DNA from: Naegleria gruberi
Taxonomy: Eukaryota
Reading direction: 5' to 3' (one strand)
Length of the DNA stretch: 64,000 nt
Assembly (NCBI GenBank): GCA_000004985.1
Contig: GG738846.1
The notes under the pieces were generated by a model. That model was not told the origin of the DNA. It searched no databases and saw only the letters and a program-made list of their open reading frames with translations. The translations under genes were made by a program, and so were the position numbers. Below are positions 1 to 64,000 of the stretch, piece by piece. Numbering within the stretch: position 1 is the first letter of the stretch; each line of letters opens with the position of its first letter.

Positions 1-2089
1 AAGACATTGGAAGGATGGTCACTTTAGAAGTAATTCCAATTTTGGCCATAGTTTTAGTGTTAACAACATCCAAAAAGAGTGAAAGTTCATTCCCTGCGTA
101 TGGAGGAGGAAGAACTGCTGAATAAGTCTCTCCCAGGACTGAAAGAGGAATTTTGGTAAATGTCCTTTCTTCCAAGAAACCATAAACTATATCCAGTGTT
201 TGATTTTTTAAACATGATGAGTCACAAACATAACTAAACTTTGTTTCCATAAAGATACCAGTAGATTGTTGAATTTGGCAAGAACACAGAGTTGGATTCT
301 TTGCAACTTTGAAAGAATAAGAGGTTGTTGCAAGCCTTCCACTAGAATCTGCAATTGTTACTGCTAACATGTTGTCAGTACCATCTGTTAAAGAATATGC
401 AGGAAAAATGACAAAATCACTCGTAGAAGGAGTTGAAGATTGATCACTTAACTCGACACCATTCAAAGACCACTTCCTCGATGAGATTGTATCTAACATT
501 GACTGAGAATAAATTTGGTAGACAAATGCTTCATCTGTTGTTATGGTCGTTCTTTTAGGAACCGTATCTATGACACTGATAACTGGTTTGTCTGAAAGTA
601 CCATTTCAATAGAAGATGTTGCTGTTCGTGAACCTTTCACAACCATTAAAGTGAGAATGAATGAAGAACTGGTTAAAACAATGTCCTTAGTGAGATCGAA
701 TGAGGTGGATTGTGTTTTACCATAACTATTCAATGCTGTTTGTAAGGTTGTAGAACATGCTGGATCGCATGACCATGTCCATGTACTACTTTGGGTATTT
801 AACATATCGGGATCATAATACTCCACTTCAATGTGGGCTGTTGTTGCTGATACCAAATATTGAATTACTCTTAACTGAAGTTCAGGAGAGTAGGTTGTTA
901 TCTCTAAATCATCATAAAAGTAAAATGATCCATCAAATGCAGGTGTTCCAACTCTAAAGACATACTTTTGATTACCATAAGAGTACAGTCTATTGATTTG
1001 TAAATTAGAATATGTATCTGTTGTAAAATCTACAAAAGGTCCATAAATTTGTTTCCATGAAATTGTAAAATTGTATTCTTGCTTTGCCACGCAGGAATAA
1101 TCCAAGTTGGTAATTTGTTTTCTGAAAATTGTTGGAACGTCTGTGGTGGCGAGAGTTCTATTATTCTTTCCAACAATTTCTATAGCAGGTGGAGGAAAAC
1201 CCAAATTCACAACAGTAATAGTCTTTGGAATACTCAAAACTCCAGTAATAGCATCTTTAACCGTGAGGGTAAGATCGAAGCTTCCATACACTGTAACTTC
1301 TGTGGTTGTAAGGTTGAGAAATGGTGTTGAGTATTGTTTCACATAACTTGTTTTAGTTTTGTGTTGTATAGTCCAAATATAAATAAAAGGATTTCCATAT
1401 GAAGGTGTGCTCATTTCTCCATTAATAACTATAGGTTGGCATTTGTGAAATTCAGTTAATGTATAAGAAAGCATAGCAATAGGTCTTTGTTGTTCAAATT
1501 CACAAAAAGTTCCATTGTAACCATTTTTGCATTGGCATTTATCAGGTTGAAGACAAGATCCCCTCCCATTACAGACATAAGATGTGTTACTATAGAGAGT
1601 TGAATTGCAATAGTAATATTTACAAGTATATCCAGAATATCCTTCATTACACAAACAATTATTTGGAGAGTTGCACTTTCCAAAACCACTGCACACTGTT
1701 GGGTTATTATAACTCTTACCATAACAAGTTAGAGTACTATTGCAATAGGTTCCAACCCATCCATAAAAACAAGAACAACTTTCATTTTCCACACAATTTC
1801 CATTCCAACATGGAAACGTTAAACAATTAGTCGATGATTGAATTGTTTGATTGTTACTTGTCGGTATTGTACTGTTCACCACACTGGTTTCATTGCTACT
1901 TATTGAATCGTTGGTGTTTTGCACCAATCTCTCCGAATGAAGTATTTTGTTAATTCGTGATGATATATCATTCGTCTGCAGAGTTTTATCTGTCGATGAT
2001 GTAAATGTTGTCTCTAAATTTAGGAGTAAGACTAAGCAAGCGATGATAATAAATAGAAAAGGCTTAATTGTTAGTTGTGATGATTTCAT
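1..2089 (-). CDS. EGF-like repeat extracellular protein, 3' end outside window (paralogue of 2420..5824)
   Basis: Reverse-complement translation from the ATG at about 2089 is open to position 1 with no stop. It reads MKSSQLTIKPFLFIIIACLVLLLNL (a signal peptide), then Cys-rich EGF-like modules such as CSGFGKCNSPNNCLCNEGYSGYTC, then a long beta-rich extracellular region with the motif FPPPAIEIVG. It is absent from the ORF track only because its stop lies beyond the window edge. Confidence 0.6.
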   Translation of the reverse strand, partial: MKSSQLTIKPFLFIIIACLVLLLNLETTFTSSTDKTLQTNDISSRINKILHSERLVQNTNDSISSNETSVVNSTIPTSNNQTIQSSTNCLTFPCWNGNCVENESCSCFYGWVGTYCNSTLTCYGKSYNNPTVCSGFGKCNSPNNCLCNEGYSGYTCKYYYCNSTLYSNTSYVCNGRGSCLQPDKCQCKNGYNGTFCEFEQQRPIAMLSYTLTEFHKCQPIVINGEMSTPSYGNPFIYIWTIQHKTKTSYVKQYSTPFLNLTTTEVTVYGSFDLTLTVKDAITGVLSIPKTITVVNLGFPPPAIEIVGKNNRTLATTDVPTIFRKQITNLDYSCVAKQEYNFTISWKQIYGPFVDFTTDTYSNLQINRLYSYGNQKYVFRVGTPAFDGSFYFYDDLEITTYSPELQLRVIQYLVSATTAHIEVEYYDPDMLNTQSSTWTWSCDPACSTTLQTALNSYGKTQSTSFDLTKDIVLTSSSFILTLMVVKGSRTATSSIEMVLSDKPVISVIDTVPKRTTITTDEAFVYQIYSQSMLDTISSRKWSLNGVELSDQSSTPSTSDFVIFPAYSLTDGTDNMLAVTIADSSGRLATTSYSFKVAKNPTLCSCQIQQSTGIFMETKFSYVCDSSCLKNQTLDIVYGFLEERTFTKIPLSVLGETYSAVLPPPYAGNELSLFLDVVNTKTMAKIGITSKVTILPMS

Positions 2090-2266
2090 TTTTTTAACTG
2101 TTAAACTGCTTTTATAAGCCGCCAATTCCTTGTGCTTTTCTAAGTGGGCTCTGGAACTTTAATTTACAGTTTCTTTTTTTGGACTTGTGAAAGTCCATTA
2201 CAACTTTTACCATTAAGGCAGTAAGGATATATGCACCATTTGAATATTTTCATAATTATTTGTGAA

Positions 2267-2340
2267 GCCGTCATAGCTCAGTTGGATAGAGCACAGGACT
2301 TCTAATCCTGGGGTCGTGGGTTCGAGCCCCATTGTCGGTA
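2267..2340 (+). tRNA. tRNA-Arg (anticodon TCT)
   Basis: Cloverleaf read directly: acceptor GCCGTCA/TGTCGGT (one T-T mismatch, one G-U), D-arm GCTC..GAGC, anticodon stem CAGGA/TCCTG with loop CTTCTAA (anticodon TCT at 2301-2303), 5-nt variable loop, T-arm GTGGG TTCGAGC CCCAT. No encoded CCA, as expected for a eukaryotic nuclear tRNA. Confidence 0.8.
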
Positions 2341-2419
2341 TCATTTTATGTTTTTTCTTTTGATTATCAACAGTTTTCAGAAAGAGCAGGTGAAAAAGTG
2401 AAAAGATCAAAAACAAAAA

Positions 2420-5400
2420 ATGGTTCAAAACTTGCCATGCCTAACTAAGAGGCAAATACCATCGTCATCTTTTATTCTCACCATGAATTCTCTTGTAATA
2501 CTCCTCTTTTTATTAATTGACATATCACATCAGCAAGAAATCCTTAATTGCCACGGCTTTCTCTCCAATGATACAATGGTCTGCAGTGGACACGGAACGT
2601 GTATAGCCAATAACCATTGCTCATGTAGGCCTGGTTATGGTGGTGAACAGTGTCAAGAAATTTCATGTTTTAACAATTATCCAAGGATGGTTCAATGTAG
2701 TAATCATGGAGAGTGTATTGCCCTCGATACATGTACATGTTACGATTTATATACAGGTCCAAATTGTGAACAATGTAAACAACCATTCCATGAAGGAGAA
2801 CATTGTACTCCCATTCAATGTTTTGGTGTTGAATATTCAGTGAAGAGTGTTTGTTCTGGTAATGGTGATTGCATTGCATCAAATAATTGTTCTTGTCGTG
2901 ATGGTTTTGTTGGTGAGAGATGTGAACAATTCACTTGTTTAAATTCAACTCTGAATAATACAGAATCAAACAATTCAGTGTTGATTCCATGTTCTGGACA
3001 CGGAGAATGTGTCAAAGCCAATAATACATGCAATTGTTATTCGGATGTTTTGTATGGTTTTTGGGCTGGTGCAAATTGTGATTCTTGTAAATCAGGTTAT
3101 GGGGGAACAGAATGTAAGGAACAAGTTTGTTCCTCATTAACAACTTGTAACGGTAGAGGTGAATGTACACAACATAATGAACCAAAGAATAATGTGAAGT
3201 ACTTCTTTGCTGGTTATCAATTAATATCAAGGAGTGCAATTCGTGCTCAAAATTTCAGAAATTTAACATTAGAGGGAAGTATTGCAACTGAAGGAGGTTT
3301 CTCAGTTCAAGTTTTGAGATCAGCATATGGTCAAGTGAATGTAAGAAATGACATTTCAAAAAATATGGTCAACTCTGCTATTTCTCTCTATCAAGAATTT
3401 TCATCTCTTGATTGTGATCAAACCATGCAACAATCCATTCCAAGTGGAGGTTTAAATCTAAAAGCTGGCACTTACTGTTTCCCACAAGGGTTAAATGGAG
3501 GAGGAAAGATTTCTGTTTCTGGAAGTGGAAGAATTGTCTTGATTTTAAAAACCAATTTGAATTATGGCTTCACTGTTGAATATTTAGATGGTGCCACAGT
3601 TGATAATCTATTCTGGGTAGTTGCTATGGGTAGTTCCATTAGTGGTAAATTCTCTGGTAATTTACTGACAGTTGGTCAAATTAATGTTAATAATGCATTC
3701 ATTTCTGGATCAATTATCAATGTAGGATCTTCTGAAATGAACCTCAATGGAGCTTCATTCGGTCCAATCTACTCCCCTCCTGTAGTAGATCCTTGTAAAT
3801 GTTTCGGTAATTATGCTCCTCCATACTGTGAATCATGTAGTGCTGGTTTCTTTGGAGACAATTGTACTCTCTCATGCTCACCAGAAAGGAATTGTAATGG
3901 AAGAGGTCAATGTTCACAAACAGGTTCTTGCTTATGTGGACCAAGATTTTCTGGTGCCTATTGTGAAGTGTGTGCAACAAAATGGATTGGAAAGAATTGT
4001 GACTACTTGATTGGAGACAGAGCCATGTTGAAAATAAGCAAATTGACTATTCAATATGCAAATCCATCCAAATCTACCCAAATAGATTGTTCTTCGATTC
4101 TCCTTGACGAAACTGTAAAAGAATTAGGATCCTCTCCTCAATGTTATTGGGATGACAAGTCAACCAATAGTTTCGTAATTGATTTAGGATTTGGGAATAC
4201 CATATATGCTGGATCCATTCTCAAATTCAAACTTGAAAATGGAAACTCTGCTCTTGTCACTGTCTATACAGATCCAAACTCAACCAACAATCCCCCAACT
4301 CCAATTCTAAAAGTTTCTTCTAAAATCTCAACATGTGCCCGATTAGAATTGGATACCTCATCTTCATATTCTCCAGATAAGAAATCTATTAGTTACAAAT
4401 TTGAGGTGACATCAACTCCAAATGAAAATTCAATGGTAGTTTTGAGAAGGGAATTATCACTCTTTGAAAATCAAGCATTTTTCAATATAGCTGCTTCCAA
4501 ATTAGCTGTTGGATCCTACAGCATCAAACTAACTGTTTCTAGTCCAGTAACTGGAAGTGCTTCAACTCAAGTAACATTCGAAATCATCCCAGTTCCTCCT
4601 CCAATCATTGATATTCCTGGAGGTTTATCTCAATCATTCGTTTATGGATCTGTAGTTGTAATTAATCCTCAAATTAGCGTTGCAGGATGCTCTAATAATG
4701 ATGGTTCCATAATTTACTCTCCTGCCAAATATCAAGATTTTTCCTATAATTGGGAACAAGTTTCAGGAAATGCAACCAAATTTTCACAAGAATCCTATAA
4801 TAGAATTCTTGTCATTTCAAGTCTACAAAATGAAGGAAGTTTCAAATTAAGTGTCTCGTCCTCAACTGGTTATTCTGATCGAGTGACAGTTGAATTGAAA
4901 TTGAAAGAGAGTGAATTGGTTTTGAAAATAAGAAATGGTAATTTCCTCTATGGAAAAGTGAACCAAGCAATGACTGTTGATTTTTCTCAATCCTATGATC
5001 CAACTAAAACTTTGGAGAAGGAGGAATTCTCAATTGTTTGTATTCCTTTGGGAGTTCTTGCTGTTTGTCCAATTTCTGAAATCTATGCCAATGTGAATCA
5101 AGAAAAAATGTTCACAATCGCAGAGAATTCATTGGTTGCAGGTTTGTATCAATTTACCATTTCCTATTCGAAAGGACGTCGTTCCAAGACTGAAACAGTT
5201 GTTGTGGAATTGGCTGAATACGTCTTTTTGAATGTTTTCATCAAGATGGCCACCAATGATTTCCTTCCAACATCTGTTCCTTTGGGAATGAATGTTTCAT
5301 TAGAAGCAGTTTCTCCACCAGATATTAGAAATGAAGTCACCTACATTTGGAGTTCCAGGACGAGTGGATTTACTCTGAATGATCAAACAACAATATCAGG

Positions 5401-5824
5401 AATAACCGGACCATTTTTAACCATTCGTGGTGAAGTACTCCAACCAGATACTTTTTATACCATCAGATTAGACGCGCAGTGGAATAAGTTGAATGGTTTT
5501 TCAGAATATTATCTTGCAATTAATACTCCACCTAAACCAGGTTATTTTACAGTCAATCCATTACAAAGTAAATCTGGTATTGACACTGTGACGCTTTCAT
5601 GTAGTGGATGGTCGGATGATAATACACCACTCTCCTATCAATTCTTTTTCAATGATGCAAAAACTTCAAGTTGGCAAGCATTAACTGGAAAAGTTTCCAC
5701 CAATCAGGTCAATGTAATGTTGCCTCCTGGTTATGGATCTTCTTCTCAATTAACAATTAAGGCAAGAGTTTATGACTCTACAGGTGCATTTAGTGAAATG
5801 CAACAAGTTGTAATGTCCAGTTGA
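2420..5824 (+). CDS. EGF-like repeat secreted protein with a large beta-rich extracellular region; probable true start is the in-frame ATG at 2483 (MNSLVILLFLLIDISHQ signal peptide)
   Basis: 1134-aa ORF. The N-terminus after the signal peptide has about 7 EGF-like modules (CSGHGTCIANNHCSCRPGYGGEQCQ and similar), followed by about 800 aa of repeated beta-sandwich-like sequence (PPPIIDIPGG). No transmembrane segment. Confidence 0.7.
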   Translation: MVQNLPCLTKRQIPSSSFILTMNSLVILLFLLIDISHQQEILNCHGFLSNDTMVCSGHGTCIANNHCSCRPGYGGEQCQEISCFNNYPRMVQCSNHGECIALDTCTCYDLYTGPNCEQCKQPFHEGEHCTPIQCFGVEYSVKSVCSGNGDCIASNNCSCRDGFVGERCEQFTCLNSTLNNTESNNSVLIPCSGHGECVKANNTCNCYSDVLYGFWAGANCDSCKSGYGGTECKEQVCSSLTTCNGRGECTQHNEPKNNVKYFFAGYQLISRSAIRAQNFRNLTLEGSIATEGGFSVQVLRSAYGQVNVRNDISKNMVNSAISLYQEFSSLDCDQTMQQSIPSGGLNLKAGTYCFPQGLNGGGKISVSGSGRIVLILKTNLNYGFTVEYLDGATVDNLFWVVAMGSSISGKFSGNLLTVGQINVNNAFISGSIINVGSSEMNLNGASFGPIYSPPVVDPCKCFGNYAPPYCESCSAGFFGDNCTLSCSPERNCNGRGQCSQTGSCLCGPRFSGAYCEVCATKWIGKNCDYLIGDRAMLKISKLTIQYANPSKSTQIDCSSILLDETVKELGSSPQCYWDDKSTNSFVIDLGFGNTIYAGSILKFKLENGNSALVTVYTDPNSTNNPPTPILKVSSKISTCARLELDTSSSYSPDKKSISYKFEVTSTPNENSMVVLRRELSLFENQAFFNIAASKLAVGSYSIKLTVSSPVTGSASTQVTFEIIPVPPPIIDIPGGLSQSFVYGSVVVINPQISVAGCSNNDGSIIYSPAKYQDFSYNWEQVSGNATKFSQESYNRILVISSLQNEGSFKLSVSSSTGYSDRVTVELKLKESELVLKIRNGNFLYGKVNQAMTVDFSQSYDPTKTLEKEEFSIVCIPLGVLAVCPISEIYANVNQEKMFTIAENSLVAGLYQFTISYSKGRRSKTETVVVELAEYVFLNVFIKMATNDFLPTSVPLGMNVSLEAVSPPDIRNEVTYIWSSRTSGFTLNDQTTISGITGPFLTIRGEVLQPDTFYTIRLDAQWNKLNGFSEYYLAINTPPKPGYFTVNPLQSKSGIDTVTLSCSGWSDDNTPLSYQFFFNDAKTSSWQALTGKVSTNQVNVMLPPGYGSSSQLTIKARVYDSTGAFSEMQQVVMSS

Positions 5825-6351
5825 GTTTTTTTTAATCAGATAAAATCAATGTCAATGTACACTGCCCCAACATTGTCCAAATAAGAATGCATTAAAAAGA
5901 CTCTAATTCTAATTGAGATTTCTGCATTTTCAAATGTGTCCAAACACGATTCTTCCTTAGACAATATGTTTCATTTGGTAACTAGCACATCCTTAATTAT
6001 CAGTGTCGGTTGCAGAAAAACGGTTGGAGAAAGGAAAAAAAATCGATCAAAATCTACAACAGCAGCTGAGTCCTTCCAAACAGACATATACTCTCTTCTG
6101 ACCACTCACTCTGACTGAAAATTACCTTACTCTCCTACTAAGGCACCACTCTCTTTTTGCAAATAGCAATAACAGAAACAACAATATTACGGAGAGTTGT
6201 GTTGCATGAGGAAAATTTTGATTGTTTCAAAAAAACTCATATTGTGTTAATAGGAATTAAGCAATCATCATCAAACTCACTTCGGACACTATAATACTAG
6301 TAATAGAAGTATTTAAAATTTCAGAGTGGAAATACAAACGATTTACAAAAT

Positions 6352-9111
6352 ATGGGAGGAGGAAATTCAAAACAAAAACTACAAGTGGAAATGACTCTTG
6401 TAGATGATGAATCAAAAATTGATCTTCTCATTGATCATACACCAAATCCTGCAAAGGTTGGAAGCCCCCTTCCTTTCGTTAATAATACTTACACATTGAG
6501 AGCATCCACACCAACCTCAAACCTTCCACCAGAACCTACCATAACAATCAGCACAACAAATTCTCTCACCACTGATCTTAAACCGTACCTGCCCAAACAA
6601 AATTCCAAAAAGAATACTAACCCAAGAACTAACAAAACCAATAGTAACCCTTCCGAATCTAATTTACTTCCTAAAATTACACAACAACGTCAATCTTTTG
6701 ATGCTTCTATGCTTCAATCTGGGAGAAACTCTCCTGCTGGTGAATCTTCAACTATAGTAACTAATAATCGAGCAAAATCAAAATCAAACTCTAGGGTTGT
6801 GGATGTTCCTTCTCCGTCTGTAAACAATAACTTGTCACCAGCAGTTACTTTGGATGACAGATCAACCCTACTAACAGGATACAAGACACATAGTACTCAA
6901 TCACTAATGTCCTCAACTAGTATCAAAGATAGTGAACTATTGAATTTTCATGGAGATGTCTGTATTGAAAATAAGGCTCATCTAGTGAGCTTGGTAATTA
7001 GCAATATGGACGATATGGTTTTTATAATAACTGATTTGAAAAATAATTATTACATTTATGAAACTTCATACCCGAGGTTTTTACAGAAATTCTTTTCTGG
7101 TGAAGAAAGCGCAGCCTCCCTTCCACCCTATAAGAGGCATAGAAGAATGCTCGATATGATTGGTCTGGCATTCTCATTTCAAACCTACAGTGTTATTCCT
7201 GAGTCGGCCGATAACAATATCAAAATATCCCTTACCTTGAAATATCAAGCTGACAATATTGACAAGACAGTAGTGTTCAAGCTGATAAAGCATGTTCCAG
7301 ATTTAACTGATCCATCTAATAGGCTGATACACTCCACTATTTGTAAATTAATTATTGGTCTGTTTGGAAGTTATCACAATTCGAGAAAAGACAAAACAAA
7401 TATCCTAAGACAAACAATTCCAACCATGGCACTTATCACGGAAGTTGGAACAAATGCACAACAAGAAGATGAAGAGGAGGAAGAGGAACCTGAATACAGT
7501 TTGAGATCAGATAAATCTGAAGATGATCTAGTAAATCTTAAAGAAACCAAAAGAGAAGAAAAATCAAAAATGGATGAACCACCAAAACTCTCATTTTCGA
7601 TGGAACAGTCAGGAGAACAAGAAGAATCCAAGGTTATCAAAGTTAAAAAATTAGGTGTAAAACCAGCTAAAAAGTTTGTCACTGTCACAATTGATGAAGA
7701 GCCAGACTTGATTACCACTACAGAAATGGTAGTCTTTTTGAGAAAGCTACAAGCACTTCTATCTTTAAGAGATGATATTCCCTTCGATAAGAATAAGTTT
7801 TCTCTCATCATTAAAACCATAGCTAAGAATTCAGATATTGTTGAGGACGAAATTAAGGATACAAATCCTGATCTAGAAGTTTCAGCCTTCTTGAACGCAT
7901 TTGTAAAGCCTAGAGCAAAATCAAGGGAAAGGGCTGGGTGGAGAACAATTGCAAATCTCATTAGAGTTGGTGTTGTTTTCAAGCAACAAACTCTTCAAAC
8001 AACTGTCAAGAATATTAATGCAATCGATAGTAACCCTGGATTGGAAGAGAAATTGAAGAGTATAGATCGATATGACTTTGATGTGTTTGAATTAAATGAA
8101 GCATCGAGGGGAAAGCCACTGTATGTGATATTTACCTATTACCTTCGTCGATTTGGATTGTTGGAACATTTCAATATTGACAGAGAAGTCTTGCATGCAT
8201 TCCTTAGAGAGATTGAAACTCACTATGGGTACAATGCCTTCCACAATAGCATTCATGCTGCTGACGTACTTCAAACATTCATGTACCTATTAGATTTGAT
8301 AGGTATGATTCCGTTCCTTACTCATGAGGAATTGTTGGCTGTCATATTGGCAGCTGCCATGCACGATTTTCAACATCCAGGAACAACAAATCAATTCCAA
8401 ATCCTTTCATCCTCTGATTTGGCCATTACTTATAGTGACAAGTCAGTATTAGAGAGCCACCATGTTGCCTCCTTCTACAGAGTCCTCCAACAAGAGAAAT
8501 ACAACATTCTGAAAACACTATCAGCCAAACAAAGAAGGCAAATCAGAGAAATTTCAATTGGTCTGATATCAGCAACGGATTTATCATTCCAAGGAAGTTT
8601 TATGAATCAATTACAAGCAGTTTATGATGTTTCACATGGTCACATTGATTTAATGTCTGAAAAGTCTCTAGTTCTAAAACTTTGCCTCAAATTGGCCGAC
8701 ACTGCAAATACCTCAAAACCTCTCTATCTGCACTTTTCCTGGATCTCTCGGCTACAAAGAGAATTCTTCATCCAAGGCGATAAGGAAAAAGAGTTGGGTA
8801 TGGATGTTAGCCCTTTCATGGACAGAACCAAGTGCAACTTTACAAAATGTCAAAATTCTTTTATTGAATATGTGACCTATCCGTATGTGGCTTTATTCGC
8901 AAAATGCTTTAAAGAAGCAGCTCCAATACTGGAATATTCAAAACAAGTCAAAGAATATTGGTCGAATAGTGTGGTAGTTAGTACATTCGAGGAAGTTGAA
9001 CAAATGATTAGAAATGAGCTTGCAAAGGTTAATAAGGTTGTGACGCAGTCACATTTGGGAGCAAACACGTCATTCAACACGACACCAAGAGAACAAGGGA
9101 CAGAAGAATAA
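6352..9111 (+). CDS. 3',5'-cyclic nucleotide phosphodiesterase (class I catalytic domain), N-myristoylation motif, long low-complexity N-terminal half
   Basis: The C-terminal region contains YHNSIHAADVLQ..MHDFQHPGTTNQF, matching the class I PDE signature HDxxHxG and metal-binding histidines. The N-terminus MGGGNSKQK fits the Met-Gly-x-x-x-Ser N-myristoylation consensus. Single 919-aa ORF. Confidence 0.85.
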   Translation: MGGGNSKQKLQVEMTLVDDESKIDLLIDHTPNPAKVGSPLPFVNNTYTLRASTPTSNLPPEPTITISTTNSLTTDLKPYLPKQNSKKNTNPRTNKTNSNPSESNLLPKITQQRQSFDASMLQSGRNSPAGESSTIVTNNRAKSKSNSRVVDVPSPSVNNNLSPAVTLDDRSTLLTGYKTHSTQSLMSSTSIKDSELLNFHGDVCIENKAHLVSLVISNMDDMVFIITDLKNNYYIYETSYPRFLQKFFSGEESAASLPPYKRHRRMLDMIGLAFSFQTYSVIPESADNNIKISLTLKYQADNIDKTVVFKLIKHVPDLTDPSNRLIHSTICKLIIGLFGSYHNSRKDKTNILRQTIPTMALITEVGTNAQQEDEEEEEEPEYSLRSDKSEDDLVNLKETKREEKSKMDEPPKLSFSMEQSGEQEESKVIKVKKLGVKPAKKFVTVTIDEEPDLITTTEMVVFLRKLQALLSLRDDIPFDKNKFSLIIKTIAKNSDIVEDEIKDTNPDLEVSAFLNAFVKPRAKSRERAGWRTIANLIRVGVVFKQQTLQTTVKNINAIDSNPGLEEKLKSIDRYDFDVFELNEASRGKPLYVIFTYYLRRFGLLEHFNIDREVLHAFLREIETHYGYNAFHNSIHAADVLQTFMYLLDLIGMIPFLTHEELLAVILAAAMHDFQHPGTTNQFQILSSSDLAITYSDKSVLESHHVASFYRVLQQEKYNILKTLSAKQRRQIREISIGLISATDLSFQGSFMNQLQAVYDVSHGHIDLMSEKSLVLKLCLKLADTANTSKPLYLHFSWISRLQREFFIQGDKEKELGMDVSPFMDRTKCNFTKCQNSFIEYVTYPYVALFAKCFKEAAPILEYSKQVKEYWSNSVVVSTFEEVEQMIRNELAKVNKVVTQSHLGANTSFNTTPREQGTEE

Positions 9112-9113
9112 AC

Positions 9114-9875
9114 TTATTTTCCTCTTTTTTTCCAATCAATAACTAGCTCATCATCACTGGATTCAGATTGATCATTTTCCACTTTTGCTACTTCATCACT
9201 TGTTCCATTTGTGGGTTTTCCTTTCAATAATTCTTTTTGTTTTTTCAATTCTTCAATTTTTAAAAACTCTTCCACTTGTCTCTTCATTTCCTCAGAGTCC
9301 TCTCTTTCATCTTGTTCTTTTTCTAGGGCCTCAATATTCTTCTCTGTCTTGGTTTGTTTAGCAGGGAGAGGGTTCTTCTTATCCGATGCACTATTGATAG
9401 ATTTCTTTACAACTGAGGATTTCACAAGTTGTGCAAATCCTTTATCTTTAAATAATTCATCAGTCTTGTTGTTCAATTCCTTGTATCCATCTCGAATACT
9501 CTTTAGATCCTTCTCCGATGGAGCAATATCAAAAAATCCAGCAGGAAGAGGTTTTAAATAGGTAGAATCACTGCTCTCTGATGATTTGACAGAATCCGCC
9601 ACTTGAAGAGAAGCTCTAATAGATGAATTTGCTACTCTATCCACATTAGGTTGATTTGGTCCTGCAGAGGCTGGATTAACAAGTTTCTTCTTCGCAAGAG
9701 GATAAGAAGTGAAATCTTCCTCCGATGTAGTAGATCTTTTCTTTGACTCTTGTTTCCTATTGTTACTTGATGCTGATGATTGACTATTACCACTTCCTTT
9801 TGCTTTTGGTTCCTCTGCTGCAAAACTTCCAACCACTTTTGCTTTTGTCTTTGCAAAGGGATTTGTCTTTTTCAT
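9114..9875 (-). CDS. hypothetical K/E/S-rich charged protein
   Basis: 253-aa ORF with coding-like composition and a coiled-coil-like charged C-terminus. Its stop lies 2 nt from the PDE stop on the other strand. No recognisable domain. Confidence 0.4.
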   Translation of the reverse strand: MKKTNPFAKTKAKVVGSFAAEEPKAKGSGNSQSSASSNNRKQESKKRSTTSEEDFTSYPLAKKKLVNPASAGPNQPNVDRVANSSIRASLQVADSVKSSESSDSTYLKPLPAGFFDIAPSEKDLKSIRDGYKELNNKTDELFKDKGFAQLVKSSVVKKSINSASDKKNPLPAKQTKTEKNIEALEKEQDEREDSEEMKRQVEEFLKIEELKKQKELLKGKPTNGTSDEVAKVENDQSESSDDELVIDWKKRGK

Positions 9876-10076
9876 TTTTTAAATATTTTGAAGGTGAAGA
9901 ATTATTTCGTGTAATGCTTCTTGCACATGTTAAACTGTTATTGAAAATAGTCCCTTGTTGAGCCAGAGTCTAGAAACTTTATCATGATGGAAAGTTGTTA
10001 ATAATTCTACCAAAGCAATAAAGCAATGCATGAGATTTATTTAAAATAATAAAAAAAAATAAAATTGCAAAAAAAA

Positions 10077-10583
10077 ATGTCTTCATCATCGATTCGTAAT
10101 CCAACTGCTTTAGCCTTGAAAAGCATTGGTTCATTGTACGGAAACCCTCACGTGTTGAGAAAGAAATTTTCGCTTCGTATGATTAAAAAGATTCACTTTA
10201 ATTATTGTCCATTGATGTTGAAGGAAGTAAACAAGGGAGCTAAGGATTTTTATGATAGATGTTGGGCACCAAAAACAAAAACCACAAACCCAGATTGTAG
10301 TATTTCGATTGATGTATATGATAATAATGCTGATTCTAAACCACCATCTCTAATTATTGAATTTGAAGATGGTAGAAAATTGGACTTTTCCGATGTGAGT
10401 TATGTATCAACAGCTGCTATCATGGAAGCTATTCAATTAAAAAAGAAAAAGATTAAGAAATATTATCAAACTGTCGGAAAGGATTATTATGAAACTGAAG
10501 ATGAAGAAAATCCATTAGCTTTACAAGATAAAAAGGACGAAGAAGAAGCTATGGCAGGTGCCAAGAAAAAGAAGAAGAAATAA
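10077..10583 (+). CDS. mitochondrial ribosomal protein L53 / MRP-L44 family, with lysine-rich C-terminal tail
   Basis: The first in-frame ATG is at 10077 (MSSSSIRNP). IHFNYCPLMLKEVNKGAKDF and PSLIIEFEDGRKLDFSDVSYVSTAAIMEAI align to the conserved blocks of MRPL53/MRP-L44 (VRFNPFGKEAKVARL; PLVKVTYKDKKEMEVDPSNM..L). The match is from memory of the family consensus. Confidence 0.5.
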   Translation: MSSSSIRNPTALALKSIGSLYGNPHVLRKKFSLRMIKKIHFNYCPLMLKEVNKGAKDFYDRCWAPKTKTTNPDCSISIDVYDNNADSKPPSLIIEFEDGRKLDFSDVSYVSTAAIMEAIQLKKKKIKKYYQTVGKDYYETEDEENPLALQDKKDEEEAMAGAKKKKKK

Positions 10584-10798
10584 TTCTAATGTGGATATCG
10601 TTAGAGATGATAGTATTGTTATTGGTCTACTACTTATAATGGTACTATTGTTATTTATAGTTATCGTTAAATAGGTTTGAAAAACATTCAATAATAAAAA
10701 AATATATTTTAAAAAACAGTGTTATTATTAATGAATTTGCTGTTAAATTAGAAAAGTGTTGGGAAATAATTATAATAATTCAATTTGTTGCTTGAAAT

Positions 10799-12262
10799 TT
10801 ATTTCAAATTAGAACTAAAATGAACATATTTTGCTTTGGCTGATGACTTGCTCTTGATGGATTCATTTTGGGTCCTGTGATTTGATCTTTGTTGAACATT
10901 AGAACACCAATACATGTTCATAATCTTATTACCACTTGTGAGGTATACATCTTTGGTACGCATCTCATTCAAACATTCTCTCAATTCATTGATTAAGTTT
11001 TGACAATACTGATCATTTGAAGTAATACTCATAGTAATGGTATTGATCGCTGTGTTAATAATTAATCGAGCAGCATCAAGTTGATTGGAATCGGCTAAGG
11101 CCTTTGCTTTCTGTAATGCTTCAGTTTGTAGGAGTCTATTCTTTTGGAGGTCTATTAAACGATTATCTGTTAAATTGCCACCAACTGTCATTTCACCTCT
11201 TGTAATATGGGTGATACATTGAAGAGCTTCCTTTTCAATCTTTTCGATATTCATGTATTCTAATTGAATATCTAATAATTGTTGCTTTTCAATTCCACAA
11301 GATTCTGCCAACAATTCCAATTCAAACAAAATATCTCTATTTTCTTCATAGTATAAATCTTTCAATTTGATATGAATCTCCTTATTAGGAAGTATTATTT
11401 CTTGCTTTACAAATCCATATTCTGAATTTAAAATTCTCTTCAGCAATACTCGATCTGAAATGCATTTGAATTTGAGTACAATATTTTGGGCAAATACAGA
11501 GATTAAACCTCCCAAACAATCTGAAAATGCTTGGGGAATTTCATCTTCTGATTTAATGTAATAGTACAAGCCTCCTCCAACTTTACAAATCTCTGTCAAA
11601 CAATTTGCCGAATGTTCCTCTCCAAAACCAAAAGTAAATACACTAGTATTATTTGAATTGATTGACATGTTTGAAAATGAATTAATTAAATTATTGACGT
11701 TTGTTTGACTTGAAAAACTAGTATTTTGCAAATTCAACTTGGTATATAATTTTTCTACAATATTTACAATCTTATCTTGTTGTTGCACACCAACAGTTGG
11801 TAATCCATCAGTGAAAAGTAGAATTGATGTTGTAGGAGAAATATTACCTCCTCTATTTGCCAATATATCAAAGGCTTCAATAATGGCTCCACTAATATTA
11901 GTAGTTGTACCCAACTTGATATTATTTACACAATTCATTGCTTGTTTCTTACCACCATTATCCATAGAGGTCAACTTTAAAGTGGTTGAAACGTTTGCAT
12001 CAAATTCAACAATTCCTAGCCTGTCTCTTGCTTGCATCTGATCAATCATGAATAATAATGACTTTTTAACCAACTCAATCTTATCACTCATAGAACCAGA
12101 TTTATCAAGGACAGCAATTATATCCAAGCTCGATCTATTCTCCTTCTCAACATATATTGGAGCTTTAATAGATGCCATACCAAACATATTTTGTGTTTGA
12201 TTATATTTGACCTGATCATATTCAAAGGTACAACTGAAAGAAACGCTTGGTGGAATGAGCAT
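10799..12262 (-). CDS. von Willebrand factor type A (vWA) domain protein with MIDAS motif
   Basis: DIIAVLDKSGSM (DxSxS MIDAS) followed by TNISGAI and LLFTDGLPT spacing typical of vWA domains. The first ATG of the ORF is at 12262 (MLIPPSV); the track start at 12319 is a GTG alternative start. An acceptor-like TTTCTTTCAG sits just downstream of the ATG, so the 5' end is slightly uncertain. Confidence 0.7.
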   Translation of the reverse strand: MLIPPSVSFSCTFEYDQVKYNQTQNMFGMASIKAPIYVEKENRSSLDIIAVLDKSGSMSDKIELVKKSLLFMIDQMQARDRLGIVEFDANVSTTLKLTSMDNGGKKQAMNCVNNIKLGTTTNISGAIIEAFDILANRGGNISPTTSILLFTDGLPTVGVQQQDKIVNIVEKLYTKLNLQNTSFSSQTNVNNLINSFSNMSINSNNTSVFTFGFGEEHSANCLTEICKVGGGLYYYIKSEDEIPQAFSDCLGGLISVFAQNIVLKFKCISDRVLLKRILNSEYGFVKQEIILPNKEIHIKLKDLYYEENRDILFELELLAESCGIEKQQLLDIQLEYMNIEKIEKEALQCITHITRGEMTVGGNLTDNRLIDLQKNRLLQTEALQKAKALADSNQLDAARLIINTAINTITMSITSNDQYCQNLINELRECLNEMRTKDVYLTSGNKIMNMYWCSNVQQRSNHRTQNESIKSKSSAKAKYVHFSSNLK

Positions 12263-12580
12263 TATTAATTTATTCTTTTTTTTTGATTTTGAAAAACTCA
12301 GCAGAACTGTTAACAACACTTCAATGATTATTAATAGGTACTAAGTACCAAGTTCCATCAACCAGAAAATATACCTTATTCCAAGCAAGGTTTTGTTCTG
12401 TTTGATTGGAATTTTATTGGAGAGAATTATTTGGCAATCTGTTGGATTTCTTAGGAAAAATATATTCAGCGGCTGAGGGTGATGGGAAATTCTTATTCAA
12501 GTATCTGGACTTGTCGTAAAAAAAACTCAATCATCTTCTTCGTTGAAAACTTGAAACACCAAGTCTCTTGGTGTTGGTCT

Positions 12581-12868
12581 CTAATCTGTATTATCTGAAA
12601 GCATTAATGGTAGGTATTTTTTCAGTATTTCATTATCTGTCTCAAGATTATTCAAGAGATTGAGTACCAAAGAATGATTTTCCAAATTATCTAATCTTTC
12701 CTTGTTTAAAACTTCCAACATTACTAATCCAAATGAGTAGACATCACTTTGAGGAGATACTCTTCCGGTAATCTTTTGTCCTTTATATTCAAAATCTTTT
12801 TTTCTTTCAGGAGATCTGTATCATATTGTAATTCGAAACATGATTAAACAAAATTCTATTGAACTTAC
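12581..12868 (-). pseudogene. protein-kinase C-lobe fragment (subdomains VIII-XI) preceded by a 44-nt GTAAGT..AG intron; upstream exons missing, so likely a gene fragment or pseudogene
   Basis: Minus-strand translation gives SPERKKDFEYKGQKITGRVSPQSDVYSFGLVMLEVLNKERL, the kinase subdomain VIII-IX signature ([AS]PE .. D[VI]YS[FY]G[VI][VL][LM]). Only about 200 nt lie between this and the next gene, too little for an N-lobe. Joining to the candidate upstream exon creates an in-frame stop. Coordinates approximate (within about 2 nt). Confidence 0.45.
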
Positions 12869-13106
12869 CTCTAGAAAAAAAGTTACTACAGGAAAAGTTA
12901 GAATTATTAAATTGGTTTTGTTGGTTTTTATTTTGTTTCGTTATATATTTTGCAATTCACTCACTATTTGTGTAAACTCAGCTGCCATGGATCCCACATC
13001 CATTTTCGTATTCTATTAAATCATTAAATTCTTCCCAAACATCATCTGTTTCCACCGGAGTTGTTTTAAATTGTGTGGGGTTAATAATGGGAAAAAGTTA
13101 CAAAAA

Positions 13107-13922
13107 ATGTCGCACCAAATAACACAAGTACCATCATCAACCACAGAGTCCTCTTCGACATGGGAAGAAGACAATGATTCATTTTCGGAACAAGCTAAAC
13201 ATAAATATTTGGTAGATTCTAATGATGATAGTAACAATGTAATGATCAATGCTCATTACGATCACGATGATAAATATCAATGGAGTATTCCCGATGTTGA
13301 AGGTGGAGCCTATTTAAATACGTTAGAATCAAAACTTTACAAATTAACTAATGGAAGAGGTTTGGGAAGGAGTTTGAGAATGGGTACTGGTAGTAATAAT
13401 ACTACTAGTAATCAAAAATCAAAAAAGAAAATTGAATATAGTGATGGATGTAAGAAGTGCGTGGATTATTTCGAGGAGGAGATTGATTTAAATGTACCAA
13501 AGGAAGAGTTGATTGGAGCTGCTCCTCTATTAGAGGAATCCGAACTTTTGCATGATAACACAGAGGAATCGAATGAAGCTGTGGGTTTTGAAGATTTGCA
13601 AATCAAAGAACTTGAAGAGGAATCGTGGCATCAGGATTATTCAATTAATGAGGAAGAAAAACAAGTAATCTATGACAAGAAAACTGGAGAACTTAAATTG
13701 GATCAAGAGGAAAATACAGTGACTGGTGCTGAGACAGACAATATTTCCAAAATTGACATGTCAGATGATGATGAAAGTGAAAGTGAAGACGAGGACGATG
13801 ATGAACAAGATGAATATGGTACAATGGAATTGCATGATGATGAGGAAGAAAATCATTTTGAATCTTATCAAACTTCGAATGTGACAAATAATGACGATGA
13901 CTGGGAGGCCGAATTTCCATAA
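13107..13922 (+). CDS. hypothetical acidic (D/E-rich) protein
   Basis: ORF with the first ATG at 13107 (MSHQITQ). The C-terminal third is polyacidic (DDDESESEDEDDDEQDE). No recognisable domain. Confidence 0.4.
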   Translation: MSHQITQVPSSTTESSSTWEEDNDSFSEQAKHKYLVDSNDDSNNVMINAHYDHDDKYQWSIPDVEGGAYLNTLESKLYKLTNGRGLGRSLRMGTGSNNTTSNQKSKKKIEYSDGCKKCVDYFEEEIDLNVPKEELIGAAPLLEESELLHDNTEESNEAVGFEDLQIKELEEESWHQDYSINEEEKQVIYDKKTGELKLDQEENTVTGAETDNISKIDMSDDDESESEDEDDDEQDEYGTMELHDDEEENHFESYQTSNVTNNDDDWEAEFP

Positions 13923-14059
13923 AATGTATATGAACAGATGAAATGTAAATAAAAATGTAACTTTATCAAGTTGTGAGCGTCCACGAACAATTCGTTGATA
14001 AATATTATCACAACTATTATTTGGAATAGTACAATTTCAACCATTATTAAGATGAATGT

Positions 14060-16685
14060 TCAGTTTAGAACCTTATTTAAATCCAAGCATTTATGAAGAA
14101 GGTAAAGAGCTACTTTGTCCTCTTCATAATACTTCTCTTGATAGGAAGACTGATGGAACTGAAATAGATCAATTGCTTCATCAAGGTCTCCTTCAAAAAA
14201 TTTGGCACATGCTTGGTTGTGGTGTTCCCAAGAATCTTTGAGACCACTGCTTGACTGTCTCCATTCTTCAGAATCTTCCATAGAGGTAGTTTCTCCTACC
14301 TGATACAACCTCGTTGGAAAACTTACTCTATCTTGTTTTGGTGAAATAATTGGAGAATTACCTTCATCATCTGCAAGCAGCTTTTTTTCTCCCACAAATC
14401 TGAAATTGTAACTATCCTTATTCTTTTCAAAAATTGACTCTGAAACAATGAGAGAAATTTCCAATTTGCTTGCATGCTTAATCAACAGCTGTAAATTGTG
14501 TAAATAACTTCCAAATATTGCATAATTCTTAATTTGAGAAGTCCCAACGTTACCACAAACACAGTGTTGTGAAAGTAACGAGCCTCTAAATGTAAACTTT
14601 AAATTTTGAATATGCGAATTCTTCCACTTCTTATCTCGAGTTGCTTTTAACCTTCTCAATATTTGATAAACAGAAAAAGTTGCTGACTCTTCATGTGAAC
14701 TCGATTCAATGATAGAATTCCAAGTAATAGTTATGTAATTATTCTCAAAGCTTCCTATTTGCCCATTGGTGGCTTGCGCAGTTTTCTGTATGATAACAAA
14801 ACAGTCATTGAGAACAGAAACAGTCTCATCAAAATCAAGAGCTGACAAGAAGTGATCCAAACCTTCAAAATAAATCATACCACTTGTTACTCTTCTCTTT
14901 TCCAATCCTAGACAAAACAATCGTTCTAGTTTTGGAGTAGTAGCTGCTGCATCTCTTGTTATCACAGATATTTGACCATTTACACTTCCTGAGGTCGATG
15001 TCAAAGAGTGTTGTCTTTCCAAGATCATTCTTCCTATTGTTGACTTTCTTAAATTGACTTCCATATCTAGCTTTTGAAGAATATGTGGCGGAAGGAATGC
15101 TCTGTAATTTTTCAGCCTTGTCAACATGGTTTGGAAATGCTTTTGTAAAATGTTGACCTCTGCCAATGATGACGGCCTCATCTGGATGTCTTCAAGTCTC
15201 ATGTTTGAAATTGATTCGAATACTGTTGTCAATTGTTGAAATGGGCGGAAGAGAGAAATGCTCGACACGACCCCCATCACTGCACCCACAATGGCAATAA
15301 TCAAACTTGACAGAATACCAACAATCAAGGCAATAAATAACTGACCAACATAGTCCCATTTTGGAACATTTAGCACTAGCAGCCAATCCACTCCTGCCTT
15401 ACAAAACCTATTCATGCAAATAACACTGTCTTCATTTGTAAAAAACTGGTACTCTCCACATTTGAGAGATTTCAAGTTATTATTCATAGAAGTGTAGATT
15501 AATTTGGAAACAGATCGTATCTTGGGTTGTTCAAAAGTTAGGGCAGTCATTCTTGTCTCTGTTCTATCTTGATTGAATTTAGAAACTGGTATATCAGGAA
15601 AACTTGCTATTATTGTTACATTTGAGGATTTCATTATACCACTACTTACAAACAACAATATAATTCGTCTCTATTTCAATAGCAAAAGCTACAGAGCCGC
15701 TTATAGCTTCAGTGACTGATTCAATGTAATTTGAAATTGACGATACACTGATATCAATTCCAAAATACCAATCATATGGTAGTTTTGAGCTATTGTCAGG
15801 ATGTGAATTGACACAACTCATAAATGTTATAGAAGGTAACGTTGGGTCAGTGTAAGACCTCGAAAATTGAGGCTTATTGGGGGAATTATTTGCAACACCC
15901 ATGATTTTAGACATATCAAATGGTCCCAGTATGACATCAGGAACATCCTTATTCTTGTAGTCACAAAATCCCTTATTTAAAAAATCATCACAATACCAAT
16001 AATATTGTCCAGTCTCATTAATTAACATTTGAGTTGGTTTTCCTCCTAATACTAACACTCCCAAATTCCCTCCCAGAGTGTCTCTTGGAAAAGTTTCTTT
16101 TAAATTGAAATGTTTCTGAAAAACTTACCCAAAATAAACAGTCACCATTAAGGTTGATAAATACGTAAATGCACTCTTATAAATCCTATATGTCAAAGAG
16201 TAGGCATTCTCAGTATTGTTATAATTAAAATCCTCCCACATTATATTCTTTGTTGTATCTGAAACAACTAGAACCTTATCAATGGTTTCATCGGTGAAAT
16301 TTACAACTTTTTCAATTTGTTGCCTTAATACATCCTGACTAAATTTTGAAACACTCGAACTAAAACAAGAAATCCATATTGTAGTGAGTAATAGAGAAGT
16401 AACAATTACTAAAGAGACCATAATTACTATTAAAACACACTTGATGGAGTATACAGTCCTCGTCTCTCCATTTCCTCCCTCATAATTTCCACCACTATTA
16501 TTATTATTATTATTATTATTATTATCCTGAATATATATTGAGGAAACTTTTTCATCATTCCCAGTTTCATTCCTAGAGGAATAACTTGCTTGCTCTTCCG
16601 ATGTATTAAATTTAATGCTAGCAATGTTGGGCAGTGAATCACGGTCATCATACGCAAGAACCTTATTATTTCTCATGTAATACAT
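14060..16685 (-). CDS. two-transmembrane sensor protein with a cytoplasmic class III nucleotidyl-cyclase homology domain that appears catalytically degenerate (pseudo-cyclase); 3 exons
   Basis: Exons are complement(16129..16685), complement(15650..16083) and complement(14060..15606), joined by a 45-nt and a 43-nt GTAAGT..AG intron. The first intron removes the in-frame TAA that separates two same-frame track ORFs; the second restores the frame. Topology: TM1 (VLIVIMVSLVIVTSLLLTTIWI), an extracellular segment of about 330 aa, TM2 (LFIALIVGILSSLIIAIVGAVMGV), then a cyclase-homology region. LNDCFVIIQKTAQATNGQIGSF resembles [25 protein letters not shown], and FRGSLLSQHCVCGNVGTSQIKNYAIFGSYLHN resembles [26 protein letters not shown]. 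The metal-binding Asp positions read E and S, and the transition-state Arg is replaced. Confidence 0.65.
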
Positions 16686-16950
16686 GTAATAATGGAGATA
16701 TTTGGAATGGTGTTTTTTTTATTCGTACGAGAGTTTGATTGCTCAAAGAGACCAACTTGAGCAGACTATATTTGGGAATTAGCACTTTCACTTTGCATGT
16801 TAATTTAAAGTACACTCTAAAACATTCTTCGCGAATTATATCTTTTTCTGATACCCAATGCCATTTATAATTGTTTTCAATTCAGCTACCCTATTTTCAA
16901 TTTTCCTTCTTGGTCGTATAAATGGAATCCCTTATATTTTGAAAGTTTGC

Positions 16951-18654
16951 TTATTTATTGTTTTTAGAGTCTCCCCCTATAAAATTCCTAAGCGTGCTAA
17001 TCCTTTGCATTAGCCTCTTGGCTTCTAAAAAATCGTCATCTTCATCACTCTCCTCTTCAAAAAGATCGAATTGTGGGGCTGTTTTTGTTATTTTTTCAAT
17101 TTTAGGTTCACTTGGTCGCAGAGATGGTTTGGACGTGTTGTGACTTCTATTCTTATTCTCTATTGAGGAGAAATAAGTTGAACTACTATTGTCACGAAGA
17201 AGTGAAGGCACTTTTTCTACTGCCTTCGTTGGTTTTGACATTTTTGGTTGAGAATCACCACGTAGTTTAGAATTGTTCAAGCTAGTTTGTGGCCTTGAAG
17301 ATAATGTTGTGGCTGGAGGCCTCTTCTCAATATTTGATTTCTCTTTCGGGAGAGTAACACCTTTTCTTTGAGCTAACAAGTCTCTGAATGAGGATGTTGA
17401 AGGTTGTTGTTGTACATTGTTACTTTGACTAGTTGTCACAGCAGGTTTCTTGTAACTTCCAACATTGGATATTGTAAATACAGAATCATTGATGAGTCCT
17501 AAATTTTTTTTCAATTGAGATTGAGCAGTGTTTGCAGAGTCTTTTTTGGAGAGAGACTTGCTCCTGTTTTCAGCATTTGATGAATTGAATCTCACCTTCT
17601 TAGCACTGGCAGATCGGTTTAGGATGGGGTTAGTTGCCTTAGTATCGATACTCTTATTGGTCTGAAGCATTGATTTTGAAAATTTCTTAGTTGAAGAGAA
17701 ATCTGCTGATGTTTGTAGTTTTTTGACATCGCTATTGTACACATTTTGGTTTTTTTCAACATCGTCCATTAGTCCGGCTAAACAAAACGCTCTGGAAGAA
17801 GTTTCCTTTGTTGCACCCTTCTTTTTAACAGAAGTGATTAATTTCCTCAGATCATCTGGTTTCATCACATTCTTGGACTGGGTTGGGCGATTTGGATCCT
17901 CTCGCTTAAGTCCAAGTCTATGGTTCTCGTTCCTTAATTTAATTCTCTCTTCTAATTGTTTTTTGAAAGACATGTCATGAGAATCATTTTCGTTATCAAT
18001 ATAAGAAGTTTGTTTCGGTATCAAGGTATCGAAATGATGCTCCAACGTTGGGCGTAAGTTGATAGAAGTTCTTATCGATGAAATATTGTTTGACTGTTGA
18101 GTTGATTTTGATGAAACCTGTTCATCCGGTTTTTGGGGGATTTTCCTCTTGAAATCGCTTAGCTTACTCACTGTTTGTTTACGCTTATCTACAGTTTTAG
18201 GATCAAGGGTCATCTTTTGCAAATTACTAATTTCCTCCAAAAAGTTTTCAGACTCTGCAATAAAAGAATCCTCCACTCTTGATGGCTTGTTAACATTTGA
18301 AAACAGTCTATCATATTCCAAGTTATTTGGGAAGGAATCATCATTACAATTGTAATTTTTAAATCTCGGAGAAGGAGGGGAAGGTTGTTGATTGTTTTGT
18401 TGCTTTTTTTCTCTCTTCTCCAAAAAGGCTTGAAATACATTATTTCTCTCTCTTCTGTCCACCCTCATTGTCTCCTCTTCGTATTCATGATGTAAATCAG
18501 AGTAGGGATCAGTGTTATCGTTTTGAAAATCGGAGGAAATGAGGTTTGATAAACGAAGATGAGAAGCAGCTGTTTTTCTTCTCGAAATGTTGTCTTCAAT
18601 CCTTAATATAGAGTTAAAGAGATCATTCTCATCATCCAAATCCTCGAGATTCAT
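16951..18654 (-). CDS. hypothetical S/N/K-rich low-complexity protein
   Basis: 567-aa uninterrupted ORF with coding-like periodicity and an acidic C-terminal patch (EEESDEDDDFLEAKRLMQRI). No recognisable domain. Confidence 0.4.
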   Translation of the reverse strand: MNLEDLDDENDLFNSILRIEDNISRRKTAASHLRLSNLISSDFQNDNTDPYSDLHHEYEEETMRVDRRERNNVFQAFLEKREKKQQNNQQPSPPSPRFKNYNCNDDSFPNNLEYDRLFSNVNKPSRVEDSFIAESENFLEEISNLQKMTLDPKTVDKRKQTVSKLSDFKRKIPQKPDEQVSSKSTQQSNNISSIRTSINLRPTLEHHFDTLIPKQTSYIDNENDSHDMSFKKQLEERIKLRNENHRLGLKREDPNRPTQSKNVMKPDDLRKLITSVKKKGATKETSSRAFCLAGLMDDVEKNQNVYNSDVKKLQTSADFSSTKKFSKSMLQTNKSIDTKATNPILNRSASAKKVRFNSSNAENRSKSLSKKDSANTAQSQLKKNLGLINDSVFTISNVGSYKKPAVTTSQSNNVQQQPSTSSFRDLLAQRKGVTLPKEKSNIEKRPPATTLSSRPQTSLNNSKLRGDSQPKMSKPTKAVEKVPSLLRDNSSSTYFSSIENKNRSHNTSKPSLRPSEPKIEKITKTAPQFDLFEEESDEDDDFLEAKRLMQRISTLRNFIGGDSKNNK

Positions 18655-18911
18655 AATTAAAAGCTTAGGAAGAAATTAATAATGATGAAGCTCCTGTTGT
18701 TGTGCTTTTATTTTTTTAATTATTAATGTAACGCTTGTAATGAGAAGGCGCCAAATCAAAGAGAAATAAACACCGTGGATTTCTCGTTATACTAATGTTT
18801 TATATTCTAGTTTTTGGATGAACATTTCAACCTAACAATTTTTTCTCTAAAGTTTTAGTTTTCAAAATTCTTAAATATTAGACAAACAGAGTTTTAGAGA
18901 TAATTGTGAGT

Positions 18912-20240
18912 TTATTGTTGATGTGAGGGTTTATATTTCATGCCACAAATGAATCCAATCCTAAATCCCTCAACGATCAAATTCAAATCATGAGTTGAAC
19001 GAACGGGCAGGCCATTAAAAATAGCAGCCATATCACTCTCAGCTTTGCAAATTTCTTGTAAGAGTACCAGAAACTCTGGTAAACTATTTGCACTGGTTAA
19101 TAGGTGACAGTTTTGGAGAATACTTCTTCCATCACCCAAGTGGAAATGTGGTTGATTTACAGTGGTGATATTATTATTGGTGATTGAGTTTGCAAATGTT
19201 ACATGTTGGGTTGGCCTCTGAGATGTTGAGGATAAGTATGCTCCTGTTTCATTATTTGATGAAGTATGATCGTTGGGAATTTGATTAAAATGTAAAAGGA
19301 TATTCTTAATGTAATTGACTTGGTCTGAACTAGTATCATTGATTAGGGAATTGAAGGTTTGTGAGCTAGATGATGATGGTTGATTTGGATTTGTTGTTGG
19401 ATTGAAACTGTACATTTGATTAATTTGACTTGGTTGGGAGTTTTTGAAAGGGGATGTTGCTTTTGAACCACTTGAATTTATCACTTCCTGCTTGACATCC
19501 TCATTTGGACCACCACTATCACTTGTTTCACTCTCCGAATTTGATCCTAGTTCAACATTTGCAGAGCTCATACCTTCACCAATTGGAATGATTCCCTTCT
19601 TAACTTGTTGTCTATATTTCTGGAGATGAGATTTGATATGTGTGGTGGTCAAATCAGGGAGATTCATCAATTCCAATATTTCCTTTGGTCTTGCCTCATT
19701 GAGTCCTAGCTGAGACACTGCTTTAACAAATAGATCATGCAATTCATTGGTCCAAACTAACCTCTTCTTATCGGCATGCTTTCGTTTAAAATCAGTTTCC
19801 ATGTGATAAAAGAGAGAACTCTCCATTGTGGCAGAACTTGATCCAACATTTCCCCTGGAAGACTCTGCTTGTTGTTTCCTCTTCTTATTACTGGAGAATC
19901 CTTGTTGTGGTGGATTATTCATGTTGTGAAATTGAAAGGAAGTTGTTGGAGGAGTGCTATTACTACTGCTTGCACATGTATTATTCACACTCACATTTCC
20001 ACTCGATTGAAACAAGAACATGTTGTTACTAATATTGTTGGCATTATTCAAATCCGTCATGTTAGATTGGTGTTGATAATTACTTCTACTACTATTGTTC
20101 CCGTTACTTCTTGCATTGTTAGATGGTGGATGGTGTTGTTCACCAAAGGTGAATTGTTGCTGTTGTTGATGATAGGGTTGTTGTTGTTGTTGTTGTTGGT
20201 GTTGAAAAGGGGAGGTGTGTGCAGGTGTTCTTTGAGGCAT
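18912..20240 (-). CDS. Myb-like (SHAQKYF/GARP class) DNA-binding transcription factor with polyQ/N tracts; possible additional polyQ 5' exon at about 20350..20596
   Basis: KKRLVWTNELHDLFVKAVSQLGLNEARPKEILELMNLPDLTTTHIKSHLQKYR matches the single-repeat Myb SHAQKY[FR] class. Upstream, a polyQ-coding ORF ends in TTTGG|GTAAGT; a 137-nt intron to CCTCAAAG| would join in frame (speculative). Confidence 0.7.
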   Translation of the reverse strand: MPQRTPAHTSPFQHQQQQQQQPYHQQQQQFTFGEQHHPPSNNARSNGNNSSRSNYQHQSNMTDLNNANNISNNMFLFQSSGNVSVNNTCASSSNSTPPTTSFQFHNMNNPPQQGFSSNKKRKQQAESSRGNVGSSSATMESSLFYHMETDFKRKHADKKRLVWTNELHDLFVKAVSQLGLNEARPKEILELMNLPDLTTTHIKSHLQKYRQQVKKGIIPIGEGMSSANVELGSNSESETSDSGGPNEDVKQEVINSSGSKATSPFKNSQPSQINQMYSFNPTTNPNQPSSSSSQTFNSLINDTSSDQVNYIKNILLHFNQIPNDHTSSNNETGAYLSSTSQRPTQHVTFANSITNNNITTVNQPHFHLGDGRSILQNCHLLTSANSLPEFLVLLQEICKAESDMAAIFNGLPVRSTHDLNLIVEGFRIGFICGMKYKPSHQQ

Positions 20241-20491
20241 ATCTTTTGTGAGTTAAATTGTGCGCCGAGTTAAATTAGATCAGGAAGAAGTTTAGTAATA
20301 TAAAATGCATGCAATAAAATGCCAAGTTGGTATTAATGTTGCAACACAGTAGGAAAGTTGACTTACCAAATTGAGAGAAGGAATTGTCTATAGTAGATTG
20401 AATGTGGTTTGGTTGAGGGGAAATGTAAGAGATGTTATTATTATTGTGATAATCAACCAGGAAGTTAATTAATTGGTTTGTGGTAAGGTCC

Positions 20492-20524
<33 letters not shown>

Positions 20525-20994
20525 CCTATTATTTTTGAGTAGTGAAATGGTGAGGATATGTTACTAGGGTTTTGTGGTTCGACCAATGATAACATGTTCT
20601 CTATGCCTAAATAAAACAAATAGATATTATACACGCACATCAATTAGTTAGATCACTTACACACATATCAGTTGAACTGCTTTTGTATTTAAACAGAAGG
20701 AGGGTAATTGATAATTCTGAAATTTCTCGACCAGATTGAATCAAAGTTAACCTGTTGGATTATGAAAGTATGTTGCAGATTCTTTTTTTTAAACATGGAT
20801 GTTTGTTGTGTGCCGTGTTGGTTAAGAATGAATTTAAGCTCAAATATTACCTGGAGAGAATATTAGTGTACTTAAAACGAAATTAGCAAACAATCTCTAA
20901 GAAATTTTTTCTGACCAAATTTGTACAAGTTACTGAGCATTTACGGTTGAGGAAGTTTTCATGTGTGGATACGAATACAAATAAAGATTTATTT

Positions 20995-21545
20995 GAGATA
21001 TTCGTCGAAAGATTCAGTCGTATGCCGGCTACGTCACGCATGTACAAATGCCACTACTCCTCAGGTACATGGAAAGTTTGTATGTGATTTGGAATGGGAA
21101 TAGGGCTTCTTCTCAATCTCATCTCTTGAGCTCCATACGCCTTGGAGATGAGTTTGACAATTTCAAAATCAATTCTAGATGTATTTAGAATACATGCATG
21201 ATTCATGTACGGTCACATGCCAGTGATAATCATGTAGTGCTGATGTACGCAGTACCTCCTATGATTACCATTTGGTACATGCTGACATGTCCCATGTGAC
21301 CATCAATTTGTCTGTGTCTGAATTATTGTTGATTTTGGTGATGGCCCATTCCTCCTCTAGAAATATTCTTCCAATTTGGACCACATGTATTACTAATGAA
21401 GAAATTGTACAAGAATGATGACATATGTCTTTGTACCCTACCTAGACAGAACATGTGTTTACATGATCATGATGATCATCACCATGTATCGACATGTGTT
21501 TACATGATGTGTTGTAGTTTGTCCTCCCATGATTTTTTAATCATC
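20995..21545. other. compositionally distinct GC-richer island, dense in CATG-containing palindromes, with a 17-bp direct repeat (acatgtgtttacatgat at 21451..21467 and 21492..21508)
   Basis: Seen directly: motifs such as catgtacggtcacatgcc and ggtacatgctgacatgtcccatgtgacc; a hairpin CTCATCTC..GAGATGAG near 21115-21155. It lies in a long (about 1.4 kb) divergent intergenic region between the Myb gene and the antistasin-like gene. No match to snRNA or SRP RNA consensus that I can recall. Confidence 0.3.
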
Positions 21546-22013
21546 AAAAAATTAGGAGAAAAATTCCACCATAACAAAAATACACGAAGCCAATTTCAAC
21601 GTTGTTTTAAAACAACAATAAGAAGAGAATATTCTTCAACGTTACTTAAAACATTTTTTTGTTTGGTAGACAACAATGGAATGAACACGGGTCAATGGCA
21701 TCCATTCAATAACGCATTGTACAATTTTGTTAATAGCGAAAGATATCCAATTAAGCCAGATACAATCTTGTCAACAGATTATTTCTCTTCTTTAAATTAT
21801 TCATGAAATCGAATGTGTTGAATAGAATTCAAGGTGGTGTCATTGTATAGGGAAGAATTAATTCATCATTCAGAAAAGGAATGAAATAACTCTCATTCTT
21901 ACAAAAATTTCTGAATGTGAACATTATAATCAATCATTACAATCAAAGCGAAAACTTAAAAGTCTACCTGGCCACAGATCAACGACAAATATCATAACCA
22001 AAAAAAAATTGTC

Positions 22014-23205
22014 ATGTCCAGATTATTGCTTGGTGTGTTGCTTGTTGCCATCATCTTGACTTGTGTTGCTTGTCAAGAGCATGTTGAAAAAGAGGGATGG
22101 GATGGTGTTGGCTTTTTCCTAGGTGAGAAATCTGCATCTCAACTCCAAATGGTATGTCAATATTATTATTTCACATCACTAATTATTGTATTATATATAT
22201 TGAACTCTCTAGACAAAAAGAAGAAGTGAAATTCTTTCAATTTTGAACAAACCACCACAACCTTCCAACAAGATTACATCCACTAATCAATCCATTAGAG
22301 ATGTCATTGCTAATGCTCAACTTCCAACATCATCTACTATTAAATTCCCAAATAATAGATTCCCTTCATGCACAAAACAACATTGTAAAAAATTCTGTCG
22401 TCATGGTTTCCAAACTGATGCTCGTGGTTGTCCAATGTGTGCATGTAAACAACCTTGTCCAACTTATAGAGCTTGTAAAAGAAAATGTGAGTTTGGCTAT
22501 GTTCTCGATGCAAATGGTTGTAATAGTAAATGCCAATGCAAAGAAGCTCCAGCTCTTGTCAAACCTAAACCAATATGCCCACAATATTTGTGCAGACGTC
22601 ATTGTCAATTTGGATTCAAAATTAATGAAAAGGGTTGCAGAACTTGTTCCTGTAATGAAAAACCAATCAAACCTAAACCATTAAGTATTTGTCCACTTTA
22701 TAGATGTAGACGTCATTGTCAATTTGGATTCAAAATTAATGAAAAGGGTTGCAGAACTTGTTCCTGTAATGAAAAACCAATCAAACCATCAAGTATTTGC
22801 CCACTTTATGGATGTAGACGTTACTGTCCATATGGATTCAAGATTAATGAAAAGGGATGTACTACTTGTTCCTGTAATGAAACGCCAAATACCACAAAGC
22901 CATTCCCAATCAAACCAATATGCCCACAATATTTGTGTAGACGTCATTGTCAATTTGGATTCAAGATTAATGAAAAGGGTTGCAGAACTTGTTCCTGTAA
23001 TGAAAAGCCAAATACCACAAAGCCTTTCCCAATCAAACCAAACCCAATCAAGCCAGATTTTATTAGAAGATTCATCCAAAATCAAACCAAGCCACTCAAG
23101 TTAAACAATGGCCAAAAAATTGAGACATTGTTTACCAAACCAGCTGTGTTGAGAGCTGAATCTGCTCCAGTCAGAACTTTTCCAAGAAGAGGTGGTAGAA
23201 GATAA
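22014..23205 (+). CDS. secreted protein with six antistasin-like cysteine-knot domains (serine-protease-inhibitor type); 2 exons
   Basis: Exon 1 is 22014..22151 (signal peptide MSRLLLGVLLVAIILTCVACQ, ends ..CAAATG|GTATGT). A 61-nt intron runs to CTCTAG|. Exon 2 is 22213..23205. The domains CRRHCQFGFKINEKGCRTCSCNEKP, CKRKCEFGYVLDANGCNSKCQCKE and CKKFCRHGFQTDARGCPMCACKQ match antistasin/hirustasin (CRVHCPHGFQRSRYGCEFCKC; CRIRCKYGLKKDENGCEYPCSC). Confidence 0.75.
22545..23045 (+). repeat. four tandem, nearly identical coding repeats of about 117-129 nt (antistasin-like domains 3-6), separated by PKP/PIKP linkers
   Basis: The nucleotide strings ...tgtagacgtcattgtcaatttggattcaa[a/g]attaatgaaaagggttgcagaacttgttcctgtaatgaaaa... 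recur with only a few substitutions. The track shows mirror-image spurious ORFs in other frames, as expected for tandem repeats. Confidence 0.8.
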
Positions 23206-23261
23206 ATTGTTGATACAATAAAATATCTTTTGACATTGTTAAAGTTACAAAAATTTGTTGT

Positions 23262-24443
23262 TTATTGCAATTGCTCAATGAGTCCTTGATTATATCCACA
23301 ATCACCTGTTGTACCTCCTTGTTTACCAGTTGAAACAATTTCAAATGTGAGTTTGATTGGCGAACCGTGTGCCAATAAGATGTTGTTTGAATAGTACTTG
23401 GCCCTTCTTCCGTCAGTCCATTCGACAGTAATGTCAAGAATTCCATCCCTAATAAAACCAGAGTATTTCTTCTCAATTTGAACTCCACTGTTCTTATTGG
23501 ATCCTCTGACATTGTCACCAGTTGGGTTGTCATCTACATCTATTAATACTTCCCACCCAGGTACTTCTGAATTGGTACCTTTTCCTTGGAATTTGGTCCA
23601 AACAGTTTTACCATAAAATCTGAATTTTCTTGTGATGACTTGTTGGACTGGTGGCATGACAAGAGGTTGTGATGGCATTGGCATTGGGTTATATTGGAAT
23701 TCACCGACTGAGTAAGGTGGAGGTGGTGGTAAAATAGAGACAGGAACTACATTTGGTGGAGGTTGATTCATCATGGTTTGCAATTTTTGTTGATATTGTA
23801 AATTAATTTCCTTTTCTTTTGCTAATTCCGAATTGAGCGAATCAATTTGTCTCAACATTACTTCAATATTTTGCTTTGATTGTTGATTTTCAGCAACCAA
23901 TTGCTTATTCATAGAGACTAATCCCTCTGAATCAATTTGGCTTCTCTTCATTAATTGTTTAATTTCCTCCCTCTCGAAGAGACACTGTTCAGCCTTGTGT
24001 TTTTCCATTTGCAAACCATTGCCCTCAAATTTGCATCCATAAACACAATTCTCACATTTTAATCTTCTTCCCTTACATTCCTTTTCAACGTGATCCCAAT
24101 AGTTACATCTCTTAATTGTCTTCTCGCAACAACCATTGTCATTATTAGGACAAGTAACTTCCAAATTATTGACCACTCTATTTACAAAATTATTAAATAA
24201 GAACGCTTCGAATCCAACCGGAAGTTCCTTAGCATCGAGCCCACATTTTGGACAACAACTACAACCAGCTTCCTTCATCCATTTATCCAAACAATCAAAA
24301 CAAAACATGGATCCACATTTTCTGCACTCTCTATTGTTATTTAAAAAATCAGAGCAAATTTGACATTGAAGCATTACCCCGATATTCTCAGCGGTAGAAG
24401 AGTTGTACAAGACCTTGTCCTTAGGTACAGCACGTGTAGCCAT
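23262..24443 (-). CDS. RING-type plus TRAF-type zinc-finger protein with coiled coil and a C-terminal beta-rich domain of unknown type
   Basis: N-terminal CQICSDFLNNNRECRKCGSMFCFDCLDKWMKEAGCSCCPKC (C4C4-style RING); CPNNDNGCCEKTIKRCNYWDHVEKECKGRRLKCENC.. (TRAF-type ZnF spacing); a Q/E/K-rich heptad segment; proline-rich PPPPYSVGEF. The C-terminal 130 aa do not resemble a MATH domain. Confidence 0.6.
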   Translation of the reverse strand: MATRAVPKDKVLYNSSTAENIGVMLQCQICSDFLNNNRECRKCGSMFCFDCLDKWMKEAGCSCCPKCGLDAKELPVGFEAFLFNNFVNRVVNNLEVTCPNNDNGCCEKTIKRCNYWDHVEKECKGRRLKCENCVYGCKFEGNGLQMEKHKAEQCLFEREEIKQLMKRSQIDSEGLVSMNKQLVAENQQSKQNIEVMLRQIDSLNSELAKEKEINLQYQQKLQTMMNQPPPNVVPVSILPPPPPYSVGEFQYNPMPMPSQPLVMPPVQQVITRKFRFYGKTVWTKFQGKGTNSEVPGWEVLIDVDDNPTGDNVRGSNKNSGVQIEKKYSGFIRDGILDITVEWTDGRRAKYYSNNILLAHGSPIKLTFEIVSTGKQGGTTGDCGYNQGLIEQLQ

Positions 24444-24638
24444 TTTTTATTGTATTAAGGAAGAAAACACAGAATTTTTTACTGCAAATGAAGAGAATTG
24501 GCGCTCTTGTCTATACACGTCAAATTCCCTGTTCACTGTGATTACAATCACAACGTCTTTCTCAAGATACAGCAATTGATTGTAAGTTAAATAATATTGC
24601 TACCACACGTACAGTTACATTTGTTTATTCAATCTTTT

Positions 24639-27200
24639 CTATTCCAGAATGATGAGATCATTTTGATTACACAACGAGGTCAAATCAAATGATTCACCCA
24701 CTAGTTGTTTTTGGATGGCAACAAGTGGCTCCATAGAATGTATTCTGGCAAACATAATTTCCTCAACTTGATGAGTAAATGTATAGTGTTGCTGTTGACA
24801 AGCATTCTTTCCTGTTAGAATTTCTACAACAACAGATGATGTTGGACTTGGTCTTACTGCTGTGTTCAAATCATTGTAACCAATATTCGTGAATTGATTA
24901 CAAAAGTGTGCAATATCCCTCTCTCTAATTTCCTTAATGATGCAAATAATAGGTTCTTTAGAATCGCGTTCATGTAATTTCACATAATTGCCCTCTTCAA
25001 ATATCTTTCCATTAAAATCTGCAGCAGTAAATCTGACATGGAATGGATTTTTCATTCTTACTGATTTGATTCTTCTCTCTCTCTTCATCTCCAAGTCTGA
25101 CAACTGAGCCAACTCGTTAGGAATGGCAAACAAGCTCTGTACCGATGCATCTTCTATTTCCTTAAAATCAAAATTCTTGAACACATAATCTGAATAATAG
25201 TGTTTTTTGGAACGTTTCTTTTTGGTAGTAAAAGTTTCCAAATTTCCAATGAATATCTTGTGATTGATGGAGGACAAATCAACTCGAATAGTTTTGGACG
25301 TGGCATTCAATTTTTTAGGATTGTTTGCATCTGGAATATATTCAGTGCCCAACATTTCCTTACTCTCTGTAACATAGTCCTTATAGTACAATTGATCAAT
25401 ACGAAGAAATTTTGAAGAATCTGTGAAGGGTCCAGAAACTGTCACAACATCTCCCACAAAGTACTGATCCAATTTCCATTCAGAAGAGTCTTCATATTTT
25501 CTCTTCCCACACAAGATCTTTTGTTTGGACAAACGTACAAAACATGTTTTTTGTTGATTGCTCTTTTCTTGCTTGAGGAAATAGTCACCTGTTGTTAGAT
25601 TGGACAAATCATCAAAGGTGGATTTTGGCTCGTCAATCATACTGGTATTGAATTGTTGAAGTGAAGTATTCATGAAGGAGGTTGAGAAGGAACGTTCCAG
25701 CTTGTCCAATTTAATCTTCTTATGGGAAGTATTCATTACTAGTGAGGTATTCAGAGCAATATTACTGGAATTGAGTCTTTTACTTGCTGCTGAGGATGAG
25801 ATTTGTTTCTTCTTTGCAGATTGTGTTCGAATGTCGAGAACGCTTGCATTTGTATCCTGTATAATGAGTGAATCATCTTGTTGTTTCACATTGGAGAACC
25901 ATTTCGAAGCCAGATTATTCGAAGAATCAAATATCCTTCTAGACCTGGCGGGATTTGGAATGACTGAAGGTGTAGGTGTAGGTGTATAGAAAGGAGAAGT
26001 TAGGGAATCATCCAAACTGGCGACCAATGGTGGAATGATGAGATTTGGCTTCCTTGACTTGTTGGTTGGATTTTCTGGAAGTTTTGTAATTTTCAAATCC
26101 TCAAAGTTATACTCTGATGATATGATCATTTGAATGACAGAGTCCTTATTCAGAATTGGGACCTTCTTAATATTAAAGTAATCTAAACGTTGTTTGCTAA
26201 TTTCTGATGTATCCCTCACAAGAACAAAATTCCTACTGCCTTGTCCATGTTTTGAAGAGTAGGTGGCAATGTCACCAACAGTGGCACCACCCGACTCGAG
26301 AACCTTCTTCCACGAATCGATAAATTTCACATCACTACAATTAATCTTTACAGAAACGCCATAGAGTGGTCGTTTCTCTTTTGGTAACATTTGGAATGTT
26401 GGATTGAATAGTTGAGCTTCCTCTCTAAATATACCATCAGTTGTTGTAAAAGATCCTCTAGCTAGCAAGTACTTATCCACATCTGTTGTAATTATCGATT
26501 TTTGATTCAAGCTGTCAATAATCCACTCCTTTTTTAAAAGTGGAATATTTAACATGAGAGCTGCCAAATAACTTGGTCTTGGTTTTGGGCTATCAGAAAT
26601 GAGAACCAGCTTGTCATTCGCCAATTCATTCAATCCCTCAGAGTACCAAGCAAAGTCTTTTTTAATACTTGCCATCTTGCCACCATTATCCTTGACAAGT
26701 TTAGAATATTGCTCCCTTTCTTCTGGTGTAAAATCAGGAGCAATGATGTAAAAACCAGTGAATAAGCCACAAGGGGTTTCATCCATATCCTGACTACTAC
26801 TGCTATAGATAATATCCAAATCATTATCCTTTAGCATTACAGATTCCTCCAAGACTTGGGATGATTCCTTTCTGATGGATCTTCTTCTCCTAGCTACTGT
26901 TCTCTTATTTGTTCTTGAACGGTAGCAGAAGCTTTCACATAAATCATCAGAAGATCCATGTGATGATGATGATGATTGGGTATTGCTACCCTGTGATGAT
27001 GAGGCTGATGATGAATAATAGTCCAACTTCTCAAGAGTTTGTTTAATTTCTTCATTATCAGAATCATCACCACTATTACCGAATAATATTGGTGAAGAGG
27101 GATCATCAATGATGGTTTTTGCTATTGGTGACGCAAATATTGGAGAGGCTGGTTCAATAGGTTCCAACATTGGATCTATTGGCTCATAGTCTTCGAACAT
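24639..27200 (-). CDS. tandem-BRCT domain protein (DNA-damage-response type) with acidic N-terminus and a C-terminal globular region
   Basis: Two BRCT-like units: LFTGFYIIAPDFTPEEREQYSKLVKDNGGKM..KLVLISDSPKPRPSYLAALMLNIPLLKKEWIIDSL and YGVSVKINCSDVKFIDSWKKVLESGGATVG..FVLVRD..KVPILNKDSVIQMI. The C-terminus has an FVGDVVTV stretch (BAH/Tudor-like, uncertain). Confidence 0.6.
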   Translation of the reverse strand: MFEDYEPIDPMLEPIEPASPIFASPIAKTIIDDPSSPILFGNSGDDSDNEEIKQTLEKLDYYSSSASSSQGSNTQSSSSSHGSSDDLCESFCYRSRTNKRTVARRRRSIRKESSQVLEESVMLKDNDLDIIYSSSSQDMDETPCGLFTGFYIIAPDFTPEEREQYSKLVKDNGGKMASIKKDFAWYSEGLNELANDKLVLISDSPKPRPSYLAALMLNIPLLKKEWIIDSLNQKSIITTDVDKYLLARGSFTTTDGIFREEAQLFNPTFQMLPKEKRPLYGVSVKINCSDVKFIDSWKKVLESGGATVGDIATYSSKHGQGSRNFVLVRDTSEISKQRLDYFNIKKVPILNKDSVIQMIISSEYNFEDLKITKLPENPTNKSRKPNLIIPPLVASLDDSLTSPFYTPTPTPSVIPNPARSRRIFDSSNNLASKWFSNVKQQDDSLIIQDTNASVLDIRTQSAKKKQISSSAASKRLNSSNIALNTSLVMNTSHKKIKLDKLERSFSTSFMNTSLQQFNTSMIDEPKSTFDDLSNLTTGDYFLKQEKSNQQKTCFVRLSKQKILCGKRKYEDSSEWKLDQYFVGDVVTVSGPFTDSSKFLRIDQLYYKDYVTESKEMLGTEYIPDANNPKKLNATSKTIRVDLSSINHKIFIGNLETFTTKKKRSKKHYYSDYVFKNFDFKEIEDASVQSLFAIPNELAQLSDLEMKRERRIKSVRMKNPFHVRFTAADFNGKIFEEGNYVKLHERDSKEPIICIIKEIRERDIAHFCNQFTNIGYNDLNTAVRPSPTSSVVVEILTGKNACQQQHYTFTHQVEEIMFARIHSMEPLVAIQKQLVGESFDLTSLCNQNDLIILE

Positions 27201-27441
27201 TTTTTTTGTTTTTAACAGACAATTAAAGCGGGAATTATTCTTTCCAAAGAAGTTGTTATGTGGGGTAATGTGATGGCAATGTTATACTAGTAACAGGGCC
27301 AACACAGTTTTAAATTAAAATTAATAAGAAACGTAATCCAGTATGTGGGTGAAGAAAGTGAAATAAATTACCATCATTGCAAGAGTAATAATAATTATAA
27401 ATTATCATCAAAGACGTTAAATATTTTTGAAGTTAGAAAAA

Positions 27442-27948
27442 ATGGACGGAAACAATTATTACTCTCCAACAGCACAATCACCAGGTGCTACCTATGCTTC
27501 GCCACACTATGTATCACCATCATCATATACACCAGGTGGTGTACCAATGTCTCCTAATGCCACATCTAATCCTTTCCAACCTTCATCTCACCAACAACAA
27601 TTGCAAGAAAGCTTGCCATCTTTGAATCAACCATCTAGTACTACTGCTAAGCGTGAAAAAACTGTAGCTGTTGTTTATATTTGCGGACATTGTGCTGTTT
27701 TGAACACTATTAAACAAGGTGATGCTATCCGTTGTAAGAATTGTGGTTATCGTATCATGTACAAACAAAGAACGACGAGAAGTAAGTGTTATTTGTGTTT
27801 TGTATGATGACTAATTTGATTGTTATTGTTTTGTTGAAAAATAACGTTGTTTGGATTGATTTAAAACTATTTCTAAATGTAATGAATTTTATTGTGGAAT
27901 TTTATGGAAATTATAACAAAATTAGAGATCCAATTTGAAGCTAGATAA
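27442..27948 (+). CDS. DNA-directed RNA polymerases I/II/III subunit RPABC4 (Rpb12/Rpc10) with an unusual S/P/Y-rich N-terminal extension; 2 exons
   Basis: Exon 1 is 27442..27781 (..KQRTTR then A|GTAAGT). A 144-nt intron runs to ..AAATTAG|. Exon 2 is 27926..27948 (KIQFEAR*). The core [42 protein letters not shown] matches human POLR2[43 protein letters not shown], including the C-terminal VVFDAR tail restored by splicing. Confidence 0.75.
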
Positions 27949-27984
27949 ATTATTGTAAATAAATTATTAATTTAGAATTAATTT

Positions 27985-30261
27985 TTATTTCTTTTTAAAG
28001 AGCGAGAAGGTTGACTTTTTGTTATTGGAATGAGTTTCCTTTGGATTGGCACCTTCTTTCGATTTGATAACACTGGATGGAGATGATTGCTCACTTCTAG
28101 GAATAATAGTTGTCAAATAATTGAAAACTTTGCGATTTCTGATGAATGAATTCATTTGTGACATGAATTTCAGAGCAATTTGATGATCCTTGGAGTTGGA
28201 CTTGACAATAATAGTGGAAAGATATAATTTTGGTGTCACTTGACACAAGTAGTAGGTGGTCAGGGTTTTTGGATCTGAAAAGTAGAAGGCCTCTTCTGAA
28301 ACTTCCAAGTCAGCACTATTTTCCATAATGAGGGAGAGTATGTTTGGCCAATAGGTGTACATAAGAGTTTGCTTTGAGATTTTGTTTTCATCTTGTGTTT
28401 GAGGATAGTGAAAGATGCATGGGTAGAGTTTGATACCACTTAGAGTAATATCATCCGGATTCTCTAAATTTCTCAACCTTAACATGTATCCCTTCTCTGG
28501 GTCAGTTTCTAATATAGGTGATGTATCTAAATTGTCATGGGATGCATTGTAAATCAAACAAACTGTTTCAGGTTTGATAATTTCATTAAATGATTTTATC
28601 CATTGGATATAGTCCACTGCAAGTGTTGGCGACATGTTTGAAGCCATAGATTGGTTATTTTGGTTTGAAGTCATTTGACTAGATTGATTATTGACGATAT
28701 CATGGAAAATTAGAGTGAACTTTGATTGACTGAATCCAAAAATCATGGTCATCCATTTGTATAAATTTGTCCTGCTTAAATTATTCATAGTTTGGCCATT
28801 TGTATGGTTCATATTATTGTTCAAATTAATTCCATTATTTGATAATAAATTTTGGGAAGAGGAATTGAGTTGATTGGAGGAAATATTGCCAGTTGAAGAG
28901 GAGTGAAATTTTTCATTGTTAATTTGTAAATGTTGTTGTTGCTGGTGTTGCTGTTGTTGGTCATTTTGGTGATGAACTAGCAAATTGTCTTCACTCAATG
29001 ATCGACTTAATGTACTACTTGTGGTAATAGTATTACTACTTGCAGGTATTGAAATATTCGAGCTCTGGGGTGTATTAATATTGGATTGTGGGTTGAGAGT
29101 ATTGGAAGATGGTTGTCGTGCAATAAATAGCTGATTCCATTGTTTGAATAGACTTTTAGTCCTCCATAGTGTAAAAACAGATTCCTTATATTTGTAATTA
29201 CAAATATTGTATTCACATTCGAATAGAGATGTCAAGGTATTCAATTCCATGTTAATACTTTGGACAATTTTCTCGAAAAATGTATGATTAATTCTATTGA
29301 TATATTTAGATTTCAAACTATTGATAATTCTGACATAGTTATCATATTTTGGTGGATGTTTGTATCTGGAGAGAATTCTATAAAATGCAATAATTTCCAA
29401 TCTCAATTGAATAAGTACTCTAAAGTCCTTAATCAATTGTTTGCTCAATATAAATTCCTTATCAATCAGATTCAAATTATATTTTTGAACACCATTTGTT
29501 GGTTGAAGTACTTGTTTGTAATAAATATAATCAATATTTGCACTCGGATTACTATTCATTGATGGTGAATTATTATTTTGGTCCATCATCATCATCATCA
29601 TGAGTAAATGGTCACTCGATTGATGGTCATGATTATTGTAAATTGAACTGTCCACATTATTATTGTTATTATTGGTAAATTCATACGGAGCATTCATAGA
29701 AATTAGAGACAAATTACTCGATAAAAGTGAATAAAGGGAATGCAAATCTTGTTTTTCATTTGGTGAATAATTAGCATCATAATATAAAGTCTCGCATTGA
29801 ATAAATCTCCTCAGGCATCCAATAATTTCATCCTCTATTTGTTTATACTTTGAATTCCGATTGACAATTTGGGAATTTTGATTTGTTGAATTTTTAATCA
29901 AATGGTTGGCTTGAGAAAAATCCAATTGAGACATGTAGTGAAAATACAAGTAAATATTTCCATACTCGGAATTATTTTCAATATTATTATTATTAACACC
30001 TAAATTGAGTTGTGTTGACGATGTTGACGTTATTGATGAAGATGAAGAATTGTGACTCATACTACCCTGTGTACCAGTCGTTGATATAAAATGATGAAAA
30101 AATCGTTTTGATTGTTGTTCATATTGTTGATCAAGAGTTGAAGAATAGGCTACAGAGGATGTAGAATTAGATGAAATGGACGATTGTGGAGTGGAAACAT
30201 TGGAATGTTGGTGGTGATGATTCGGAGTTGTGGGTGTTGGTGGATGATTGTTATTATTCAT
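27985..30261 (-). CDS. hypothetical N/Q/S-rich nuclear-type protein
   Basis: 758-aa uninterrupted ORF starting ATG AAT AAT AAC (MNNNNHPP). Long poly-N/poly-Q, H-rich and M-rich tracts, with a more globular C-terminal 250 aa. No family recognised. Confidence 0.45.
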   Translation of the reverse strand: MNNNNHPPTPTTPNHHHQHSNVSTPQSSISSNSTSSVAYSSTLDQQYEQQSKRFFHHFISTTGTQGSMSHNSSSSSITSTSSTQLNLGVNNNNIENNSEYGNIYLYFHYMSQLDFSQANHLIKNSTNQNSQIVNRNSKYKQIEDEIIGCLRRFIQCETLYYDANYSPNEKQDLHSLYSLLSSNLSLISMNAPYEFTNNNNNNVDSSIYNNHDHQSSDHLLMMMMMMDQNNNSPSMNSNPSANIDYIYYKQVLQPTNGVQKYNLNLIDKEFILSKQLIKDFRVLIQLRLEIIAFYRILSRYKHPPKYDNYVRIINSLKSKYINRINHTFFEKIVQSINMELNTLTSLFECEYNICNYKYKESVFTLWRTKSLFKQWNQLFIARQPSSNTLNPQSNINTPQSSNISIPASSNTITTSSTLSRSLSEDNLLVHHQNDQQQQHQQQQHLQINNEKFHSSSTGNISSNQLNSSSQNLLSNNGINLNNNMNHTNGQTMNNLSRTNLYKWMTMIFGFSQSKFTLIFHDIVNNQSSQMTSNQNNQSMASNMSPTLAVDYIQWIKSFNEIIKPETVCLIYNASHDNLDTSPILETDPEKGYMLRLRNLENPDDITLSGIKLYPCIFHYPQTQDENKISKQTLMYTYWPNILSLIMENSADLEVSEEAFYFSDPKTLTTYYLCQVTPKLYLSTIIVKSNSKDHQIALKFMSQMNSFIRNRKVFNYLTTIIPRSEQSSPSSVIKSKEGANPKETHSNNKKSTFSLFKKK

Positions 30262-30427
30262 TTTTTAAAAAAAACAAAACCAATTCAAAAAAATTGTTTC
30301 TTTCTTTCAATTCATAGTTTTTATTTCATATCATTTTAAAGGAACAATTTCATAAAGAAAACATTAAAAATTGAGAGGATTAAAAATTGATAAGAAATAA
30401 ATTAAAATTGGATTAAAAAAACTTGAT

Positions 30428-30889
30428 ATGGAAGAACAATTGCCGAAAAGCTATGACGTATTTTCAAAAGAATACCACGTGGAGGATTATAATTTATATT
30501 TAATTTATTTGGATATTGTTTATAACAAAAAGTTACCGAAACATGATTTTAATGAAGTGATTGGTATCAAACAGTGTAATATTCAAATTATGATGGATAT
30601 TTGTTCATTAAATTACATGGTATGCAGAATGACTCTGCCCATCACTACAAACATAGATGAAAATATGAAAATTACAGATGTTGATTTTTCACAAATTCAC
30701 TCTTTGGATGAAATCAAGTGCGAAATGAAGAGCTTTTCATTTGTTCCAATACCTATTCATATGAAATTATCTTTTCATCAATATCATTCAATTGTGAAAG
30801 AAATCAAGAAGGAAAATTCAGAAATTGATTCTATTGTCATTACATTTGTAGATGGTGATGGTACTTTATTGTATTATCAAATGAATTAA
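30428..30889 (+). CDS. hypothetical small conserved-looking protein (153 aa)
   Basis: Clean ATG start and non-repetitive sequence. Its stop codon overlaps the MKS1 stop on the opposite strand. No family recognised. Confidence 0.4.
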   Translation: MEEQLPKSYDVFSKEYHVEDYNLYLIYLDIVYNKKLPKHDFNEVIGIKQCNIQIMMDICSLNYMVCRMTLPITTNIDENMKITDVDFSQIHSLDEIKCEMKSFSFVPIPIHMKLSFHQYHSIVKEIKKENSEIDSIVITFVDGDGTLLYYQMN

Positions 30890-33042
30890 TTGACATCTCC
30901 ATGGTAAATGACATTCAAGCATACAGAAATAGAGCCACTCGGGTCTGTAGCAAAACCAAACTTGTTAAGAAAGTGCTGTTCAAACCCATTAGGAATTGCA
31001 GTATATGATAAATCTCTCAACTCTGTTGAACCTCCAACAAATGAGCTTCTGAGATTATTTCGAATTGAACCGGTTGGTTTCCACGTATTTACAGTATAAT
31101 TGTGATAGCCAGGAGTTGATGGAAGAGCAATGAAGCCATATCCCTCAACTCGATATCTATCCCAAAAGTCTTTTGAGGTGACCTGGAAGAATAATTTAGG
31201 CATTGGTGTTATATTACTACATAGGCAATTAAAATTGAAAGGGAAGGAAAAGTTGGCTTCATAATAACTCTCGTATTCTTTGGTGATTTCTACAGCAGTT
31301 CCCATCTGTGTGGAGGTAATTAGTTTCTGTGACATTGGATCTTCAAAAACAAAATTAGAAGGCATATCAAGATAGTATCGAATATAGTACTTTTCAGAGT
31401 CGAAATCTCGCCCTGAAAGAATATTTCCTGAAATTGAAACACGTATTCTCTTATCTTTAGGTGGGTGATTAAATTCCATACCTACTAAATTTCTTTTCAT
31501 GAGAAGTGATCTTTCTTGAAGCTGTTTAAGAATTTTCTTTCTCATCTCATCTACCTTTGTATCCTTTTTGTAATCATTGTAGAGTGAAATGGTATATTCA
31601 TATACAGCTCCATCGTCAGTTCTGAAAATGTATCTATTTTCCTTTGGTTTTAACAAGAGATCAATATCACCAATTTCATTTTGATATCGTTTCAAAAAAT
31701 CGCTGGTTGGTTCCTCTTTTTGATTCTCTAATGGTTTCACAGAAAATCCTGGTTTCATTAAGAAACTCCCATCTGGTAATGATTGAATTATACATATTGG
31801 ATATTCCTTTCCTTTCCATGCACCATTCTGCATATCTCCCACACTTGTCATTATGTACATTGTTTGGGATTTTGAGCTTAGTGGTTTTTTTGCATTTTTA
31901 AATATTGGGTATGGAGTTTCAGAAGAGCAAGCTATTGACTGATGGACATTATCAGTTTCAAAGTCATCAATTTCTACATAAGTGAATAGTTTGTGTTGAA
32001 GAAGGTCAGAAAATCCCTCAGATCCAAACTTCTTCCGTGGTTTTCTTTGTTTTTTCGGTTTTTCTTGACCTTCTTCCTCTTCTATTTGTTCCGCTTCTTT
32101 TACTTCATTCTCAGGTTGTTTCTTTGAATTACCAAACATTTCCTCAACGACACAATTTTCCATATCATCCTGAATGTAGGGAAATAACTCAATTGGAGGT
32201 CGCTCAGTATTCAGTGATTCCACTAAATGTGATACTTCCTCCTTATAGAATCCTTCCAATGTTGTTGTTGGAGTTTGAGTCTTATTGTAGAGAACTATTT
32301 CTCTTGGACCAAACACTTTTTGTTGCCATTGCAGAACTGTCACAAAGGTCTTATATTCCGTCTCCTCTTCATCATCATCGTAGGGTTCTGCAGCACTATC
32401 TCTTTGTTCCTTTCGTTCCTTGAAGCTTTTCTTTCCAATAACCATGTTGGTTCTCTTGATTGTGACTTTGATTTTCAAATTTTCAAAAGAATCTCTAGAA
32501 TAGTACTGCACAGTTGATGTGTTACTCTTCAGTATCAGAAGGTCATTGTATTTTTCAAAAGGATTGGTTGCATCAGAGCTATAACTTGGAGATAACAGAT
32601 TGAGCAATCTGAATTGAATCATAGAGAAGTTTGGAAGATAGGACGAAATTCCTGATGTAATATTTGAAAAGTTTCCAAATACTGAACCTGCAATTCCATT
32701 AAAACATCCTCCCACCGAAGTACACATTCCACATAATCCACTTCCGAATTGGTTTAAAACTCCTCCCATACCAGGTTGCTGATATCTTGTAGCATTAGGA
32801 TTGTTAATTACATTTTGTATGTGACTTCCGACTTGAACTTGGGCCATTGGTCCACTAGATTGTGATGATTGGGTTTGTCTCTGCACAACTACACTAGCTG
32901 TTCTAGGTCGTTCATAGCTGGTAGTAGGCCTTAGTGATCCACTAGCTAATGAACCACTTGCTATTGGCCCCGAAGTCATTGGACGTTGCCTCACCATTGT
33001 TTGACCAATTGTTGGAGGTCTCTCATTCAATGGTACATCCAT
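30886..33042 (-). CDS. MKS1: MKS1 (Meckel syndrome type 1) orthologue, a ciliary transition-zone protein with a C-terminal B9 domain
   Basis: [52 protein letters not shown] aligns to human MKS1 [52 protein letters not shown]. Upstream blocks also match (QWQQKVFG vs [20 protein letters not shown] vs [23 protein letters not shown] vs NGVITVKPDF). Confidence 0.8.
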   Translation of the reverse strand: [718 protein letters not shown]

Positions 33043-33264
33043 CCTTGTATTTTTCTAATGATTTGTTTAATGATCGTGCGATGATGATTCCAAACAATAA
33101 ATCCTCCTGCTTTGGGTATTTTTTTTGAACTTGTAGACAAAAATGGCGCCAAATGTTGTTGCAGCTCTCATGTGCAAATAAATACAACACAAGGTTTATT
33201 ATTATTCATGTTCGAACTCGTATGGTAATTGTTTCCATTACTCTGTAGGAATCTATCACATTAT

Positions 33265-34853
33265 TTACTTGTTTTCATTATATTCAAAACTTAAACCCTT
33301 ATTTTGTCTAATTTTTTCCAAAGCATATTTCAAATTATCAATATTGGATTGAATTGTTCCTGTTAGTGTGAGTAGCTTATCTTCACTATCTAAAACGTCT
33401 ACTGAAAGTGTAAAAGGATTATATCGTAAAGCGAATGGTCGATTCAGTTTTGTGGAAGCAAATTTTCTCATTTGGTCTTTCATGGCATCAAAACTGTTGG
33501 CAACATAATAGACAGGTTGATAGGTTGTAATTGGATAGACATGATTACAGGCAACTTCTGGATCAAATGGTCTATATTCTGGTTTGTTTCCAGTTTTTAC
33601 ATCAATTCCATCAATACTATATTTCAATTCTCCAAAAGAGCTTAACAATCCAGCTCCATAAGCCTTATTTCTAGGAATACCATCTTTATCGTTTTGCACA
33701 CAAACTCCAAATTCAACTGTATACCAATAGAGTCTGACAAGTTTTTCAATATCTTCATCACTAGCTCCCAGAGATGCCAAACCAATTTGTTGACTGAAAT
33801 CAGCAAAATCAGAATCAGCAAATAATGGGGCGTGACCTAATAATTCATGTACAAGATCAGGTTCTATAGTATTTCATAAAATCATTGGTTAAGGTATTAA
33901 TCATTTGTGATAGATTAATGAAAGTACAATAGAATATTAATCCAAATTGAAAATGAAAAATCTAACCTACCTGGAGTATAGAAGGGAACAGAGTGATGAC
34001 GAATATATTGAGTACTGTGAAAAACTCTAAAAGCAAGTCCATTCAAGAAATCTCTTGCACTTTACAATCATGGAATGAGTAAAAAAATAGATACGAAACC
34101 TCTTACCTTAACAAACCACTCACTGGTCTCAAACGGAAACCAGTAACACCCTGTAAAAATTGGGAAACATCTTCCAATTGGGGAATGTTATTTTCAGAGT
34201 AGCCACAATTTTGCATAAGGAGTGGGAAAATGTAATTATATTGTTCACAAGCATAGGTTGGATAAAGTGCTGTTAATTCATTATAAATAATACGCCAGGT
34301 ATCAATTTCTGATTTTGCGTAGGCAACTTTTGGGATTGGTTCATTGATTTTATAAGTCTTGGCAATTTCTGCAATGTGTTTTCTTCTGTTACGATATTCG
34401 GAATCGGTAAATCCAGGCTGAAATAGAAACCTTTCGAAACAATGAAAATATTAACAAAACTTACATGATCAGATTCCAACTCTGCACCAGCTTCCAAAGT
34501 CTCAGATGAAAAGTAGTCAATATCCGATAATTTTCTTGGAAACCAAGGAATTGATTTTCCTCCCAACAATTTAACTTCATTGCAATATTTAGATTGTTTT
34601 AATTCAGTGATGGCCTTGTCGAGTTGTTCATTGGAAACGTCTTCATCAACATCAACAACAAAGTTAAACACTTCTTTAGAGTGACGTACAGGTCTGATTT
34701 GCAGATAAATTAAATTTACAGTTGATTCTTTAAAACCTACTTGGATTCAATTTTTGTTAAATTGACTTTGTTTCGGGAGAGAACATCAAGTGATGATTTT
34801 AATGTTCCAACACTGTGGGAGAGAGTTAAAAAGAGAGAACGATGATTTACCAT
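33265..34853 (-). CDS. biopterin-dependent aromatic amino acid hydroxylase (phenylalanine-4-hydroxylase type); 5 exons
   Basis: Exons are complement(34741..34853), (34465..34693), (34107..34417), (33971..34059) and (33265..33863). Introns are 47, 47, 47 and 107 nt, with GTAGGT/GTAAGT/GTAAGA donors. The spliced translation matches human PAH block by block: ACT domain LTKIESKP; [29 protein letters not shown]|[13 protein letters not shown]; [45 protein letters not shown]|[22 protein letters not shown]; [15 protein letters not shown]; [21 protein letters not shown]; [13 protein letters not shown]. Confidence 0.85.
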
Positions 34854-35037
34854 GATGTGATTATAAAAGGAGTGGTAAAAGATGAGATTTTTTTTGTTGT
34901 TTTGTTTTTTACCAGACACAAAAGGATCTTGCGGAGAAGAGTTGTGCTTCTTTGTAAACTTTGGTTCAGTTTATTAAAGCCCTAAGGACAATGTTTTGGC
35001 GGCCATATTAGAGTAGTTATTAATTGAGGACGCATAT

Positions 35038-37161
35038 TTACATTTCTTCAAATTCCTCATTTCTTAGTGGTGTCTTTTTACTTCTTGGTGAAGTTGTAAT
35101 GAAATTGTTATTCGATGAGGAGAGGTAAGGTCTGATTAGTTCCTCAATTTTTTCATCATCTTCATCTTCATCGTAGTTTTCCTCCTCCACTTGGTGATAT
35201 CTTTGATAATGGTGGTTCATATTTGAAATATTTACATGGTGAGAATCTTGGTCATCACTGTCAAGCTCAACATCACTTCCAAGATCTTCAGGTTCTGCTT
35301 GCTTTTCCTCAAATAAAAGACTGTCTTGAAGTTGCGAATTCTCGACACCTTCTTGATAGTATTGCAGGGATTCCTCCATTTCATGGTCTCTTCTTGAGCT
35401 TGACATTTGTTTTTGTCTGTAAAAATCCACAGTATCTTTCAGATTTTGATTGTCAATCTTCAAAGAGTTCAAACATTCCAATAAGATTTCATTTTCTTTG
35501 GCAATGCTATTGTTCACTTCTTCTACATTAGTTAATTGTTTGATTTTCTCCTTTAGTAAATCATTCTCTCCTTCAACAAAACTAAGCTTGCCTTGAATTT
35601 CTGCAACCTTCTTGAAAATCACTTCCTCACGTTCTTCACTCTCTGATTCTTTTGATTTCTTGTTTGCAATCTCATTCTTAATGGTAAATCCAAGCTGCTC
35701 ACATTCTGCTTCCTTCTTTCTAAGAGCTTCAGAGAATCGGTCAATAACTGATTGTTTTTCTGCTAGATCCCTGCCAAGTCTTTCTATTTGGTATTGTTTT
35801 TCACGATCTTGTTTCTCTGCTTCCCTTCTGGAGAGATTGATTTCCTCTTGTTTTTTGAAAATTTCCTTTTCCACTTCAGTTTCGAGTATCGCCTTTTCAT
35901 TTTCGAGTTGAGTAATCTTCTTTTCCATGCCAAGAATTTGTTGAGAGGATGCCTGAGCTTTTTGAGTTTCTTTTTGTACTGTTTTTTCTGCCTTTTGTAA
36001 ATCCTTTGTAAGTTTTTCAATCCTAGATTCCATCTTTTGTTGGCTTTGTAGTAATTCAACCTTTAATCTCTGCTCAACTATTAAAAGGTCCTCCTTTTCC
36101 TTACTGAGATGATTGACACTTTGTTGAATCAAGACATTTTGAGTTTTTTGTTCAGATAGGGTTTCTTGGAGAGAGTCAATTTTTGATTTGTAGAATTTTT
36201 CTCTTTGAGTTGAATTTTGTAATTGAGTTTGAATAGCAAGGTTCTTTTGTTGCAAATCATCAAATTGAGCGATGGTTTCCTCAAGAGCTGCAATTTGTTT
36301 TTTAAAATGGGTAAGTATTTGATCGTGTCTATTCTTTTCTTTTTCAATATGTCGTGCAAGCTTTCCTACCTTTTCGTCGTGTCTCTCTTGCATTTCACGA
36401 AGTACATCTTGGTGTTGTTCAATAATTCTTTGGGTATTTTTCTTTTCATCCTGTAATTGATCTTGAATATTAGCCATAGCCATTTTTACTTCATGAATCT
36501 CATTGAGATATTCCTCACATTGATTCTTCTTTTGGCCCAACTCTTTGTTGATATCTATGATTGATTGTGTCTTTTCCTTGTTAGATTTTTCCAAATCCTT
36601 ATTCATTGATTCCAATACTCCTTTACTTTCAATAAGATTCTTCTCTCTATGTTCACTCAAATCTAGTTGGGATTGAACTTCCTCTAGTTGATGCTGAAGA
36701 TTTCTAATTTCCTCAAGAAGTTCTCTTTCTTTCACTCTCCTTCTTTCGCATTCTTGATCCAATTCATTTCTACTCACTCTTAACTTGTGCTCCAAATCTC
36801 TCACTTGGTCATTAGAATACTGAAGCTTGACAGCATAATTTCCAACATTATCTTGGAGTTGGGATATCTTTACAGACATTCTTTGATTACTTTCTCTTAT
36901 TAACTTGGCTTCATCTTCCTCATAAGTATTTGAATACCAATTGTTTTTGTCCATCACACCAGATTTTTGATTCACATCGGAATATCCAAAGTGTGGAGAT
37001 CTTCCTTTCATTGGTGGAGAAAGATTGGAGAGTGAAGAATTCATGGTGAAACTAGCTGATGAAGGAGAGGCCTGAATATTATTAACCATGGATTTCAAGT
37101 TGTTAATCCTCTCATTAAGCTCCCTCGCTGTATTTGCCGTTGAATGGTTGCTTGTGTTCAT
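35038..37161 (-). CDS. long coiled-coil protein (about 700 aa)
   Basis: Uninterrupted ORF dominated by heptad-like E/K/Q/L repeats with an acidic C-terminus. No specific family recognised. Confidence 0.5.
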   Translation of the reverse strand: MNTSNHSTANTARELNERINNLKSMVNNIQASPSSASFTMNSSLSNLSPPMKGRSPHFGYSDVNQKSGVMDKNNWYSNTYEEDEAKLIRESNQRMSVKISQLQDNVGNYAVKLQYSNDQVRDLEHKLRVSRNELDQECERRRVKERELLEEIRNLQHQLEEVQSQLDLSEHREKNLIESKGVLESMNKDLEKSNKEKTQSIIDINKELGQKKNQCEEYLNEIHEVKMAMANIQDQLQDEKKNTQRIIEQHQDVLREMQERHDEKVGKLARHIEKEKNRHDQILTHFKKQIAALEETIAQFDDLQQKNLAIQTQLQNSTQREKFYKSKIDSLQETLSEQKTQNVLIQQSVNHLSKEKEDLLIVEQRLKVELLQSQQKMESRIEKLTKDLQKAEKTVQKETQKAQASSQQILGMEKKITQLENEKAILETEVEKEIFKKQEEINLSRREAEKQDREKQYQIERLGRDLAEKQSVIDRFSEALRKKEAECEQLGFTIKNEIANKKSKESESEEREEVIFKKVAEIQGKLSFVEGENDLLKEKIKQLTNVEEVNNSIAKENEILLECLNSLKIDNQNLKDTVDFYRQKQMSSSRRDHEMEESLQYYQEGVENSQLQDSLLFEEKQAEPEDLGSDVELDSDDQDSHHVNISNMNHHYQRYHQVEEENYDEDEDDEKIEELIRPYLSSSNNNFITTSPRSKKTPLRNEEFEEM

Positions 37162-37269
37162 TTTTTTGAATTTAAAATTAAGGCGCCATTTTTTTAACAG
37201 CCTTTTAACGAGTCGTATTTAAGCAATAAATCAAACTCTTGCAAGTATTTTATTCATAAAGATTAAAAA

Positions 37270-38292
37270 TTATATGATTTGTTTAGTATTATAGCTGGCA
37301 CAGTTTGAACATTTCATTCCAAAGACATGGAAATCAGCTTCACCCTTATTCAAGCATTCATTACAAAGTATATTAACCTTCTTTCTAAATTCTTGTGGCA
37401 TGGGAGAGTTTTGAATTTCTCTATCCATTAATTCAGTATCAATATCAACCATGTATTTTTGGCATAGTGGACAATTGTAAACTCGGTTTTTAAGCATGGA
37501 TTTGAAGCAACTAGAGTGCATTGGATGACCACACTTTAATAAGTGAACACTACTCGTTGAAGAAAAGAGATTTTCCAAACAAACAGGACAATTCGAATGC
37601 ATTGAATTTGGAATACATTTGTGACTTGGAGCCATACAAGCTCCACAAGTGTAACAATGAATAAATTGCTCTCTCTTTCCAATTCTACAAATTTTGCAAC
37701 CCTAATAATAATAATAATTCACACAGAGTCATTAAATTGATAAAATAAATTATTGACATACCTCACAATGATAAATTGAACGATTTTTATCGTTACTATA
37801 AATGTGACAAATTGTGCAAGAATAAAATTCTCCAAATTGGGTATTACAATTTGGATTTTCACAAATTACATTATCACTTGACTGTTCCAACTGACATCTC
37901 ATACATTTAATTCTTTCCACAGAATATCTATCCATTTGTTCAACTTTACATTTACATTTCTGGAATGCCTCTGCATCATGGCACAATCTACACCAATAAA
38001 ACTCCTTACAGCATGGTGATTGAATCATACAATTATGAGGATAGTGTGAACAACCCAAATCAGTTGAATAAGTTTTAGTATCTAACCCTTCCGAAGAATT
38101 TTCCTCTTGTTTTTCCTCCTCAGTTTCATCCTCCTCTATTGATACATCGTCATCATAATGATCGGAACCATCAATACTTTCCCAATCCTCTTCATTGTCC
38201 TCCTCCGCATTTTCGCCTTGTTGTTGTTGTTGTGGGGTGGTATCTTCTTCGTTGTGTTCTGCCATGTTGTTGTGTTGTTCTTCTTCACTCAT
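37270..38292 (-). CDS. CHY zinc-finger / RING-H2 E3 ubiquitin ligase (Pirh2/RCHY1-like); 2 exons
   Basis: Exons are complement(37762..38292) and complement(37270..37701), joined by a 60-nt GTATGT..TTATTAG intron (phase 0). The spliced sequence YHCEGCKICRIGKREQFIHCYTCGACM..NCPVCLENLFSS..LKCGHPMHSSCF..YNCPLCQK..LCNECLNKGEADFHVFGMKCSNCASYNT is colinear with human RCHY1: CHY finger, CTCHY, RING-H2 and zinc ribbon. Confidence 0.8.
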
Positions 38293-38391
38293 TTTTTTCA
38301 AACTTAATTTTCATTGTTTATTCGATTTAATTTTATTAGATTTTTAAATAACGATGCAAATTAGATTTATTTGAATATGAAGATCTCATGA

Positions 38392-41300
38392 TTGATTTAT
38401 TCTTCAGATCAAACTGAACCATTGAGACAGACGAGCGAGAGAAACCAACAAAATTTAGAATTTTTAGAAAAATTAGAAAAAAATCCTCCCTTTCTCTTCT
38501 TCAACATCGCAACACTTGTCGTACTACTCACTCGTCGACACAACATCAGAAAACGATCGGATTGTGCAATAATTGGACGAGTCATGAGAGAGACACAACA
38601 TTTAATTGTAGAGACAGATAATGGTGGATTTCATATTATTAGCTCTCTTTCAAGAAGAAGAGACACACAAATAATAACTATCGAAAAGTATACTGGACAA
38701 TTGTTGTATACAGGTCATCCGGGTGTAGATCTTTTCTATTCTCCTCAAGATGCTCTCAAATTTCTGTCCAAAGATAAGAAGAATATAAAGAATGTAACGT
38801 AGGTAGTTTAAATAGAATGCAAGCATCATCATTACATTGACTATATAGAAAATGTCACTCAATCATTGGTTATACAGTAATTGGATCTTGTGGCTATTTA
38901 TTTATTTGTACAAAAGTTAGTTTGGATTTGGTACTTCCACCTAATCATCATGTTTATACAATAAGAGAAACTGAGACAATAACAATTCCACTCACCTATC
39001 CTCATCGTATCACTAAAGCAGAGGTTAAAAATTGTGAATTAATGACAGAGTTCCAATTGAAAGGCCTACATTTCTATTGTGAAACATATGACCTGACAAG
39101 ACCATTCCCATCAACCCATTCTCCCCAAGATTATACGGAAGAATTTTGTTGGAATATTCACTTGACGGAGAGTTTTAGAAAAATTAGAATGAGAAGTTGG
39201 TGTTGTGTTTTACTCCAAGGTGTTGCTAGATCATCAGGACCTGTCAAATGTAAAGAGAAGGATGAATATATTTTAAAAAGAGGAAGAGAAGCCCTTCTCA
39301 ATTTTAATGAACTATTAGATTCTGCCGAGGAGGTCAATTCTACTGAATCTATCGGTAATGTGAATTTGGCAATTATTTGTAGAAAGAGTTGCCTCAATCC
39401 AGGAACAAGATACAATGCAAGAGGATTGAATGACAAGTCAAGTCCTGGTAATGAATATGAATCAGAACAAATTTTATGGAGATCATATAATGGAAACATA
39501 ATGTTTAGTACTTTTGTTTGGAGAAGAGGCACTGTTCCTATCCACTGGAGAAGTGAACTCAATAATGCAGTACAAGATGCAAGTATTATCATTTCTGACA
39601 AACCCTATGAAAACATTGATGTATACTATAAGAGAATTGTTGATAGGTACAATAATCAACCTATCACTATTATTAATTTACTTCGTTCAAAAGAAATTCA
39701 CCCAGAAGAAGGAAATTTGACTCATCATTTTAGAGAATCCTTAAAGGTTGTTAAAAAGTTGATGGCCATAGATCAATTGGAAATGTTAGAATTTGATTGG
39801 CACACTCTTCATAAAACCGATGGTACTGAGAAAGCTGTAAAAAAGTTGTGGACCCTCGTTTCTCCAAAGTTAAGAGGTGCTGGTGTAACAACTGGTATAA
39901 TGAGAGTTTCATCTCATGGAACTGTTGTAGATATGAAGCTGTGGAAAAAACAAAGTGGTATTGTAAGAGTGAATTGTGCAGACTCTCTCGATAGAACCAA
40001 TCTCATTTGTTTTTTCAATTCCATTCAAGTTTTGGCAGAACAGTGTCGTCAACTTGGTGTTTCGCTTTGTGATCCATCAGGTGACTTTTCTGAGAGTTGG
40101 AAGAGTTTGGACTATACTCTTCAACAGGTAAAGGATGAGTTTGACTCTACTCTCCTTCTCAAATTGGCAGAAATTTATGTAAATGTTGGAGATGTATGTG
40201 CCACTCTTTATACTAATACGGTTGCAATGCATACTTCACCAATGCGTGAGTTTGCTCAACACTTAGGAGCTGCTCCTAACAATACCAAGCTCATTGTGGA
40301 GAGAAGAATTCAAAATGTTCTCAAGGACAAAATTCGTCAACAACAATACGAAATGTTTTTGGGTTTGAACTTGTCCAGATACTTTCCATCACATATTGTC
40401 AATACCAAGTATGGAGAATTGAGATATGTGAGTCACTATCCAACATTTATCTTTAAATCAGTTCCAAAAGAAATTCCATACAAGACAACAGAAGAGAGAG
40501 CTTTGATAAGAAGTGGATTTTCTCATCATTGGATTTGTCCAAGAGATTTTGATTTTATTGAAGTTCAAATTTACTTGCCATTCTATTGTAGAGTGACAGA
40601 GCTTGCTCTCACTATTAGACACGGTCTCAATGATTCAACTTCTCCTTCCAAGATGGATGTATTTGTTGGTACTCACCTTGATGATTGCCTTGTTGGTTTC
40701 CAAGAGCTTAACATTCCACGTTGTGAAGATGGAACTAAACTGATTTATACTTTACCTCCTCAAATTTCAGGAATTCCTGAAAACTCATCACTCTACGATT
40801 TTGAGGGAAGTGATGCAAGTTCAAAGATGAGAGTTGTAAGAATAATATTCTATGGCATCCCTCCTTGTAGTTGCATGACCATGGGTCAGATTCAAGTATT
40901 TGGTTCAGTTGACACACTTCTCAATCCATCTCAATCACCTAAGGAGTTTTATTTGGAACTTTTAAAGGCATCCTCTCAAAACGAAGTAGAACAAGTTCTG
41001 GATAATCTTGAAAAACAACAAGTTGAAGTTTCTAGAAGAAAAGCTGAGGAAATCAAGGTATTGGAAAAACAAGTTGAGAGGGAAGAAGAGGTCGAACGTA
41101 ATGAATCCTCCTTCAGTGACATTATTAAGGATGGTACAGCAGTTGAATTCACACAGGACCAAGAAGAAGAAGGAAGCAATACCGCTATTAGCTCCACAAG
41201 TAGTAGTAGTGTACCTACTAGCATTGTTGCCACTGACAATCCACAAAATGCCATTCTCATCGAAGATGTAACAAGCCAAGCCAAGATTAATGCCAATGCT

Positions 41301-43065
41301 TTGGATTCTATATTTGATGACTATTTTGAGAAGAGCAGAGAAAGTGGTACTGAAAGTTTGGAAAACTTCCTTCAAACCTCCAAATCAAACACTACTGCTA
41401 TCAAACTTGATGTCAAAGATAAACTGATAGAAATGATTAACAACCAGGATGAAACTTTGAGAGCTCTCAGAAATGACAAGTCGAGATCCCTTGAAAAGTA
41501 CTACAAGTTTGTACAAACCAAGGTTCCTACTACAACCTCAGAGATGAATTTTACAGACTCTTTAGAGTTGGAACTTGCTAGATTGAAGCTCTATATCAGT
41601 CCTCACGAAAGAGATAATCTTTTGGTAGAGAATAACTATAAGATTGACAAGTTCGATCCAAATCAATATATATATACCAGAGATTCCAAAGTAGAGAAAT
41701 CTATTAGAAAATCTATGGAAACCTCCACCTGTTCCATGTGTAAGACCAGCATCAAGCTGAGAAAATCTTCATGCCGCTACTGTAGACACTCATTCTGTAA
41801 AAACTGCATGTCCAAGTCAAAGTGTGAAATTATTGAATTCAACTGGAAGAATCCTTCATCAGTATGTATTGAATGCTCATCAACAATTGCCAAGCAAAAG
41901 GAAATGATTTCTGAAATTCAAGAACATATCACAATAGAATCTGGAAAATCCAAGCTTGCAACCAAGAATATTACTAGACTTTTTACTGAGCTCTATCCAC
42001 CAATTTCCCAATCAAGAAAAATGATGAAAAAACACGAGAAGGAAACCCTATGTTCAGAATTTCCAAGTAGTGGTATTTTAAGTTCTGTAGACACAGCTGC
42101 CAATTCACCACCAATAGAATCAATTCTCTTCCCACCTGACATTTTACCTTTGGAATATTGGTATGCCCCTCCTGGTATTGATACAGTTACCATCATTATT
42201 CTTTTACAATCATATGCTAAATTATCCAAGATGGTTCTTTTGGTTGACCAATTAGGTTACACACAGGATGATGCTCCAATATTTGATATTGCCATCGGTG
42301 AGAGGTTACCAACGTTTAAAAACATCACTAAATGGACTTTGGAAGCATCTAAAGCAAATGAAATGTTAGAATTCTCTTTCAATGGAGAGGGAACATCCAA
42401 CAATACTGACTTGTGTAGATTGGTAAGACTTACTGTAAAATTACCAGAAAGAGATCCATCTAACACTTCACCTCGTATTTTGCACATTGGAAGAATTTTA
42501 CTCTATGGAAAGGTTAATGATGATTCCTCTTCTCATCATGGTAATGATGCCTTAGAGACACTTGCTCCTAAGGAGCAGCAATATTTGGACGAAATACTTC
42601 GTGCCAAACCAACCATTCAAAGAGTTCAACTCAAGACTGAATCTAAATATGTTAAGGAGAGCAATTGCATTGATGTATCGTTGGCAGAAGTTGGAACCGT
42701 AGTGTCTGGCTTTAGAATTAACCTCACTCATACACAAGACACTATTCACTCACAAGTCAAACATATCAGAGTTAGCTTTTTATATGGTGAAAATGAAAAG
42801 AGTCTTGATGTTGCCTCACAAGTAATTGTTGAGAAAATTACTGTACCAAAGGTAGAACCAGGTGCTTCTCTCATTTTTGAATTTAATAAGAATTTCAACG
42901 TGGCTGTCAAGTTGGTAAGATTTGAGTTTTTGTCTAGTAAGTATTTTCTTTTCCAAATAATAATATTAATCATTCTTTTTATAATTCATTTGAACAGCTT
43001 ATGGATGTCATGTTAATGATATTTCAATTCCTCAAATTTTCCTATTCTCAAACACTGTCCAATAA
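38392..43065 (+). CDS. Sac-domain phosphoinositide phosphatase with C-terminal FYVE-like zinc finger; at least 3 exons, 5' end unresolved
   Basis: Exons are 38392..38798, 38921..42936 and 42998..43065. The introns are 122 nt (GTAGGT..GTTAG) and 61 nt (GTAAGT..GAACAG). The Sac catalytic motif is NCADSLDRTN (CX5R[TS]). The FYVE-like finger is CSMCKTSIKLRKSSCRYCRHSFCKNC. The ORF opens directly after an in-frame TGA with no ATG, and an acceptor-like ttattcttcag lies at about 38395, so a small upstream start exon is likely and was not found. Confidence 0.7.
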
Positions 43066-43171
43066 ATTATTTATTTATTATTTTTGTTAACTAGAAAATA
43101 TTGTAACGTTCATATGAAATTTTCCCCACGAACAAATCAAAACAAATTGAATGACTGAAATTACAGATTTA

Positions 43172-45592
43172 TTAAAGTTCATCCTTTTCAACTGGTTCAG
43201 GCTTGACTTCTTCAGTCTTAACTTCTTCAACCTTCTTATTTTCCTTGGCAAGATTATTCTTATAGGCAAGTTGGGAATTTACACTAGCAATAATACGAGT
43301 AGCAAACTTGTTCTTTTCTTCAATGTCATAACCAGACAAGAGAGAAGCAGTGTCATAGACAAGGTTAATAGAGTTAGTCAATGAGTCATCGTTAACATTA
43401 TTCTTCAAGAGATCATTCATGTTTTGAATGATTGGGTGATTAGCATTGAGTTCCAAGGTTCTCAACTTCATCATCCAATCCATACCACCTTGTTCTTGTC
43501 CCAAAGCTTGAGCCTTCATAATTCTGGCCATGTTAGCAGAGACACCGAATGAGGAAGAAACCAAAACGGCTGGTGCAGAGGAGAGTCTATTAGAAATGGT
43601 AACCTTTGAAACCTTTTCCTTCAAGAGCATTTGAGCAATAGAAGTCAAAGTTTCAAATTCCTTAGTCAAGGATTCCAAATCCTTCTTCTTCTTTTCGAGA
43701 TCTTCATCTGGGAACTTGACATCTTCCTTAGCAATACTTTGAATCTTCATGCCTTGATATTCAGTAACTTGTTGAGTCATGTATTCATCCAATGGATCAA
43801 TCATGTAAATAACTTCCAAATCTCTAGTCTTGAATTCTTCCATGTGTGGAGAGGATTCAACTTCCTTCATATCCATACCAGAAATAAAGTAAATTTGTTC
43901 TTGCTTTTCCTTCTTTCTAGCAACATATTCGTCCAAACTAATTGATTCATTGGTCTTTGAAGTAGTGAAACGCAACATGGAGACAAGCTTTTTACGTTGC
44001 TTTTCATCTTCAATAACACCTAACTTGATGTTCTTTCCGAATTCCTTCCAGAACTTTTCATACTTGGTCAACTTGACTTCTTCCTTCTTTTCTTCACCTT
44101 CCTTAGATTCTTCCTTCTTTTCTTCTCTTTCCTTTCTTTCAGCCTTATCTTGTTCAGACAATTCGTGCAAGATTTGAATAGCCTTAGCCAACAACTTCTT
44201 CTTGATCATGGCCAACAACTTGCTATGTTGAAGAGTTTCTCTGGAAACATTGAGTGGTAAATCTTCAGAATCAACCAAACCCTTAATGAAATTCAAATAT
44301 CTTGGCAATAAATCTTCACCTTGATCAGTAATGAAAACTCTCTTGACGTACAACTTGATATTGTTAGTCTTTTGAGTGAAATCAAACATGTTGTATGGAG
44401 CCTTAGCTGGAACATACAAGAGTGACTTGAATTCAACTTGACCTTCAGCAGAGAACAAATCCCACATCATTGGATCTTCAGTAGCAGCAGTCATTGCTCT
44501 ATAGAATTGAATATATTCTTCTTCGGTAATGTTAGATGGTGATCTCAACCAGAGTGGCTTATTTTCATTCATAATATTCCATTCTTCAACAGTCTTTTCA
44601 ACCTTCTTGGTCTTTGGAGCAGCTGGAGTTTCTTCAGTCTTCTTTTCTTCTTCAACCTTAACTTCTTCAGTGGTTTCTGGAGTAGTGGTTTCTTCAGTAG
44701 TAGTTTCAGTAGTAGTTGTTGTTTCTTCTTCTTCAATTGGAACTTCTTCAGTTTCAGTTCTAACTTCGTGCAAGTAAATTGGGAAGTGGATGAATGAGCT
44801 GTACTTCTTGATCAATTCCTTCAATTTGGTGGCACTAGTGTAATCCTTAGCATCATCCTTCAAGTAGATGGTAATTTCACTACCTCTCTTCAAAGTATCA
44901 CCTCTTGGATCTTCAATAATAGTGAAAGTGTTATCAGCAGTACTAGTCCAGATCAATTGCTTGTCATCATTGTTTTTAGTGGTGACAACAACCTTTGAAG
45001 CAACCAAAAAGACAGAGTAGAAACCAACACCGAATTGACCAATCAAGGCAGAATCAGAAGTTTGAGCTTCCTTTTGGATCTTTTCAATAAAAGCCTTGGT
45101 TCCTGACTTGGCAATGGTACCCAAGTTATTAATCAAATCTTGCTTGGTCATACCAATACCAGAATCTCTAATCTTCAAAATATTGTTAGTGGTATCAGCC
45201 CAAACTCTAATTTCAAGTTCTGGATAGGCATTCAAAGCACTACTATCAGTCAAACTCAAGAATCTAATCTTGTTAAGAGCATCGGAGGCATTAGAAATTA
45301 ATTCTCTCAAGAAGATATCCTTGTTAGAGTAGAGTGAGTTAATAAGAATACCAAGCAATTGATTAATTTCAGCTTGGAATTGATGTTGTTCTTGTTGTGT
45401 GGATTGAGCGTTCAAAATTTGTTCCAATTCATCGGTAACTGTGGAGGTTGATCCAGCAGTGTTTGTATTTTCTACGGTAGGTTCTGTTGATGATGTTTCA
45501 GCACGAACTCCTCCCATCAGGAAGAGTTGGAAAGACAATGTACCCAACAATAACAAGACTAGGGTTAAACAAAGCACGGAATGTTTTCTCAT
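43172..45592 (-). CDS. endoplasmin / GRP94 (ER-resident Hsp90 paralogue)
   Basis: Signal peptide MRKHSVLCLTLVLLLLGTLS; Hsp90 N-terminal signature YSNKDIFLRELISNASDALNKIR; ATP-lid GQFGVGFYS; charged linker; C-terminal ER-retention KDEL. Confidence 0.9.
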   Translation of the reverse strand: MRKHSVLCLTLVLLLLGTLSFQLFLMGGVRAETSSTEPTVENTNTAGSTSTVTDELEQILNAQSTQQEQHQFQAEINQLLGILINSLYSNKDIFLRELISNASDALNKIRFLSLTDSSALNAYPELEIRVWADTTNNILKIRDSGIGMTKQDLINNLGTIAKSGTKAFIEKIQKEAQTSDSALIGQFGVGFYSVFLVASKVVVTTKNNDDKQLIWTSTADNTFTIIEDPRGDTLKRGSEITIYLKDDAKDYTSATKLKELIKKYSSFIHFPIYLHEVRTETEEVPIEEEETTTTTETTTEETTTPETTEEVKVEEEKKTEETPAAPKTKKVEKTVEEWNIMNENKPLWLRSPSNITEEEYIQFYRAMTAATEDPMMWDLFSAEGQVEFKSLLYVPAKAPYNMFDFTQKTNNIKLYVKRVFITDQGEDLLPRYLNFIKGLVDSEDLPLNVSRETLQHSKLLAMIKKKLLAKAIQILHELSEQDKAERKEREEKKEESKEGEEKKEEVKLTKYEKFWKEFGKNIKLGVIEDEKQRKKLVSMLRFTTSKTNESISLDEYVARKKEKQEQIYFISGMDMKEVESSPHMEEFKTRDLEVIYMIDPLDEYMTQQVTEYQGMKIQSIAKEDVKFPDEDLEKKKKDLESLTKEFETLTSIAQMLLKEKVSKVTISNRLSSAPAVLVSSSFGVSANMARIMKAQALGQEQGGMDWMMKLRTLELNANHPIIQNMNDLLKNNVNDDSLTNSINLVYDTASLLSGYDIEEKNKFATRIIASVNSQLAYKNNLAKENKKVEEVKTEEVKPEPVEKDEL

Positions 45593-45869
45593 TCTCGTTC
45601 GTTTTTTGTTGTTTCTCGAATTTTTTTAAAGTTGTTTTTTGCTGGGTGGTGCAAAACAAGCCTCTTTTTCAAATTCCGAAGTGTTAAAAACACGTGTTTG
45701 ATGGAACGTAGAGACAATTCCGAGTAGTTTAAGATCCTCTCTTTACTATTCACCTTATCTTTTCAGATTACAACCTGCCAATTGTTATCTATTTTCTTTT
45801 TATTCGTTATCTTTGAATATATTTATGTGTTAAATTTAGGATACTTTACAAGTTTTATTTGGAGAAAAA

Positions 45870-46732
45870 TTATTCTTTAATTTTCATAATTGGGTGACTT
45901 TCAATATTGTGCATATCATTGAGAATGGTGGCAACTGAGAGACGTAATTTGTGGAATTGTTCCAAAGTTACTTCCATAGTGACAATTCTTGAATTGGACA
46001 ATTCAAATTGCAATAAAATCAATGGTTTGAAAACCTTACTCATTACTGAATTACTGATAGTGACATCAACTCTCCACCTTACATTCACAATATGGTTAAA
46101 CCAACCAGTTTTATCAGTACTGAGAGCCATAAATTGCTCCTTCTTTGTTTCGTAAGCTTCCACAAATAAATTAATTAAATCTTCATCAAAATCCATTTCC
46201 TTCAATTGATCTTTCAAATATGTTATTTTAATTCTTTGTCTGATCATGGATCTAAGAATAATATAAAATCCTAATTAATTTGTAATAGTTTCGAAATGGA
46301 TATTAAATAATTTAAATATTAAAATAATAGGAAATTACCTGTAAATATCACTGAAAATAATCCAGTCTTGATCGAATAATCAATTTGTTCTTGTACATGT
46401 TTAGATTTCTTCTTTTGTTTTTCCCATGAAGACTTTAATTCTCGTTCTAATTGCCCATTAAGTGGAATGGCTAATTCTTCTTGTTTATCTTTCAATAATT
46501 CTCCAGTTAGGAATTTAATAACAAGTGATAACACTCTAGTGAGGGATCTCTTTGATATGTGAGGAAGAAGTGGTAATATTCTCAACACTTCAACGGGTAT
46601 CTTATCACCTATTATTTAATAATAATAATAATATTAATCCGATCCAATTTCCCATTTAACAATTATCATGACACAATTAATATCATCACACAGCAATCAC
46701 CTACCCAAAAATACGACTTCATCCAAAACCAT
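45870..46732 (-). CDS. COMM-domain protein (COMMD family); 3 exons
   Basis: Exons are complement(46705..46732) (MVLDEVVFL, end approximate), complement(46339..46608) and complement(45870..46270). Introns are 96 and 68 nt (GTAGGT and GTAATT donors). The C-terminal exon carries a COMM-like block (WFNHIVNVRWRVDVTISNS..KPLILLQFELSN..TMEVTLEQFHKLRLSVATILNDM). Confidence 0.55.
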
Positions 46733-46836
46733 TTTTTATTATTATTAATTTTTTAAAAAAGTATTGAAAAAATCTTCTTTGTGGATTTTCAAAGCTCAAT
46801 AAAAAGAACAGATTATTTGCGTTGGTGAATGATGTT

Positions 46837-47752
46837 TCATTTGTAATGTCTTTTAAAATCATGCCATTGAAATGCTGTATTATTTACAATGTTATTATTT
46901 GAAACATTATGCTGTTGTGATGGAGATGTAATAGTTCTTTTCCTTTTCTTTTCATCTTCCAAAACTTCCTCTTCTCCAATCTCTGTGTTGATTAGAGACA
47001 CTTCCTTTGGTAAATGTACTATTTCCTTGTTAGACTTGTTTTTTCCCCTCTGAGGTGAACGAACAACAGTTCTAAACCTTGGAGATTTGAAAGTTAGTAA
47101 CAATGCAGAGTCATTGAAGATATTTACATTCAATCTGAATTTGTCAACTGTTTGATCACTACTAGTTTCTCTAAATCTGAATTCCAATTTAGCTTTTGTG
47201 TAGCCATGCTATTATGTAAAGTCCACATATACATGACAGATGTGTACATGAACAATCATTTAATGCATGCAGAAACATGAAAAGAAAAGTAACATTACTT
47301 TAAATAGAAACCAAACAACATACCTTTGAAACATCTAAATCTTGACAACACCTTCCCTTAATACCTCGTTTTCCCTTTCTCTCACTCTTTACACAAACGA
47401 TTGGAGTATTGGTCATTCCACACACCAGTTCCACTTGTACCCACAAGTTCAAATTGCAATTCACAGTACATACTCGAAGAGTGTACTTAAGAGAGCTCAA
47501 CAAGTGATTTTCACCATTATATACCTCAAATATCAAATTCTTTGTTGATATGACAACTTCGTCTGGTGTGAGTAAAGGTTGTTGATCAAAGGCGTCATAG
47601 TTTTGGAGACCAACTATGCAATCTTCCTCCGAAAAGAAGGATGGTACATACACTTTCGAAGTGCCTCCAGTGTTGTACCTCTTCTTACTAATTTCATGAA
47701 TTAAATTCGGAGAATTGTGATGTTGTTGATAAGTGGTTGTTTGTTGTTCCAT
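46837..47752 (-). CDS. hypothetical protein; 2 exons
   Basis: Exons are complement(47324..47752) and complement(46837..47208), joined by a 115-nt GTATGT..ATAATAG intron (phase 0). It reads ..CCQDLDVSK|HGYTKAKLEFRF... Beta-rich N-terminal region and K/E-rich tail. No family recognised. Confidence 0.45.
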
Positions 47753-48276
47753 TTGTTTTCATACCCAATTCCTACTGATGAGTGTTATAGAGAGGTTGAT
47801 TACGAAAGTGCTAAACAGCAGCCTTATTCACCTTTTTATTTTTCTCAAAACAAGAAGAAATGTATTGTTGGGACCGTTGCTTGTTGGTGTTGTTGATTGA
47901 GTTTGCCCCCAACTAACCAACAAACTACTACTCAAAAAGGTGTTCAACAATACTGAATCGAGCGAGGAATTCACAATACATTTAAACAAACAGTGTGGGG
48001 CAGTTCATTAAAGAGAGTAAATTTAATTACCAGCATTATTGTGATTCCTGGTGATTGTATTTCTATTGATATGAAGGCAATTGATATGAAACATTGAGAA
48101 TTAGATTTTATTGTGAAAGGACGATTACATTTTGAACATGGGAAAACTTGTTTGCCTTTTCAAATTCTACCGTAGTGAATTAACTTCTTTAGGGAGTGTG
48201 AAAACTCGGTTGAACACATATTATTCAATTCACACAGAGTGGATTTTCAGCACTTTTGAGGATACGCAAAATAACT

Positions 48277-49251
48277 TTATTTCTTTTGGACAACTGTTTG
48301 ATTAATTTGACCAAAGATTGAAACCTTATTATTATCAAACATTTCCAATTGAATTCTATCACCAAACTTCATGAATGGAGTTGTAAATTGACCAGTTTCA
48401 ATCTTTTCAATCATTCTCTTTTCAGCAATACATGAACTACCACGTGATTGATCTTCATTACTGACAGTACCGCTTCCAATTATAGTACCAGCAGTGAGAG
48501 CACGAGTTTGTGTAACGTGTTGAATTAAATCATGGAATGAGAAGAACATTTCTGGTCCAGCATTTGGATTACCAAACAATTTACCATTCAAATGTGAAAT
48601 CAAATCACCATGACATCTGCCATCCTTCCACAATTCACCCAATTCATCCAAAGTAACAGCAAAAGGTGAGAAACTACTAGATGGCTTTGAAACAAAGAAT
48701 CCGAATTGTTTTTCCAATTCCTTTGGAATTAAATTACGTAAAGAAACATCATTACAAATCATGACCAATTTGATATATTGACCAGCTTGATCAGCTTTAG
48801 TACCCATTGGCACATCCTTTACAATAACAGCAACTTCACCTTCAAAATCAATTCCATAATCTTCACTAAAATGTTCAACATCTTGATTTGGTCCAATAAA
48901 AGTGCCACTTCCTCCTTGATAAACTAATGGATCTGTACGGAGTGTTTCTGGAGGTTGAGCATTACGTGCTTTACGAACAAGAACAATGTGATTAATGTAT
49001 GCACTACCATCGATCCATTCATAGGAACGTGGAAGTGGAGCCATTAAATTTTGTGATGACAATTCATGAGTGAATTGTATGGTCTTGTATAATTCTTCAA
49101 CTTTTGGATATAAATTATCCCAATCATCTAATAATTGTTGCATGGTTGTACTGATTTCGCTTGGGACTTCGGCATAGTGTGTACCTTCCTTGTTGACAAT
49201 GATTAATCTGCCATCTCTGGTTTGGTTTTTCAAGGTTGCGAATTTAACCAT
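48277..49251 (-). CDS. fumarylacetoacetate hydrolase (FAH) family enzyme (FAHD/acylpyruvase-like, single domain)
   Basis: 324-aa ORF with FAH-fold blocks (DFEGEVAVIVKDVPMG; LVMICNDVSLRNLIPKE; GTIIGSGTVSNED; KFGDRIQLEMFD). It lacks the N-terminal domain of true fumarylacetoacetase. Confidence 0.75.
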   Translation of the reverse strand: MVKFATLKNQTRDGRLIIVNKEGTHYAEVPSEISTTMQQLLDDWDNLYPKVEELYKTIQFTHELSSQNLMAPLPRSYEWIDGSAYINHIVLVRKARNAQPPETLRTDPLVYQGGSGTFIGPNQDVEHFSEDYGIDFEGEVAVIVKDVPMGTKADQAGQYIKLVMICNDVSLRNLIPKELEKQFGFFVSKPSSSFSPFAVTLDELGELWKDGRCHGDLISHLNGKLFGNPNAGPEMFFSFHDLIQHVTQTRALTAGTIIGSGTVSNEDQSRGSSCIAEKRMIEKIETGQFTTPFMKFGDRIQLEMFDNNKVSIFGQINQTVVQKK

Positions 49252-49468
49252 TTTTCTTGTTTGTGTGGGTGTTGTTATAAAGATGGAGGTGGCTTATTTT
49301 TTTTGAAAGTGAATTTGGTAGGTACTGGAGCTTTGAAAGATTCGCAGTCGTTGAGATTAAGTTTACAATGATAACAAATAAGTTATTAAATATACAATAT
49401 AAAAATTTTATTAATAAAGAGGATTGTCACAATGGAAATTTGTTGAGACCTGTATCATTATAATTTTA

Positions 49469-52400
49469 TTAAAATTTAAAACTCTTAGATCTCATCATTC
49501 TAGGTGAAGCAATACTGTCACTTGTTATCGAGGACATTTCATCATCAACCGTAATGCTAGTGTTTGTAAATGTTAAATACTTCTTCAATAGATAACGTTT
49601 AACAATCAAATTGCACTTGGTATAGATTGGTCGATTGAAGGATTTGATTCTATCTTGAATTAAGAACTGAATGCCCAAGATGGTATCATCTACATCACGA
49701 ATACCTTCAGACATTACTTCAAAACTATAAATCTTATTCTGTGTGGCAATACTAAAGCATTTGAAAGGTCTATAAATAATATTAGTATTCTTAAAAGCCT
49801 GAGAGTAAGGTCCGTAAACTATCCACTTAATATCTTTGGACAATTCAATTTTCGTTGTTTTCTTGAATAAAGACTTTCCTGATGCAGAGATGGAAAGGCA
49901 CTTTGAGTCTCTATCTAGTTTGAGTATTCTTTTGTGGACTTTATACTTCTTCTTCTTAATGTCATAATCGTGCAAGTAACAATTAATACCCTTCTTAACT
50001 CTCAGAAGCCTACTTGGTTCACCTTTGAGTAATATCTTGCTTGGTGTTAACAGTTCAACTCTTGGTGAGTCCAACTCATTATGATTTGGAATTGACAAAC
50101 TTAGAGGTGAGGAAAGCCTAGTGGTAGGGGATTTAGTTGGGGTAAAAGCAAATGAATTTTCGGAACTTAGGGTTGTATCAAGGAAGCTTTGAATAATGCT
50201 AAACTCATCTTCAGGTACATCGACAACAGAGTATGTGGGTGGAGTTGGTTTAGGTTGATTTTCCTCAATTACTGCTACAATTTCTGGTATTTCAATAAGG
50301 GGCTGCTCATTGTCTTCAATAAGAAAATCTTCCATTTCTTTGGGTATTTCAATATTAATACTATTGTTTTGACTATTTGGCTGACTTCCTCTATTAAATT
50401 GTTCAATTACTTCATCCTCTAGTGTTGTTAACAAGTCATGGTCCTCAATTTCACTTTCTTCAACAATGAAATCTTTGAATGGTGATCTTTGCTGTTCATC
50501 CTCTTCTTCTCCAACAAAATCATTGGTTAAATATAATAGATCCTCTTCTTGACTTGGGGATGGATCATTTCGATATTGTTGAGGAGAATTTTCATCATAA
50601 TCATGGAGGAAATCATTCTCTTGTTTTGGAGATAAATCATTTACAATTCGAAAGGGAGGACTTGGTGGGTTTCTATTTGGAAGTAATGTATGGTTATGTG
50701 GAGGTGAAAAATCCACCACTAGAGCAGATTCTTCCTTTCCAATTGGAGAGATTGGATGGTCATCTTCCTCGACTGTTAGAGTTATATCACTCGAAGAATC
50801 ATCTGAATCATTGTTGTACTCTTCAACGTGAGTGGACTTACAAAGGAAAGGAACATTCTTGGTTGGGGAAGTATAGACATGTGGGGAAGTATACTCTTTT
50901 CTTGCATTTACGTCATTCAGATGTTTCAAGTGCTCGAGTTCTTCCTTCAACTTTTTTTGCATGTTTAGCTTTTCTAATATAAGGTTGTTCGTTGTTGGTG
51001 GGGAGTATTTAGTTTGGGGAGTTTGGTTTTGTGTAGATGTTGAGGCTGGTTTTGGGGGAGCATATTTTTGTAATTGACTAATGAAAGACAGCAACGTTTG
51101 GTTTGGTTTTCTGTTAAGAGTCGAGCTAGGGTTGAATTCCTGTTTGGGCTGCATTTGGAAAGACGGGTTGAAATCAATAACGATTGGTTTTGAGCTTGGA
51201 ACGTTTGATTTTGGTTCCTGTTTGGGGGTTACTGATTTTTTAACTGGTGAAGTCCTTGGAGGTGTATTATTCTTAGTTGAGGCAGGAATATCAAATGTAA
51301 CACTCGGTCTTGCCTCCTTCAACTGTTGATTATTATCTGCTCTAGTTTTGACCTGAATAGGAGAAGGAGTTGAACGAGTTACATCTTCTAATACTCTATT
51401 TGGTGACCTCTGTTTGGTTGGTGAGAGATGTATGGTTTTGATTGGACTATTGATATTGTCCAGAATCTTTTTCTTTTCGTTAAGTTTCATCTCTATTTGC
51501 ATTAGTTCCTTCTCTAGCTCTTCTTCATCAAAGAAATCGTCTGAATCCTGAATATCCTCTTTCAAAGAATCAATATTGCTGGGTTCTTCTCGATCTAATG
51601 GTGTCTCCATACCTGTATTGGTGTTCAGTATTTTTAGAAGAGGATTTGCTTCGTCAAGCTCAATGTTTTCCTCATCAAGAGCCTGAACAATTTGTTTTGT
51701 GATAATCTCTTTCTTCTCTGGGCCGGATTTGATGGTTTTTAAATTGAGGTTGGAATCTTTTTGAGGTGAAAGTGATGATTTCGTTTGAGCGATTACCTTG
51801 TTGCTATGTTGATGACTAGTTGTGTTGAATGAAGCTGACTCTTCCACAGGAATACCTGTAATTTCCATTCGTACTCTATCCAGATAATCCTTATTTGAAA
51901 CAATTGCATCCTCCAAAGTTACTGAGACGTGCTTTATGCGGTGTGTATTGGCAAAAGTATGAGAGCCAATAAATGTTAATTGTAAGAATCGTAGAATATT
52001 CTGCTCTGGAATTATAAACGTGTCTGGAAGTAAGTCAATTGAGTTCTCAAAAATCCAATTATCATTAATCGTTTTAAATCCAAAATTTGGATGATGAGAG
52101 GTTGATATTACACATTTCTTTGGTTTTCCATTATGAGATGAGTACACTGTAATTCTAACCACTTTCTCACAAGGACCTATCTTTTTCCTTGTCAATGTAT
52201 TTGAAATGCTTTGTAATTCCAAAGTACATGACGACATGTCGGTCTTACTAATATTAGTGATCCACATTTGATTACTCTTATTGATATTGACTACATCCTT
52301 AATATATCGTTCCGAGATTACCTTATGGCAATTACTTCCAGTACTGTTGATTAGAGATTTGATAATATTTTCAATAACCATTGTGTTCATACTTGATGTA

Positions 52401-52810
52401 GTATTGTTAGTACTAATGTTATCATGGGCTTCCGAATTTAATATCGCCTGTTCATTCAACGATGGTTCTTTGTAATGATGTAACAAGGACAGTATATTAA
52501 AATCCTGTGATGATGGAATAGTATGATTGGATTTTGTTATGGAAATAGGAGATCTGTTCTTTTTTGTATTTTTAGAAAGGTATTGTCTTTCTATTTGTTC
52601 TAATAAATCATCGTTTAGGTAATCATTAAGCAAATCATTATTAAGGTTTGATGAATATTGAAAATTGGAACCTTCTTGTATAACTAGTTGTCTTGATACA
52701 TCCTTTTCCACTTCAAGAGATCGGGAGGGAGTAGAAGTTACCTCCTCATAATTCAAATACTCTTCCCGAACATTTTGTTTTGAATTTTTTGAGGTTCGAC
52801 CTTGAATCAT
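49469..52810 (-). CDS. hypothetical S/P/N-rich protein with possible C-terminal PH-like domain
   Basis: 1113-aa uninterrupted ORF with proline-rich low complexity. The C-terminal about 150 aa (KKGINCYLHDYDIKKKKYKVHKRILKLDRDSKCLSI..IVYGPYSQAFKN..YSFEVMSE) are PH-like. Weak call. Confidence 0.45.
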   Translation of the reverse strand: MIQGRTSKNSKQNVREEYLNYEEVTSTPSRSLEVEKDVSRQLVIQEGSNFQYSSNLNNDLLNDYLNDDLLEQIERQYLSKNTKKNRSPISITKSNHTIPSSQDFNILSLLHHYKEPSLNEQAILNSEAHDNISTNNTTSSMNTMVIENIIKSLINSTGSNCHKVISERYIKDVVNINKSNQMWITNISKTDMSSCTLELQSISNTLTRKKIGPCEKVVRITVYSSHNGKPKKCVISTSHHPNFGFKTINDNWIFENSIDLLPDTFIIPEQNILRFLQLTFIGSHTFANTHRIKHVSVTLEDAIVSNKDYLDRVRMEITGIPVEESASFNTTSHQHSNKVIAQTKSSLSPQKDSNLNLKTIKSGPEKKEIITKQIVQALDEENIELDEANPLLKILNTNTGMETPLDREEPSNIDSLKEDIQDSDDFFDEEELEKELMQIEMKLNEKKKILDNINSPIKTIHLSPTKQRSPNRVLEDVTRSTPSPIQVKTRADNNQQLKEARPSVTFDIPASTKNNTPPRTSPVKKSVTPKQEPKSNVPSSKPIVIDFNPSFQMQPKQEFNPSSTLNRKPNQTLLSFISQLQKYAPPKPASTSTQNQTPQTKYSPPTTNNLILEKLNMQKKLKEELEHLKHLNDVNARKEYTSPHVYTSPTKNVPFLCKSTHVEEYNNDSDDSSSDITLTVEEDDHPISPIGKEESALVVDFSPPHNHTLLPNRNPPSPPFRIVNDLSPKQENDFLHDYDENSPQQYRNDPSPSQEEDLLYLTNDFVGEEEDEQQRSPFKDFIVEESEIEDHDLLTTLEDEVIEQFNRGSQPNSQNNSINIEIPKEMEDFLIEDNEQPLIEIPEIVAVIEENQPKPTPPTYSVVDVPEDEFSIIQSFLDTTLSSENSFAFTPTKSPTTRLSSPLSLSIPNHNELDSPRVELLTPSKILLKGEPSRLLRVKKGINCYLHDYDIKKKKYKVHKRILKLDRDSKCLSISASGKSLFKKTTKIELSKDIKWIVYGPYSQAFKNTNIIYRPFKCFSIATQNKIYSFEVMSEGIRDVDDTILGIQFLIQDRIKSFNRPIYTKCNLIVKRYLLKKYLTFTNTSITVDDEMSSITSDSIASPRMMRSKSFKF

Positions 52811-52906
52811 TTTTTTTATTTCTAACTGATAACAATTTTAGGCGGGAAATTGTTTTTCTCTCCTAAAACTGTTAAACAAGGTGGAATTTCTCTAACTTTA
52901 ATTTTA

Positions 52907-52939
52907 AATTTGAAAAATAGTGCTCAAAGGGAAATGAAC
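52907..52939 (+). repeat. about 33-nt intergenic motif aatttgaaaaatagtgctcaaagggaaatgaac, repeated at 54960..54993 (aatttgaaaaatagtgctcaaacggaaaatgaac)
   Basis: A 22-nt exact match plus a 10/11 match, both on the + strand. Each sits 100-300 nt upstream of the start codon of a minus-strand gene (52810 and 54681). Possible shared promoter element or small repeat. Confidence 0.5.
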
Positions 52940-53029
52940 AGAACTTCCTCTGTGTAGACCGATGGCATGACGACCATACTGAACTGCAATAAGTGCACCT
53001 CTATCATTCAATTTAGGAAATCTCTTATT

Positions 53030-54681
53030 TCATTGATTAAAGTTTTGACAGAAAACCATTTCCCTTATTTTATCGGTAATATTGATCAAATTTCTTGGTT
53101 CTTTGTTGCACCAATATATCACAATTTCTTGATAGAGGATTGGACAATCATCACATTGATAACACACAACATTTCTGATTGCTTTGATGCTTTTTTTTAC
53201 GAGATTTTCCTCATCATCTATTATTTTAATGTGGTAATGAATAGAATTGTTAAGTAATCCATTATTAAGTACCTTAGCAAACTGTTTGTGATCATGATTA
53301 GCTATTCCAAGAGTTTCTAGGGGGGATTGAATTAACTTGGTGGACTCACCCAAAAAAAGGAATGGTAACAACAAGTGAAAATGATACTCTACATCATTAG
53401 CTCTCCTCGAGTTAAAAAAACTGTCCCATCTAAATGTGATATAAGAACTGAGCAATGAGTCTCTAAGTTCATACTCTCGCGTCTCCTTGTTGAATACAAA
53501 GAACATGGAACTATTAATCCCATAGCCACAGAGGGCTCTGTCTGTTATAAAGGCTGGAACAGATTTGGTTTTGAAAATTGTCCAAGCCTCCTCTCGCTTT
53601 AGCCCTTTAACAATATTACCAATATCTCTATCATAAATGGTGAATATTTGTTGAACTAGATCAGCAATGGCTTGTTGGAGCGTTTTAGTTTTGCATTGAG
53701 AAATAACTTGGTCAACATAACTGCAGTGATACACCTCTAACGAATCTCGTATGATTTTTAGAAGTTCTGTGTCCACAAATTTTCTTTTGAAGATGTAGTT
53801 ATGGAATATGGCCACTTCCCTTAAATTTGCAGTTGCACTTGATCTTGGAATGTCATAGGTCATGTTATTATCAGAAAATGAAAACCCATTAGCGGGTACA
53901 TCTCTCAAATTTCTGAGTATAAGTGATTGAGTACTTCCAGTCCAAATACTAAGGAAATTTGTTGTACTTTTTAGAGATGGAGATTTAAAAACCTTCTTGA
54001 GAAAGTTTAAAGCGTCAGAAGATAATAGTTGAATTTCGTCCAATACAAAGTAAACCATCTTATTGCTTCTTTTTTTCAAATACTCTGTCATTGGATTGTG
54101 CAGAGATATTCCTTGCTGACAGTTGTATATGTTCGCTCCTTCACCAACAAAGCTACAAGAATTCTATTCACATAATCGTAATCTCTTTCTTGCTCATTCT
54201 TTGGAAAATCTCTAATATCAAGATAATGAACTTCATAGCCAATGTAATTATTAATTCTCCTACAGCAATGAACAGAGTGTAGATAAGGAAAAAGGTATCT
54301 TGCTGTAGTAGTCTTTCCTGTTCTCACTAACCCTGTTACAAAAACATGATAAATACATTTACTAATACCTCCTCTACAATATTGGGCACATTGAGAGGCA
54401 AATGCATTCAATTCAGGGAAATTATTTACCTGACACCATTCATCCTGATTGCCACCATTAAAATAATAAAGAGCAGAGGTAATACCTGCCTTAACGAATT
54501 TTACTTCTTGGCCATCAAGAGATTCAAGTTCAAAATTATGAAAATTTTCATTAAATTTTCTAATTGTATATTCTTCTTCTGTTTCACTAGTTTCGGAAGT
54601 AATGGTTTCTTGTTGAGGCTGGTGTATAGACTTTGTGGGAGGTTCTTCAAAACGGTCACTGTTTGAATGATTGCGTTTCAT
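53030..54681 (-). CDS. P-loop NTPase (AAA+/ORC-Cdc6-like) with a frame discontinuity between Walker A and Walker B
   Basis: Walker A VFVTGLVRTGKTT sits in ORF 54088..54681 and Walker B MVYFVLDEIQLL in ORF 53030..54091; the two are offset by one nucleotide. A candidate 41-nt intron complement(54116..54156), GTAGCT..CTGTCAG, would join them in frame (..DYDYVNRIL|QGISLHNPMTEYLKK..). That is shorter than any other intron here and has a weak donor, so a genuine frameshift or sequence error is equally possible. Confidence 0.5.
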
Positions 54682-55040
54682 TTTTTAAAGATCTGAATAT
54701 TCTTTCAGGTAGTTCACTTATGCAGTAGTGAAAATGGTTGTAGCTGAGTAAGGATTCGTGTAGTGCCATGCAACATTTTGAAAAGTAACAAGTTTAGAAT
54801 AATTTAATTGAATGGAGTCAATCCTTTTTTTACTGCTGATCTTTTCATAATTCTATCAATACATGCCTTAATATGTGGACATGATTGCAAGTTTTGAGAT
54901 TGCAAGTTATGAATTTCTCTTACCTTAATTTTAACTTGTAATCAAAAATACTAGTAATCAATTTGAAAAATAGTGCTCAAACGGAAAATGAACTGGATTC
55001 AACGTCACTTGTCTACGAAGCGAAAGAATCAATTATTAAA

Positions 55041-56007
55041 AAAATGAGGAAGAATTTTCGCACAGTCTCAGAGCTGCCACCAACATCACCTCGAAAACCA
55101 CTCCCAACATTGCCCAATCTTTTAAAATCTTCTAATAACAACGGCTCCAAACTCCTGCCAACATCACCACGAGGACAGCAAACATTTGTTGCAATCAGTA
55201 CCGATGAGGAAGAATTAATCAGTCTCTTATCAATGGAAGGAACAAAGGTGTTTGTGATTGGTTTGTGGGATGAGACGAGTCCTCTTCTTTCTAATAACTC
55301 TTCGAATGCTACTACAACAGGTAACAGTAGTACGATTGGAACTACAAGGAGAGTGCCACCACCACTCCCACCAAAGACAACATTAAATAATAGAAGATTG
55401 AGTAAAATCTGCTTTGACACAACATGTTTCATATCGGAAGATGGAAAGGCTCTAGTTTGTGAGAGTGATTTACCATCATCAGGACCTTTGGGAATGCAAA
55501 AACGAAGTAATAGTATGTTGTTATTAATTTCACATGCATATTAATATTGGAATTTTTCATCTCAATTGTCAATACTACTATCTATTACATAATTTGTCAC
55601 ATTATGATCTGATTTCATTGATAATAATATTATTATTATTATTAATAATAGTAATTCTCTTTTCCGAAGTGGAAAAGATTGTACCATACTATCAATCAGA
55701 AATATTGATAGGAAACCAGATTTCAGACTCAAATACTAATAACACAATATCACCAAGACAATCCAACAATTCAAATCCCTATCAAATCACCACTCAAGAT
55801 GCACGTGAATGTGTCTCCTTCTTTGAAAGATACTTCATTTCAGGCTATGACAATAACGATAGAGAATATCAAAAATCTCTCCTTCCCTACAAGCTGCAAC
55901 TCTTCATTCTCAAACGAAAGAACCACAAAAAGACGTTGGGATTCATCTTATCGGGTATGTTTTTTAATCAAAGTCTAAGATTGTGCTTACCATATTGCCT
56001 TAATTGA
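55041..56007 (+). CDS. hypothetical proline-rich protein; 2 exons; relationship to the downstream DENN gene unresolved
   Basis: Exons are 55041..55512 (first in-frame ATG MRKNFRTVSELPPTSPRKP; the track ORF opens at 54963 without an ATG) and 55652..56007, joined by a 139-nt AT-rich GTATGT..AATAG intron. Its terminal residues after ..TLGFILSG look like translated intron (GTATGT at 55955), and its stop is only 48 nt from the next gene's ATG. Confidence 0.4.
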
Positions 56008-56054
56008 TTTTTGCCTTGTCGCAATTTTTTACCACCAAATCCTTAAATTTCCGA

Positions 56055-58553
56055 ATGTTGTTGTTGTATTGTGTTGCATGTGGCTACATCATGGTGATTC
56101 TATCAAAAATTGAAAAAACCCCTTTACTCTCTAATCTCTCATCTATATTTTCTCATTGGACGTCAATTAATATGCACTCACTTTCCAATAATCGGAATTC
56201 TAAAACTCTAAACTCTATACCTCCTACTGAATTAACATGTAATAATGATTCATCATCTCCATCATCATCACCCAATAATAATAATAATAATAACACTGTT
56301 GAATCAACAATAACACCAACTCGACAACGTTGTCTACCACCTGTTCCTCCAAATAATGTACAAAAACAATCATCTCCCCAACCTCCTCCTCCTCCTTTTA
56401 ATCGACAATCACCTCCCCAACCTCCTAAACGAACAACCTCAACAATGGAACATTCATCATCTATTATTTCTGATAATAATATGAATTCTGAATCAACCAT
56501 TTATGCTAACAAATCAACAACAAATAATTCACCTCCTCATCAACAATATCATCATCATCGTACCTTACCAATAATTCCAATTCGAAATTATCATGAAAAT
56601 GATATTACACCTTCAACTCTTAATCCTACTGTTGTTACTACTTTTCAAAATCATTCCAATAACCATAATCACTCTGTTCCTGCATTGCCAATTAAAAAAG
56701 ATCCAATGCAAGCATCAACATGGATAAAAGGATTACAAATGGTTTCTGATGATTCAAGAGGACTTTTATCTGCATCAACTCTTGCCAAAACAACCAATGT
56801 AAATAATCAATCATCTAAAATTGAGGAAGAAAAGAGAACATCTTTTGGAAACAAGAAGACTGAAATATCAAGTGACAATACCAGATACTTGCCACCACCA
56901 TTGAAAATCAATAGAATGGAATCACCTAATAATGATGTAAATAATGAATTGGCTAAACAATTACAAAAATTGAAAAGAACACCAGCAACACCAACTACCA
57001 GCTCTACTTCGAATGGTGGCAGTGGGTCTAATTCTTCAAGTAGACATTCTAGTATTGAGATACAAAGAGGAAGTGACCCAGAAACAAGTGCAGAGAAGAA
57101 ACTATTTGAAGTTGTGGTAGTAGTCAAACTGAAACAAACAGACAAATTGGAACCTTTCATAGATTATGAATTTCCACCACAAAATGTCAGAAGTACAAAA
57201 GACTTGAAACTTGTCATGTCAATTCCATTATTTTGTTGTAAGTTATTGTAAAAATTAATATGAAAAGCTAAGAGTCACTAGTTCCTGATATTGATACTGT
57301 TAAGGAGGGGACTTCATTATCAGGTGGTGATAAGAAAACATATAGCTTTGTCTTGACAGAAATAGATGGTACTAGAAAGTATGGATACTGCAGAAGAATG
57401 CTTCCAAAAGGTACTGGGAAACGATTGCCAGAAACTTACTGCATCATTTCTTCACACTCATGTTTTGGATTATTCTCTACAATACTCGATAATATTGAAA
57501 CAAGAAATGAAATTAATAATGTGGCCTGTTTCACTTTCCTTAAAAGTGTACTAGCTAATCCATTTCCATCACCAGGTACCTGCACCATTGTCAAGACAGT
57601 AAATCCCAAGACAGGTCAACAGGAAGAAGTTAAATTATCTAGACCTATTCTTGCTGATCCAATGTTGGAATACGTAAGTTTCATGAAACAAACCTATTTT
57701 GATTTTAATATCCAACATACGTATTATTAATAATTCTATCATCAAATAATAGATTAATTTCAACATATTATTCGAGAGTCTTTCTGCTGACAATATAATT
57801 ACCATGTTTGCATTTTTATTAATGGAAAGAAGAATGGTCATATTTTCAAATGACATTTCAAAATTATCTGCATTTTGTCAGGCAATGATTAGTATATTGT
57901 ATCCTTTTACATGGCAACATGTGTTCATTCCAGTTTTACCTCAATCATTGGTTGACTATGTTTGTAGTCCTGTCCCATTTGTCATTGGTGTCCTCAGTAA
58001 TCACAAACCATATATTGAGGAGCTGAAGAAGGATGGACAAGTAGAAGCAGAAGTGCTCTACATTGATATCGATTCTGGAAAGGTTTCAGAACCTTCTACC
58101 CTCAAGGATCAAAAGAAGATACTACCAAGCAATAAGGACTTGATTAAAAAGTTGACAGCTATCGCCAAGGAAATCAAAAACTCAAAGAATTCAAATCAAG
58201 TAGCAATGGCAAAAGACACATTTTTAATGTTCTTTGTTAAATTATTTGGAGATTACAAGGCATTTATCAAGCCGAATGCTGAATTTAATACTGAAAAGAA
58301 GAAGAATACACCCGAGTGGATATTCGATACCAAAGTGTTCTTGGACTATAAGAAGAAGAATAACAAGAAAAAGTATGAAAAGTTCTTTATCAACTTTACT
58401 CAATGCCAAATGTTCGAACGATGGTCTGCTGAAATAGCAAACCAAAGTCAAAACAAATCTGCCACTACTGCTTCACTAGATAAGGAACTTGGTTTGTTTG
58501 AACAACTTTCAGCCATATCTCAACAACAATTACTTTTGGACAAAAAGAAATAA
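56055..58553 (+). CDS. DENN-domain protein (Rab GEF family) with a long S/P/N-rich N-terminal region; 3 exons
   Basis: Exons are 56055..57237, 57282..57673 and 57753..58553, with introns of 44 nt (GTAAGT..CACTAG) and 79 nt (GTAAGT..AATAG). The upstream DENN block reads FEVVVVVKLKQ..PFIDYEFP..MSIPLFC|FPDIDT..YSFVLTEIDGTRKYGYCRRM..YCIISSHSCFGLF. The core DENN block reads MFAFLLMERRMVIFSNDISKLSAFCQAMISILYPFTWQHVFIPVLPQSLVDYVCSPVPFVIGV. Splicing the 44-nt intron recreates the canonical FCFP motif. Start assigned to the first ATG in frame after the stop at 56001. Confidence 0.75.
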
Positions 58554-58627
58554 AATGTTGTTGTATTGTGATAATATCTTTATTTCAATCATTAATGTTA
58601 TTAATGTTGAATGAAAGTTAGAATTGA

Positions 58628-61600
58628 TTATTGTCTAACAACTGGCATACTTGGAGGTTTAGTAACAAGCGAGTATCTTGGAGGTGGTGCATCCATTCTT
58701 ATTGTACTCATTTCAATACTCTCACTCACAACAATTTCCTTACCTATAGCAGGAATTTCTTGTTGCTCAAATACATCGAAATAGCTATTCTCAAAGGCAT
58801 AATCAATTTCATTGGAATTATCAAACCCACCAGAAATAGCTGGTGCTGAATTGGCAATCATTGTTGGAGGTCTCAGAGACATTCTCTTCGAACGTCTATC
58901 TTTGGCCTTATGTTCATCATCCTCTTCGACAACTAGTTCATTTCTAATCCATACATAATTTCTAATGAATGGAATGACAAAGTTGAGGATCAACAGGAGA
59001 GCAATGGTTGCTCCATTGATAACGTATAAAATGATGGATTGATTAGAGTTAGAAATAATGAGCCAATCGATTCCCAATTCCTTAATGTCCTTATATCTCA
59101 ATAACCAATAACCAAATAATAAATTGAATGAAAGTACCAAGTGAAGAATGGAGCTACTAATGGAAAGGGTAATGTCATGGTAAGGTCTAAATAGAATCAT
59201 GTACACGGATACAATGAACATGAGTCCACTACCAATAGGTGCTTGAAGAACAAGATTGGTATTCAAGAATGAAACCAAACAAGTCATGGTAATAAATTCA
59301 AACACATAGAAAAGGAATTGATATTTAAACATATTTTTGAATGATTCAAAAACAACACTAATACTACTCGTACTATTTCTAATACCATTGATATACTTTT
59401 TGAAAATGATATTCTCATTCTTCTTGATAGATTTGAGAAGTAGCTTTCTTTCCTCAGTGGATATGGATTCCTTAATAGGTGTGCTACTATTATCAATCTT
59501 TTTGATTTTTTGTTTGTATTCCTTTTTCTTTCTTCTGAGTAATAATAAATCATCATTAATAGAATTTTCATAGATAATCTTTGAGTGATTCTTGTAAATA
59601 AATATGAAAATCATGAATGGAATTAAAATTAAATAAAAGATACCAAATCCAATAGAAACCCAATACATGATTGGGAATTTAAGAGGTTTGAATAATGACT
59701 CTGGACATGCTTCATTATTGAATATACGTAAGTTTGAAGTATTTCTGAAAGAGAGAGTCGTGTTGTAATTTTCAACCATCCATATTGGAACAGTGGTACT
59801 GTTAGTTGTTGCCAATCTTACCATATTACTTTCACATTCAAATGTAGAAAAGATACTTCTCACACAAACAAAGTAAAAAATTGTAAAGACAATCCACAAT
59901 AAACGCTGTCTAATCTTGATAAAGTTGATGAAAAACATTTGATCCTGATACTTGACTCTATAAATTATAAGATATACAACAAAAATAGCAAATAACAACA
60001 GCAATACTGCAACAGAAAATCCAAATAATCCCCAAACATCTATTGCACTTGGTAATTCTCCTCTTGCAAATTCGTCATATGTTGATGGAAAGACAGCAAA
60101 TGAACCAGCAGCAACAATAAAGATTAGTAATATAAAGCAACATATACATGTAAACATTGTCCAACATAGTTTGCTCACAAATAATTTTACAGATGTCTTA
60201 TAGTTGGGGTTCAGCAGGAACAATATTAGGAAAACCCCTGGTAAAATCATTTCCCATGAATATATGAAATAGTAATTGTTAAACTTGATGGTTTTCCAAA
60301 TTAAATCCAAACTATTAATTGATAGAACATTGTACTTGATAATCATATTATAATAGTATGGCCAAGGAATTGAGAATGAATAACAAATAGAATATAATTG
60401 AAAGGCAAATAGTAAAAAGTAAATCTTTTCAAATACACCATCAAACAAGTTGGTATATTCACCCTTGAGTAGAAGAATATCTTGATATTGTTGTAAAATC
60501 TTAATATTAGAATAATTGTCTTGAATAAATTCAAATGGTACCAAAGTTCCATGAGGATCCTTCAAAATCATGTCTGAAAACTTATCATTCGAGAGTAAAC
60601 CTGGATGATGATAATTAGGAATTGTTTCATCTAGTGGAAGAGTAGCAGTTGTGATATTTGTCCAATTCTTGGTAGGTGAAACTTTAATTGCTTTTGTTTT
60701 AGAATTTGGATCATTGCTAGCTGCATTAGTTGGACTTGATGGACTTGTTGGAGATTTGGGTCCAGAATCGTGTCTGGAGAATAAACCTCTAACAGTTTCA
60801 TTCAAATGTTCTTTTGATAATTGTTCAATGATGGAATTTCTCACTGCTGAATAAGTGAGTACAGGTCTAAGAGCAAATCCTTTTCTTTCGATAATATTTC
60901 TCAAACGATTAATTTCAATAATTGTAATGGCCTTATCATTGGATGTGACCATTCTACCATCAATTTCATCCAAAGTTCTAATGTGAGACATTAGCAAGAG
61001 TCTATAATCACTCACAGGAATATTAAATGATTTAAAGTAGACAGACTTTGGTCCAATCAATTCAATTTTGGATTCAGCTCCTATATACATTTGATTTCTA
61101 TCATTATCAACAATGGTTGTTTGTCTACTGAGAGGTTGAGTACTAGTGGTACCTCCTTCATTAGGAGGAGCAACACCTCCCAGGTTGTAGCTACTCTTTT
61201 CCTTATTTTTCACATTTGAAACAAGTGTTGTATCATAGAGAGTGACCAGACTGGAAAGAGACAATAATAAAGTATAGAATTGGTTCAATTGATTGATTTG
61301 ATCATCAATTTGAATATTTGTGAGAGAGTTTGGTGATACATTGTAATGATTTTGTAAAAATTGTGAAGCAAGCAATTGAGATTTAGAAAGTGGGAAGGGA
61401 TTAGTAAAATCATCAACATTTTGTAATAAACGCAAAGTTGAAAATACTTGAATGTAATATTTTGCTGGATCTAAGAATAATTGACCGCCACATCTTTGAA
61501 TGTAAAGGGTACGCAAAGATCCAGAAGATCCAATTATATTCAAAATAAGCTGTTCATCCTGAACTGATATATCATTATCTCTAATATCGAGATAGTGCAA

Positions 61601-63985
61601 CTTTTTCAAGTTTGAAAACAATGCCTTATCCAGTTGTTTGATCAAGTTACCTCGTAAATCTAAATGGGTGAGTAAATGATAATCTTTCAAGCTGTTCAAT
61701 AATTTGATTCCCTTATAGTTCAACTTTAATGTAAGAGATTCTGTATCGTTATATTTGCATTCGTTCAGAGTTAATCTCAAACGAGTTTGTTCCAATTCGT
61801 GGAAAGTAAGTTCCTTTGCAATGGCATCACATCTTTCACTGACTGTAACGAGCTTTCCATCCAACTCAAATATCCAATCTGGAGAACGAGCAGATTGAAG
61901 TTTGGAAACGATACTCTTACGTGTCTCTGTATATTCGTGTGAGGTTTCAAAGGTTGACGCAATTACACGATCTGTTGTCTCCTTTTCAATAGATCTTGAT
62001 TGAATATTCATCTTGTAAATAGGATTATAAATCAAGGTGAGCTTTTTAAGAGACTTCTTATTATCAATAAACTTGGTGATAACATCAACACTGGATATTA
62101 AATTGTATTGTAAATCCAATTCTTCAAGCTCTGTCTTTTCCAATCCAGAAAGTGTTAATGCAGTATCTGTTATCAAATTCTTTGCTAGGGATAATTTTCT
62201 CAAGTGGAGGAAATTGGAAAAATCTATAAAGTCCAAACCAGAACCAGACAAATCCAATGATACTATACTCACTTGATTGATCGTTACTTTCCATATTTCT
62301 CTCTCCTTAACTGTTTGCAAGTATTTTTTGAAAATAGAGGCTTGGAACTGGAATGATTTGGGATTTCCATCTGAAAGTGGCCAATTATTTACAATTTCAT
62401 TCACAGTAATTTCCTTTTCATCAATTTCCCATAATGGGCAGAAAATATTTGCAAGTCTAGGAGTCTTGGAAATAATGGTATTTCTCACTTGCTGCTCAGT
62501 GTATTGAGTAAAGTTTGCATCTTCATTTTCATCAGAAGATGTATAAACACCTAAACATTCAAGGAATGGGTTTTGGTTAACAATTGCAATCACCTCATCC
62601 AAGTCGGTGAGTTTGTTATTTCTCAAATCGAGAATCTTTAACAATTTCATTTCAAAAATACCAGGACAAGAAACAGAAAGTTTGGCATTGAATTGGTTAC
62701 CTCTCAACAATAATTTTTCCAAATTCTTGAAAGCTCCAATATAGTTATCCAATCTATCAATACCTGATTCGTTCAAATTGATTTCAAATATCGAGAATGC
62801 CTTGCTGAGGTGATATCCCTTTTCTTCAATGACCTTTTGAAGTCTAGTCTCTTCTTTTTCATTCCATACCAATTGACGTTCTTGGCTAGTAATTTTAGTG
62901 TTAAATATGACTAGTTTTAGACCACCTCTCAAACTATTTAAATCTTTCAAAATCTTAATTTTGTAATTCTTTTGCTTCTCTAATTCTGGATTTCCATAAA
63001 GAGAGACCATTTCCAAGTCGTACATACGATGTAACATATTGGTAATATCTACCAACTTGTTCGAAATATTGTTAAATCCTAAATCAAGATATTTGATTTC
63101 TCTACACTTCTCCAAACCAATATCAAGAATATTATTGATCATATTGTGAGAAATATCCAAGCATGTGAGGGAAATAAAATGTGAGAAATCTGTACCCACA
63201 TCCTTCAAGCCACAATCTCTCAAGTAAAGCTTGGTAATAAGAGAAGGATCGTACATTTTACCAATTACAATCTCCTTATATGAAAGTTTAAGTTTGTCTG
63301 TCAATGGAGAATTAACCACCTGAGCAACAATAGAAAGGTTGAATCTGAATTTTAACTCTTCAACTTCAGAAAAGTCTCTCAGGACCTTTATAATTCTTGA
63401 CCTCTCAATAATATCAATCTTGATATCATCCAAGAATAGAAGTCTGTCGTTTCTATCTAAAAGGAGCTTGAGCACAGATGCTCTTCTCACTGACTCGGTT
63501 GAATTAAGGTTTCTATCAAATTGTAATTTGGAAAGATCAGATGTAATATTTACATAAATTAAATTACTAAGTTTTGATAGAGAATTAATAACTGGATCTC
63601 TATCCAATTTAGGATTACCAGACAAGTTGATAAACTTTAAAGATTTCAAATTTTCAATGCCATTAATAGTGATGAGATTATTTCCATACAAGTCAACATA
63701 TTCAAGTGAGATGAAAAATCCCAAATCAGCCAAAGTTAATGCACATTTTGGAAGAATCAACTTGGTAACAATAGACATGTATTGCCCATTACATAATTGC
63801 CTCAATTGATGGTGACCAAAATAATTGATAATTGAATAGTTCCATCTCAATCTACGTAAATCATCATCTTGGATATTGTCTGAGAAAATTTTGATAGATT
63901 TAAGTCTGTGCTCGATGGTGATCTTGATATCATCTAATTCCAATAAGCCTACACAACGGTTATCACCTTTCAAATTAATAGTCAA
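58628..63985 (-). CDS. leucine-rich-repeat (LRR) protein fused to a C-terminal polytopic (about 11 helix) membrane domain
   Basis: 1785-aa ORF. The N-terminal about 1000 aa have many LxxLxLxxNxL repeats (LKFINLSGNPKL, LTCLDISHNMINN, LKILDLRNNKLTDL and similar). The C-terminal about 650 aa contain about 11 hydrophobic helices (FLLFAFQLYSICYSF; VWGLFGFSVAVLLLLFAIFVVYLII; FPIMYWVSIGFGIFYLILIPFMIFIFIY and others). The window ends 15 nt past the start, so an upstream exon cannot be excluded. Confidence 0.65.
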   Translation of the reverse strand: MTINLKGDNRCVGLLELDDIKITIEHRLKSIKIFSDNIQDDDLRRLRWNYSIINYFGHHQLRQLCNGQYMSIVTKLILPKCALTLADLGFFISLEYVDLYGNNLITINGIENLKSLKFINLSGNPKLDRDPVINSLSKLSNLIYVNITSDLSKLQFDRNLNSTESVRRASVLKLLLDRNDRLLFLDDIKIDIIERSRIIKVLRDFSEVEELKFRFNLSIVAQVVNSPLTDKLKLSYKEIVIGKMYDPSLITKLYLRDCGLKDVGTDFSHFISLTCLDISHNMINNILDIGLEKCREIKYLDLGFNNISNKLVDITNMLHRMYDLEMVSLYGNPELEKQKNYKIKILKDLNSLRGGLKLVIFNTKITSQERQLVWNEKEETRLQKVIEEKGYHLSKAFSIFEINLNESGIDRLDNYIGAFKNLEKLLLRGNQFNAKLSVSCPGIFEMKLLKILDLRNNKLTDLDEVIAIVNQNPFLECLGVYTSSDENEDANFTQYTEQQVRNTIISKTPRLANIFCPLWEIDEKEITVNEIVNNWPLSDGNPKSFQFQASIFKKYLQTVKEREIWKVTINQVSIVSLDLSGSGLDFIDFSNFLHLRKLSLAKNLITDTALTLSGLEKTELEELDLQYNLISSVDVITKFIDNKKSLKKLTLIYNPIYKMNIQSRSIEKETTDRVIASTFETSHEYTETRKSIVSKLQSARSPDWIFELDGKLVTVSERCDAIAKELTFHELEQTRLRLTLNECKYNDTESLTLKLNYKGIKLLNSLKDYHLLTHLDLRGNLIKQLDKALFSNLKKLHYLDIRDNDISVQDEQLILNIIGSSGSLRTLYIQRCGGQLFLDPAKYYIQVFSTLRLLQNVDDFTNPFPLSKSQLLASQFLQNHYNVSPNSLTNIQIDDQINQLNQFYTLLLSLSSLVTLYDTTLVSNVKNKEKSSYNLGGVAPPNEGGTTSTQPLSRQTTIVDNDRNQMYIGAESKIELIGPKSVYFKSFNIPVSDYRLLLMSHIRTLDEIDGRMVTSNDKAITIIEINRLRNIIERKGFALRPVLTYSAVRNSIIEQLSKEHLNETVRGLFSRHDSGPKSPTSPSSPTNAASNDPNSKTKAIKVSPTKNWTNITTATLPLDETIPNYHHPGLLSNDKFSDMILKDPHGTLVPFEFIQDNYSNIKILQQYQDILLLKGEYTNLFDGVFEKIYFLLFAFQLYSICYSFSIPWPYYYNMIIKYNVLSINSLDLIWKTIKFNNYYFIYSWEMILPGVFLILFLLNPNYKTSVKLFVSKLCWTMFTCICCFILLIFIVAAGSFAVFPSTYDEFARGELPSAIDVWGLFGFSVAVLLLLFAIFVVYLIIYRVKYQDQMFFINFIKIRQRLLWIVFTIFYFVCVRSIFSTFECESNMVRLATTNSTTVPIWMVENYNTTLSFRNTSNLRIFNNEACPESLFKPLKFPIMYWVSIGFGIFYLILIPFMIFIFIYKNHSKIIYENSINDDLLLLRRKKKEYKQKIKKIDNSSTPIKESISTEERKLLLKSIKKNENIIFKKYINGIRNSTSSISVVFESFKNMFKYQFLFYVFEFITMTCLVSFLNTNLVLQAPIGSGLMFIVSVYMILFRPYHDITLSISSSILHLVLSFNLLFGYWLLRYKDIKELGIDWLIISNSNQSIILYVINGATIALLLILNFVIPFIRNYVWIRNELVVEEDDEHKAKDRRSKRMSLRPPTMIANSAPAISGGFDNSNEIDYAFENSYFDVFEQQEIPAIGKEIVVSESIEMSTIRMDAPPPRYSLVTKPPSMPVVRQ

Positions 63986-64000
63986 GTAAACAATAAAGTA

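What the first reader, a model, noticed from the sequence alone, without database searches (positions are those of the whole stretch)
14060..16685. Membrane sensor with a degenerate class III cyclase homology domain (candidate pseudo-cyclase), 5 kb from a cNMP phosphodiesterase gene
The architecture is TM, a roughly 330-aa extracellular domain, TM, then a cyclase-homology domain. This is the layout of bacterial-type sensor cyclases and of sensor adenylyl cyclases such as Dictyostelium ACG. In this protein the two metal-binding Asp positions read E and S (YFEGLD; IGSFEN) and the transition-state Arg is replaced (YLHNLQLL). The protein probably cannot cyclise nucleotides as a homodimer; it may act as a regulatory or heterodimer partner, or as a nucleotide-binding sensor. 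Reconstructing the gene needs two very short introns (45 and 43 nt), one of which removes an in-frame TAA.
Basis: partly seen in the sequence, partly recalled or inferred. Interest (0 to 1): 0.65.

Follow-up and report, generated by a model that had tools for sequence, protein, structure and literature searches.

The report
Naegleria dCache receptor with dead cyclase domain
This is a real but apparently unannotated Naegleria gruberi gene for a membrane receptor that joins a bacterial-type extracellular ligand sensor to a cyclase-like domain lacking every residue needed to make cAMP or cGMP, and it belongs to a large family of similarly disabled receptors.

Summary
The gene is real. It has three exons on the minus strand (16685..14060), with introns of 45 and 43 nt, and encodes 845 aa. 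Both exon junctions are collinear with homologues.

The window is N. gruberi NEG-M, but no annotated protein for this gene was found.

The architecture is TM1, a 310-aa extracellular domain, TM2, a HAMP-like hairpin, a helix, a disordered linker, a cyclase homology domain (CHD) and a TPR-like tail.
- **Extracellular domain:** it is a double-Cache (dCache) sensor. The AF2 model of the N. lovaniensis homologue's domain has pLDDT 91, and all top 50 PDB fold matches are dCache domains.
- **CHD:** the protein itself gets no Pfam PF00211 hit. A family profile hits class III cyclases at E=1e-19, and the model superposes on CyaB (TM 0.84).

All six canonical catalytic positions are replaced: Asp→Y576, Asp→N620, Lys→S616, Asp/Thr→N691, Asn→H700, Arg→L704.

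Only 1 of 130 aligned family CHDs keeps the full catalytic set. The CHD is about as conserved (43%) as the sensor (48%), so it is probably functional but non-catalytic. Lacking both halves of the active site, it could only poison a heterodimer, not complement one.

The PDE gene 5 kb away is real. Its adjacency is absent at the N. lovaniensis homologue's locus and is probably coincidental.

The parts
16129..16685 (-). Exon 1 (residues 1-185 plus 2 nt). It encodes a low-complexity cytoplasmic N-terminus with a poly-Asn run, TM1 (residues ~81-106, nt 16368-16445) and the start of the extracellular domain.
   Evidence: ORF list, sequence and splicing script. Hydropathy. Alignment with P0002.
16084..16128 (-). 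Intron 1, 45 nt, GTAAGT...CCAAG. It contains the in-frame TAA that ends the exon-1 ORF.
   Evidence: The junction VTVYFG|DTLGGN is collinear with VTVYFGDTKGGN of P0002 and with the family consensus Y.GD..G. The N. lovaniensis gene has no intron at this site.
15650..16083 (-). Exon 2, the middle of the extracellular dCache domain.
15607..15649 (-). Intron 2, 43 nt, GTAAGT...AATAG. It contains an in-frame TAG.
   Evidence: The junction NYIVV|SSFPDIP is collinear with DFIIASSFPTLP. The N. lovaniensis gene has an intron at the same codon.
14060..15606 (-). Exon 3 (residues 331-845 plus the stop codon at 14060-14062). It encodes the end of the dCache domain, TM2, the HAMP-like hairpin, the helix, the linker, the CHD and the TPR-like tail.
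15347..16367 (-). Extracellular double-Cache (dCache) sensor domain, residues 107-417, spanning both introns. It has 5 N-glycosylation sequons and 6 Cys; C217, C226, C380 and C399 are conserved with P0002.
   Evidence: A family profile hits only dCache sensor domains in the PDB (7k5n E=0.008; Mlp24/37; PctB). The AF2 model of the homologue's extracellular domain has pLDDT 90.7. The Foldseek top 50 are all dCache ligand-binding domains (PctD 4e-8, TlpQ, TlpA, Tlp3).
15254..15346 (-). TM2, residues ~418-448.
   Evidence: Hydropathy.
15089..15253 (-). HAMP-like helix-connector-helix, residues 449-503 (helices 450-464 and 479-500).
   Evidence: AF2 model. It is 44% identical to P0002. There is no Pfam HAMP hit.
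14933..15088 (-). Long helix (residues 504-530) starting at the family-invariant F.P.H.L motif (FLPPHILQKL), which resembles a cyclase-transducer element. A disordered Ser/Thr-rich linker follows (531-555).
   Evidence: AF2 model: helix 56-82 and pLDDT below 50 for model residues 86-105. Invariant F53, P55 and H57 in A5. Only 17% identity to P0002. The cyclase-transducer resemblance is from memory and was not tested.
14288..14932 (-). Degenerate class III cyclase homology domain, residues 556-770. The catalytic positions read Y576 (nt 14870-14872), S616, N620 (nt 14738-14740), N691, H700 (nt 14498-14500) and L704 (nt 14486-14488).
   Evidence: Family profile against the PDB: CyaB 3r5g E=1.1e-19, plus Cya2, CyaC, OaPAC, bPAC, AC5/8/9 and GCs. 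18 of 33 family CHDs hit PF00211 individually. Foldseek of the window model: CyaB TM 0.84, rmsd 2.9 A. Residue mapping.
14063..14287 (-). C-terminal four-helix TPR-like module, residues 771-845. It follows the family motif YxxGE...(D/E)EW.
   Evidence: AF2 helices 329-339, 343-354, 357-375 and 380-396 with pLDDT about 95-98. Weak TPR Pfam hits in the same region of paralogues P0006 and P0008. Family consensus YELG...DEWMYEL.

Best explanation
The locus is a functional Naegleria gruberi gene for a type-III-cyclase-derived receptor.

Shown:
- The domain order runs from a cytoplasmic N-terminal tail through TM1, an extracellular dCache ligand-binding domain and TM2. It continues with a HAMP-like hairpin, a long helix, a flexible linker, a cyclase homology domain (CHD) of class IIIb ancestry and a TPR-like helical tail.
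- The CHD has lost all six canonical catalytic residues: both metal-binding Asp, the substrate Lys and Asp/Thr, and the transition-state Asn and Arg.
- The same loss is seen in nearly all members of a large, mostly heterolobosean family.
- The CHD is nevertheless conserved about as well as the sensor domain.

Inferred:
- The protein does not synthesise cAMP or cGMP.
- A small extracellular ligand binds the dCache. The conformational change passes through TM2 and the HAMP-like and helical segments to a CHD dimer that acts as a non-catalytic output module.
- That output is either a regulated protein-interaction or nucleotide-binding scaffold working with the TPR-like tail, or an inhibitory (dominant-negative) partner of catalytically competent paralogues. 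Class III active sites are built across the dimer interface, so a subunit lacking both residue sets kills both sites.

The PDE gene 5 kb away is a neighbour, not a functional partner.
For: Gene model:
- Spliced ORF of 845 aa.
- Collinear with N. lovaniensis C9374_003550 across both junctions.
- Shared intron position.
- A 99.6%-identical copy with an intact ORF sits on an environmental contig with the same VWA neighbour.

Organism: exact matches of neighbouring ORFs to N. gruberi NEG-M proteins EFC50139, EFC50141 and EFC50142.

dCache.

CHD homology.

Catalytic mapping:
- Direct window-OaPAC alignment and profile-CyaB alignment.
- The alignment columns recover a canonical DDKSNR signature in Willaertia P0122, so the register is sound.

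Family-wide degeneracy, out of 130 aligned CHDs:
- 3 have Asp at site 1.
- 2 have both Asp.
- 1 has both Asn and Arg.
- 1 is fully canonical.

Constraint, as identity to P0002:
- CHD 43%, extracellular domain 48%, HAMP-like 44%.
- Linker 17%, N-terminus 12%.
- Family-specific near-invariant residues N627, G682, N683, G685 and R733.

That metal-Asp loss abolishes class III catalysis, and that sites form across the dimer, is established knowledge (the Tesmer/Sprang AC structures and the Linder & Schultz reviews). I cite it from memory.
Against: - There is no transcript, protein or enzymatic evidence.
- The protein itself fails PF00211, so residue equivalences rest on profile alignments and a monomer model. 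The structural position of the substituted residues was not inspected at atomic level.
- Some mycobacterial cyclases with non-canonical substrate residues are still active (from memory), so non-canonical chemistry cannot be excluded by sequence alone.
- Acidic residues E578, D581 and E618 lie near the lost Asp positions in this protein, although they are not conserved in the family.
- No dimer model was made, and no interaction partner is known.
Confidence: 0.65

Rival explanations
1. It is a non-canonical but active cyclase. The domain still cyclises ATP or GTP using other residues, such as E578, D581 or E618, as metal ligands.
For: The CHD fold is intact and well conserved. The GN.GT...K.F...G purine-pocket motif typical of class IIIb cyclases is retained. 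Acidic residues lie near the lost Asp positions in this protein.
Against: All six canonical positions are replaced, not just the specificity residues. The nearby acidic residues are not conserved in the family: column 578 reads E/P/D/S, column 581 D/S/N and column 618 E/D/S/N. To my knowledge, no class III cyclase lacking both metal Asp has been shown to be active.
Confidence: 0.1
2. It is a complementing heterodimer subunit, like mammalian C1/C2 or sGC alpha/beta. It supplies one half of a single active site with a paralogue supplying the other half.
For: Many paralogues exist with which it could pair. 40 of 130 family CHDs keep the second Asp and 13 keep the Arg.
Against: This protein lacks both the Asp pair (Y576, N620) and the Lys/Asp/Asn/Arg set (S616, N691, H700, L704), so it can contribute neither half. 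In the family, only 2 of 130 have both Asp and only 1 has both Asn and Arg, so complementary C1-like and C2-like classes are not evident.
Confidence: 0.05
3. It is a decaying relic: a pseudogene, or a dispensable remnant of an expanded cyclase family.
For: It is absent from the annotated NEG-M protein set as far as I could search. There is no Pfam hit. Identity to its closest N. lovaniensis homologues is only 41% and 39%.
Against: - The frame is uninterrupted over 845 codons with canonical splice sites.
- Conservation is domain-specific: folded domains 43-50% against linkers 12-17%.
- Family-specific motifs are retained.
- An intact, near-identical allele occurs in an environmental sample.
- AF2 models are confident.
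Confidence: 0.07
4. It forms a functional cNMP module with the neighbouring phosphodiesterase, the two being co-regulated as a sensor and a degrading enzyme.
For: A bona fide PDEase_I gene lies at 6352..9111, 4.9 kb from the 3' end of this gene.
Against: Four ORFs on mixed strands lie between them. The N. lovaniensis homologue has unrelated neighbours (kinase, BCDHK-like, GT4, RimK) and no PDE within 10 kb. Naegleria has many cyclase-domain genes (PMC9928731), so chance proximity is plausible. Eukaryotic gene order rarely implies function.
Confidence: 0.05

Closest known systems
Bacterial and cyanobacterial class IIIb adenylyl/guanylyl cyclases (P. aeruginosa CyaB 3r5g, Synechocystis Cya2 2w01, Spirulina CyaC 1wc0, OaPAC and bPAC)
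   Same: These are the best sequence-profile and fold matches (E=1e-19; TM 0.84, rmsd 2.9 A). They share the GN.G(S/T) motif and the overall CHD topology.
   Different: All of them keep the two metal Asp, the Lys, the Thr/Asp, the Asn and the Arg, and are active enzymes. The window protein has Y, N, S, N, H and L at those positions. It also has an inserted loop before the last strand and a TPR-like tail.
Bacterial dCache-containing transmembrane receptors (chemoreceptors PctD, TlpQ, TlpA, Tlp3 and Mlp24/37; HK1S-Z sensor kinases; dCache diguanylate cyclase 7k5n)
   Same: They share the extracytoplasmic double-PDC fold with a long N-terminal helix, placed between two TM helices and followed by a HAMP-type linker.
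   Different: Sequence identity is only 9-14%, and no Pfam dCache hit was obtained. In the profile alignment the RxWY ligand motif of amino-acid-sensing dCache domains is not evident. The domain has extra Cys pairs and N-glycosylation sequons, and its output domain is a dead CHD in a eukaryote.
The single Naegleria Cache-adenylate cyclase noted by Upadhyay et al. 2016 (PMC4822843)
   Same: It shows the same concept: a bacterial-type Cache sensor fused to a class III cyclase domain in Naegleria.
   Different: That paper reports Cache in a single Naegleria protein, detected by Pfam-type HMMs. Here the dCache is cryptic to HMMs and occurs in at least five other N. gruberi paralogues plus N. lovaniensis, Willaertia and Percolomonas members. 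The CHD is also catalytically degenerate.
Pseudo-heterodimeric cyclases (mammalian tmAC C1/C2, soluble guanylyl cyclase alpha/beta)
   Same: They contain CHDs in which individual domains lack part of the catalytic set, giving a degenerate regulatory pocket.
   Different: In those enzymes the two domains are complementary and together make one active site. The window CHD lacks both complementary sets and so cannot contribute to any canonical site.
Dictyostelium ACG and trypanosomatid receptor-type adenylyl cyclases
   Same: They are eukaryotic membrane proteins with an extracellular sensor and an intracellular class III CHD.
   Different: Those are active enzymes with different extracellular folds and topology. 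This statement is from memory and from PMC9928731's remark that ACG resembles trypanosome receptor cyclases. No direct comparison was run here.

Membership tests
Class III nucleotidyl cyclase catalytic domain (CHD, Pfam PF00211) | Sequence or profile homology to the CHD | tested here: met
   A family profile (A3, window sequence first) hits CyaB at E=1.1e-19 and more than 50 other cyclase chains. 18 of 33 family CHDs hit PF00211 individually.
Class III nucleotidyl cyclase catalytic domain (CHD, Pfam PF00211) | The protein itself reaches the PF00211 gathering score | tested here: not met
   No PF00211 match even at E<=10 for the spliced protein, for exon 3 alone or for the N. lovaniensis homologue.
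Class III nucleotidyl cyclase catalytic domain (CHD, Pfam PF00211) | CHD fold (beta-alpha-beta-beta-alpha-beta palm-like core) | tested here: met
   The AF2 model has pLDDT 85 overall and above 90 across most of the CHD. Foldseek: CyaB TM 0.84 and rmsd 2.9 A, and all top 50 hits are class III cyclases.
Class III nucleotidyl cyclase catalytic domain (CHD, Pfam PF00211) | Two metal-binding Asp | tested here: not met
   Y576 and N620 occupy these positions in the alignments to CyaB and OaPAC. Family columns read K/Y/R/H and D/S/N/E.
Class III nucleotidyl cyclase catalytic domain (CHD, Pfam PF00211) | Substrate-defining Lys (or Glu) and Asp/Thr (or Cys) | tested here: not met
   S616 and N691.
Class III nucleotidyl cyclase catalytic domain (CHD, Pfam PF00211) | Transition-state Asn and Arg | tested here: not met
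   H700 and L704.
Class III nucleotidyl cyclase catalytic domain (CHD, Pfam PF00211) | Cyclase activity (ATP or GTP converted to cNMP) | not testable with these tools
   This needs a biochemical assay of the recombinant cytoplasmic domain.
dCache (double Cache/PDC) extracytoplasmic sensor | Two stacked PDC modules with a long N-terminal helix | tested here: met
   AF2 model of the homologue's extracellular domain, which is 48% identical to the window's (pLDDT 90.7). The Foldseek top 50 are all dCache ligand-binding domains, E down to 4e-8.
dCache (double Cache/PDC) extracytoplasmic sensor | Match to Pfam dCache or Cache HMMs | tested here: not met
   No Cache-family hit for the window protein or for 8 of 9 scanned paralogues. 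Only P0051 gives MCP-like_PDC_1 at E=7e-4, below the gathering score. The family profile hits PDB dCache domains marginally, at E=0.008-0.04.
dCache (double Cache/PDC) extracytoplasmic sensor | Located between two TM helices on the extracytoplasmic side | tested here: met
   Hydropathy peaks at residues 81-106 and 418-448. Five N-x-S/T sequons and conserved Cys lie only in the intervening segment. The orientation is inferred.
dCache (double Cache/PDC) extracytoplasmic sensor | Amino-acid-binding motif (RxWY ... D) of dCache_1AA sensors | tested here: inconclusive
   In the profile alignment to 7k5n and Mlp37, the PWY position aligns with non-aromatic family residues. The alignment is short and weak, and no ligand-pocket analysis was done.
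HAMP linker | Helix, ~14-residue connector and helix directly after TM2 | tested here: met
   The AF2 model has helices at 450-464 and 479-500 joined by a 14-residue connector.
HAMP linker | Match to Pfam HAMP (PF00672) | tested here: not met
   No HAMP hit in the window protein or in 9 paralogues.
Complementing pseudo-heterodimeric cyclase subunit (C1- or C2-like) | Retains one complete half of the catalytic set (the Asp pair, or Lys/Asp/Asn/Arg) | tested here: not met
   The signature is Y N S N H L, so neither half is present.

The most novel reading that the evidence does not exclude
Heteroloboseans, and some other Discoba, may carry a large and previously unrecognised class of cell-surface receptors. 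In these, a bacterial-type dCache sensor drives a cyclase domain that has been converted, family-wide, into a non-catalytic output module: a nucleotide-binding or protein-docking switch, or a ligand-controlled inhibitor of active cyclases. If so, a substantial part of Naegleria's reported repertoire of about 81 or more cyclases makes no cyclic nucleotide, and Cache-type sensing is far more common in this eukaryote than the single protein reported.
Probability: 0.35. Interest if true: 0.7.

Novelty: new variant of a known kind. Interest (0 to 1): 0.5.

Why it matters
Naegleria is repeatedly cited for an unusually large complement of adenylate/guanylate cyclases, at least 81 in the pangenome paper (PMC9928731). 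It is also cited for having Cache in only one protein (PMC4822843).

This locus shows two things. A whole family of two-TM receptors has a dCache sensor that HMMs miss. Its cyclase domain has also lost every catalytic residue while staying under constraint.

Three consequences follow:
- Domain counts overstate cNMP-producing capacity.
- Cache sensing in this lineage is under-counted.
- The family adds a eukaryotic receptor pseudoenzyme whose output mechanism is open. It can be tested directly with recombinant domains.

The locus also flags a gene that appears to be missing from the reference N. gruberi annotation.

Tried and rejected
I used per-exon translations, the contiguous cytoplasmic region and the N. 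lovaniensis homologue instead.
2. The three word-indexed homologue searches returned only 2, 1 and 4 proteins. They did not give the named N. gruberi census I wanted. Family size therefore rests on the representative search and on 20 cluster look-ups.
3. A dN/dS comparison against the environmental allele was uninformative, with only 7 differences in 1641 nt.
4. The AFDB50 fold search, intended to count N. gruberi paralogues by organism, was not available.
5. The N. gruberi genome paper (Cell 2010) is not held in the library. Its cyclase count is therefore not cited.
6. Literature searches for pseudo-cyclase, degenerate cyclase, and CHD with pseudoenzyme found nothing relevant.
7. A tblastn of 151 family proteins against the window found no second family member, which rules out a tandem partner gene in the window.
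8. I rejected the PDE linkage, because it is not seen at the N. lovaniensis homologue's locus.
Full report
**Observation and gene model**

The minus strand between 16685 and 14060 carries three ORFs. They join in frame when two short introns are removed:
- 16128-16084, 45 nt, GTAAGT...CCAAG
- 15649-15607, 43 nt, GTAAGT...AATAG

The product is 845 aa. Intron 1 contains the in-frame TAA and intron 2 an in-frame TAG.

The spliced protein aligns collinearly, with no indel at either junction, with N. lovaniensis C9374_003550 (P0002, 41% identity, 90% coverage). That gene has an intron at exactly the codon of window intron 2. It has none at the intron-1 site and an extra one near the C-terminus.

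A 99.6%-identical copy of exon 3 with an intact ORF lies on an environmental contig that has the same VWA-domain neighbour.

**Organism and annotation status**

Neighbouring ORFs are exact matches to N. gruberi NEG-M proteins EFC50139, EFC50141 and EFC50142 on a 1.0-Mb scaffold. The window is therefore N. gruberi NEG-M.

No NCBI or UniProt protein matching this gene was retrieved. It appears to be missing from the reference annotation. The caveat is that those searches use a word index.

**Architecture**

Hydropathy gives two TM segments, at about residues 81-106 and 418-448. The 310-aa segment between them has five N-x-S/T sequons and six Cys, four of them conserved with P0002.

Pfam finds nothing in the protein at E<=10, neither Cache nor Guanylate_cyc.

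*The family.* A full HMMER search was run with a profile of P0002 plus the three exon translations. It found 1630 cluster representatives at E<=1e-3 and 94 at E<=1e-30. Named members come from:
- N. gruberi (at least five paralogues)
- N. lovaniensis
- Willaertia magna
- Percolomonas
- Entosiphon
- Apiculatamorpha
- soil and water metagenomes, some with N-terminal ankyrin repeats

Several are auto-annotated as "Guanylate cyclase domain-containing" or "class 3 adenylate cyclase".

*Extracellular domain.*
- A 20-sequence profile hits only dCache sensor domains in the PDB, and only marginally (7k5n E=0.008; Mlp24/37; PctB).
- An AF2 model of the P0002 extracellular domain, which is 48% identical to the window's, is confident (pLDDT 90.7).
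- Its top 50 Foldseek PDB matches are all dCache ligand-binding domains of chemoreceptors and sensor kinases (PctD 4e-8, TlpQ, TlpA, Tlp3, HK1S-Z).

*Cytoplasmic region.* An AF2 model of window residues 449-845 (pLDDT 85) shows, in order:
- a HAMP-like helix-connector-helix (450-500)
- a long helix (504-530) that begins with the family-invariant F.P.H.L motif
- a disordered Ser/Thr-rich linker
- a CHD (556-770)
- a four-helix TPR-like tail (pLDDT about 95-98)

**Is it a cyclase homology domain?**

Yes, at profile and fold level.
- The single sequence gives only E~0.2 hits to OaPAC and CyaB.
- A 33-sequence family profile led by the window sequence hits P. aeruginosa CyaB at E=1.1e-19. It also hits Cya2, CyaC, OaPAC, bPAC, AC5/8/9, rhodopsin-GC, sGC and GC-A.
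- 18 of the 33 family CHDs hit PF00211 individually.
- The window model superposes on CyaB with TM 0.84 and rmsd 2.9 A.

**Catalytic residues**

The window-OaPAC alignment and the profile-CyaB alignment give the same register.

| Canonical role | Window residue |
|---|---|
| Metal Asp 1 | Y576 |
| Metal Asp 2 | N620 |
| Substrate Lys | S616 |
| Substrate Asp/Thr | N691 |
| Transition-state Asn | H700 |
| Transition-state Arg | L704 |

Its Arg call was right. The conclusion that the domain is degenerate stands, and is stronger than stated, because all six positions are lost.

The same columns recover a canonical D-D-K-S-N-R signature in one Willaertia member (P0122), which validates the register.

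Across 130 aligned family CHDs:
- 3 have Asp at site 1.
- 40 have Asp at site 2.
- 2 have both Asp.
- 10 have the Asn and 13 the Arg, but only 1 has both.
- 1 is fully canonical.

The degeneracy is therefore a family trait. Within the window's own subclade the replacements are themselves conserved. Asp1 is Y or H and Asp2 is N, and the Asn position is usually aromatic (H, Y or F).

**Is the dead domain still functional?**

Identity between the window protein and P0002, by region:

| Region | Identity |
|---|---|
| Extracellular domain | 48% |
| HAMP-like segment | 44% |
| CHD | 43% |
| Linker | 17% |
| N-terminal tail | 12% |

Family-specific near-invariant residues persist: N627, G682-N683-x-G685, K690, F692, G696 and R733. 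This argues for purifying selection on a non-catalytic role. It argues against a decaying relic.

**Mechanism**

This section is inference. Class III active sites form across the dimer interface. One subunit supplies the Asp pair and the other supplies Lys, Asp/Thr, Asn and Arg. This is established knowledge, cited from memory.

A subunit lacking both sets cannot complement any partner, and in a heterodimer with a canonical subunit both sites would be dead.

The most likely working model has three steps:
1. A ligand binds the dCache domain.
2. The signal passes through TM2, the HAMP-like hairpin and the helix.
3. The conformation of a non-catalytic CHD dimer and its TPR-like tail changes.

That dimer would act as a docking or nucleotide-binding switch, or as a regulated inhibitor of active paralogues.

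**Context**

- The PDE gene is real (6352..9111, PF00233, E=4.6e-70).
- It is separated from this gene by four ORFs on mixed strands.
- The N. lovaniensis homologue has unrelated neighbours and no PDE.
- No second family member lies in the window.

**Comparison with the literature**

- Upadhyay et al. [quoted passage not shown]
- The Naegleria pangenome paper counts at least 81 cyclases (PMC9928731).
- I found no paper describing catalytically degenerate CHD receptors in Naegleria.

The finding is best classed as a new variant of a known kind, a receptor-type class III cyclase relative. It has two features not previously noted: a cryptic dCache in many paralogues, and family-wide loss of the catalytic set.

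**Verdict**

- The gene and its architecture are real (high confidence).
- It is a CHD by homology and fold, and it is not a canonical enzyme (high confidence).
- The non-catalytic signalling role and the inhibitory-heterodimer possibility are inferred (moderate confidence).
- The PDE linkage is rejected.
- Interest is moderate. It would rise if biochemistry confirms a new output mode for a large receptor family.

Noticed in passing
window 14060-16685: The gene seems to be absent from the N. gruberi NEG-M protein annotation. Flanking ORFs match EFC50139, EFC50141 and EFC50142 exactly. No NCBI or UniProt protein for this locus was retrieved. The only match was a metagenome-derived exon-3 ORF (P0001).
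   Followed up: partly
window 6352-9111 (+): An intron-less 919-aa ORF has a C-terminal class I cNMP phosphodiesterase domain (PF00233, E=4.6e-70). Its long N-terminal region has no recognised domain. The exact ORF translation is not in the protein collection, so the annotated model probably differs.
   Followed up: partly
window 2420-5824 (+): A 1134-aa ORF with a signal-like N-terminus carries teneurin-type EGF repeats, a PKD-like domain and a REJ domain (PF02010, E=8e-49). This is a polycystin/REJ-like surface protein in an amoeboflagellate.
   Followed up: no
window 10799-12319 (-): A VWA-domain protein carries a C-terminal CPSF6-like RSLD region. The same gene follows the receptor gene on the environmental contig L001, so local synteny is kept in that strain.
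   Followed up: no
window 22243-23205 (+): A 320-aa ORF is made of tandem Cys-rich repeats of about 40 aa (...CPQYLCRRHCQFGFKINEKGCRTCSCNEKP...). It was not analysed.
   Followed up: no
P0051, P0095, P0107 and related proteins (metagenome-derived family members): A subfamily of about 1150-1270 aa has 4-8 N-terminal cytoplasmic ankyrin repeats ahead of the same TM-dCache-TM-degenerate-CHD body (K/R at the Asp1 position and S/K at Asp2). It comes from JGI and Logan environmental assemblies of unknown organism.
   Followed up: partly
P0122 (Willaertia magna KAL9648894): This is the only family member among 130 with the full canonical catalytic signature (D, D, K, S, N, R) behind the same type of extracellular domain. 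It is a natural active-control candidate and a possible image of the ancestral state.
   Followed up: partly
L001 / L002 (ENA ERZ929261, run ERR1078381, PRJEB11402): An environmental metagenome contains a contig 99.6% identical at nucleotide level to this N. gruberi locus. A very close N. gruberi strain was therefore present in that sample.
   Followed up: no
L003 10001-12560 (N. lovaniensis C9374_003550): Intron positions differ between homologues. The intron-2 site is shared, the window's intron 1 is absent, and N. lovaniensis has an extra intron inside the conserved DEW|MYEL motif.
   Followed up: partly

What the first reader, a model, noticed from the sequence alone, without database searches (positions are those of the whole stretch)
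20995..21545. GC-richer island packed with CATG palindromes and a 17-bp direct repeat in an unusually long divergent intergenic region
Against 65-70% A+T surroundings, this roughly 550-bp block is visibly GC-richer and is built from reiterated CATG-centred motifs (catgtacggtcacatgcc; ggtacatgctgacatgtcccatgtgacc). It also holds a tandemly spaced exact 17-mer (acatgtgtttacatgat, twice) and an 8-bp-stem hairpin. No convincing ORF is present: the track ORF 21396..21806 is H/C-rich and lacks coding periodicity. Candidates are a structured ncRNA gene, a cluster of transcription-factor sites shared by the flanking divergent genes (Myb factor and antistasin-like gene), or a relic mobile-element terminus.
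Basis: seen in the sequence. Interest (0 to 1): 0.5.

Follow-up and report, generated by a model that had tools for sequence, protein, structure and literature searches.

The report
CATG/GTAC motif island between divergent genes
In the gap between two back-to-back Naegleria gruberi genes lies a real, single-copy, non-coding 500-bp island with about ten times the usual density of the short palindromes CATG and GTAC; it is most likely a cluster of protein-binding sites controlling transcription, but this is unproven and nothing about it is extraordinary.

Summary
Window 20995-21545 has 18 CATG, against a median of 2 and a maximum of 8 elsewhere per 551 bp; 0 of 2000 dinucleotide shuffles reach 18. 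GTAC occurs 8 times against 1.3 expected. There are 11 alternating purine-pyrimidine runs of 8 nt or more, an exact 17-mer present twice, and a 9-bp hairpin. GC is raised only over about 20950-21350.

The window is Naegleria gruberi NEG-M. The island sits at the midpoint of a 1418-bp divergent gap between a GARP/SHAQKYF Myb gene and a secreted antistasin-repeat gene. It matches no Rfam family. It is not a tandem array, has no terminal inverted repeats and has no second copy in the DNA available. No ORF in it has a homolog or a Pfam domain.

Best reading (about 0.4): a homotypic cluster of sites for a dimeric DNA-binding protein, acting as a shared or bidirectional regulatory module. Rivals:
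- An unannotated minus-strand transcript ending at an AAUAAA inverted repeat at 20978-20995 (about 0.25).
- Neutral decayed simple sequence (about 0.2).
- A mobile-element relic (about 0.05).

No orthologous sequence or expression data could be reached, so function is inferred. Modest interest.

The parts
21035..21531 (.). CATG/GTAC island proper: 18 CATG, 8 GTAC and 10 alternating purine-pyrimidine runs of 8 nt or more (an 11th lies at 20960-20967)
21035..21071 (.). Sub-cluster A: CACGCATGTACA ... GGTACATG. Inverted 7-mers CATGTAC (21039-21045) and GTACATG (21065-21071), next to an ACGTCA (CRE-like) word
21190..21237 (.). Sub-cluster B: ATACATGCATGATTCATGTACGGTCACATGCC...ATCATGTAG, with 5 CATG in 42 bp, including CATGCATG (the only copy in the window)
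21275..21301 (.). Sub-cluster C: GTACATGCTGACATGTCCCATGTGACC (3 CATG)
21211..21301 (.). 91-nt self-complementary unit closed by GGTCACATG / CATGTGACC; z -2.6 (+) and -3.4 (-). On + it carries imperfect C/D-like boxes (GUGAUAA ... CUGA ... AUGAUUA ... CUGA)
   Evidence: boxes read directly from the sequence
21451..21508 (+). Sub-cluster E: two exact copies of ACATGTGTTTACATGAT (21451-21467 and 21492-21508). CATG starts at 21452, 21462, 21483, 21493 and 21503 are about 10 bp or multiples apart. The run CATGATCATGATGATCATCACCATG in between looks like a microsatellite
21113..21157 (.). Hairpin with a 9-bp perfect stem (CTCATCTC / GAGATGAG core)
20851..21050 (.). CpG-richest 200 bp of the window (9 CpG, o/e 1.55, against a genome o/e of 0.40) at the left edge of the island
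20978..20995 (.). Inverted repeat CAAATAAA-GA-TTTATTTG. It holds AATAAA on + (20980-20985) and the only AAUAAA of the minus strand in the whole gap (TTTATT, 20988-20993). Candidate bidirectional poly(A) signal marking the left boundary of the island
   Evidence: N. gruberi poly(A) rules from PMC11529991
21054..21206 (-). 50-codon ORF (MNHACILNTSRIDFEIVKLISKAYGAQEMRLRRSPIPIPNHIQTFHVPEE). Its codon score lies in the coding range and its stop is 61 nt upstream of the minus-strand AAUAAA. It has no Pfam or PDB match, and its exact sequence is not in the protein collection. Coding status is uncertain
21396..21806 (+). 136-codon ORF. It is longer than chance (4/1000 shuffles), but it has no homolog in 5.8e9 or 1.84e9 proteins, no Pfam domain, codon score -0.03 per codon (real genes 0.19 +/- 0.09) and no A-rich start context. 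Probably not a gene
20367..20595 (-). Probable first exon of the Myb gene (ATG 20595-20593, donor GTAAGT 20366-20361, acceptor AG 20244-20243, in frame with ORF 18912-20240). It sets the left end of the gap
   Evidence: inferred splice
18912..20242 (-). Myb (SHAQKYF/GARP-type) gene, main exon
22014..23205 (+). Antistasin-repeat gene: exon 1 at 22014-22151 (signal peptide), intron at 22152-22212, exon 2 at 22213-23205 (6 antistasin domains)

Best explanation
The island is non-coding, single-copy DNA made of many copies of two short palindromic cores: CATG (mostly as YACATG, CATGTAC or CACATG) and GTAC. They are embedded in short alternating purine-pyrimidine tracts. I propose it is a homotypic cluster of binding sites for a sequence-specific DNA-binding protein that binds as a dimer. 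It would act as a regulatory module at the centre of the divergent Myb/antistasin gap.

Shown: the statistical clustering, the strand symmetry, the central position, and the absence of coding, RNA-family, tandem-repeat or transposon signatures.

Inferred: that a protein binds; that occupancy of many weak sites gives a switch-like or additive output; and that the module drives one or both flanking genes, and perhaps a short leftward transcript that stops at the AAUAAA inverted repeat at 20978-20995. The factor is unknown. CATGTG-type E-box binders and GTAC-core binders are only leads.
For: The CATG density is about 10 times the window level and beyond every shuffle. Enrichment is specific to CATG and GTAC among the palindromic 4-mers, and the extended words are themselves dyad-symmetric or occur in both orientations. 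The sites have different flanks and are spread over 500 bp in five sub-clusters, several at about 10-bp spacing. There is no tandem array, no repeat family, no terminal inverted repeats, no Rfam family and no protein homology in any frame. The island centre (about 21285) coincides with the midpoint of the 20596-22013 gap (21305). The CpG-richest patch of the window abuts it, and the other CpG-rich patches of the window lie at gene 5' ends. Eighteen ATGs on each strand make a function as the translated 5' leader of either flanking gene unlikely.
Against: There is no conservation test. Synteny with N. lovaniensis and N. fowleri is lost beyond the Myb domain. The only near-identical strain contigs stop at 21045 and restart at 21887. 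No binding protein is known, and the literature searches found no described Naegleria cis-element. The motifs are not enriched in the 300 bp upstream of 18 other genes in the window, so this is not a general promoter element. The island lies 440-970 bp from both ATGs, which is far for this compact genome. The raised GC of 20950-21350 is not explained by the motifs alone. The exact 17-mer duplication and a microsatellite-like run show that slippage or duplication contributed to the sequence.
Confidence: 0.4

Rival explanations
1. The 'long intergenic region' hides an unannotated transcription unit. This would be a short minus-strand RNA running from about 21200-21550 leftward to a poly(A) site near 20970. 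It could be a structured non-coding RNA or the mRNA of the 50-codon ORF 21206->21054. The CATG words would then be partly its promoter and partly its body.
For: The only minus-strand AAUAAA of the 1.4-kb gap is at 20988-20993. Two UGUA lie 50-80 nt upstream of it and U-rich sequence lies downstream. This matches the N. gruberi poly(A) architecture reported in PMC11529991. In the window, 15 of 21 long ORFs have AAUAAA within -4 to +100 nt of the stop; ORF50 has it at +61. The ORF50 codon score is 0.14 per codon. That is the 27th percentile of real 50-codon chunks and is exceeded by 2% of wrong-frame ORFs and 13% of intergenic-like small ORFs. 21003-21302 is the GC-richest ORF-free stretch, and the only comparable island (27432-27780) is a real small gene. 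AT skew is negative over 21000-21400, as in minus-strand genes, and positive from 21450. A sliding fold scan gives five separate minus-strand loci with z<=-2.5, against two on the plus strand.
Against: No Rfam match was found. ORF50 and every other ORF of 30 codons or more in 20947-21933 are absent as exact sequences from the 15-billion-protein collection, which includes the NEG-M annotation. There are no Pfam or PDB hits. The start context lacks the A-run seen at most genes of the window. AAUAAA counts in the gap are at chance level. Whole-block fold z-scores are similar on both strands. The C/D-like boxes are imperfect.
Confidence: 0.25
2. The island has no function. It is cryptic simple sequence: the decayed product of slippage and small duplications of alternating purine-pyrimidine units such as (CATG)n, (CA/TG)n or (TACA)n in a fast-evolving intergenic region.
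For: Eleven alternating purine-pyrimidine runs of 8 nt or more make the block the window maximum for such sequence. There is an exact 17-mer duplication 41 bp apart and a microsatellite-like run, CATGATCATGATGATCATCACCATG. Local dinucleotide content alone raises the expected CATG count from 2 to 6.8. The gap is structurally unstable between near-identical strains: the 81 bp at 20893-20973 are replaced by about 37 unrelated bp. A smaller CATG cluster also occurs in a probable intron at 47205-47279.
Against: TRF finds no array, even at score 30. The sites are dispersed among unrelated sequence over 500 bp. CATG still exceeds all dinucleotide shuffles. Other alternating 4-mers (TGCA, TATA, ATAT, ACGT) are not enriched.
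Confidence: 0.2
3. The island is a relic of a mobile element (a terminus or a MITE-like unit).
For: Short inverted repeats are present: GGTCACATG/CATGTGACC enclosing 73 nt, and CATGTAC/GTACATG. The metagenome assembly of a near-identical strain breaks on both sides of the region, at 21045 and 21887. A published study reports that 5mC in N. gruberi is confined to transposons (PMC12695648).
Against: No terminal inverted repeats of useful length bound the block, and no target-site duplication is visible. No second copy exists in the 64-kb window or in 43 kb of N. lovaniensis and N. fowleri DNA. No transposase-like ORF is present. There are no hits in the phage or plasmid collections, and only a single match of the 17-mer in the viral contigs. 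CpG in the island is not more depleted than the genome average.
Confidence: 0.05

Closest known systems
Homotypic clusters of transcription-factor binding sites in divergent promoters (for example the yeast GAL1-GAL10 UAS with its Gal4 dyads; own knowledge)
   Same: Several copies of a short dyad-symmetric word lie centrally between two divergently transcribed genes. The region is non-coding and single-copy, and the sites have variable flanks.
   Different: There are 18-20 copies of a core of only 4-6 bp. No factor is known. No conservation or binding evidence exists. The distance to both ATGs (440-970 bp) is large for this genome.
CATG-core and GTAC-core elements of other lineages: the non-canonical E-box/M-box CATGTG (bHLH), the plant RY/Sph element CATGCATG (B3), apicomplexan ApiAP2 sites TGCATGCA and GTAC, and the Chlamydomonas copper-response element with a GTAC core (SBP domain). 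All from own knowledge.
   Same: The same core words are the enriched ones here: CACATG/CATGTG 6 vs 0.17 expected, one CATGCATG, GTAC 8 vs 1.3.
   Different: None of these factor families was shown to exist or to act in Naegleria. The resemblance is at the level of a 4-6-bp word, so it is only a lead.
p53-family response element (RRRCWWGYYY, spacer of 0-13, RRRCWWGYYY)
   Same: The two CATG cores in the 17-mer are exactly 10 bp apart.
   Different: The best match has 4 of 20 mismatches, no better than 47 other sites in the window. The literature search found no Naegleria p53.
Box C/D snoRNA
   Same: The 91-nt unit 21211-21301 has a terminal stem and, on the plus strand, boxes in the right order (GUGAUAA, CUGA, AUGAUUA, CUGA).
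   Different: Both C-type boxes are imperfect. The box-to-stem spacing is off. No Rfam hit was found. Both strands fold equally well. A guide-rRNA match could not be tested.
Decayed alternating purine-pyrimidine microsatellite / cryptic simple sequence
   Same: The island is rich in short RY runs and contains one exact local duplication.
   Different: There is no detectable period, and only two of the eight alternating palindromic 4-mers are enriched.

Membership tests
Homotypic TF-binding-site cluster / cis-regulatory module | Statistically significant local clustering of one short motif in non-coding DNA | tested here: met
   18 CATG vs 6.8 (local shuffles, 0/2000) or about 2 (window). ACATG 20 vs 1.5 expected.
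Homotypic TF-binding-site cluster / cis-regulatory module | Position in promoter-proximal or intergenic DNA of regulated genes | tested here: met
   The island centre at 21285 compares with the gap midpoint at 21305 between divergent genes.
Homotypic TF-binding-site cluster / cis-regulatory module | Conservation of the sites in orthologous regions | not testable with these tools
   Synteny is lost in N. lovaniensis and N. fowleri. The strain contigs do not cover 21046-21886.
Homotypic TF-binding-site cluster / cis-regulatory module | A cognate factor that binds the motif | not testable with these tools
   The literature searches found nothing.
Known structured RNA family (Rfam) | Covariance-model match at or near the gathering score | tested here: not met
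   No hit at gathering score for the window apart from the tRNA at 2267-2340. Within the finding's block (20995-21545) the best hits are 15.7-17.1 bits against cut-offs of 39-75; the 22-bit hits in the same scan lie outside it, at 21578-21905.
Box C/D snoRNA | Canonical C (RUGAUGA) and D (CUGA) boxes adjacent to a terminal stem | tested here: inconclusive
   GUGAUAA and CUGA are present with a 9-bp stem, but the C box has a mismatch at the G that pairs with the D box, and the spacing is atypical (sequence, fold).
Box C/D snoRNA | A guide of 10-21 nt complementary to rRNA upstream of D/D' | not testable with these tools
Protein-coding gene (ORF 21396-21806) | Homologs or domains | tested here: not met
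   No hits.
Protein-coding gene (ORF 21396-21806) | Codon usage like that of the genome's genes | tested here: not met
   -0.03 per codon, against 0.19 +/- 0.09 for real genes and 0.02 +/- 0.07 for wrong-frame ORFs.
Protein-coding gene (ORF 21396-21806) | ORF longer than chance | tested here: met
   4 of 1000 shuffles reach 136 codons.
Tandem repeat / minisatellite | Head-to-tail copies with a detectable period | tested here: not met
   TRF at score 30 finds nothing in 20995-21545. The two 41-bp units share only their first 17 nt.
DNA transposon / MITE relic | Terminal inverted repeats and a target-site duplication | tested here: not met
   There are no bounding inverted repeats; the longest arms are 16-21 nt at 71-88% complementarity and lie inside the block.
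DNA transposon / MITE relic | Multiple copies in the genome | tested here: inconclusive
   No copy was found in the 64-kb window or in 43 kb of other Naegleria DNA. The whole genome was not searchable.
p53-type response element | Two RRRCWWGYYY decamers, 0-13 bp apart, with few mismatches | tested here: not met
   The best sites in the block have 4 mismatches. The window holds 47 sites that good or better.
CpG island | Local CpG o/e well above the genome level | tested here: not met
   The CATG-rich part has o/e 0-0.38, against 0.40 for the genome. Only the left edge, 20851-21050, is CpG-rich (o/e up to 1.55).

The most novel reading that the evidence does not exclude
The island would be the first defined cis-regulatory module of a heterolobosean. 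In this reading it is a dense array of YACATG/GTAC dyads recognised by a Naegleria factor that has not been characterised. It would work as a bidirectional switch for a GARP-Myb regulator and a secreted protease-inhibitor gene, possibly coupled to a short structured minus-strand RNA that terminates at a palindromic AAUAAA.
Probability: 0.3. Interest if true: 0.45.

Novelty: new member of a known kind. Interest (0 to 1): 0.3.

Why it matters
The literature searches made here found no description of promoters or enhancers in Naegleria or other Heterolobosea. A clean, statistically unambiguous motif island next to a transcription-factor gene is a convenient entry point. It gives a defined probe (YACATG, CATGTAC, CACATG) for pull-down or DAP-seq, and a compact reporter target. 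Beyond that it is a local regulatory or neutral feature of one locus. It does not bear on a long-standing open question.

Tried and rejected
- Rfam, at evalue and gathering thresholds: nothing relevant.
- Homology of ORF 21396-21806: none in 5.8e9 proteins or 1.84e9 representatives, and no Pfam domain.
- Pfam on ten stop-to-stop peptides from all frames of the block: nothing. PDB search with ORF50: nothing.
- Exact look-up of 12 small ORFs of the region in the 15-billion-protein collection: none present.
- Pseudogene of a neighbouring gene: tblastx against the window and the other Naegleria loci gave only chance hits.
- Orthologous intergenic comparison: the N. lovaniensis and N. fowleri Myb loci share only the Myb domain, and their neighbours differ. 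The small 'gene' upstream of Myb in N. lovaniensis is probably that gene's own N-terminal exon.
- Near-identical strain contigs from metagenome ERZ929261 end at 21045 and restart at 21887, so the island is not covered.
- JGI metagenome scan with the Myb protein: one unrelated contig of 63% GC.
- Viral contigs with the 17-mer: one isolated match. Phage and plasmid BLAST: none.
- Homology between the island and the smaller CATG cluster at 47205-47279: none above shuffles.
- p53-type site scan: not better than background.
- General promoter element: CATG, GTAC and RY runs are not enriched upstream of 18 other genes.
- CpG-deamination origin (CACG/CGTG -> CATG): considered. It is weakened because N. 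gruberi is reported to have very low CpG methylation, confined to transposons (PMC12695648), and because the excess is context-specific.
- Manual search for a spliced gene model joining ORF50 or ORF136 to other exons: no in-frame donor/acceptor combination was found (reading).

Full report
**Organism and setting.** The window is 34.2% G+C, and 84% of it is covered by open frames of 150 codons or more. ORF 48277-49251(-) is identical to XP_002682893.1, fumarylacetoacetate hydrolase of Naegleria gruberi NEG-M. The best named relatives of the Myb ORF are from N. lovaniensis and N. fowleri. The window is therefore N. gruberi nuclear DNA.

To the left of the finding lies a Myb gene on the minus strand, of the GARP type with the motif SHLQKYR and a Pfam Myb_DNA-binding match. 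Reading the minus strand shows a probable first exon: ATG at 20595-20593, donor GTAAGT at 20366-20361 and acceptor AG at 20244-20243, in frame with ORF 18912-20240. This exon has a positive codon score.

To the right lies a secreted protein with six antistasin domains. Its ATG is at 22014, its intron at 22152-22212 and its second exon at 22213-23205.

The divergent gap is thus 20596-22013, or 1418 bp. It is the longest stretch of the window without convincing coding sequence.

**The observation.**
- CATG occurs 18 times in 20995-21545. Other 551-bp windows have a median of 2, and the highest value elsewhere is 8, in an EGF-repeat coding region.
- Local dinucleotide composition explains part of this excess: shuffles average 6.8. 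None of 2000 shuffles reaches 18.
- K-mer comparison with the rest of the window gives the real words:

| Word | Found | Expected |
|---|---|---|
| ACATG/CATGT | 20 | 1.5 |
| TACATG/CATGTA | 10 | 0.43 |
| CACATG/CATGTG | 6 | 0.17 |
| GTACA/TGTAC | 11 | 1.07 |
| TTGTACA | 5 | 0.15 |

- Of the 16 palindromic tetramers only CATG (9.8x) and GTAC (6.2x) are enriched. TGCA, TATA, ATAT and ACGT are not.
- The words lie in short alternating purine-pyrimidine runs. Eleven runs of 8 nt or more fall in 20950-21560, against 1.6 per kb in the window, and this locus is the window maximum.
- The exact 17-mer is present twice, 41 bp apart, and nowhere else even with three mismatches.
- The hairpin at 21113-21157 is real but modest, with z -2.1/-2.7.
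- G+C is raised (38.8%, peaking at 42% in 21003-21302), but only over about 20950-21350. The 17-mer part is 29-32%.

**What it is not.**
- It matches no Rfam family.
- It is not a tandem repeat.
- It has no bounding inverted repeats.
- It has no second copy in the window or in 43 kb of N. lovaniensis and N. fowleri DNA.
- It has no similarity to phage or plasmid records, and only a single match of the 17-mer in viral contigs.
- It is not a pseudogene of a neighbour.
- No stop-to-stop peptide of any frame hits Pfam.

ORF 21396-21806 has no relative in 5.8 billion clustered proteins or 1.84 billion representatives. Its codon score (-0.03 per codon) resembles wrong-frame ORFs (0.02 +/- 0.07), not genes (0.19 +/- 0.09). 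It also lacks the A-rich start context of the window's genes. Its length is unusual for this composition (4 of 1000 shuffles). I record this as unexplained rather than as evidence for a gene.

**Leads pointing to a transcript.** Published work on N. gruberi reports that AAUAAA is the main poly(A) determinant, that UGUA acts as an upstream helper, and that the median 3' UTR is 39 nt (PMC11529991). In this window 15 of 21 long ORFs have AAUAAA within -4 to +100 nt of the stop.

The gap holds only one minus-strand AAUAAA, at 20988-20993. It sits inside the inverted repeat CAAATAAA-GA-TTTATTTG, which also gives a plus-strand AATAAA. Two minus-strand UGUA lie 50-80 nt upstream.

A 50-codon minus-strand ORF (21206->21054) stops 61 nt before it. 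Its codon score of 0.14 per codon is exceeded by 2% of wrong-frame small ORFs and 13% of intergenic-like small ORFs.

Further hints point the same way:
- AT skew is negative over 21000-21400 and positive from 21450.
- A sliding 110-nt fold scan finds five separate minus-strand loci at z<=-2.5 in the gap, against two on the plus strand. The background 5th percentile is -2.2.
- The only other GC-rich ORF-free island of the window is a real small gene at 27442-27780.

Against this, the AAUAAA counts are at chance level. Whole-block fold z-scores are symmetric on the two strands. No ORF of the region is in the protein collection, which includes the NEG-M annotation.

**Comparative evidence could not be obtained.** The N. 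lovaniensis and N. fowleri Myb loci share only the Myb domain with the window, and their neighbours differ. Contigs of a near-identical strain from metagenome ERZ929261 cover 16536-21045 and 21887 onward, but not the island. They do show that this gap changes by indels: the 81 bp at 20893-20973 are replaced by about 37 unrelated bp.

**Interpretation.** The word is short, dyad-symmetric and equally frequent on both strands. It has variable flanks, is grouped in sub-clusters with some 10-bp spacing, and sits exactly midway between two divergent genes, next to the CpG-richest patch of the window. This pattern is what a homotypic cluster of sites for a dimeric DNA-binding protein looks like, and I rank that first (0.4).

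The ranking does not rest on any binding or conservation data. The motifs are not a general promoter feature of this genome. A hidden minus-strand transcript (0.25) and neutral decayed simple sequence (0.2) remain serious alternatives. A mobile-element relic is unlikely (0.05). The first two readings are compatible with each other: the island could be the bidirectional promoter of a short leftward RNA and of the antistasin gene.

Resemblances to CATGTG E-boxes, RY elements, ApiAP2 or SBP GTAC cores come from memory, and they concern only a 4-6-bp word. The p53-type reading was tested and failed.

**Verdict.** The feature is real and statistically robust, of a familiar kind. Its function is unproven and it is of modest interest. 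Public N. gruberi RNA and chromatin data could decide between the readings.

Noticed in passing
window 21862-21921: Strong hairpin (CATTCAGAAA...TTTCTGAATG with an inner AGGAATGA/TCATTCTT stem) about 100 bp upstream of the antistasin ATG. z is -2.5 (+) and -3.6 (-), and it gives the lowest z of the sliding scan (-4.5). A weak SECIS_5 match (22.7 bits) is far below the cut-off of 50.
   Followed up: partly
window 20893-20973 vs L001: Between NEG-M and a metagenome strain that is about 99% identical, an 81-bp segment of the Myb upstream region is replaced by about 37 unrelated bp. A 12-bp polyQ-tract indel also lies at 20492-20503.
   Followed up: partly
window 22667-22911 vs L008: The metagenome strain's contig jumps from 22666 to 22912, so it has one antistasin repeat unit fewer. 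This is copy-number variation in the repeat array.
   Followed up: no
window 20921, 21405, 21717: Three of the window's six copies of the 8-bp palindrome TTGTACAA lie in this one 1.4-kb gap, two of them outside the CATG island.
   Followed up: partly
window 21627-21634: GAATATTC, a perfect match to the GNATATNC word bound by plant PHR1-type GARP Myb factors (own knowledge), lies in the upstream region of the GARP-type Myb gene itself, within short direct repeats (AGAGAATATT x2, AATATTCTTC x2). The window has 7 copies, so a single copy is near chance.
   Followed up: partly
window 47205-47279: A second, smaller CATG cluster (5 in 75 bp; TACATGA, GTACATGA, TGCATGCA) lies in a probable intron or UTR of a multi-exon minus-strand gene. 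It is not homologous to the island.
   Followed up: partly
window 27442-27780: Small intron-containing gene in an ORF-free stretch, with a C-terminal CxxC...CxxC zinc ribbon that looks RPABC4/Rpb12-like. It is the only other GC-rich 'intergenic' island of the window.
   Followed up: no
window, upstream of the minus-strand ATGs at 18654, 33042 and 37161: E2F-like words TTTGGCGCC / ATGGCGCC lie 30-105 bp upstream of three genes, a possible shared cell-cycle element.
   Followed up: no
window 2267-2340: tRNA-Arg(TCT), 80 bp upstream of the ATG of a large EGF-repeat gene.
   Followed up: yes
L003 14978-16057 (N. lovaniensis): ORF with OrfB_IS605 and Cas12f1-like TNB domains (TnpB/Fanzor-like), 4 kb from the N. 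lovaniensis Myb gene.
   Followed up: no
whole window: CpG o/e is 0.40, although N. gruberi is reported to have very little CpG methylation (PMC12695648). The CpG-richest patches lie at 20851, 38401 and 45551, with 38401 and 45551 at gene 5' regions.
   Followed up: partly

Follow-up and report, generated by a model that had tools for sequence, protein, structure and literature searches.

Introns of the phenylalanine 4-monooxygenase gene of Naegleria gruberi and the lengths of short introns in the surrounding 64 kb

Introduction

The phenylalanine 4-monooxygenase (PAH) gene of Naegleria gruberi is interrupted by four introns, three of which have exactly the same length, and this raises the question of whether short introns of this amoeboflagellate form a tight length class of their own or are ordinary spliceosomal introns that happen to lie close to a minimum size. 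We addressed this question over a window of 64 kb, the whole stretch of N. gruberi NEG-M nuclear DNA analysed, which has a GC content of ~34%. The window is part of a compact, gene-dense genome: coding sequence makes up 86% of it, and its 30 genes have 0.63 introns each on average. The PAH gene very probably carries four ordinary U2-type introns, and the lengths in the window are right-skewed, piling up modestly above a floor of ~43 nt.

Results

The PAH gene and its three 47-nt introns

The coding sequence of PAH extends exactly from ATG to stop on the minus strand (33265..34853) and consists of five exons (34853-34741, 34693-34465, 34417-34107, 34059-33971 and 33863-33265). These are separated by intron 1 (34694..34740, 47 nt, GTAGGT..CAG, phase 2), intron 2 (34418..34464, 47 nt, GTAAGT..CAG, phase 0), intron 3 (34060..34106, 47 nt, GTAAGA..AAG, phase 2) and intron 4 (33864..33970, 107 nt, GTAGGT..TAG, phase 1). 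The 446 amino acids of the spliced product agree with the deposited N. gruberi phenylalanine 4-monooxygenase at every position (100% identity, full length), and solved PAH structures (PDB) align gap-free to the product over all four junctions, which bears out the three introns of exactly 47 nt, intron 1 included, that a preliminary description of the locus had proposed. Gene finding under a flat 30-300-nt prior on intron length gave the model again, without length bias. Two other settings of the gene finder, one that missed the 89-nt PAH exon and one that joined genes via pseudo-introns of 300-590 nt, were replaced by an intermediate setting. The same description had warned that ORF tracks mis-call such genes, and indeed PAH is split in the ORF list into two separate ORFs of 171 and 132 aa, while public metagenome gene calls cut two genes short at introns (P0122, 445 aa; P0131, 524 aa).

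Identity of length is the one feature that would be expected if the three 47-nt introns were copies of a single element, either introner-like or a duplicated intron. We observed no similarity among them beyond the splice sites (pairwise z of −0.8 to −1.0), and N. lovaniensis has an intron of a different length at each of the three positions (184, 98 and 137 nt at sites 1, 2 and 3), so that the introns predate the split of the two species; this makes such copying extremely improbable. PAH intron 4 is missing in the N. lovaniensis orthologue. Alignment of the 47-nt introns to their orthologous introns was no better than that of controls. Because their positions and phases are common to both species, the three introns are probably old, and each may have drifted independently toward the minimum length tolerated by the spliceosome. 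The identical lengths would then be a coincidence within the pile-up, and reflect neither a shared origin nor a measured length.

Introns in the other genes of the window

The final run of the gene finder, with the flat 30-300-nt prior, was followed by manual curation and yielded 19 candidate introns in 12 of the 30 genes, with outside support for 17. Five spliced models, all on one scaffold (1,001,995 bp), are matched exactly by deposited N. gruberi proteins. Seven other spliced models had no exact match among deposited proteins; homology backs five of the genes concerned, the sixth model is the 30-nt cyclase-like variant discarded below, and the seventh (46837-47752) is model-only. For all sites, we infer the usage of the junctions from homology together with an annotation that in part consists of predictions. 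An N. gruberi RNA-seq dataset exists (PRJEB23822).

The shortest introns outside PAH are in two genes for which the preliminary lengths agreed with conserved protein sequence across the junctions. In the cyclase-like gene (14060-16676), which seems to be absent from the reference proteome, intron 1 (16084..16128, minus strand, 45 nt, GTAAGT..AAG) yields a gap-free 'VTVYFGDT' in the family alignment, whereas a rival 30-nt model (GTGACT..CAG) needs a 5-aa insertion and was ruled out by orthologue alignment. Intron 2 of this gene (15607..15649, minus strand, 43 nt, GTAAGT..TAG) is the shortest of the window, and orthologues align gap-free over 'NYIVV/SSFP' (slash, junction). In the DENN gene (56091-58553), the junction of the 44-nt intron 1 (57238..57281, plus strand, GTAAGT..TAG) is spanned by a conserved FCFP motif in the alignment to DENND1B (3tw8). 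The DENND1B alignment also runs past the junction of intron 2 (57674..57752, plus strand, 79 nt, GTAAGT..TAG), and the DENN Pfam match resumes in the next exon.

Five further introns lie in four genes whose spliced models coincide with deposited N. gruberi proteins. The SAC9-like gene (38584-43065) has introns of 50 nt (38799..38848, plus strand, GTAGGT..TAG) and 61 nt (42937..42997, plus strand, GTAAGT..CAG), and a deposited SAC9-like protein agrees with its 1456-aa product from end to end (100% identity). The 376-aa model of the antistasin-like gene (22014-23205; intron 22152..22212, plus strand, 61 nt, GTATGT..TAG) exactly matches XP_002682687.1, the 519-aa model of a Myb-type 'type-B response regulator' gene (18912-20595; intron 20243..20366, minus strand, 124 nt, GTAAGT..AAG) exactly matches XP_002682884.1, and the 274-aa model of a predicted-protein gene (55044-56007; intron 55513..55651, plus strand, 139 nt, GTATGT..TAG) exactly matches XP_002682690.1.

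Structures provide the evidence for the remaining validated introns. The junction of the intron in the CHY/RING (Pirh2-like) gene (37270-38292; intron 37702..37761, minus strand, 60 nt, GTATGT..TAG), which has an in-frame stop inside, falls within the contiguous motif 'YHCEGCKICRIG' in the alignment to 7ynx. In the COMMD5-like gene (45870-46732), intron 1 (46609..46704, minus strand, 96 nt, GTAGGT..TAG) is bridged by 'VVFL/GDKIPVEV', aligned with 'VSFLGAQLPPEV' of COMMD5 at a weak domain E-value, and the 68-nt second intron of the preliminary description (46271..46338, minus strand, GTAATT..TAG) is upheld, with weaker support, by an alignment to COMMD5 (8f2r_E) that begins three residues ahead of the junction and crosses it. 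In the gene for RNA polymerase subunit Rpb12/RPABC4 (27442-27948), a 144-nt intron (27782..27925, plus strand, GTAAGT..TAG) ahead of a last exon of 23 nt brings back the canonical C-terminus 'YKQRTTRKIQFEAR', aligned with 'YKKRTRRVVQYEAR' of Pol II structures; the 53-nt intron called by the gene finder was dropped in favour of this one, which recovers the conserved C-terminus.

Two candidates complete the set. The first (47209..47323, minus strand, 115 nt, GTATGT..TAG) was proposed by the gene finder only, in gene 46837-47752, for which neither exact look-up of the model nor a Pfam search gave a hit. The second, a weak candidate in a P-loop gene (53030-54681), was found by the first-pass finder and by reading of the sequence; it joins two overlapping frames (54116..54171, minus strand, 56 nt, GTGAAT..CAG) and has an atypical donor and a GC content of 39%, so that this interruption could alternatively be a frameshift or a sign of a pseudogene.

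A 44-nt intron had also been attributed to a kinase fragment, and this attribution did not survive: no kinase gene or fragment with such an intron was found in the window by Pfam on all genes, among all 38-52-nt segments with a strong donor, in a kinase-like relic or in the gene at the left edge. The relic (12581-13003, minus strand), the only kinase-like sequence of the window, is a fragment in decay, and the best candidate for an intron in it measures 53 nt and would need a 2-nt micro-exon. The left-edge gene, which is cut by the window, was considered as the kinase and is REJ/EGF-like, and a 44-nt GTAAGA..AAG segment (1676-1719) was rejected as an intron, as it sits within an unbroken ORF of 719 codons.

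Splice signals

All 19 candidates begin with GT and end with AG. The claim of strong GTAAGT-type donors is supported: with the weak candidate left out, positions +1 to +3 read GTA in 18/18, +5 is G and +6 is T in 17/18, and 16/18 (16/19 with the weak candidate) conform to GTA[AGT]GT, with GTAAGT itself present eight times. The GTAAGT hexamer is ~2-fold depleted overall, and eight of the ten sense-strand copies within gene spans are intron donors. GTRAGT-like donors are complementary to the 5′ end of U1 snRNA. Acceptors are mostly TAG, with AAG in 3/18 and A as the commonest base at −5 and −4, and no polypyrimidine tract was seen at them. For the branch-point adenosine, which usually lies ~10-40 nt upstream of the acceptor, many introns contain a YTRAY-like motif, mostly TTAAT, as expected by chance at 76% A+T, and the 43-nt, the 45-nt and one 47-nt intron have none. 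With a /RTATCCTT donor and a TCCTTAAC branch motif as criteria for the U12 type, no donor starting with GTATCC or ATATCC was found. The validated introns are very probably U2-type (major) GT-AG spliceosomal introns with strong donors, whose removal restores conserved ORFs.

Their retention would interrupt translation, as 15/19 contain an in-frame stop, among them all four introns with a length divisible by three, and in the remaining 4/19 a stop is reached at most ~190 nt from the donor. A reading of the interruptions as assembly frameshifts or signs of pseudogenes finds nothing in its favour in PAH; it is plausible only for the P-loop gene at 53030-54681 (GTGAAT, GC 39%) and the kinase relic at 12581-13003. 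Every validated interruption is of GT..AG form with a GTA-type donor and a GC content of 15-33%, compared to ~34% for the window, its excision restores frame and homology exactly, and the same structure is present in a second, near-identical strain represented by a metagenome. As a general account, this reading is extremely improbable. The metagenome contigs (ERR1078381) are genomic and 97.8-99.2% identical to the window and, for these reasons, carry nothing on transcripts or length evolution.

Length distribution

The 17 validated introns, all of them within coding sequence and found under a final ceiling of 300 nt (86% coding sequence leaves little space for long ones), measure 43-144 nt, with a lower quartile of 47, a median of 61, an upper quartile of 96 and a mean of 74 nt. 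The series starts with 43, 44, 45, 47, 47, 47 and 50 nt and continues as a tail up to 144 nt; the lengths previously given for the other introns, 60-144 nt, are correct (60, 61, 61, 68, 79, 96, 107, 115, 124, 139 and 144) apart from the one of 50 nt. The sole candidate below 43 nt was the 30-nt variant refuted by orthologue alignment.

We considered whether these introns belong to a strikingly tight, size-constrained class of 43-47 nt that dominates in N. gruberi and is diagnostic of the taxon. Six of the 17 validated introns fall in this 5-nt span, a clustering that reaches P values of 0.007-0.02 in a scan statistic with every intron counted, and loses them (P 0.23-0.33) once the three 47s of PAH are taken as one observation, so that its significance depends on a single gene. 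The coincidence within PAH is itself unusual, as three of four identical lengths in one gene are expected with a chance of ~0.1-0.4% against a smoothed background of the other introns, and nothing shorter than 43 nt survives testing. On the other hand, 11 of the 17 validated introns measure 50-144 nt, the orthologous introns of congeners are longer (73-307 nt), and published figures for the genus (a mean of 203 bp and a median of 80 bp) do not point to dominance of 43-47 nt. Nor would the lengths be diagnostic, since the lower quartile and median of C. elegans introns, 47 and 62 nt in a machine-read table of the supplement to PMC6142364, equal those found here (47 and 61 nt) to within a nucleotide. 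Taken together, we consider a class of this kind unlikely. What stands of the "strikingly uniform" mode is a floor at ~43 nt and some crowding just above it, and not uniformity, given 6/17 introns in the span, a median of 61 nt and a tail to 144 nt. A genome-wide mode sharper than this, at exactly ~47 nt, is conceivable.

In the literature, introns of N. gruberi average 203 bp, far more than the mean of 74 nt in the window, and its genes have 1.7 exons on average (PMC8296547). The median intron of N. lovaniensis measures 80 bp (PMC6125883), and a minimum intron setting of 30 bp was used for N. fowleri. N. gruberi has both a larger genome and a larger published mean intron length than N. lovaniensis, despite its shorter shared introns. 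Our literature search, with the 2010 Cell genome paper outside its reach, found no published intron-length histogram for N. gruberi, and Naegleria is unmentioned in the 590-species paper.

Intron orthologues in two congeners

Position and phase are kept in N. lovaniensis at six of the ten intron sites compared, and the other four are species-specific. For each of the six shared introns, which come from three genes, the length in N. gruberi is lower by a factor of 1.5-6, in a comparison biased by the choice of genes for their short N. gruberi introns; shared sites measure 43-61 nt in N. gruberi and 73-307 nt in its congeners. Besides the three PAH sites, the 43-nt intron 2 of the cyclase-like gene corresponds to introns of 73 nt in N. 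lovaniensis and 81 nt in N. fowleri at equal position and phase, and the 50- and 61-nt introns of the SAC9-like gene correspond to 307 and 92 nt in N. lovaniensis. At the site of intron 1 of the cyclase-like gene, the N. lovaniensis orthologue encodes the peptide uninterrupted. The introns of both congeners resemble those of N. gruberi: their donors are of the GTA[AG]GT type, with a single GTGAGT, and their acceptors are TAG or CAG.

Intron length is thus not conserved, since introns at shared positions and phases are 1.5-6x longer in the congeners. Short lengths had been put forward as a useful taxonomic fingerprint; they vary among Naegleria species and also occur outside the genus. It is doubtful that the introns of N. 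gruberi underwent lineage-specific shrinkage to a hard spliceosomal minimum of ~43-47 nt. Were this true, published intron statistics for N. gruberi would be inflated by mis-annotation, and intron length would evolve fast and directionally within the genus, beside a gain and loss of introns already visible in the 4/10 species-specific sites.

Discussion

Our results indicate that short introns of the window often lie beside very long exons. Introns of 44-124 nt have exons of 1147, 1331, 1547 and 4088 nt as neighbours, and the longest of these exons is an internal exon of the SAC9-like gene between the 50-nt and the 61-nt intron. Exon definition has an upper limit of exon length. According to a review that also bears on this limit (PMC3488318), the efficiency of intron definition is tied to the length of the intron and not to that of the exon. 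Splicing by intron definition is therefore a reasonable interpretation of short introns next to such exons. Recognition would proceed through an information-rich 5′ splice site, GTA[AGT]GT, complementary to the 5′ end of U1 snRNA, and the partner of this donor would be a [T>C,A]AG acceptor, set in A/T-rich surroundings, at the other end of the short intron; we propose pairing across the intron because many of the neighbouring exons greatly exceed the length at which exon definition works. Short introns beside long exons are shared with the model set out in PMC3488318, and the information-rich donor would fit a pairing of splice sites across the intron.

For annotation, the value of these observations lies in the fact that prokaryote-style ORF callers split or truncate such genes, and public metagenome protein sets already contain such pieces of N. 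gruberi-like genes. A floor of ~43 nt, a GTA[AGT]GT donor and a TAG-rich acceptor are useful for tuning gene finders and spliced aligners for Heterolobosea.

Biologically, the feature is of a familiar kind, since compact eukaryotic genomes as a rule have short introns that are recognised across the intron. Introns of Stentor and Bigelowiella measure ~15-21 nt. Those of Paramecium measure ~25 nt (PMC5014332). As in these ultrashort introns of ciliates and nucleomorphs, lengths here are pressed toward a minimum and retention leads to premature stops, but the ciliate and nucleomorph peaks are a few nt wide and far shorter, whereas N. gruberi has a floor at ~43 nt and a spread of 100 nt, for which reason "ultrashort" and "uniform" are inapt in the ciliate sense. 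No class of ciliate type (15-35 nt, with a peak a few nt wide) is present in the window, where lengths start at 43 nt and go up to 144 nt. C. elegans offers the closer parallel, with a modal intron length of ~47 nt and acceptors that carry an extended UUUUCAG consensus. Like C. elegans, and compact genomes such as those of S. pombe and Drosophila, N. gruberi shows a pile-up above a floor of ~40-45 nt and a long right tail, and it has GT-AG introns and probably an intron-definition architecture in common with C. elegans. Unlike C. elegans, it is intron-poor, with 0.6-0.7 introns per gene, and its acceptors are mostly TAG in an A-rich context without a pyrimidine tract.

Results

The coding sequence of the phenylalanine 4-monooxygenase (phenylalanine hydroxylase, PAH) gene coincides exactly with positions 33265-34853 of the minus strand, the span singled out in the preliminary description, and carries the three 47-nt introns that were attributed to it. 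Joining its five exons yields a 1341-nt open reading frame on the minus strand, interrupted at 34694-34740 (47 nt, GTAGGT..CAG), 34418-34464 (47 nt, GTAAGT..CAG), 34060-34106 (47 nt, GTAAGA..AAG) and 33864-33970 (107 nt, GTAGGT..TAG), all on the minus strand. The 446 encoded residues align over their whole length, at 100% identity, with "phenylalanine 4-monooxygenase [Naegleria gruberi]" from a 1,001,995-bp scaffold, and comparison with solved PAH structures revealed no gaps at any of the four junctions: IES(K/R)P, SDH|PGF, LLS|ARD and YTP|EPD. An identical model was recovered by a Viterbi gene finder written for this analysis, in which the intron length prior is flat between 30 and 300 nt; the 47-nt lengths are therefore not an artefact of a length expectation. 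A fumarylacetoacetate-hydrolase-family gene (FAA_hydro_N_2 and FAA_hydrolase domains; 48277-49251, minus strand) lies 13 kb from PAH on the same strand. Both families function in phenylalanine and tyrosine catabolism, and their proximity may be a coincidence.

The short introns reported for most of the other cited genes are factually sound as well. Two introns of the cyclase-like gene (14060-16676), one of 45 nt (16084-16128, GTAAGT..AAG) and one of 43 nt (15607-15649, GTAAGT..TAG; all minus strand), are both supported by aligned relatives from N. lovaniensis and N. fowleri. Removal of the 45-nt intron produces VTVYFGDT, identical to N. lovaniensis, whose gene encodes this peptide without any intron, an annotation-independent confirmation. 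A rival 30-nt intron in this gene was rejected because it forces a 5-residue insertion relative to these relatives. The 44-nt intron of the DENN gene (56091-58553, plus strand) splits a conserved FCFP motif, and a DENND1B alignment passes through the junction of its 79-nt intron. In the COMMD5-like gene (45870-46732, minus strand), a COMMD5 alignment crosses the 96-nt junction; the 68-nt second intron was also recovered, less firmly, its junction falling shortly after the main aligned block begins. Removing the 144-nt intron of the Rpb12 gene restores a canonical C-terminus, and a Pirh2-like CHY/RING gene contains one 60-nt intron. For the introns of 124, 61 and 139 nt, confirmation comes from spliced models equal to deposited proteins, and for those of 50 and 61 nt in the SAC9-like gene (38584-43065, plus strand) from full-length identity to a deposited protein. 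Two further candidates come from gene models only: a 115-nt intron at 47209-47323 and a weak 56-nt one at 54116-54171 (minus strand, GTGAAT..CAG, 39% GC). The latter atypical segment is all that joins two overlapping frames of a P-loop (AAA-like) gene (53030-54681, minus strand); it may represent a weak intron, result from an assembly frameshift or mark a pseudogene.

A 44-nt intron ascribed to a kinase fragment was not reproduced. The sole kinase-like sequence (12581-13003, minus strand) is decayed: it matches PK_Tyr_Ser-Thr at profile positions 179-214 only, has an in-frame TAG ahead of RPTPRDL, and its best candidate intron is 53 nt long and requires a frame-preserving 2-nt micro-exon. The sequence is probably a piece of a pseudogene. 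All other genes of the window lack a kinase domain, and no other 44-nt strong-donor segment joining coding frames was found anywhere in the window.

The window is N. gruberi nuclear DNA, identified as such by its protein matches. Its GC content is ~34%, and it contains 30 genes, 12 of them with introns, for 0.63 introns per gene, consistent with a literature value of 1.7 exons per gene (PMC8296547), and 86% coding sequence. Four spliced models besides PAH agree with NEG-M proteins deposited for N. gruberi and lying on the same scaffold. Exact-sequence look-up found three, namely a Myb "type-B response regulator", an antistasin-like protein and a predicted protein; the fourth, the SAC9-like model, is 100% identical across its full 1456 aa. 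The window's 86% coding sequence and 74-nt mean intron compare with 57.8% and 203 bp published for the whole genome; either the region is exceptionally compact, or long introns predicted in error have inflated the reference intron statistics. A tRNA-Arg(TCT) gene (2267-2340, plus strand) is flanked by two EGF/REJ receptor-like genes. The Rpb12/RPABC4 gene (27442-27948, plus strand) has a low-complexity N-terminal extension of ~70 residues and a last exon of 23 nt. Its spliced 120-aa model is missing from the public collection of proteins; the gene model of the reference therefore probably differs.

The three-exon cyclase-like membrane protein gene seemingly has no entry in the deposited N. gruberi proteome: searching with its product for homologues found no NCBI N. 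gruberi sequence and returned only a metagenome ORF and the N. lovaniensis and N. fowleri relatives. This ORF, P0131 (524 aa, 98% identical), corresponds to the third exon. Pfam detected no domain in the protein at E<=0.01, and the N. fowleri relative is named "Guanylate cyclase domain-containing" in UniRef. Metagenome contigs (ENA ERZ929261, run ERR1078381, PRJEB11402) compared with positions 16536-21045 and 54374-55558 are 97.8-99.2% identical to the window, which indicates that an N. gruberi-like strain is present in the sample. Prokaryote-style gene calls on such contigs cut genes off at introns, the 519-aa Myb protein being called as 445 aa.

Splice signals were counted in 18 introns, leaving out the weak 56-nt candidate. 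As the preliminary description proposed, donors are strong and of GTAAGT type: GTA occupies +1 to +3 in 18/18, G at +5 and T at +6 occur in 17/18, and GTAAGT is commonest (8), followed by GTAGGT (4), GTATGT (4), GTAAGA (1) and GTAATT (1). On both strands of the window, GTAAGT was observed 23 times for ~44 expected from base composition. Eight of the ten sense-strand copies within gene spans are intron donors, making this hexamer a very specific signal. Acceptors are TAG (12), CAG (3) and AAG (3), and the sequence ahead of them is A/T-rich, with no pyrimidine tract. The AAG acceptors (34060-34106, 20243-20366 and 16084-16128, all minus strand) make up a large fraction, considering that their -3 base is non-canonical. 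Intron GC is 24%, and no convincing branch-point consensus was found among the window introns. An in-frame stop lies inside 15 of the 19 candidates, among them each of the four with a length divisible by three; for the four candidates that lack one, a stop is reached within ~190 nt of the donor.

The 17 introns with outside support measure 43, 44, 45, 47, 47, 47, 50, 60, 61, 61, 68, 79, 96, 107, 124, 139 and 144 nt (Q1 47, median 61, Q3 96, mean 74 nt). The window robustly shows a length floor near 43 nt, the sole candidate below it having been refuted, with a pile-up above the floor followed by a long tail. Thus, although the floor and pile-up stand, describing the lengths as strikingly uniform was an overstatement, given that tail and only 6/17 introns within 43-47 nt. 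A scan statistic, the largest count in any 5-nt span of intron lengths, gave P = 0.007 under a uniform null and 0.02 under a log-uniform null (n=17), and P = 0.23-0.33 once the three 47-nt PAH introns counted as one observation. Three equal lengths among four introns are expected in ~0.1-0.4% of genes if lengths follow a smoothed distribution of the remaining introns, a notable coincidence of lengths in PAH, but one noticed after the fact. The published N. gruberi mean of 203 bp and N. lovaniensis median of 80 bp (PMC6125883) do not point to a dominant 43-47-nt class. Our literature search found no published intron length histogram for N. gruberi.

Outside the splice sites, the three 47-nt PAH introns have no sequence in common (z -0.8 to -1.0). 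When the PAH protein of N. lovaniensis was mapped onto its locus, all three positions proved to be occupied by introns there as well, 184, 98 and 137 nt long; exons 2 and 3 measure 229 and 311 nt in both species. Likewise, the 43-nt cyclase-like intron has counterparts of 73 nt (N. lovaniensis) and 81 nt (N. fowleri). For SAC9, the N. gruberi introns of 50 and 61 nt face N. lovaniensis introns of 307 and 92 nt. At these shared sites, intron positions and phases are therefore conserved, whereas lengths and interior sequences are not. N. gruberi is shorter at 6/6 shared introns (sign test P = 0.03), much of which can be explained by regression to the mean since the genes were picked for short N. 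gruberi introns. Species-specific sites account for 4/10 of those compared at the PAH, cyclase-like and SAC9 loci of N. lovaniensis and the cyclase-like locus of N. fowleri: the fourth PAH intron, absent from N. lovaniensis, and the 45-nt cyclase-like intron are found only in N. gruberi, and a 128-nt SAC9 intron and a 57-nt cyclase-like intron only in N. lovaniensis.

Discussion

These are GT-AG introns with information-rich donors, their removal restores conserved reading frames, and adjoining exons reach 1147-4088 nt. Short introns beside long exons are spliced by intron definition (summarised in PMC3488318), and we infer that this regime would apply in the window. U1 at the donor would pair across the intron with U2 and U2AF-type factors at the branch point and acceptor; splicing efficiency would then depend on intron length, imposing a steric minimum towards which deletion bias or selection for compactness could drive unconstrained introns, producing a pile-up.

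The preliminary description also regarded intron length as a taxonomic fingerprint. Alone it is not usable as such, because length is not conserved within Naegleria and the Q1 and median of the window (47 and 61) almost equal those of C. elegans (47 and 62) in a machine-read supplementary table whose column meaning was inferred from its layout (PMC6142364). Taken by themselves, length and GC initially suggested a nematode. The acceptor context, TAG-rich, devoid of a pyrimidine tract and occasionally AAG, is more distinctive than length. Nor are 43-47 nt "ultrashort" by protist standards, ciliate introns being ~25 nt (PMC5014332). Introns of this kind are already known as a feature, and the genome that carries them has been published.

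What the first reader, a model, noticed from the sequence alone, without database searches (positions are those of the whole stretch)
55955..56700. 720-nt AG-free stretch and an unresolved gene boundary upstream of the DENN gene
Between about 55980 and 56698 the + strand contains no AG dinucleotide at all; about 35 would be expected from base composition. The stretch is G-poor S/P/N/T/H-rich coding sequence: there are no G-initial codons for about 240 codons. The upstream gene ends in a GTATGT donor-like site at 55955, but no acceptor exists before 56699, so the proline-rich DENN N-terminus must begin at an ATG (56055) only 48 nt after the upstream stop, the tightest tandem spacing in the window. 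Alternatively, the donor at 55954 and the acceptor at 56699/56700 are phase-compatible and would yield an isoform that skips the low-complexity region (..TLGFILS-D-PMQASTWIKGLQ..). Use of alternative promoters and first exons is possible.
Basis: partly seen in the sequence, partly recalled or inferred. Interest (0 to 1): 0.5.

Follow-up and report, generated by a model that had tools for sequence, protein, structure and literature searches.

The report
AG-free coding stretch inside a Naegleria intron
The 720-base stretch with no AG is the inside of a 746-base intron that cuts through a conserved domain of one Naegleria gruberi gene (annotated publicly as two genes). It also looks like protein-coding sequence, so its codons appear to have been chosen to avoid creating a false splice acceptor.

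Summary
There is no AG on the + strand from 55980 to 56698, a gap of 721 nt; the next-longest AG gap is 216 nt. One detail is wrong: the frame has 21 G-initial codons.

The window is Naegleria gruberi NEG-M. The public annotation gives two genes, NAEGRDRAFT_61938 (274 aa) and NAEGRDRAFT_61939 (752 aa). Homologues show a single PH-DENN gene. The splice 55954^56701 joins the last strand of a PH domain to its C-terminal helix (..KTLGFILS-D-PMQASTWIKGLQ..). A close relative (L003) has an intron at the same codon and phase, but only 104 nt long.

So the AG-free stretch is the interior of a 746-nt intron. It also carries an orphan 231-codon ORF in frame with exon 3, with normal coding statistics. 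Every Ser, Arg, Lys, Gln and Glu uses an AG-free codon (P about 1e-11 to 1e-15).

Best reading: an extreme AG exclusion zone, purged so that the donor at 55955 finds its acceptor at 56700. It is laid over what is probably an alternative, internally initiated first coding exon. No transcript data could be reached.

This is a new variant of a known kind. Interest 0.6.

The parts
55044..55512 (+). Exon 1 of the PH-DENN gene: start codon, Pro-rich N-terminus and first PH strands.
   Evidence: This exon is part of XP_002682690.1. It aligns to L003 and to PH_12-bearing homologues.
55513..55651 (+). Intron 1, 139 nt, GTATGT..AG, 19% GC, no internal AG.
   Evidence: The public 274-aa model confirms it. 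L003 has an intron at the same site.
55652..55954 (+). Exon 2: the remaining PH beta-strands, ending ..KTLGFILS plus the first base of an Asp codon (phase 1).
   Evidence: The PH-region alignment A2 is 62% identical to the L003 orthologue.
55955..56700 (+). Intron 2, 746 nt, GTATGT...AAG. It splits the PH domain between its last strand and its C-terminal helix. GC is 33%, which is exon-like.
   Evidence: The junction is conserved in homologues (BLASTP across it gives E = 2e-7; alignment). The orthologous 104-nt intron sits at L003 1317-1420. The length is not a multiple of 3.
55972..55979 (+). The only two internal AGs (AAAG and TAAG at +18 and +24 from the 5' splice site). They lie upstream of the exclusion zone.
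   Evidence: Using either as an acceptor gives an in-frame stop (read directly from the sequence).
55980..56698 (+). AG-free zone, 719 nt.
   Evidence: A second haplotype (L010) keeps it, with a gap of 723 nt.
55999..56037 (+). Candidate distant branch point (CTTAAT / TTGAT, branch A at 56003 or 56007, +49/+53), followed by a T-rich tract at 56008-56037. This is inferred only.
   Evidence: YTRAY positions are; the sequence is. The layout matches that of verified distant branch points in PMC1431707. The region carries a 2-nt indel in L010, so it is not coding.
56055..56698 (+). Low-complexity ORF in frame and contiguous with exon 3, with in-frame ATGs at 56055, 56091 and 56172. It is probably an alternative first coding exon. 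The public model XP_002682691.1 starts at 56172.
   Evidence: - The frame is open for 231 codons back from the acceptor; 0 of 5000 dinucleotide shuffles reach 230, and stops per frame are 1, 8 and 31.
- The codon log-likelihood ratio is +0.24 per codon, against 0.29 +/- 0.09 for coding windows.
- No indel falls in the ORF in L010.
- The only match among 1.84e9 representative proteins is to itself.
56699..56700 (+). 3' splice site AG (AAG|AT), the first AG after the zone.
55957..55968 (+). 5' arm of a terminal inverted repeat (ATGTTTTTTAAT). It pairs with 56691-56702.
   Evidence: Eleven of 12 bases are complementary. P is about 0.001 in shuffles, and 0 of 131 internal windows reach it. The pairing closes both the MFE and the centroid fold.
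56691..56702 (+). 3' arm of the terminal inverted repeat (ATTAAAAAAGAT), spanning the acceptor.
56701..57237 (+). Exon 3: the PH C-terminal helix (DPMQASTWIKGLQ), a linker and the start of uDENN.
57238..57281 (+). Intron 3, 44 nt.
   Evidence: The public 752-aa model confirms it.
57282..57673 (+). Exon 4 (uDENN / DENN).
57674..57752 (+). Intron 4, 79 nt, with no AG after the donor hexamer.
57753..58553 (+). Exon 5 (DENN and the C-terminus, including the stop codon).

Best explanation
The locus is one N. gruberi gene encoding a protein with a proline-rich N-terminus, a PH domain, uDENN and DENN. It is 833 aa when spliced as 55044-55512, 55652-55954, 56701-57237, 57282-57673 and 57753-58553. The AG-free stretch is the interior of its second intron (55955-56700).

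Why the stretch has no AG: in Naegleria the 3' splice site seems to be the first AG reached downstream of a branch point that lies near the 5' end of the intron. Any AG arising in these 720 nt would therefore become a premature acceptor and wreck the PH-DENN mRNA. Selection has removed all of them. This is an extreme AG exclusion zone.

Why the stretch looks coding: the same DNA carries a young, species-specific low-complexity ORF that runs straight into exon 3. Most likely it is translated from transcripts that start inside the intron, downstream of the donor. That would give a second isoform (Pro-rich low-complexity N-terminus plus DENN, the publicly annotated XP_002682691.1). The ORF can then use only AG-free codons and codon junctions.

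Shown:
- the AG void and its improbability;
- the coding statistics of the ORF;
- conservation of the splice junction and of the intron position;
- preservation of both properties in a second haplotype.

Inferred:
- that the splice is used in N. gruberi;
- the scanning mechanism and the branch point position (about +49/+53);
- the internal transcription start and translation of the ORF.
For: One gene:
- The window is N. gruberi NEG-M; three ORF products match its RefSeq proteins exactly.
- The fused protein has uDENN and DENN.
- Homologues carry a PH domain that ends ..DLICEDPMQTFTWIKGLELL, scoring Pfam PH_12 at 39.5 and 30.4 bits against a cutoff of 27.
- The window's exon 2 / exon 3 junction aligns across this point (E = 2e-7; full-domain alignment).
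- The close relative L003 has a GT..AG intron at the same codon and phase, 104 nt long and AG-free inside.
- More distant L002 and L005 have no intron there and no insertion.

AG void under selection:
- Zero AG against 18.7 expected from composition and 24.3 from the codon-aware null. All 7 Arg are CGN although 78% of Arg codons in the window are AGR. All 32 Ser are TCN, all 7 Lys AAA, all 9 Gln CAA and all 6 Glu GAA. None of the 21 G-initial codons follows an A.
- Other low-complexity exons are not depleted.
- The void is strand-specific.
- Haplotype L010 (99.15% identical) keeps it, and none of its 5 differences inside the intron creates an AG.

General rule:
- Seven other introns of at least 60 nt hold 1 AG against 16.1 expected (P about 2e-6), and that one is at +25. 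Short introns skip only AGs that lie 14 nt or less upstream of the acceptor or within +12 of the donor.
- Six of the comparison introns are identical in the public models.
- YTRAY motifs cluster at +29..+35.

Coding:
- Searches give the ORF and codon statistics.
- In L010, indels occur only upstream of ATG 56055, and 2 of the 3 ORF SNPs are synonymous.
Against: - No transcript, lariat or peptide data could be reached. Use of the 55954^56701 junction and translation of the ORF in N. gruberi are both inferred.
- Pfam does not detect a PH domain in the N. gruberi or L003 sequence itself, because low-complexity loop insertions interrupt it.
- A search for the first AG over about 700 nt is longer than any documented case I found (438 nt in PMC1431707).
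- The acceptor has no pyrimidine tract and is the weak AAG type.
- ATG 56055 and ATG 56172 lack the A-rich context seen before most start codons in the window.
- The ORF has no homologue anywhere and is absent from L003, so it could be young and not yet functional.
- The intron census is small: 13 introns, partly curated by me. Choosing the first frame-restoring AG as acceptor could bias it toward AG-free interiors.
Confidence: 0.62

Rival explanations
1. Plain long intron. The stretch is spliced out and kept AG-free for splicing, as above, but the ORF is never translated. It would be a recent insertion or slippage expansion of coding-like low-complexity sequence that is still open because it is young.
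For: - The ORF is an orphan and is missing from the orthologous 104-nt intron of L003.
- It contains internal imperfect repeats typical of slippage.
- The start-codon contexts are weak.
- Haplotype data are too sparse to show purifying selection on the protein: 2 synonymous and 1 nonsynonymous SNP.
Against: - 231 open codons with 1, 8 and 31 stops in the three frames; 0 of 5000 shuffles match this.
- The open frame is the one that continues into exon 3.
- The codon log-likelihood ratio lies inside the coding range and far above off-frame values.
- Composition is strongly 3-periodic.
- Both indels between haplotypes fall in the 100 nt upstream of the ATG and none in the 645-nt ORF.
- GC is 33%, against 18-29% for five of the six other window introns of at least 60 nt.
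Confidence: 0.24
2. Two independent genes, as in the public annotation and the reader's first reading. The donor at 55955 is not used, and the AG void is a by-product of G-poor low-complexity composition.
For: - The public models XP_002682690.1 and XP_002682691.1 exist.
- Composition can produce AG gaps of about 200 nt. For example, 38122-38338 is the antisense of an acidic coding region.
Against: - P(0 AG) is about 1e-8 from composition and 1e-11 to 1e-15 from the codon-aware nulls.
- No other low-complexity exon is depleted.
- The PH domain would be cut before its C-terminal helix, yet both halves are conserved with L003, as are the donor, the phase and the intron position.
- The public 274-aa model ends in 17 unconserved residues read from intron sequence. 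In L010 that tail differs because of a frameshift.
Confidence: 0.05
3. Very recent gene fission. The ancestral PH-DENN gene has just split into two genes in N. gruberi, and the AG-free zone is a decaying relic of the time when the intron was still spliced.
For: - The ORF and the long intron are specific to N. gruberi.
- The annotation treats the locus as two genes.
Against: - The donor GTATGT, the phase and the helix sequence are intact in two haplotypes.
- None of the roughly 300 single-base routes to an AG has been taken in either haplotype.
- A PH domain lacking its helix would not be expected to stay 62% identical to its orthologue.
Confidence: 0.05
4. A single exon with a 248-residue loop inserted in the PH domain, read through by frameshifting, stop-codon read-through or a sequencing error near 56000.
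For: In haplotype L010 the two indels put exon 2 in the same frame as the ORF, separated by a single TAA.
Against: - In NEG-M the frames differ, and both candidate frames have stops at 56001-56007.
- Two independent assemblies each carry an intervening stop.
- No homologue has an insertion here.
- This reading would not explain the AG void.
Confidence: 0.02

Closest known systems
AG exclusion zones upstream of exons with distant branch points in vertebrates (PTB exon 11, nPTB, alpha-tropomyosin exon 3, GABBR1 exon 23; Gooding et al. 2006, PMC1431707)
   Same: - There is a long stretch with no AG immediately upstream of a 3' splice site.
- AGs occur at normal frequency upstream of the zone.
- Branch-point-like motifs plus a T-rich tract sit at the 5' end of the zone.
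- AGs close to the branch point are bypassed.
- The arrangement is associated with alternative transcript structure.
   Different: - The zone is about 720 nt, against 438 nt or less in that data set.
- It fills almost the whole intron.
- Its content is an A/C/T-rich ORF with coding statistics, not a pyrimidine-rich regulatory region.
- The constraint shows up as synonymous codon choice.
- The organism is a heterolobosean, in which AG exclusion seems to apply to ordinary introns too.
- The branch point is not mapped.
Exitrons (protein-coding sequences inside exons that can be spliced out). This comparison rests on my own recollection of the literature.
   Same: One stretch of DNA has both intron identity and coding identity.
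   Different: - The intron is not internal to one coding exon.
- Its length (746) is not a multiple of 3.
- Retention after exon 2 runs into a stop at 56005-56007.
- Coding use would need a separate transcription start.
Alternative first exons driven by intronic promoters, where the alternative first exon is a 5' extension of the next exon. This is general knowledge.
   Same: Two N-termini would share the downstream exons. The alternative first exon has no acceptor and is contiguous with exon 3.
   Different: The whole alternative exon lies between the presumed branch point and the acceptor of the other isoform's intron. It is therefore under a sequence-wide ban on AG. The promoter is not demonstrated.
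Yeast introns with long branch point to 3' splice site distances, where RNA structure shortens the effective distance (Gahura et al. 2011, PMC3239191, listed; only the start of its abstract, as listed there, was read)
   Same: An 11/12 inverted repeat pairs bases +3..+14 of the intron with the 12 bases spanning the acceptor. It closes the predicted fold.
   Different: The helix is pure A-U and weak (-6.1 kcal/mol). The overall fold is no more stable than shuffles (z = -0.66). The repeat is not conserved in L003, and it is untested.
DENND2-type DENN proteins and protist PH_12-DENN proteins (Acrasis kona AKO1_008526, metagenomic P0001-P0003)
   Same: uDENN and DENN are 36-50% identical to these proteins, and the N-terminal PH domain has the helix ..TWIKGL...
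   Different: The N. gruberi PH domain carries low-complexity loop insertions and falls below Pfam detection. The gene is split into two public models.

Membership tests
AG exclusion zone / distant-branch-point intron | A used GT..AG intron ends at the downstream border of the AG-free stretch. | tested here: met
   GTATGT is at 55955 and AG at 56699/56700. The junction rebuilds a conserved PH helix, and the orthologous intron in L003 is at the same codon and phase. Use in N. gruberi RNA was not observed directly.
AG exclusion zone / distant-branch-point intron | No AG lies between the branch point and the 3' splice site, well beyond chance. | tested here: met
   Zero AG in 719 nt, with P from 1e-8 to 1e-15 depending on the null.
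AG exclusion zone / distant-branch-point intron | A branch point sequence and pyrimidine tract lie at the 5' end of the zone. | tested here: inconclusive
   TTAAT and TTGAT (branch A at +49 and +53) are followed by a 71% pyrimidine tract at 56008-56037. Such motifs are common in AT-rich DNA, and proximal candidates also exist (AATTAAAAAAG).
AG exclusion zone / distant-branch-point intron | The branch point is mapped experimentally, and inserting an AG shifts the acceptor. | not testable with these tools
   This needs lariat sequencing or mutagenesis.
Exitron | The intron lies inside a single coding exon, its length is a multiple of 3, and retention keeps the frame. | tested here: not met
   746 = 3 x 248 + 2. 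The exon 2 frame stops at 56005-56007.
U12-type intron | The 5' splice site is /RTATCCTT, with a TCCTTAAC branch site 10-15 nt from the acceptor. | tested here: not met
   The donor is GTATGTTT. The TCCTTAAA-like motif at 56041-56048 lies 650 nt from the acceptor.
Introner / transposon-derived intron | Many near-identical copies in the genome, terminal repeats and a target-site duplication. | tested here: inconclusive
   There is no second copy in the 64-kb window and no protein homologue anywhere. An 11/12 terminal inverted repeat is present, but no target-site duplication is seen. The rest of the genome could not be searched.
PH_12 - uDENN - DENN protein (DENND2-like) | uDENN and DENN domains are present. 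| tested here: met
   PF03456 scores E = 1.1e-12 and PF02141 scores E = 5.3e-45.
PH_12 - uDENN - DENN protein (DENND2-like) | An N-terminal PH domain (PF16457) is present. | tested here: inconclusive
   The window protein and L003 get no Pfam hit. The homologues L002 and P0002 do, and the window sequence aligns to them along the whole domain, with the invariant W and G-L of the helix.

The most novel reading that the evidence does not exclude
Naegleria may anchor its branch points about 30-50 nt from the 5' splice site and take the first downstream AG as acceptor, whatever the distance. Every intron would then be an AG exclusion zone. In this gene, evolution would have placed a translated, internally initiated first exon of about 215 codons inside that scanning zone. 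The spliceosome's search rule would then dictate the exon's synonymous codon usage (no AGY, AGR, AAG, CAG or GAG, and no NNA-GNN junction). That would make it a natural 700-nt test of the linear-scanning model.
Probability: 0.3. Interest if true: 0.75.

Novelty: new variant of a known kind. Interest (0 to 1): 0.6.

Why it matters
- **Annotation.** It corrects the N. gruberi reference. NAEGRDRAFT_61938 and NAEGRDRAFT_61939 are parts of one PH-DENN (Rab-GEF-type) gene, and the 274-aa model ends in translated intron sequence.
- **Test of the scanning model.** It would be the longest AG exclusion zone I could find described. It lies in an organism far from animals and yeast, which makes the 'first AG downstream of the branch point' model testable on a natural 700-nt substrate.
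- **Splicing shaping codon choice.** It is a very clean case of a splicing rule constraining synonymous codons: 7 of 7 Arg use the rare CGN codons in an AT-rich, CpG-poor genome.
- **Intron prediction.** The small census suggests that AG exclusion from about +26 to the acceptor is general in Naegleria. That would be a simple and useful rule for predicting introns there, and a clue that branch points are set relative to the 5' splice site.

Tried and rejected
- **Mini-introns.** Using the AGs at +18 or +24 as acceptors gives an immediate stop or frame 2 full of stops.
- **Sequencing error or frameshift fusing the frames.** Both assemblies keep a stop between exon 2 and the ORF, and no homologue has an insertion there.
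- **Composition artefact.** Rejected by the codon-aware nulls and by the low-complexity controls. The 216-nt runner-up gap is a composition effect, being the antisense of an acidic region.
- **Repeated element or introner.** No other copy is in the window.
- **Structured RNA or snoRNA in the intron.** Rfam gives nothing (best E = 0.31), and the fold is no more stable than shuffles.
- **U12 intron.** The donor does not fit.
- **Homologues of the low-complexity ORF.** Only a self-match was found among 1.84e9 representatives.
- **Transcript evidence.** The Logan and ENA contigs that carry the locus (L010, L011) are genomic. No paper mentions either gene.
- **Metagenome scan for closer orthologues.** It returned only 5 loci, none closer than L003.
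- **First protein search.** It was swamped by low-complexity words (6 hits among 8000 candidates). Neither protein search returned an N. fowleri, N. lovaniensis or Willaertia orthologue of this gene, so conservation of the intron within named Naegleria species is unknown.
Full report
**Observation.** On the + strand the last AG before the stretch is at 55978/55979 and the next is at 56699/56700. This 721-nt gap is the longest for any dinucleotide in the window. The next AG gaps are 216 nt (+ strand) and 196 nt (- strand). The 719 bases between hold A 244, T 237, C 183 and G 55. The 55 G are preceded by T 40 times, C 10 times, G 5 times and A never. Local composition predicts 18.7 AG, while CT (57 observed, 60 expected) and GA (19 observed, 18.7 expected) are normal. 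So the depletion is specific to AG and to this strand. Frame 0 has 21 of them in 214 codons, but none follows a codon ending in A.

**Organism and public annotation.** Exact matches of window ORF products to XP_002682891.1 (HSP90) and XP_002682893.1 identify the window as Naegleria gruberi NEG-M (HSP90 relatives). The public record has two genes here:
- XP_002682690.1 / NAEGRDRAFT_61938 (274 aa) equals exon 1 plus exon 2, read through the GTATGT at 55955 to the stop at 56005-56007.
- XP_002682691.1 / NAEGRDRAFT_61939 (752 aa) starts at ATG 56172, runs through the low-complexity stretch into the DENN exons, and uses the introns 57238-57281 and 57674-57752.

No paper in the library mentions either gene.

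**It is one gene.** Splicing 55954 to 56701 is phase-compatible and gives an 833-aa protein with uDENN and DENN. Homologues from Acrasis kona and from metagenomes carry an N-terminal PH domain that ends ..DLICEDPMQTFTWIKGLELL / ..DLICNDMMQTQTWIKGLKLL. In two of them this region matches Pfam PH_12 above threshold, right up to that helix. The window's junction sequence KTLGFILS-D-PMQASTWIKGLQMV aligns across it (E = 2e-7). The whole N-terminal region aligns along the domain, interrupted by low-complexity loops.

A close relative, L003, is syntenic and 62% identical over the aligned PH region (A2). It has a GT..AG intron at exactly the same codon and phase (..GFICA-D-PMQSSTWIKGLQ..), but the intron is only 104 nt and has no internal AG. 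More distant relatives (L002, L005) have no intron and no insertion there; their intron lies six codons downstream. The N. gruberi intron (55955-56700, 746 nt) is a version expanded by about 640 nt.

**The interior of the intron looks like coding sequence.**
- Frame 0, the frame of exon 3, is open for 231 codons back from the acceptor. The other two frames hold 8 and 31 stops, and 0 of 5000 dinucleotide-preserving shuffles reach 230 open codons (maximum 192).
- Base composition is strongly 3-periodic: C is 0.29, 0.39 and 0.09, and T is 0.24, 0.21 and 0.50 at codon positions 1, 2 and 3.
- A codon-usage log-likelihood ratio trained on the window's genes gives +0.24 per codon in frame 0. In-frame coding windows give 0.29 +/- 0.09, and off-frame windows give at most -0.085.
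- GC is 33%, like exons; five of the six other window introns of at least 60 nt are 18-29% GC.
- A second haplotype from an ENA metagenome (L010, 99.15% identical) has two indels in the intron. Both lie in the 100 nt upstream of ATG 56055. The ORF itself has no indel and three SNPs, two of them synonymous and one P to T.
- The ORF is an orphan. Among 1.84 billion representative proteins it matches only itself. It has no other copy in the window.

**The AG void acts on synonymous sites.** Given the ORF's amino acids and the window's codon usage, 24.3 +/- 3.7 AG are expected, and the minimum in 20,000 resamplings was 10.

| Amino acid | Codons used in the ORF | Usage of those codons in the window's genes |
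|---|---|---|
| Arg | 7 of 7 CGN | 22% CGN (78% AGR) |
| Ser | 32 of 32 TCN | 74% TCN |
| Lys | 7 of 7 AAA | 51% AAA |
| Gln | 9 of 9 CAA | 85% CAA |
| Glu | 6 of 6 GAA | 74% GAA |

The joint probability is about 1e-12 for within-codon AG and about 1e-2.5 for codon junctions. With codon usage taken only from other low-complexity segments it is still 1e-11.4. Those 15 segments carry 1.9-8.8 AG per 100 nt, and no 645-nt coding window has fewer than 16 AG. The void persists in L010 (723 nt), where none of the five differences inside the intron creates an AG.

**Mechanism.** An AG-free stretch that ends at an acceptor is the signature of an AG exclusion zone. After branch formation the spliceosome takes the first AG downstream of the branch point, and AGs within about 12-15 nt of the branch point are bypassed. 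Verified distant branch points sit at the 5' end of such zones. The cases cited from that data set reach 381-438 nt (PMC1431707).

In this intron the only internal AGs are at +18 and +24. YTRAY motifs with branch A at +49 and +53 (56003, 56007) are followed by a T-rich tract at 56008-56037, all upstream of the first ATG of the ORF.

The window suggests this is how Naegleria introns work in general. Seven other introns of at least 60 nt (626 internal nt) hold one AG against 16.1 expected (P about 2e-6), and that one is at +25. The 43-47-nt introns skip only AGs that lie 14 nt or less upstream of the acceptor or within +12 of the donor. Five of six long introns have a YTRAY with its A at +29..+35. 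Six of the comparison introns are identical in the public models. This census is small and partly curated by me, so I treat the general rule as a lead.

An 11/12 inverted repeat pairs +3..+14 of the intron with the 12 bases spanning the acceptor (P about 0.001). It closes both the MFE and the centroid folds, which would bring the acceptor next to the 5' end. The helix is weak (-6.1 kcal/mol), the overall fold is unremarkable (z = -0.66), and the repeat is not seen in L003.

**Synthesis.** The best-supported picture is a single PH-DENN gene whose second intron has been expanded by a young low-complexity ORF. Selection on correct splicing of the PH-DENN mRNA forbids AG anywhere between the branch point region and 56700. 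At the same time the stretch keeps an open, codon-biased frame that continues into exon 3. This is most simply explained if transcripts starting inside the intron, downstream of the donor, are translated into a second isoform with a different proline-rich N-terminus. Both N-termini contain PxxP-type motifs; this last point is read from the sequence, not tested.

The main rival is that the ORF is not translated and is merely young. It is supported by the ORF's orphan status, its absence from L003 and the poor start-codon contexts. Three other readings are poorly supported:
- Two independent genes would leave the PH domain cut in half and leave the void unexplained.
- A recent gene fission would leave the void as a relic, but nothing has decayed in either haplotype.
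- A read-through insertion isoform is contradicted by stops in both haplotypes, although in L010 only one TAA separates the frames.

**Limits.** No RNA, lariat or protein evidence was reachable. Pfam does not call the PH domain in the N. gruberi sequence itself. Orthologues from named Naegleria species were not retrieved. The branch point is inferred.

**Verdict.** The interpretation needs inverting: the 'alternative' splice is the main, conserved structure, and the annotated low-complexity N-terminus is at best a second isoform. It is a new variant of a known kind, an AG exclusion zone. It is unusual in its length, in overlapping coding-like sequence, and in its lineage.

Noticed in passing
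window introns 22152-22212, 55513-55651, 57674-57752 (+); 47323-47209, 37761-37702, 20366-20243 (-); L003 1317-1420: Ordinary Naegleria introns of at least 60 nt are almost free of AG from about +26 to the acceptor: 1 observed against 16.1 expected, and that one is at +25. Five of the six in the window have a YTRAY motif with its A at +29..+35 from the 5' splice site. This suggests branch points anchored to the 5' end and a first-AG rule.
   Followed up: partly
window 55957-55968 and 56691-56702: An 11/12 terminal inverted repeat (ATGTTTTTTAAT / ATTAAAAAAGAT) pairs the start of the long intron with its acceptor. P is about 0.001, and it closes the predicted MFE and centroid folds. The helix is weak, all A-U, and absent from L003.
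   Followed up: partly
L010 (ENA ERZ929261 contig, equivalent to window 55585-59584): This is a second haplotype, 99.15% identical. Its two indels in the intron leader (-1 at 55970, +2 at 56019) put exon 2 in the same frame as the low-complexity ORF, with a single TAA between them. It also has a K to R change in the PH helix (WIKGLQ to WIRGLQ).
   Followed up: partly
window 54989-55048: A 19-codon upstream ORF (ATGAACTGG...AAAAAATGA) ends with its stop overlapping the main start codon 55044 of the PH-DENN gene (ATGA overlap).
   Followed up: no
window 18747-18754 (-), 33145-33152 (-); also about 30 nt upstream of the ATG at 37161 (-): TTGGCGCC, an E2F-site-like motif, lies about 100 nt upstream of two start codons (2 matches against 0.1 expected). 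A variant, ATGGCGCC, lies upstream of a third. It may be a promoter element.
   Followed up: partly
window 38122-38338: The second-longest AG gap (216 nt) is the antisense strand of the acidic E/D-rich N-terminus of a minus-strand gene. It is a plain composition effect and a useful contrast to the 721-nt gap.
   Followed up: yes
window 2267-2340 (+): tRNA-Arg(TCT) lies 80 nt upstream of the 1134-aa EGF/REJ-domain ORF that starts at 2420.
   Followed up: no
window 55044-56007 (public model XP_002682690.1): The public 274-aa protein ends in 17 residues (GMFFNQSLRLCLPYCLN) translated from intron sequence. The tail differs in the second haplotype because of a frameshift. It is an annotation artefact.
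   Followed up: yes
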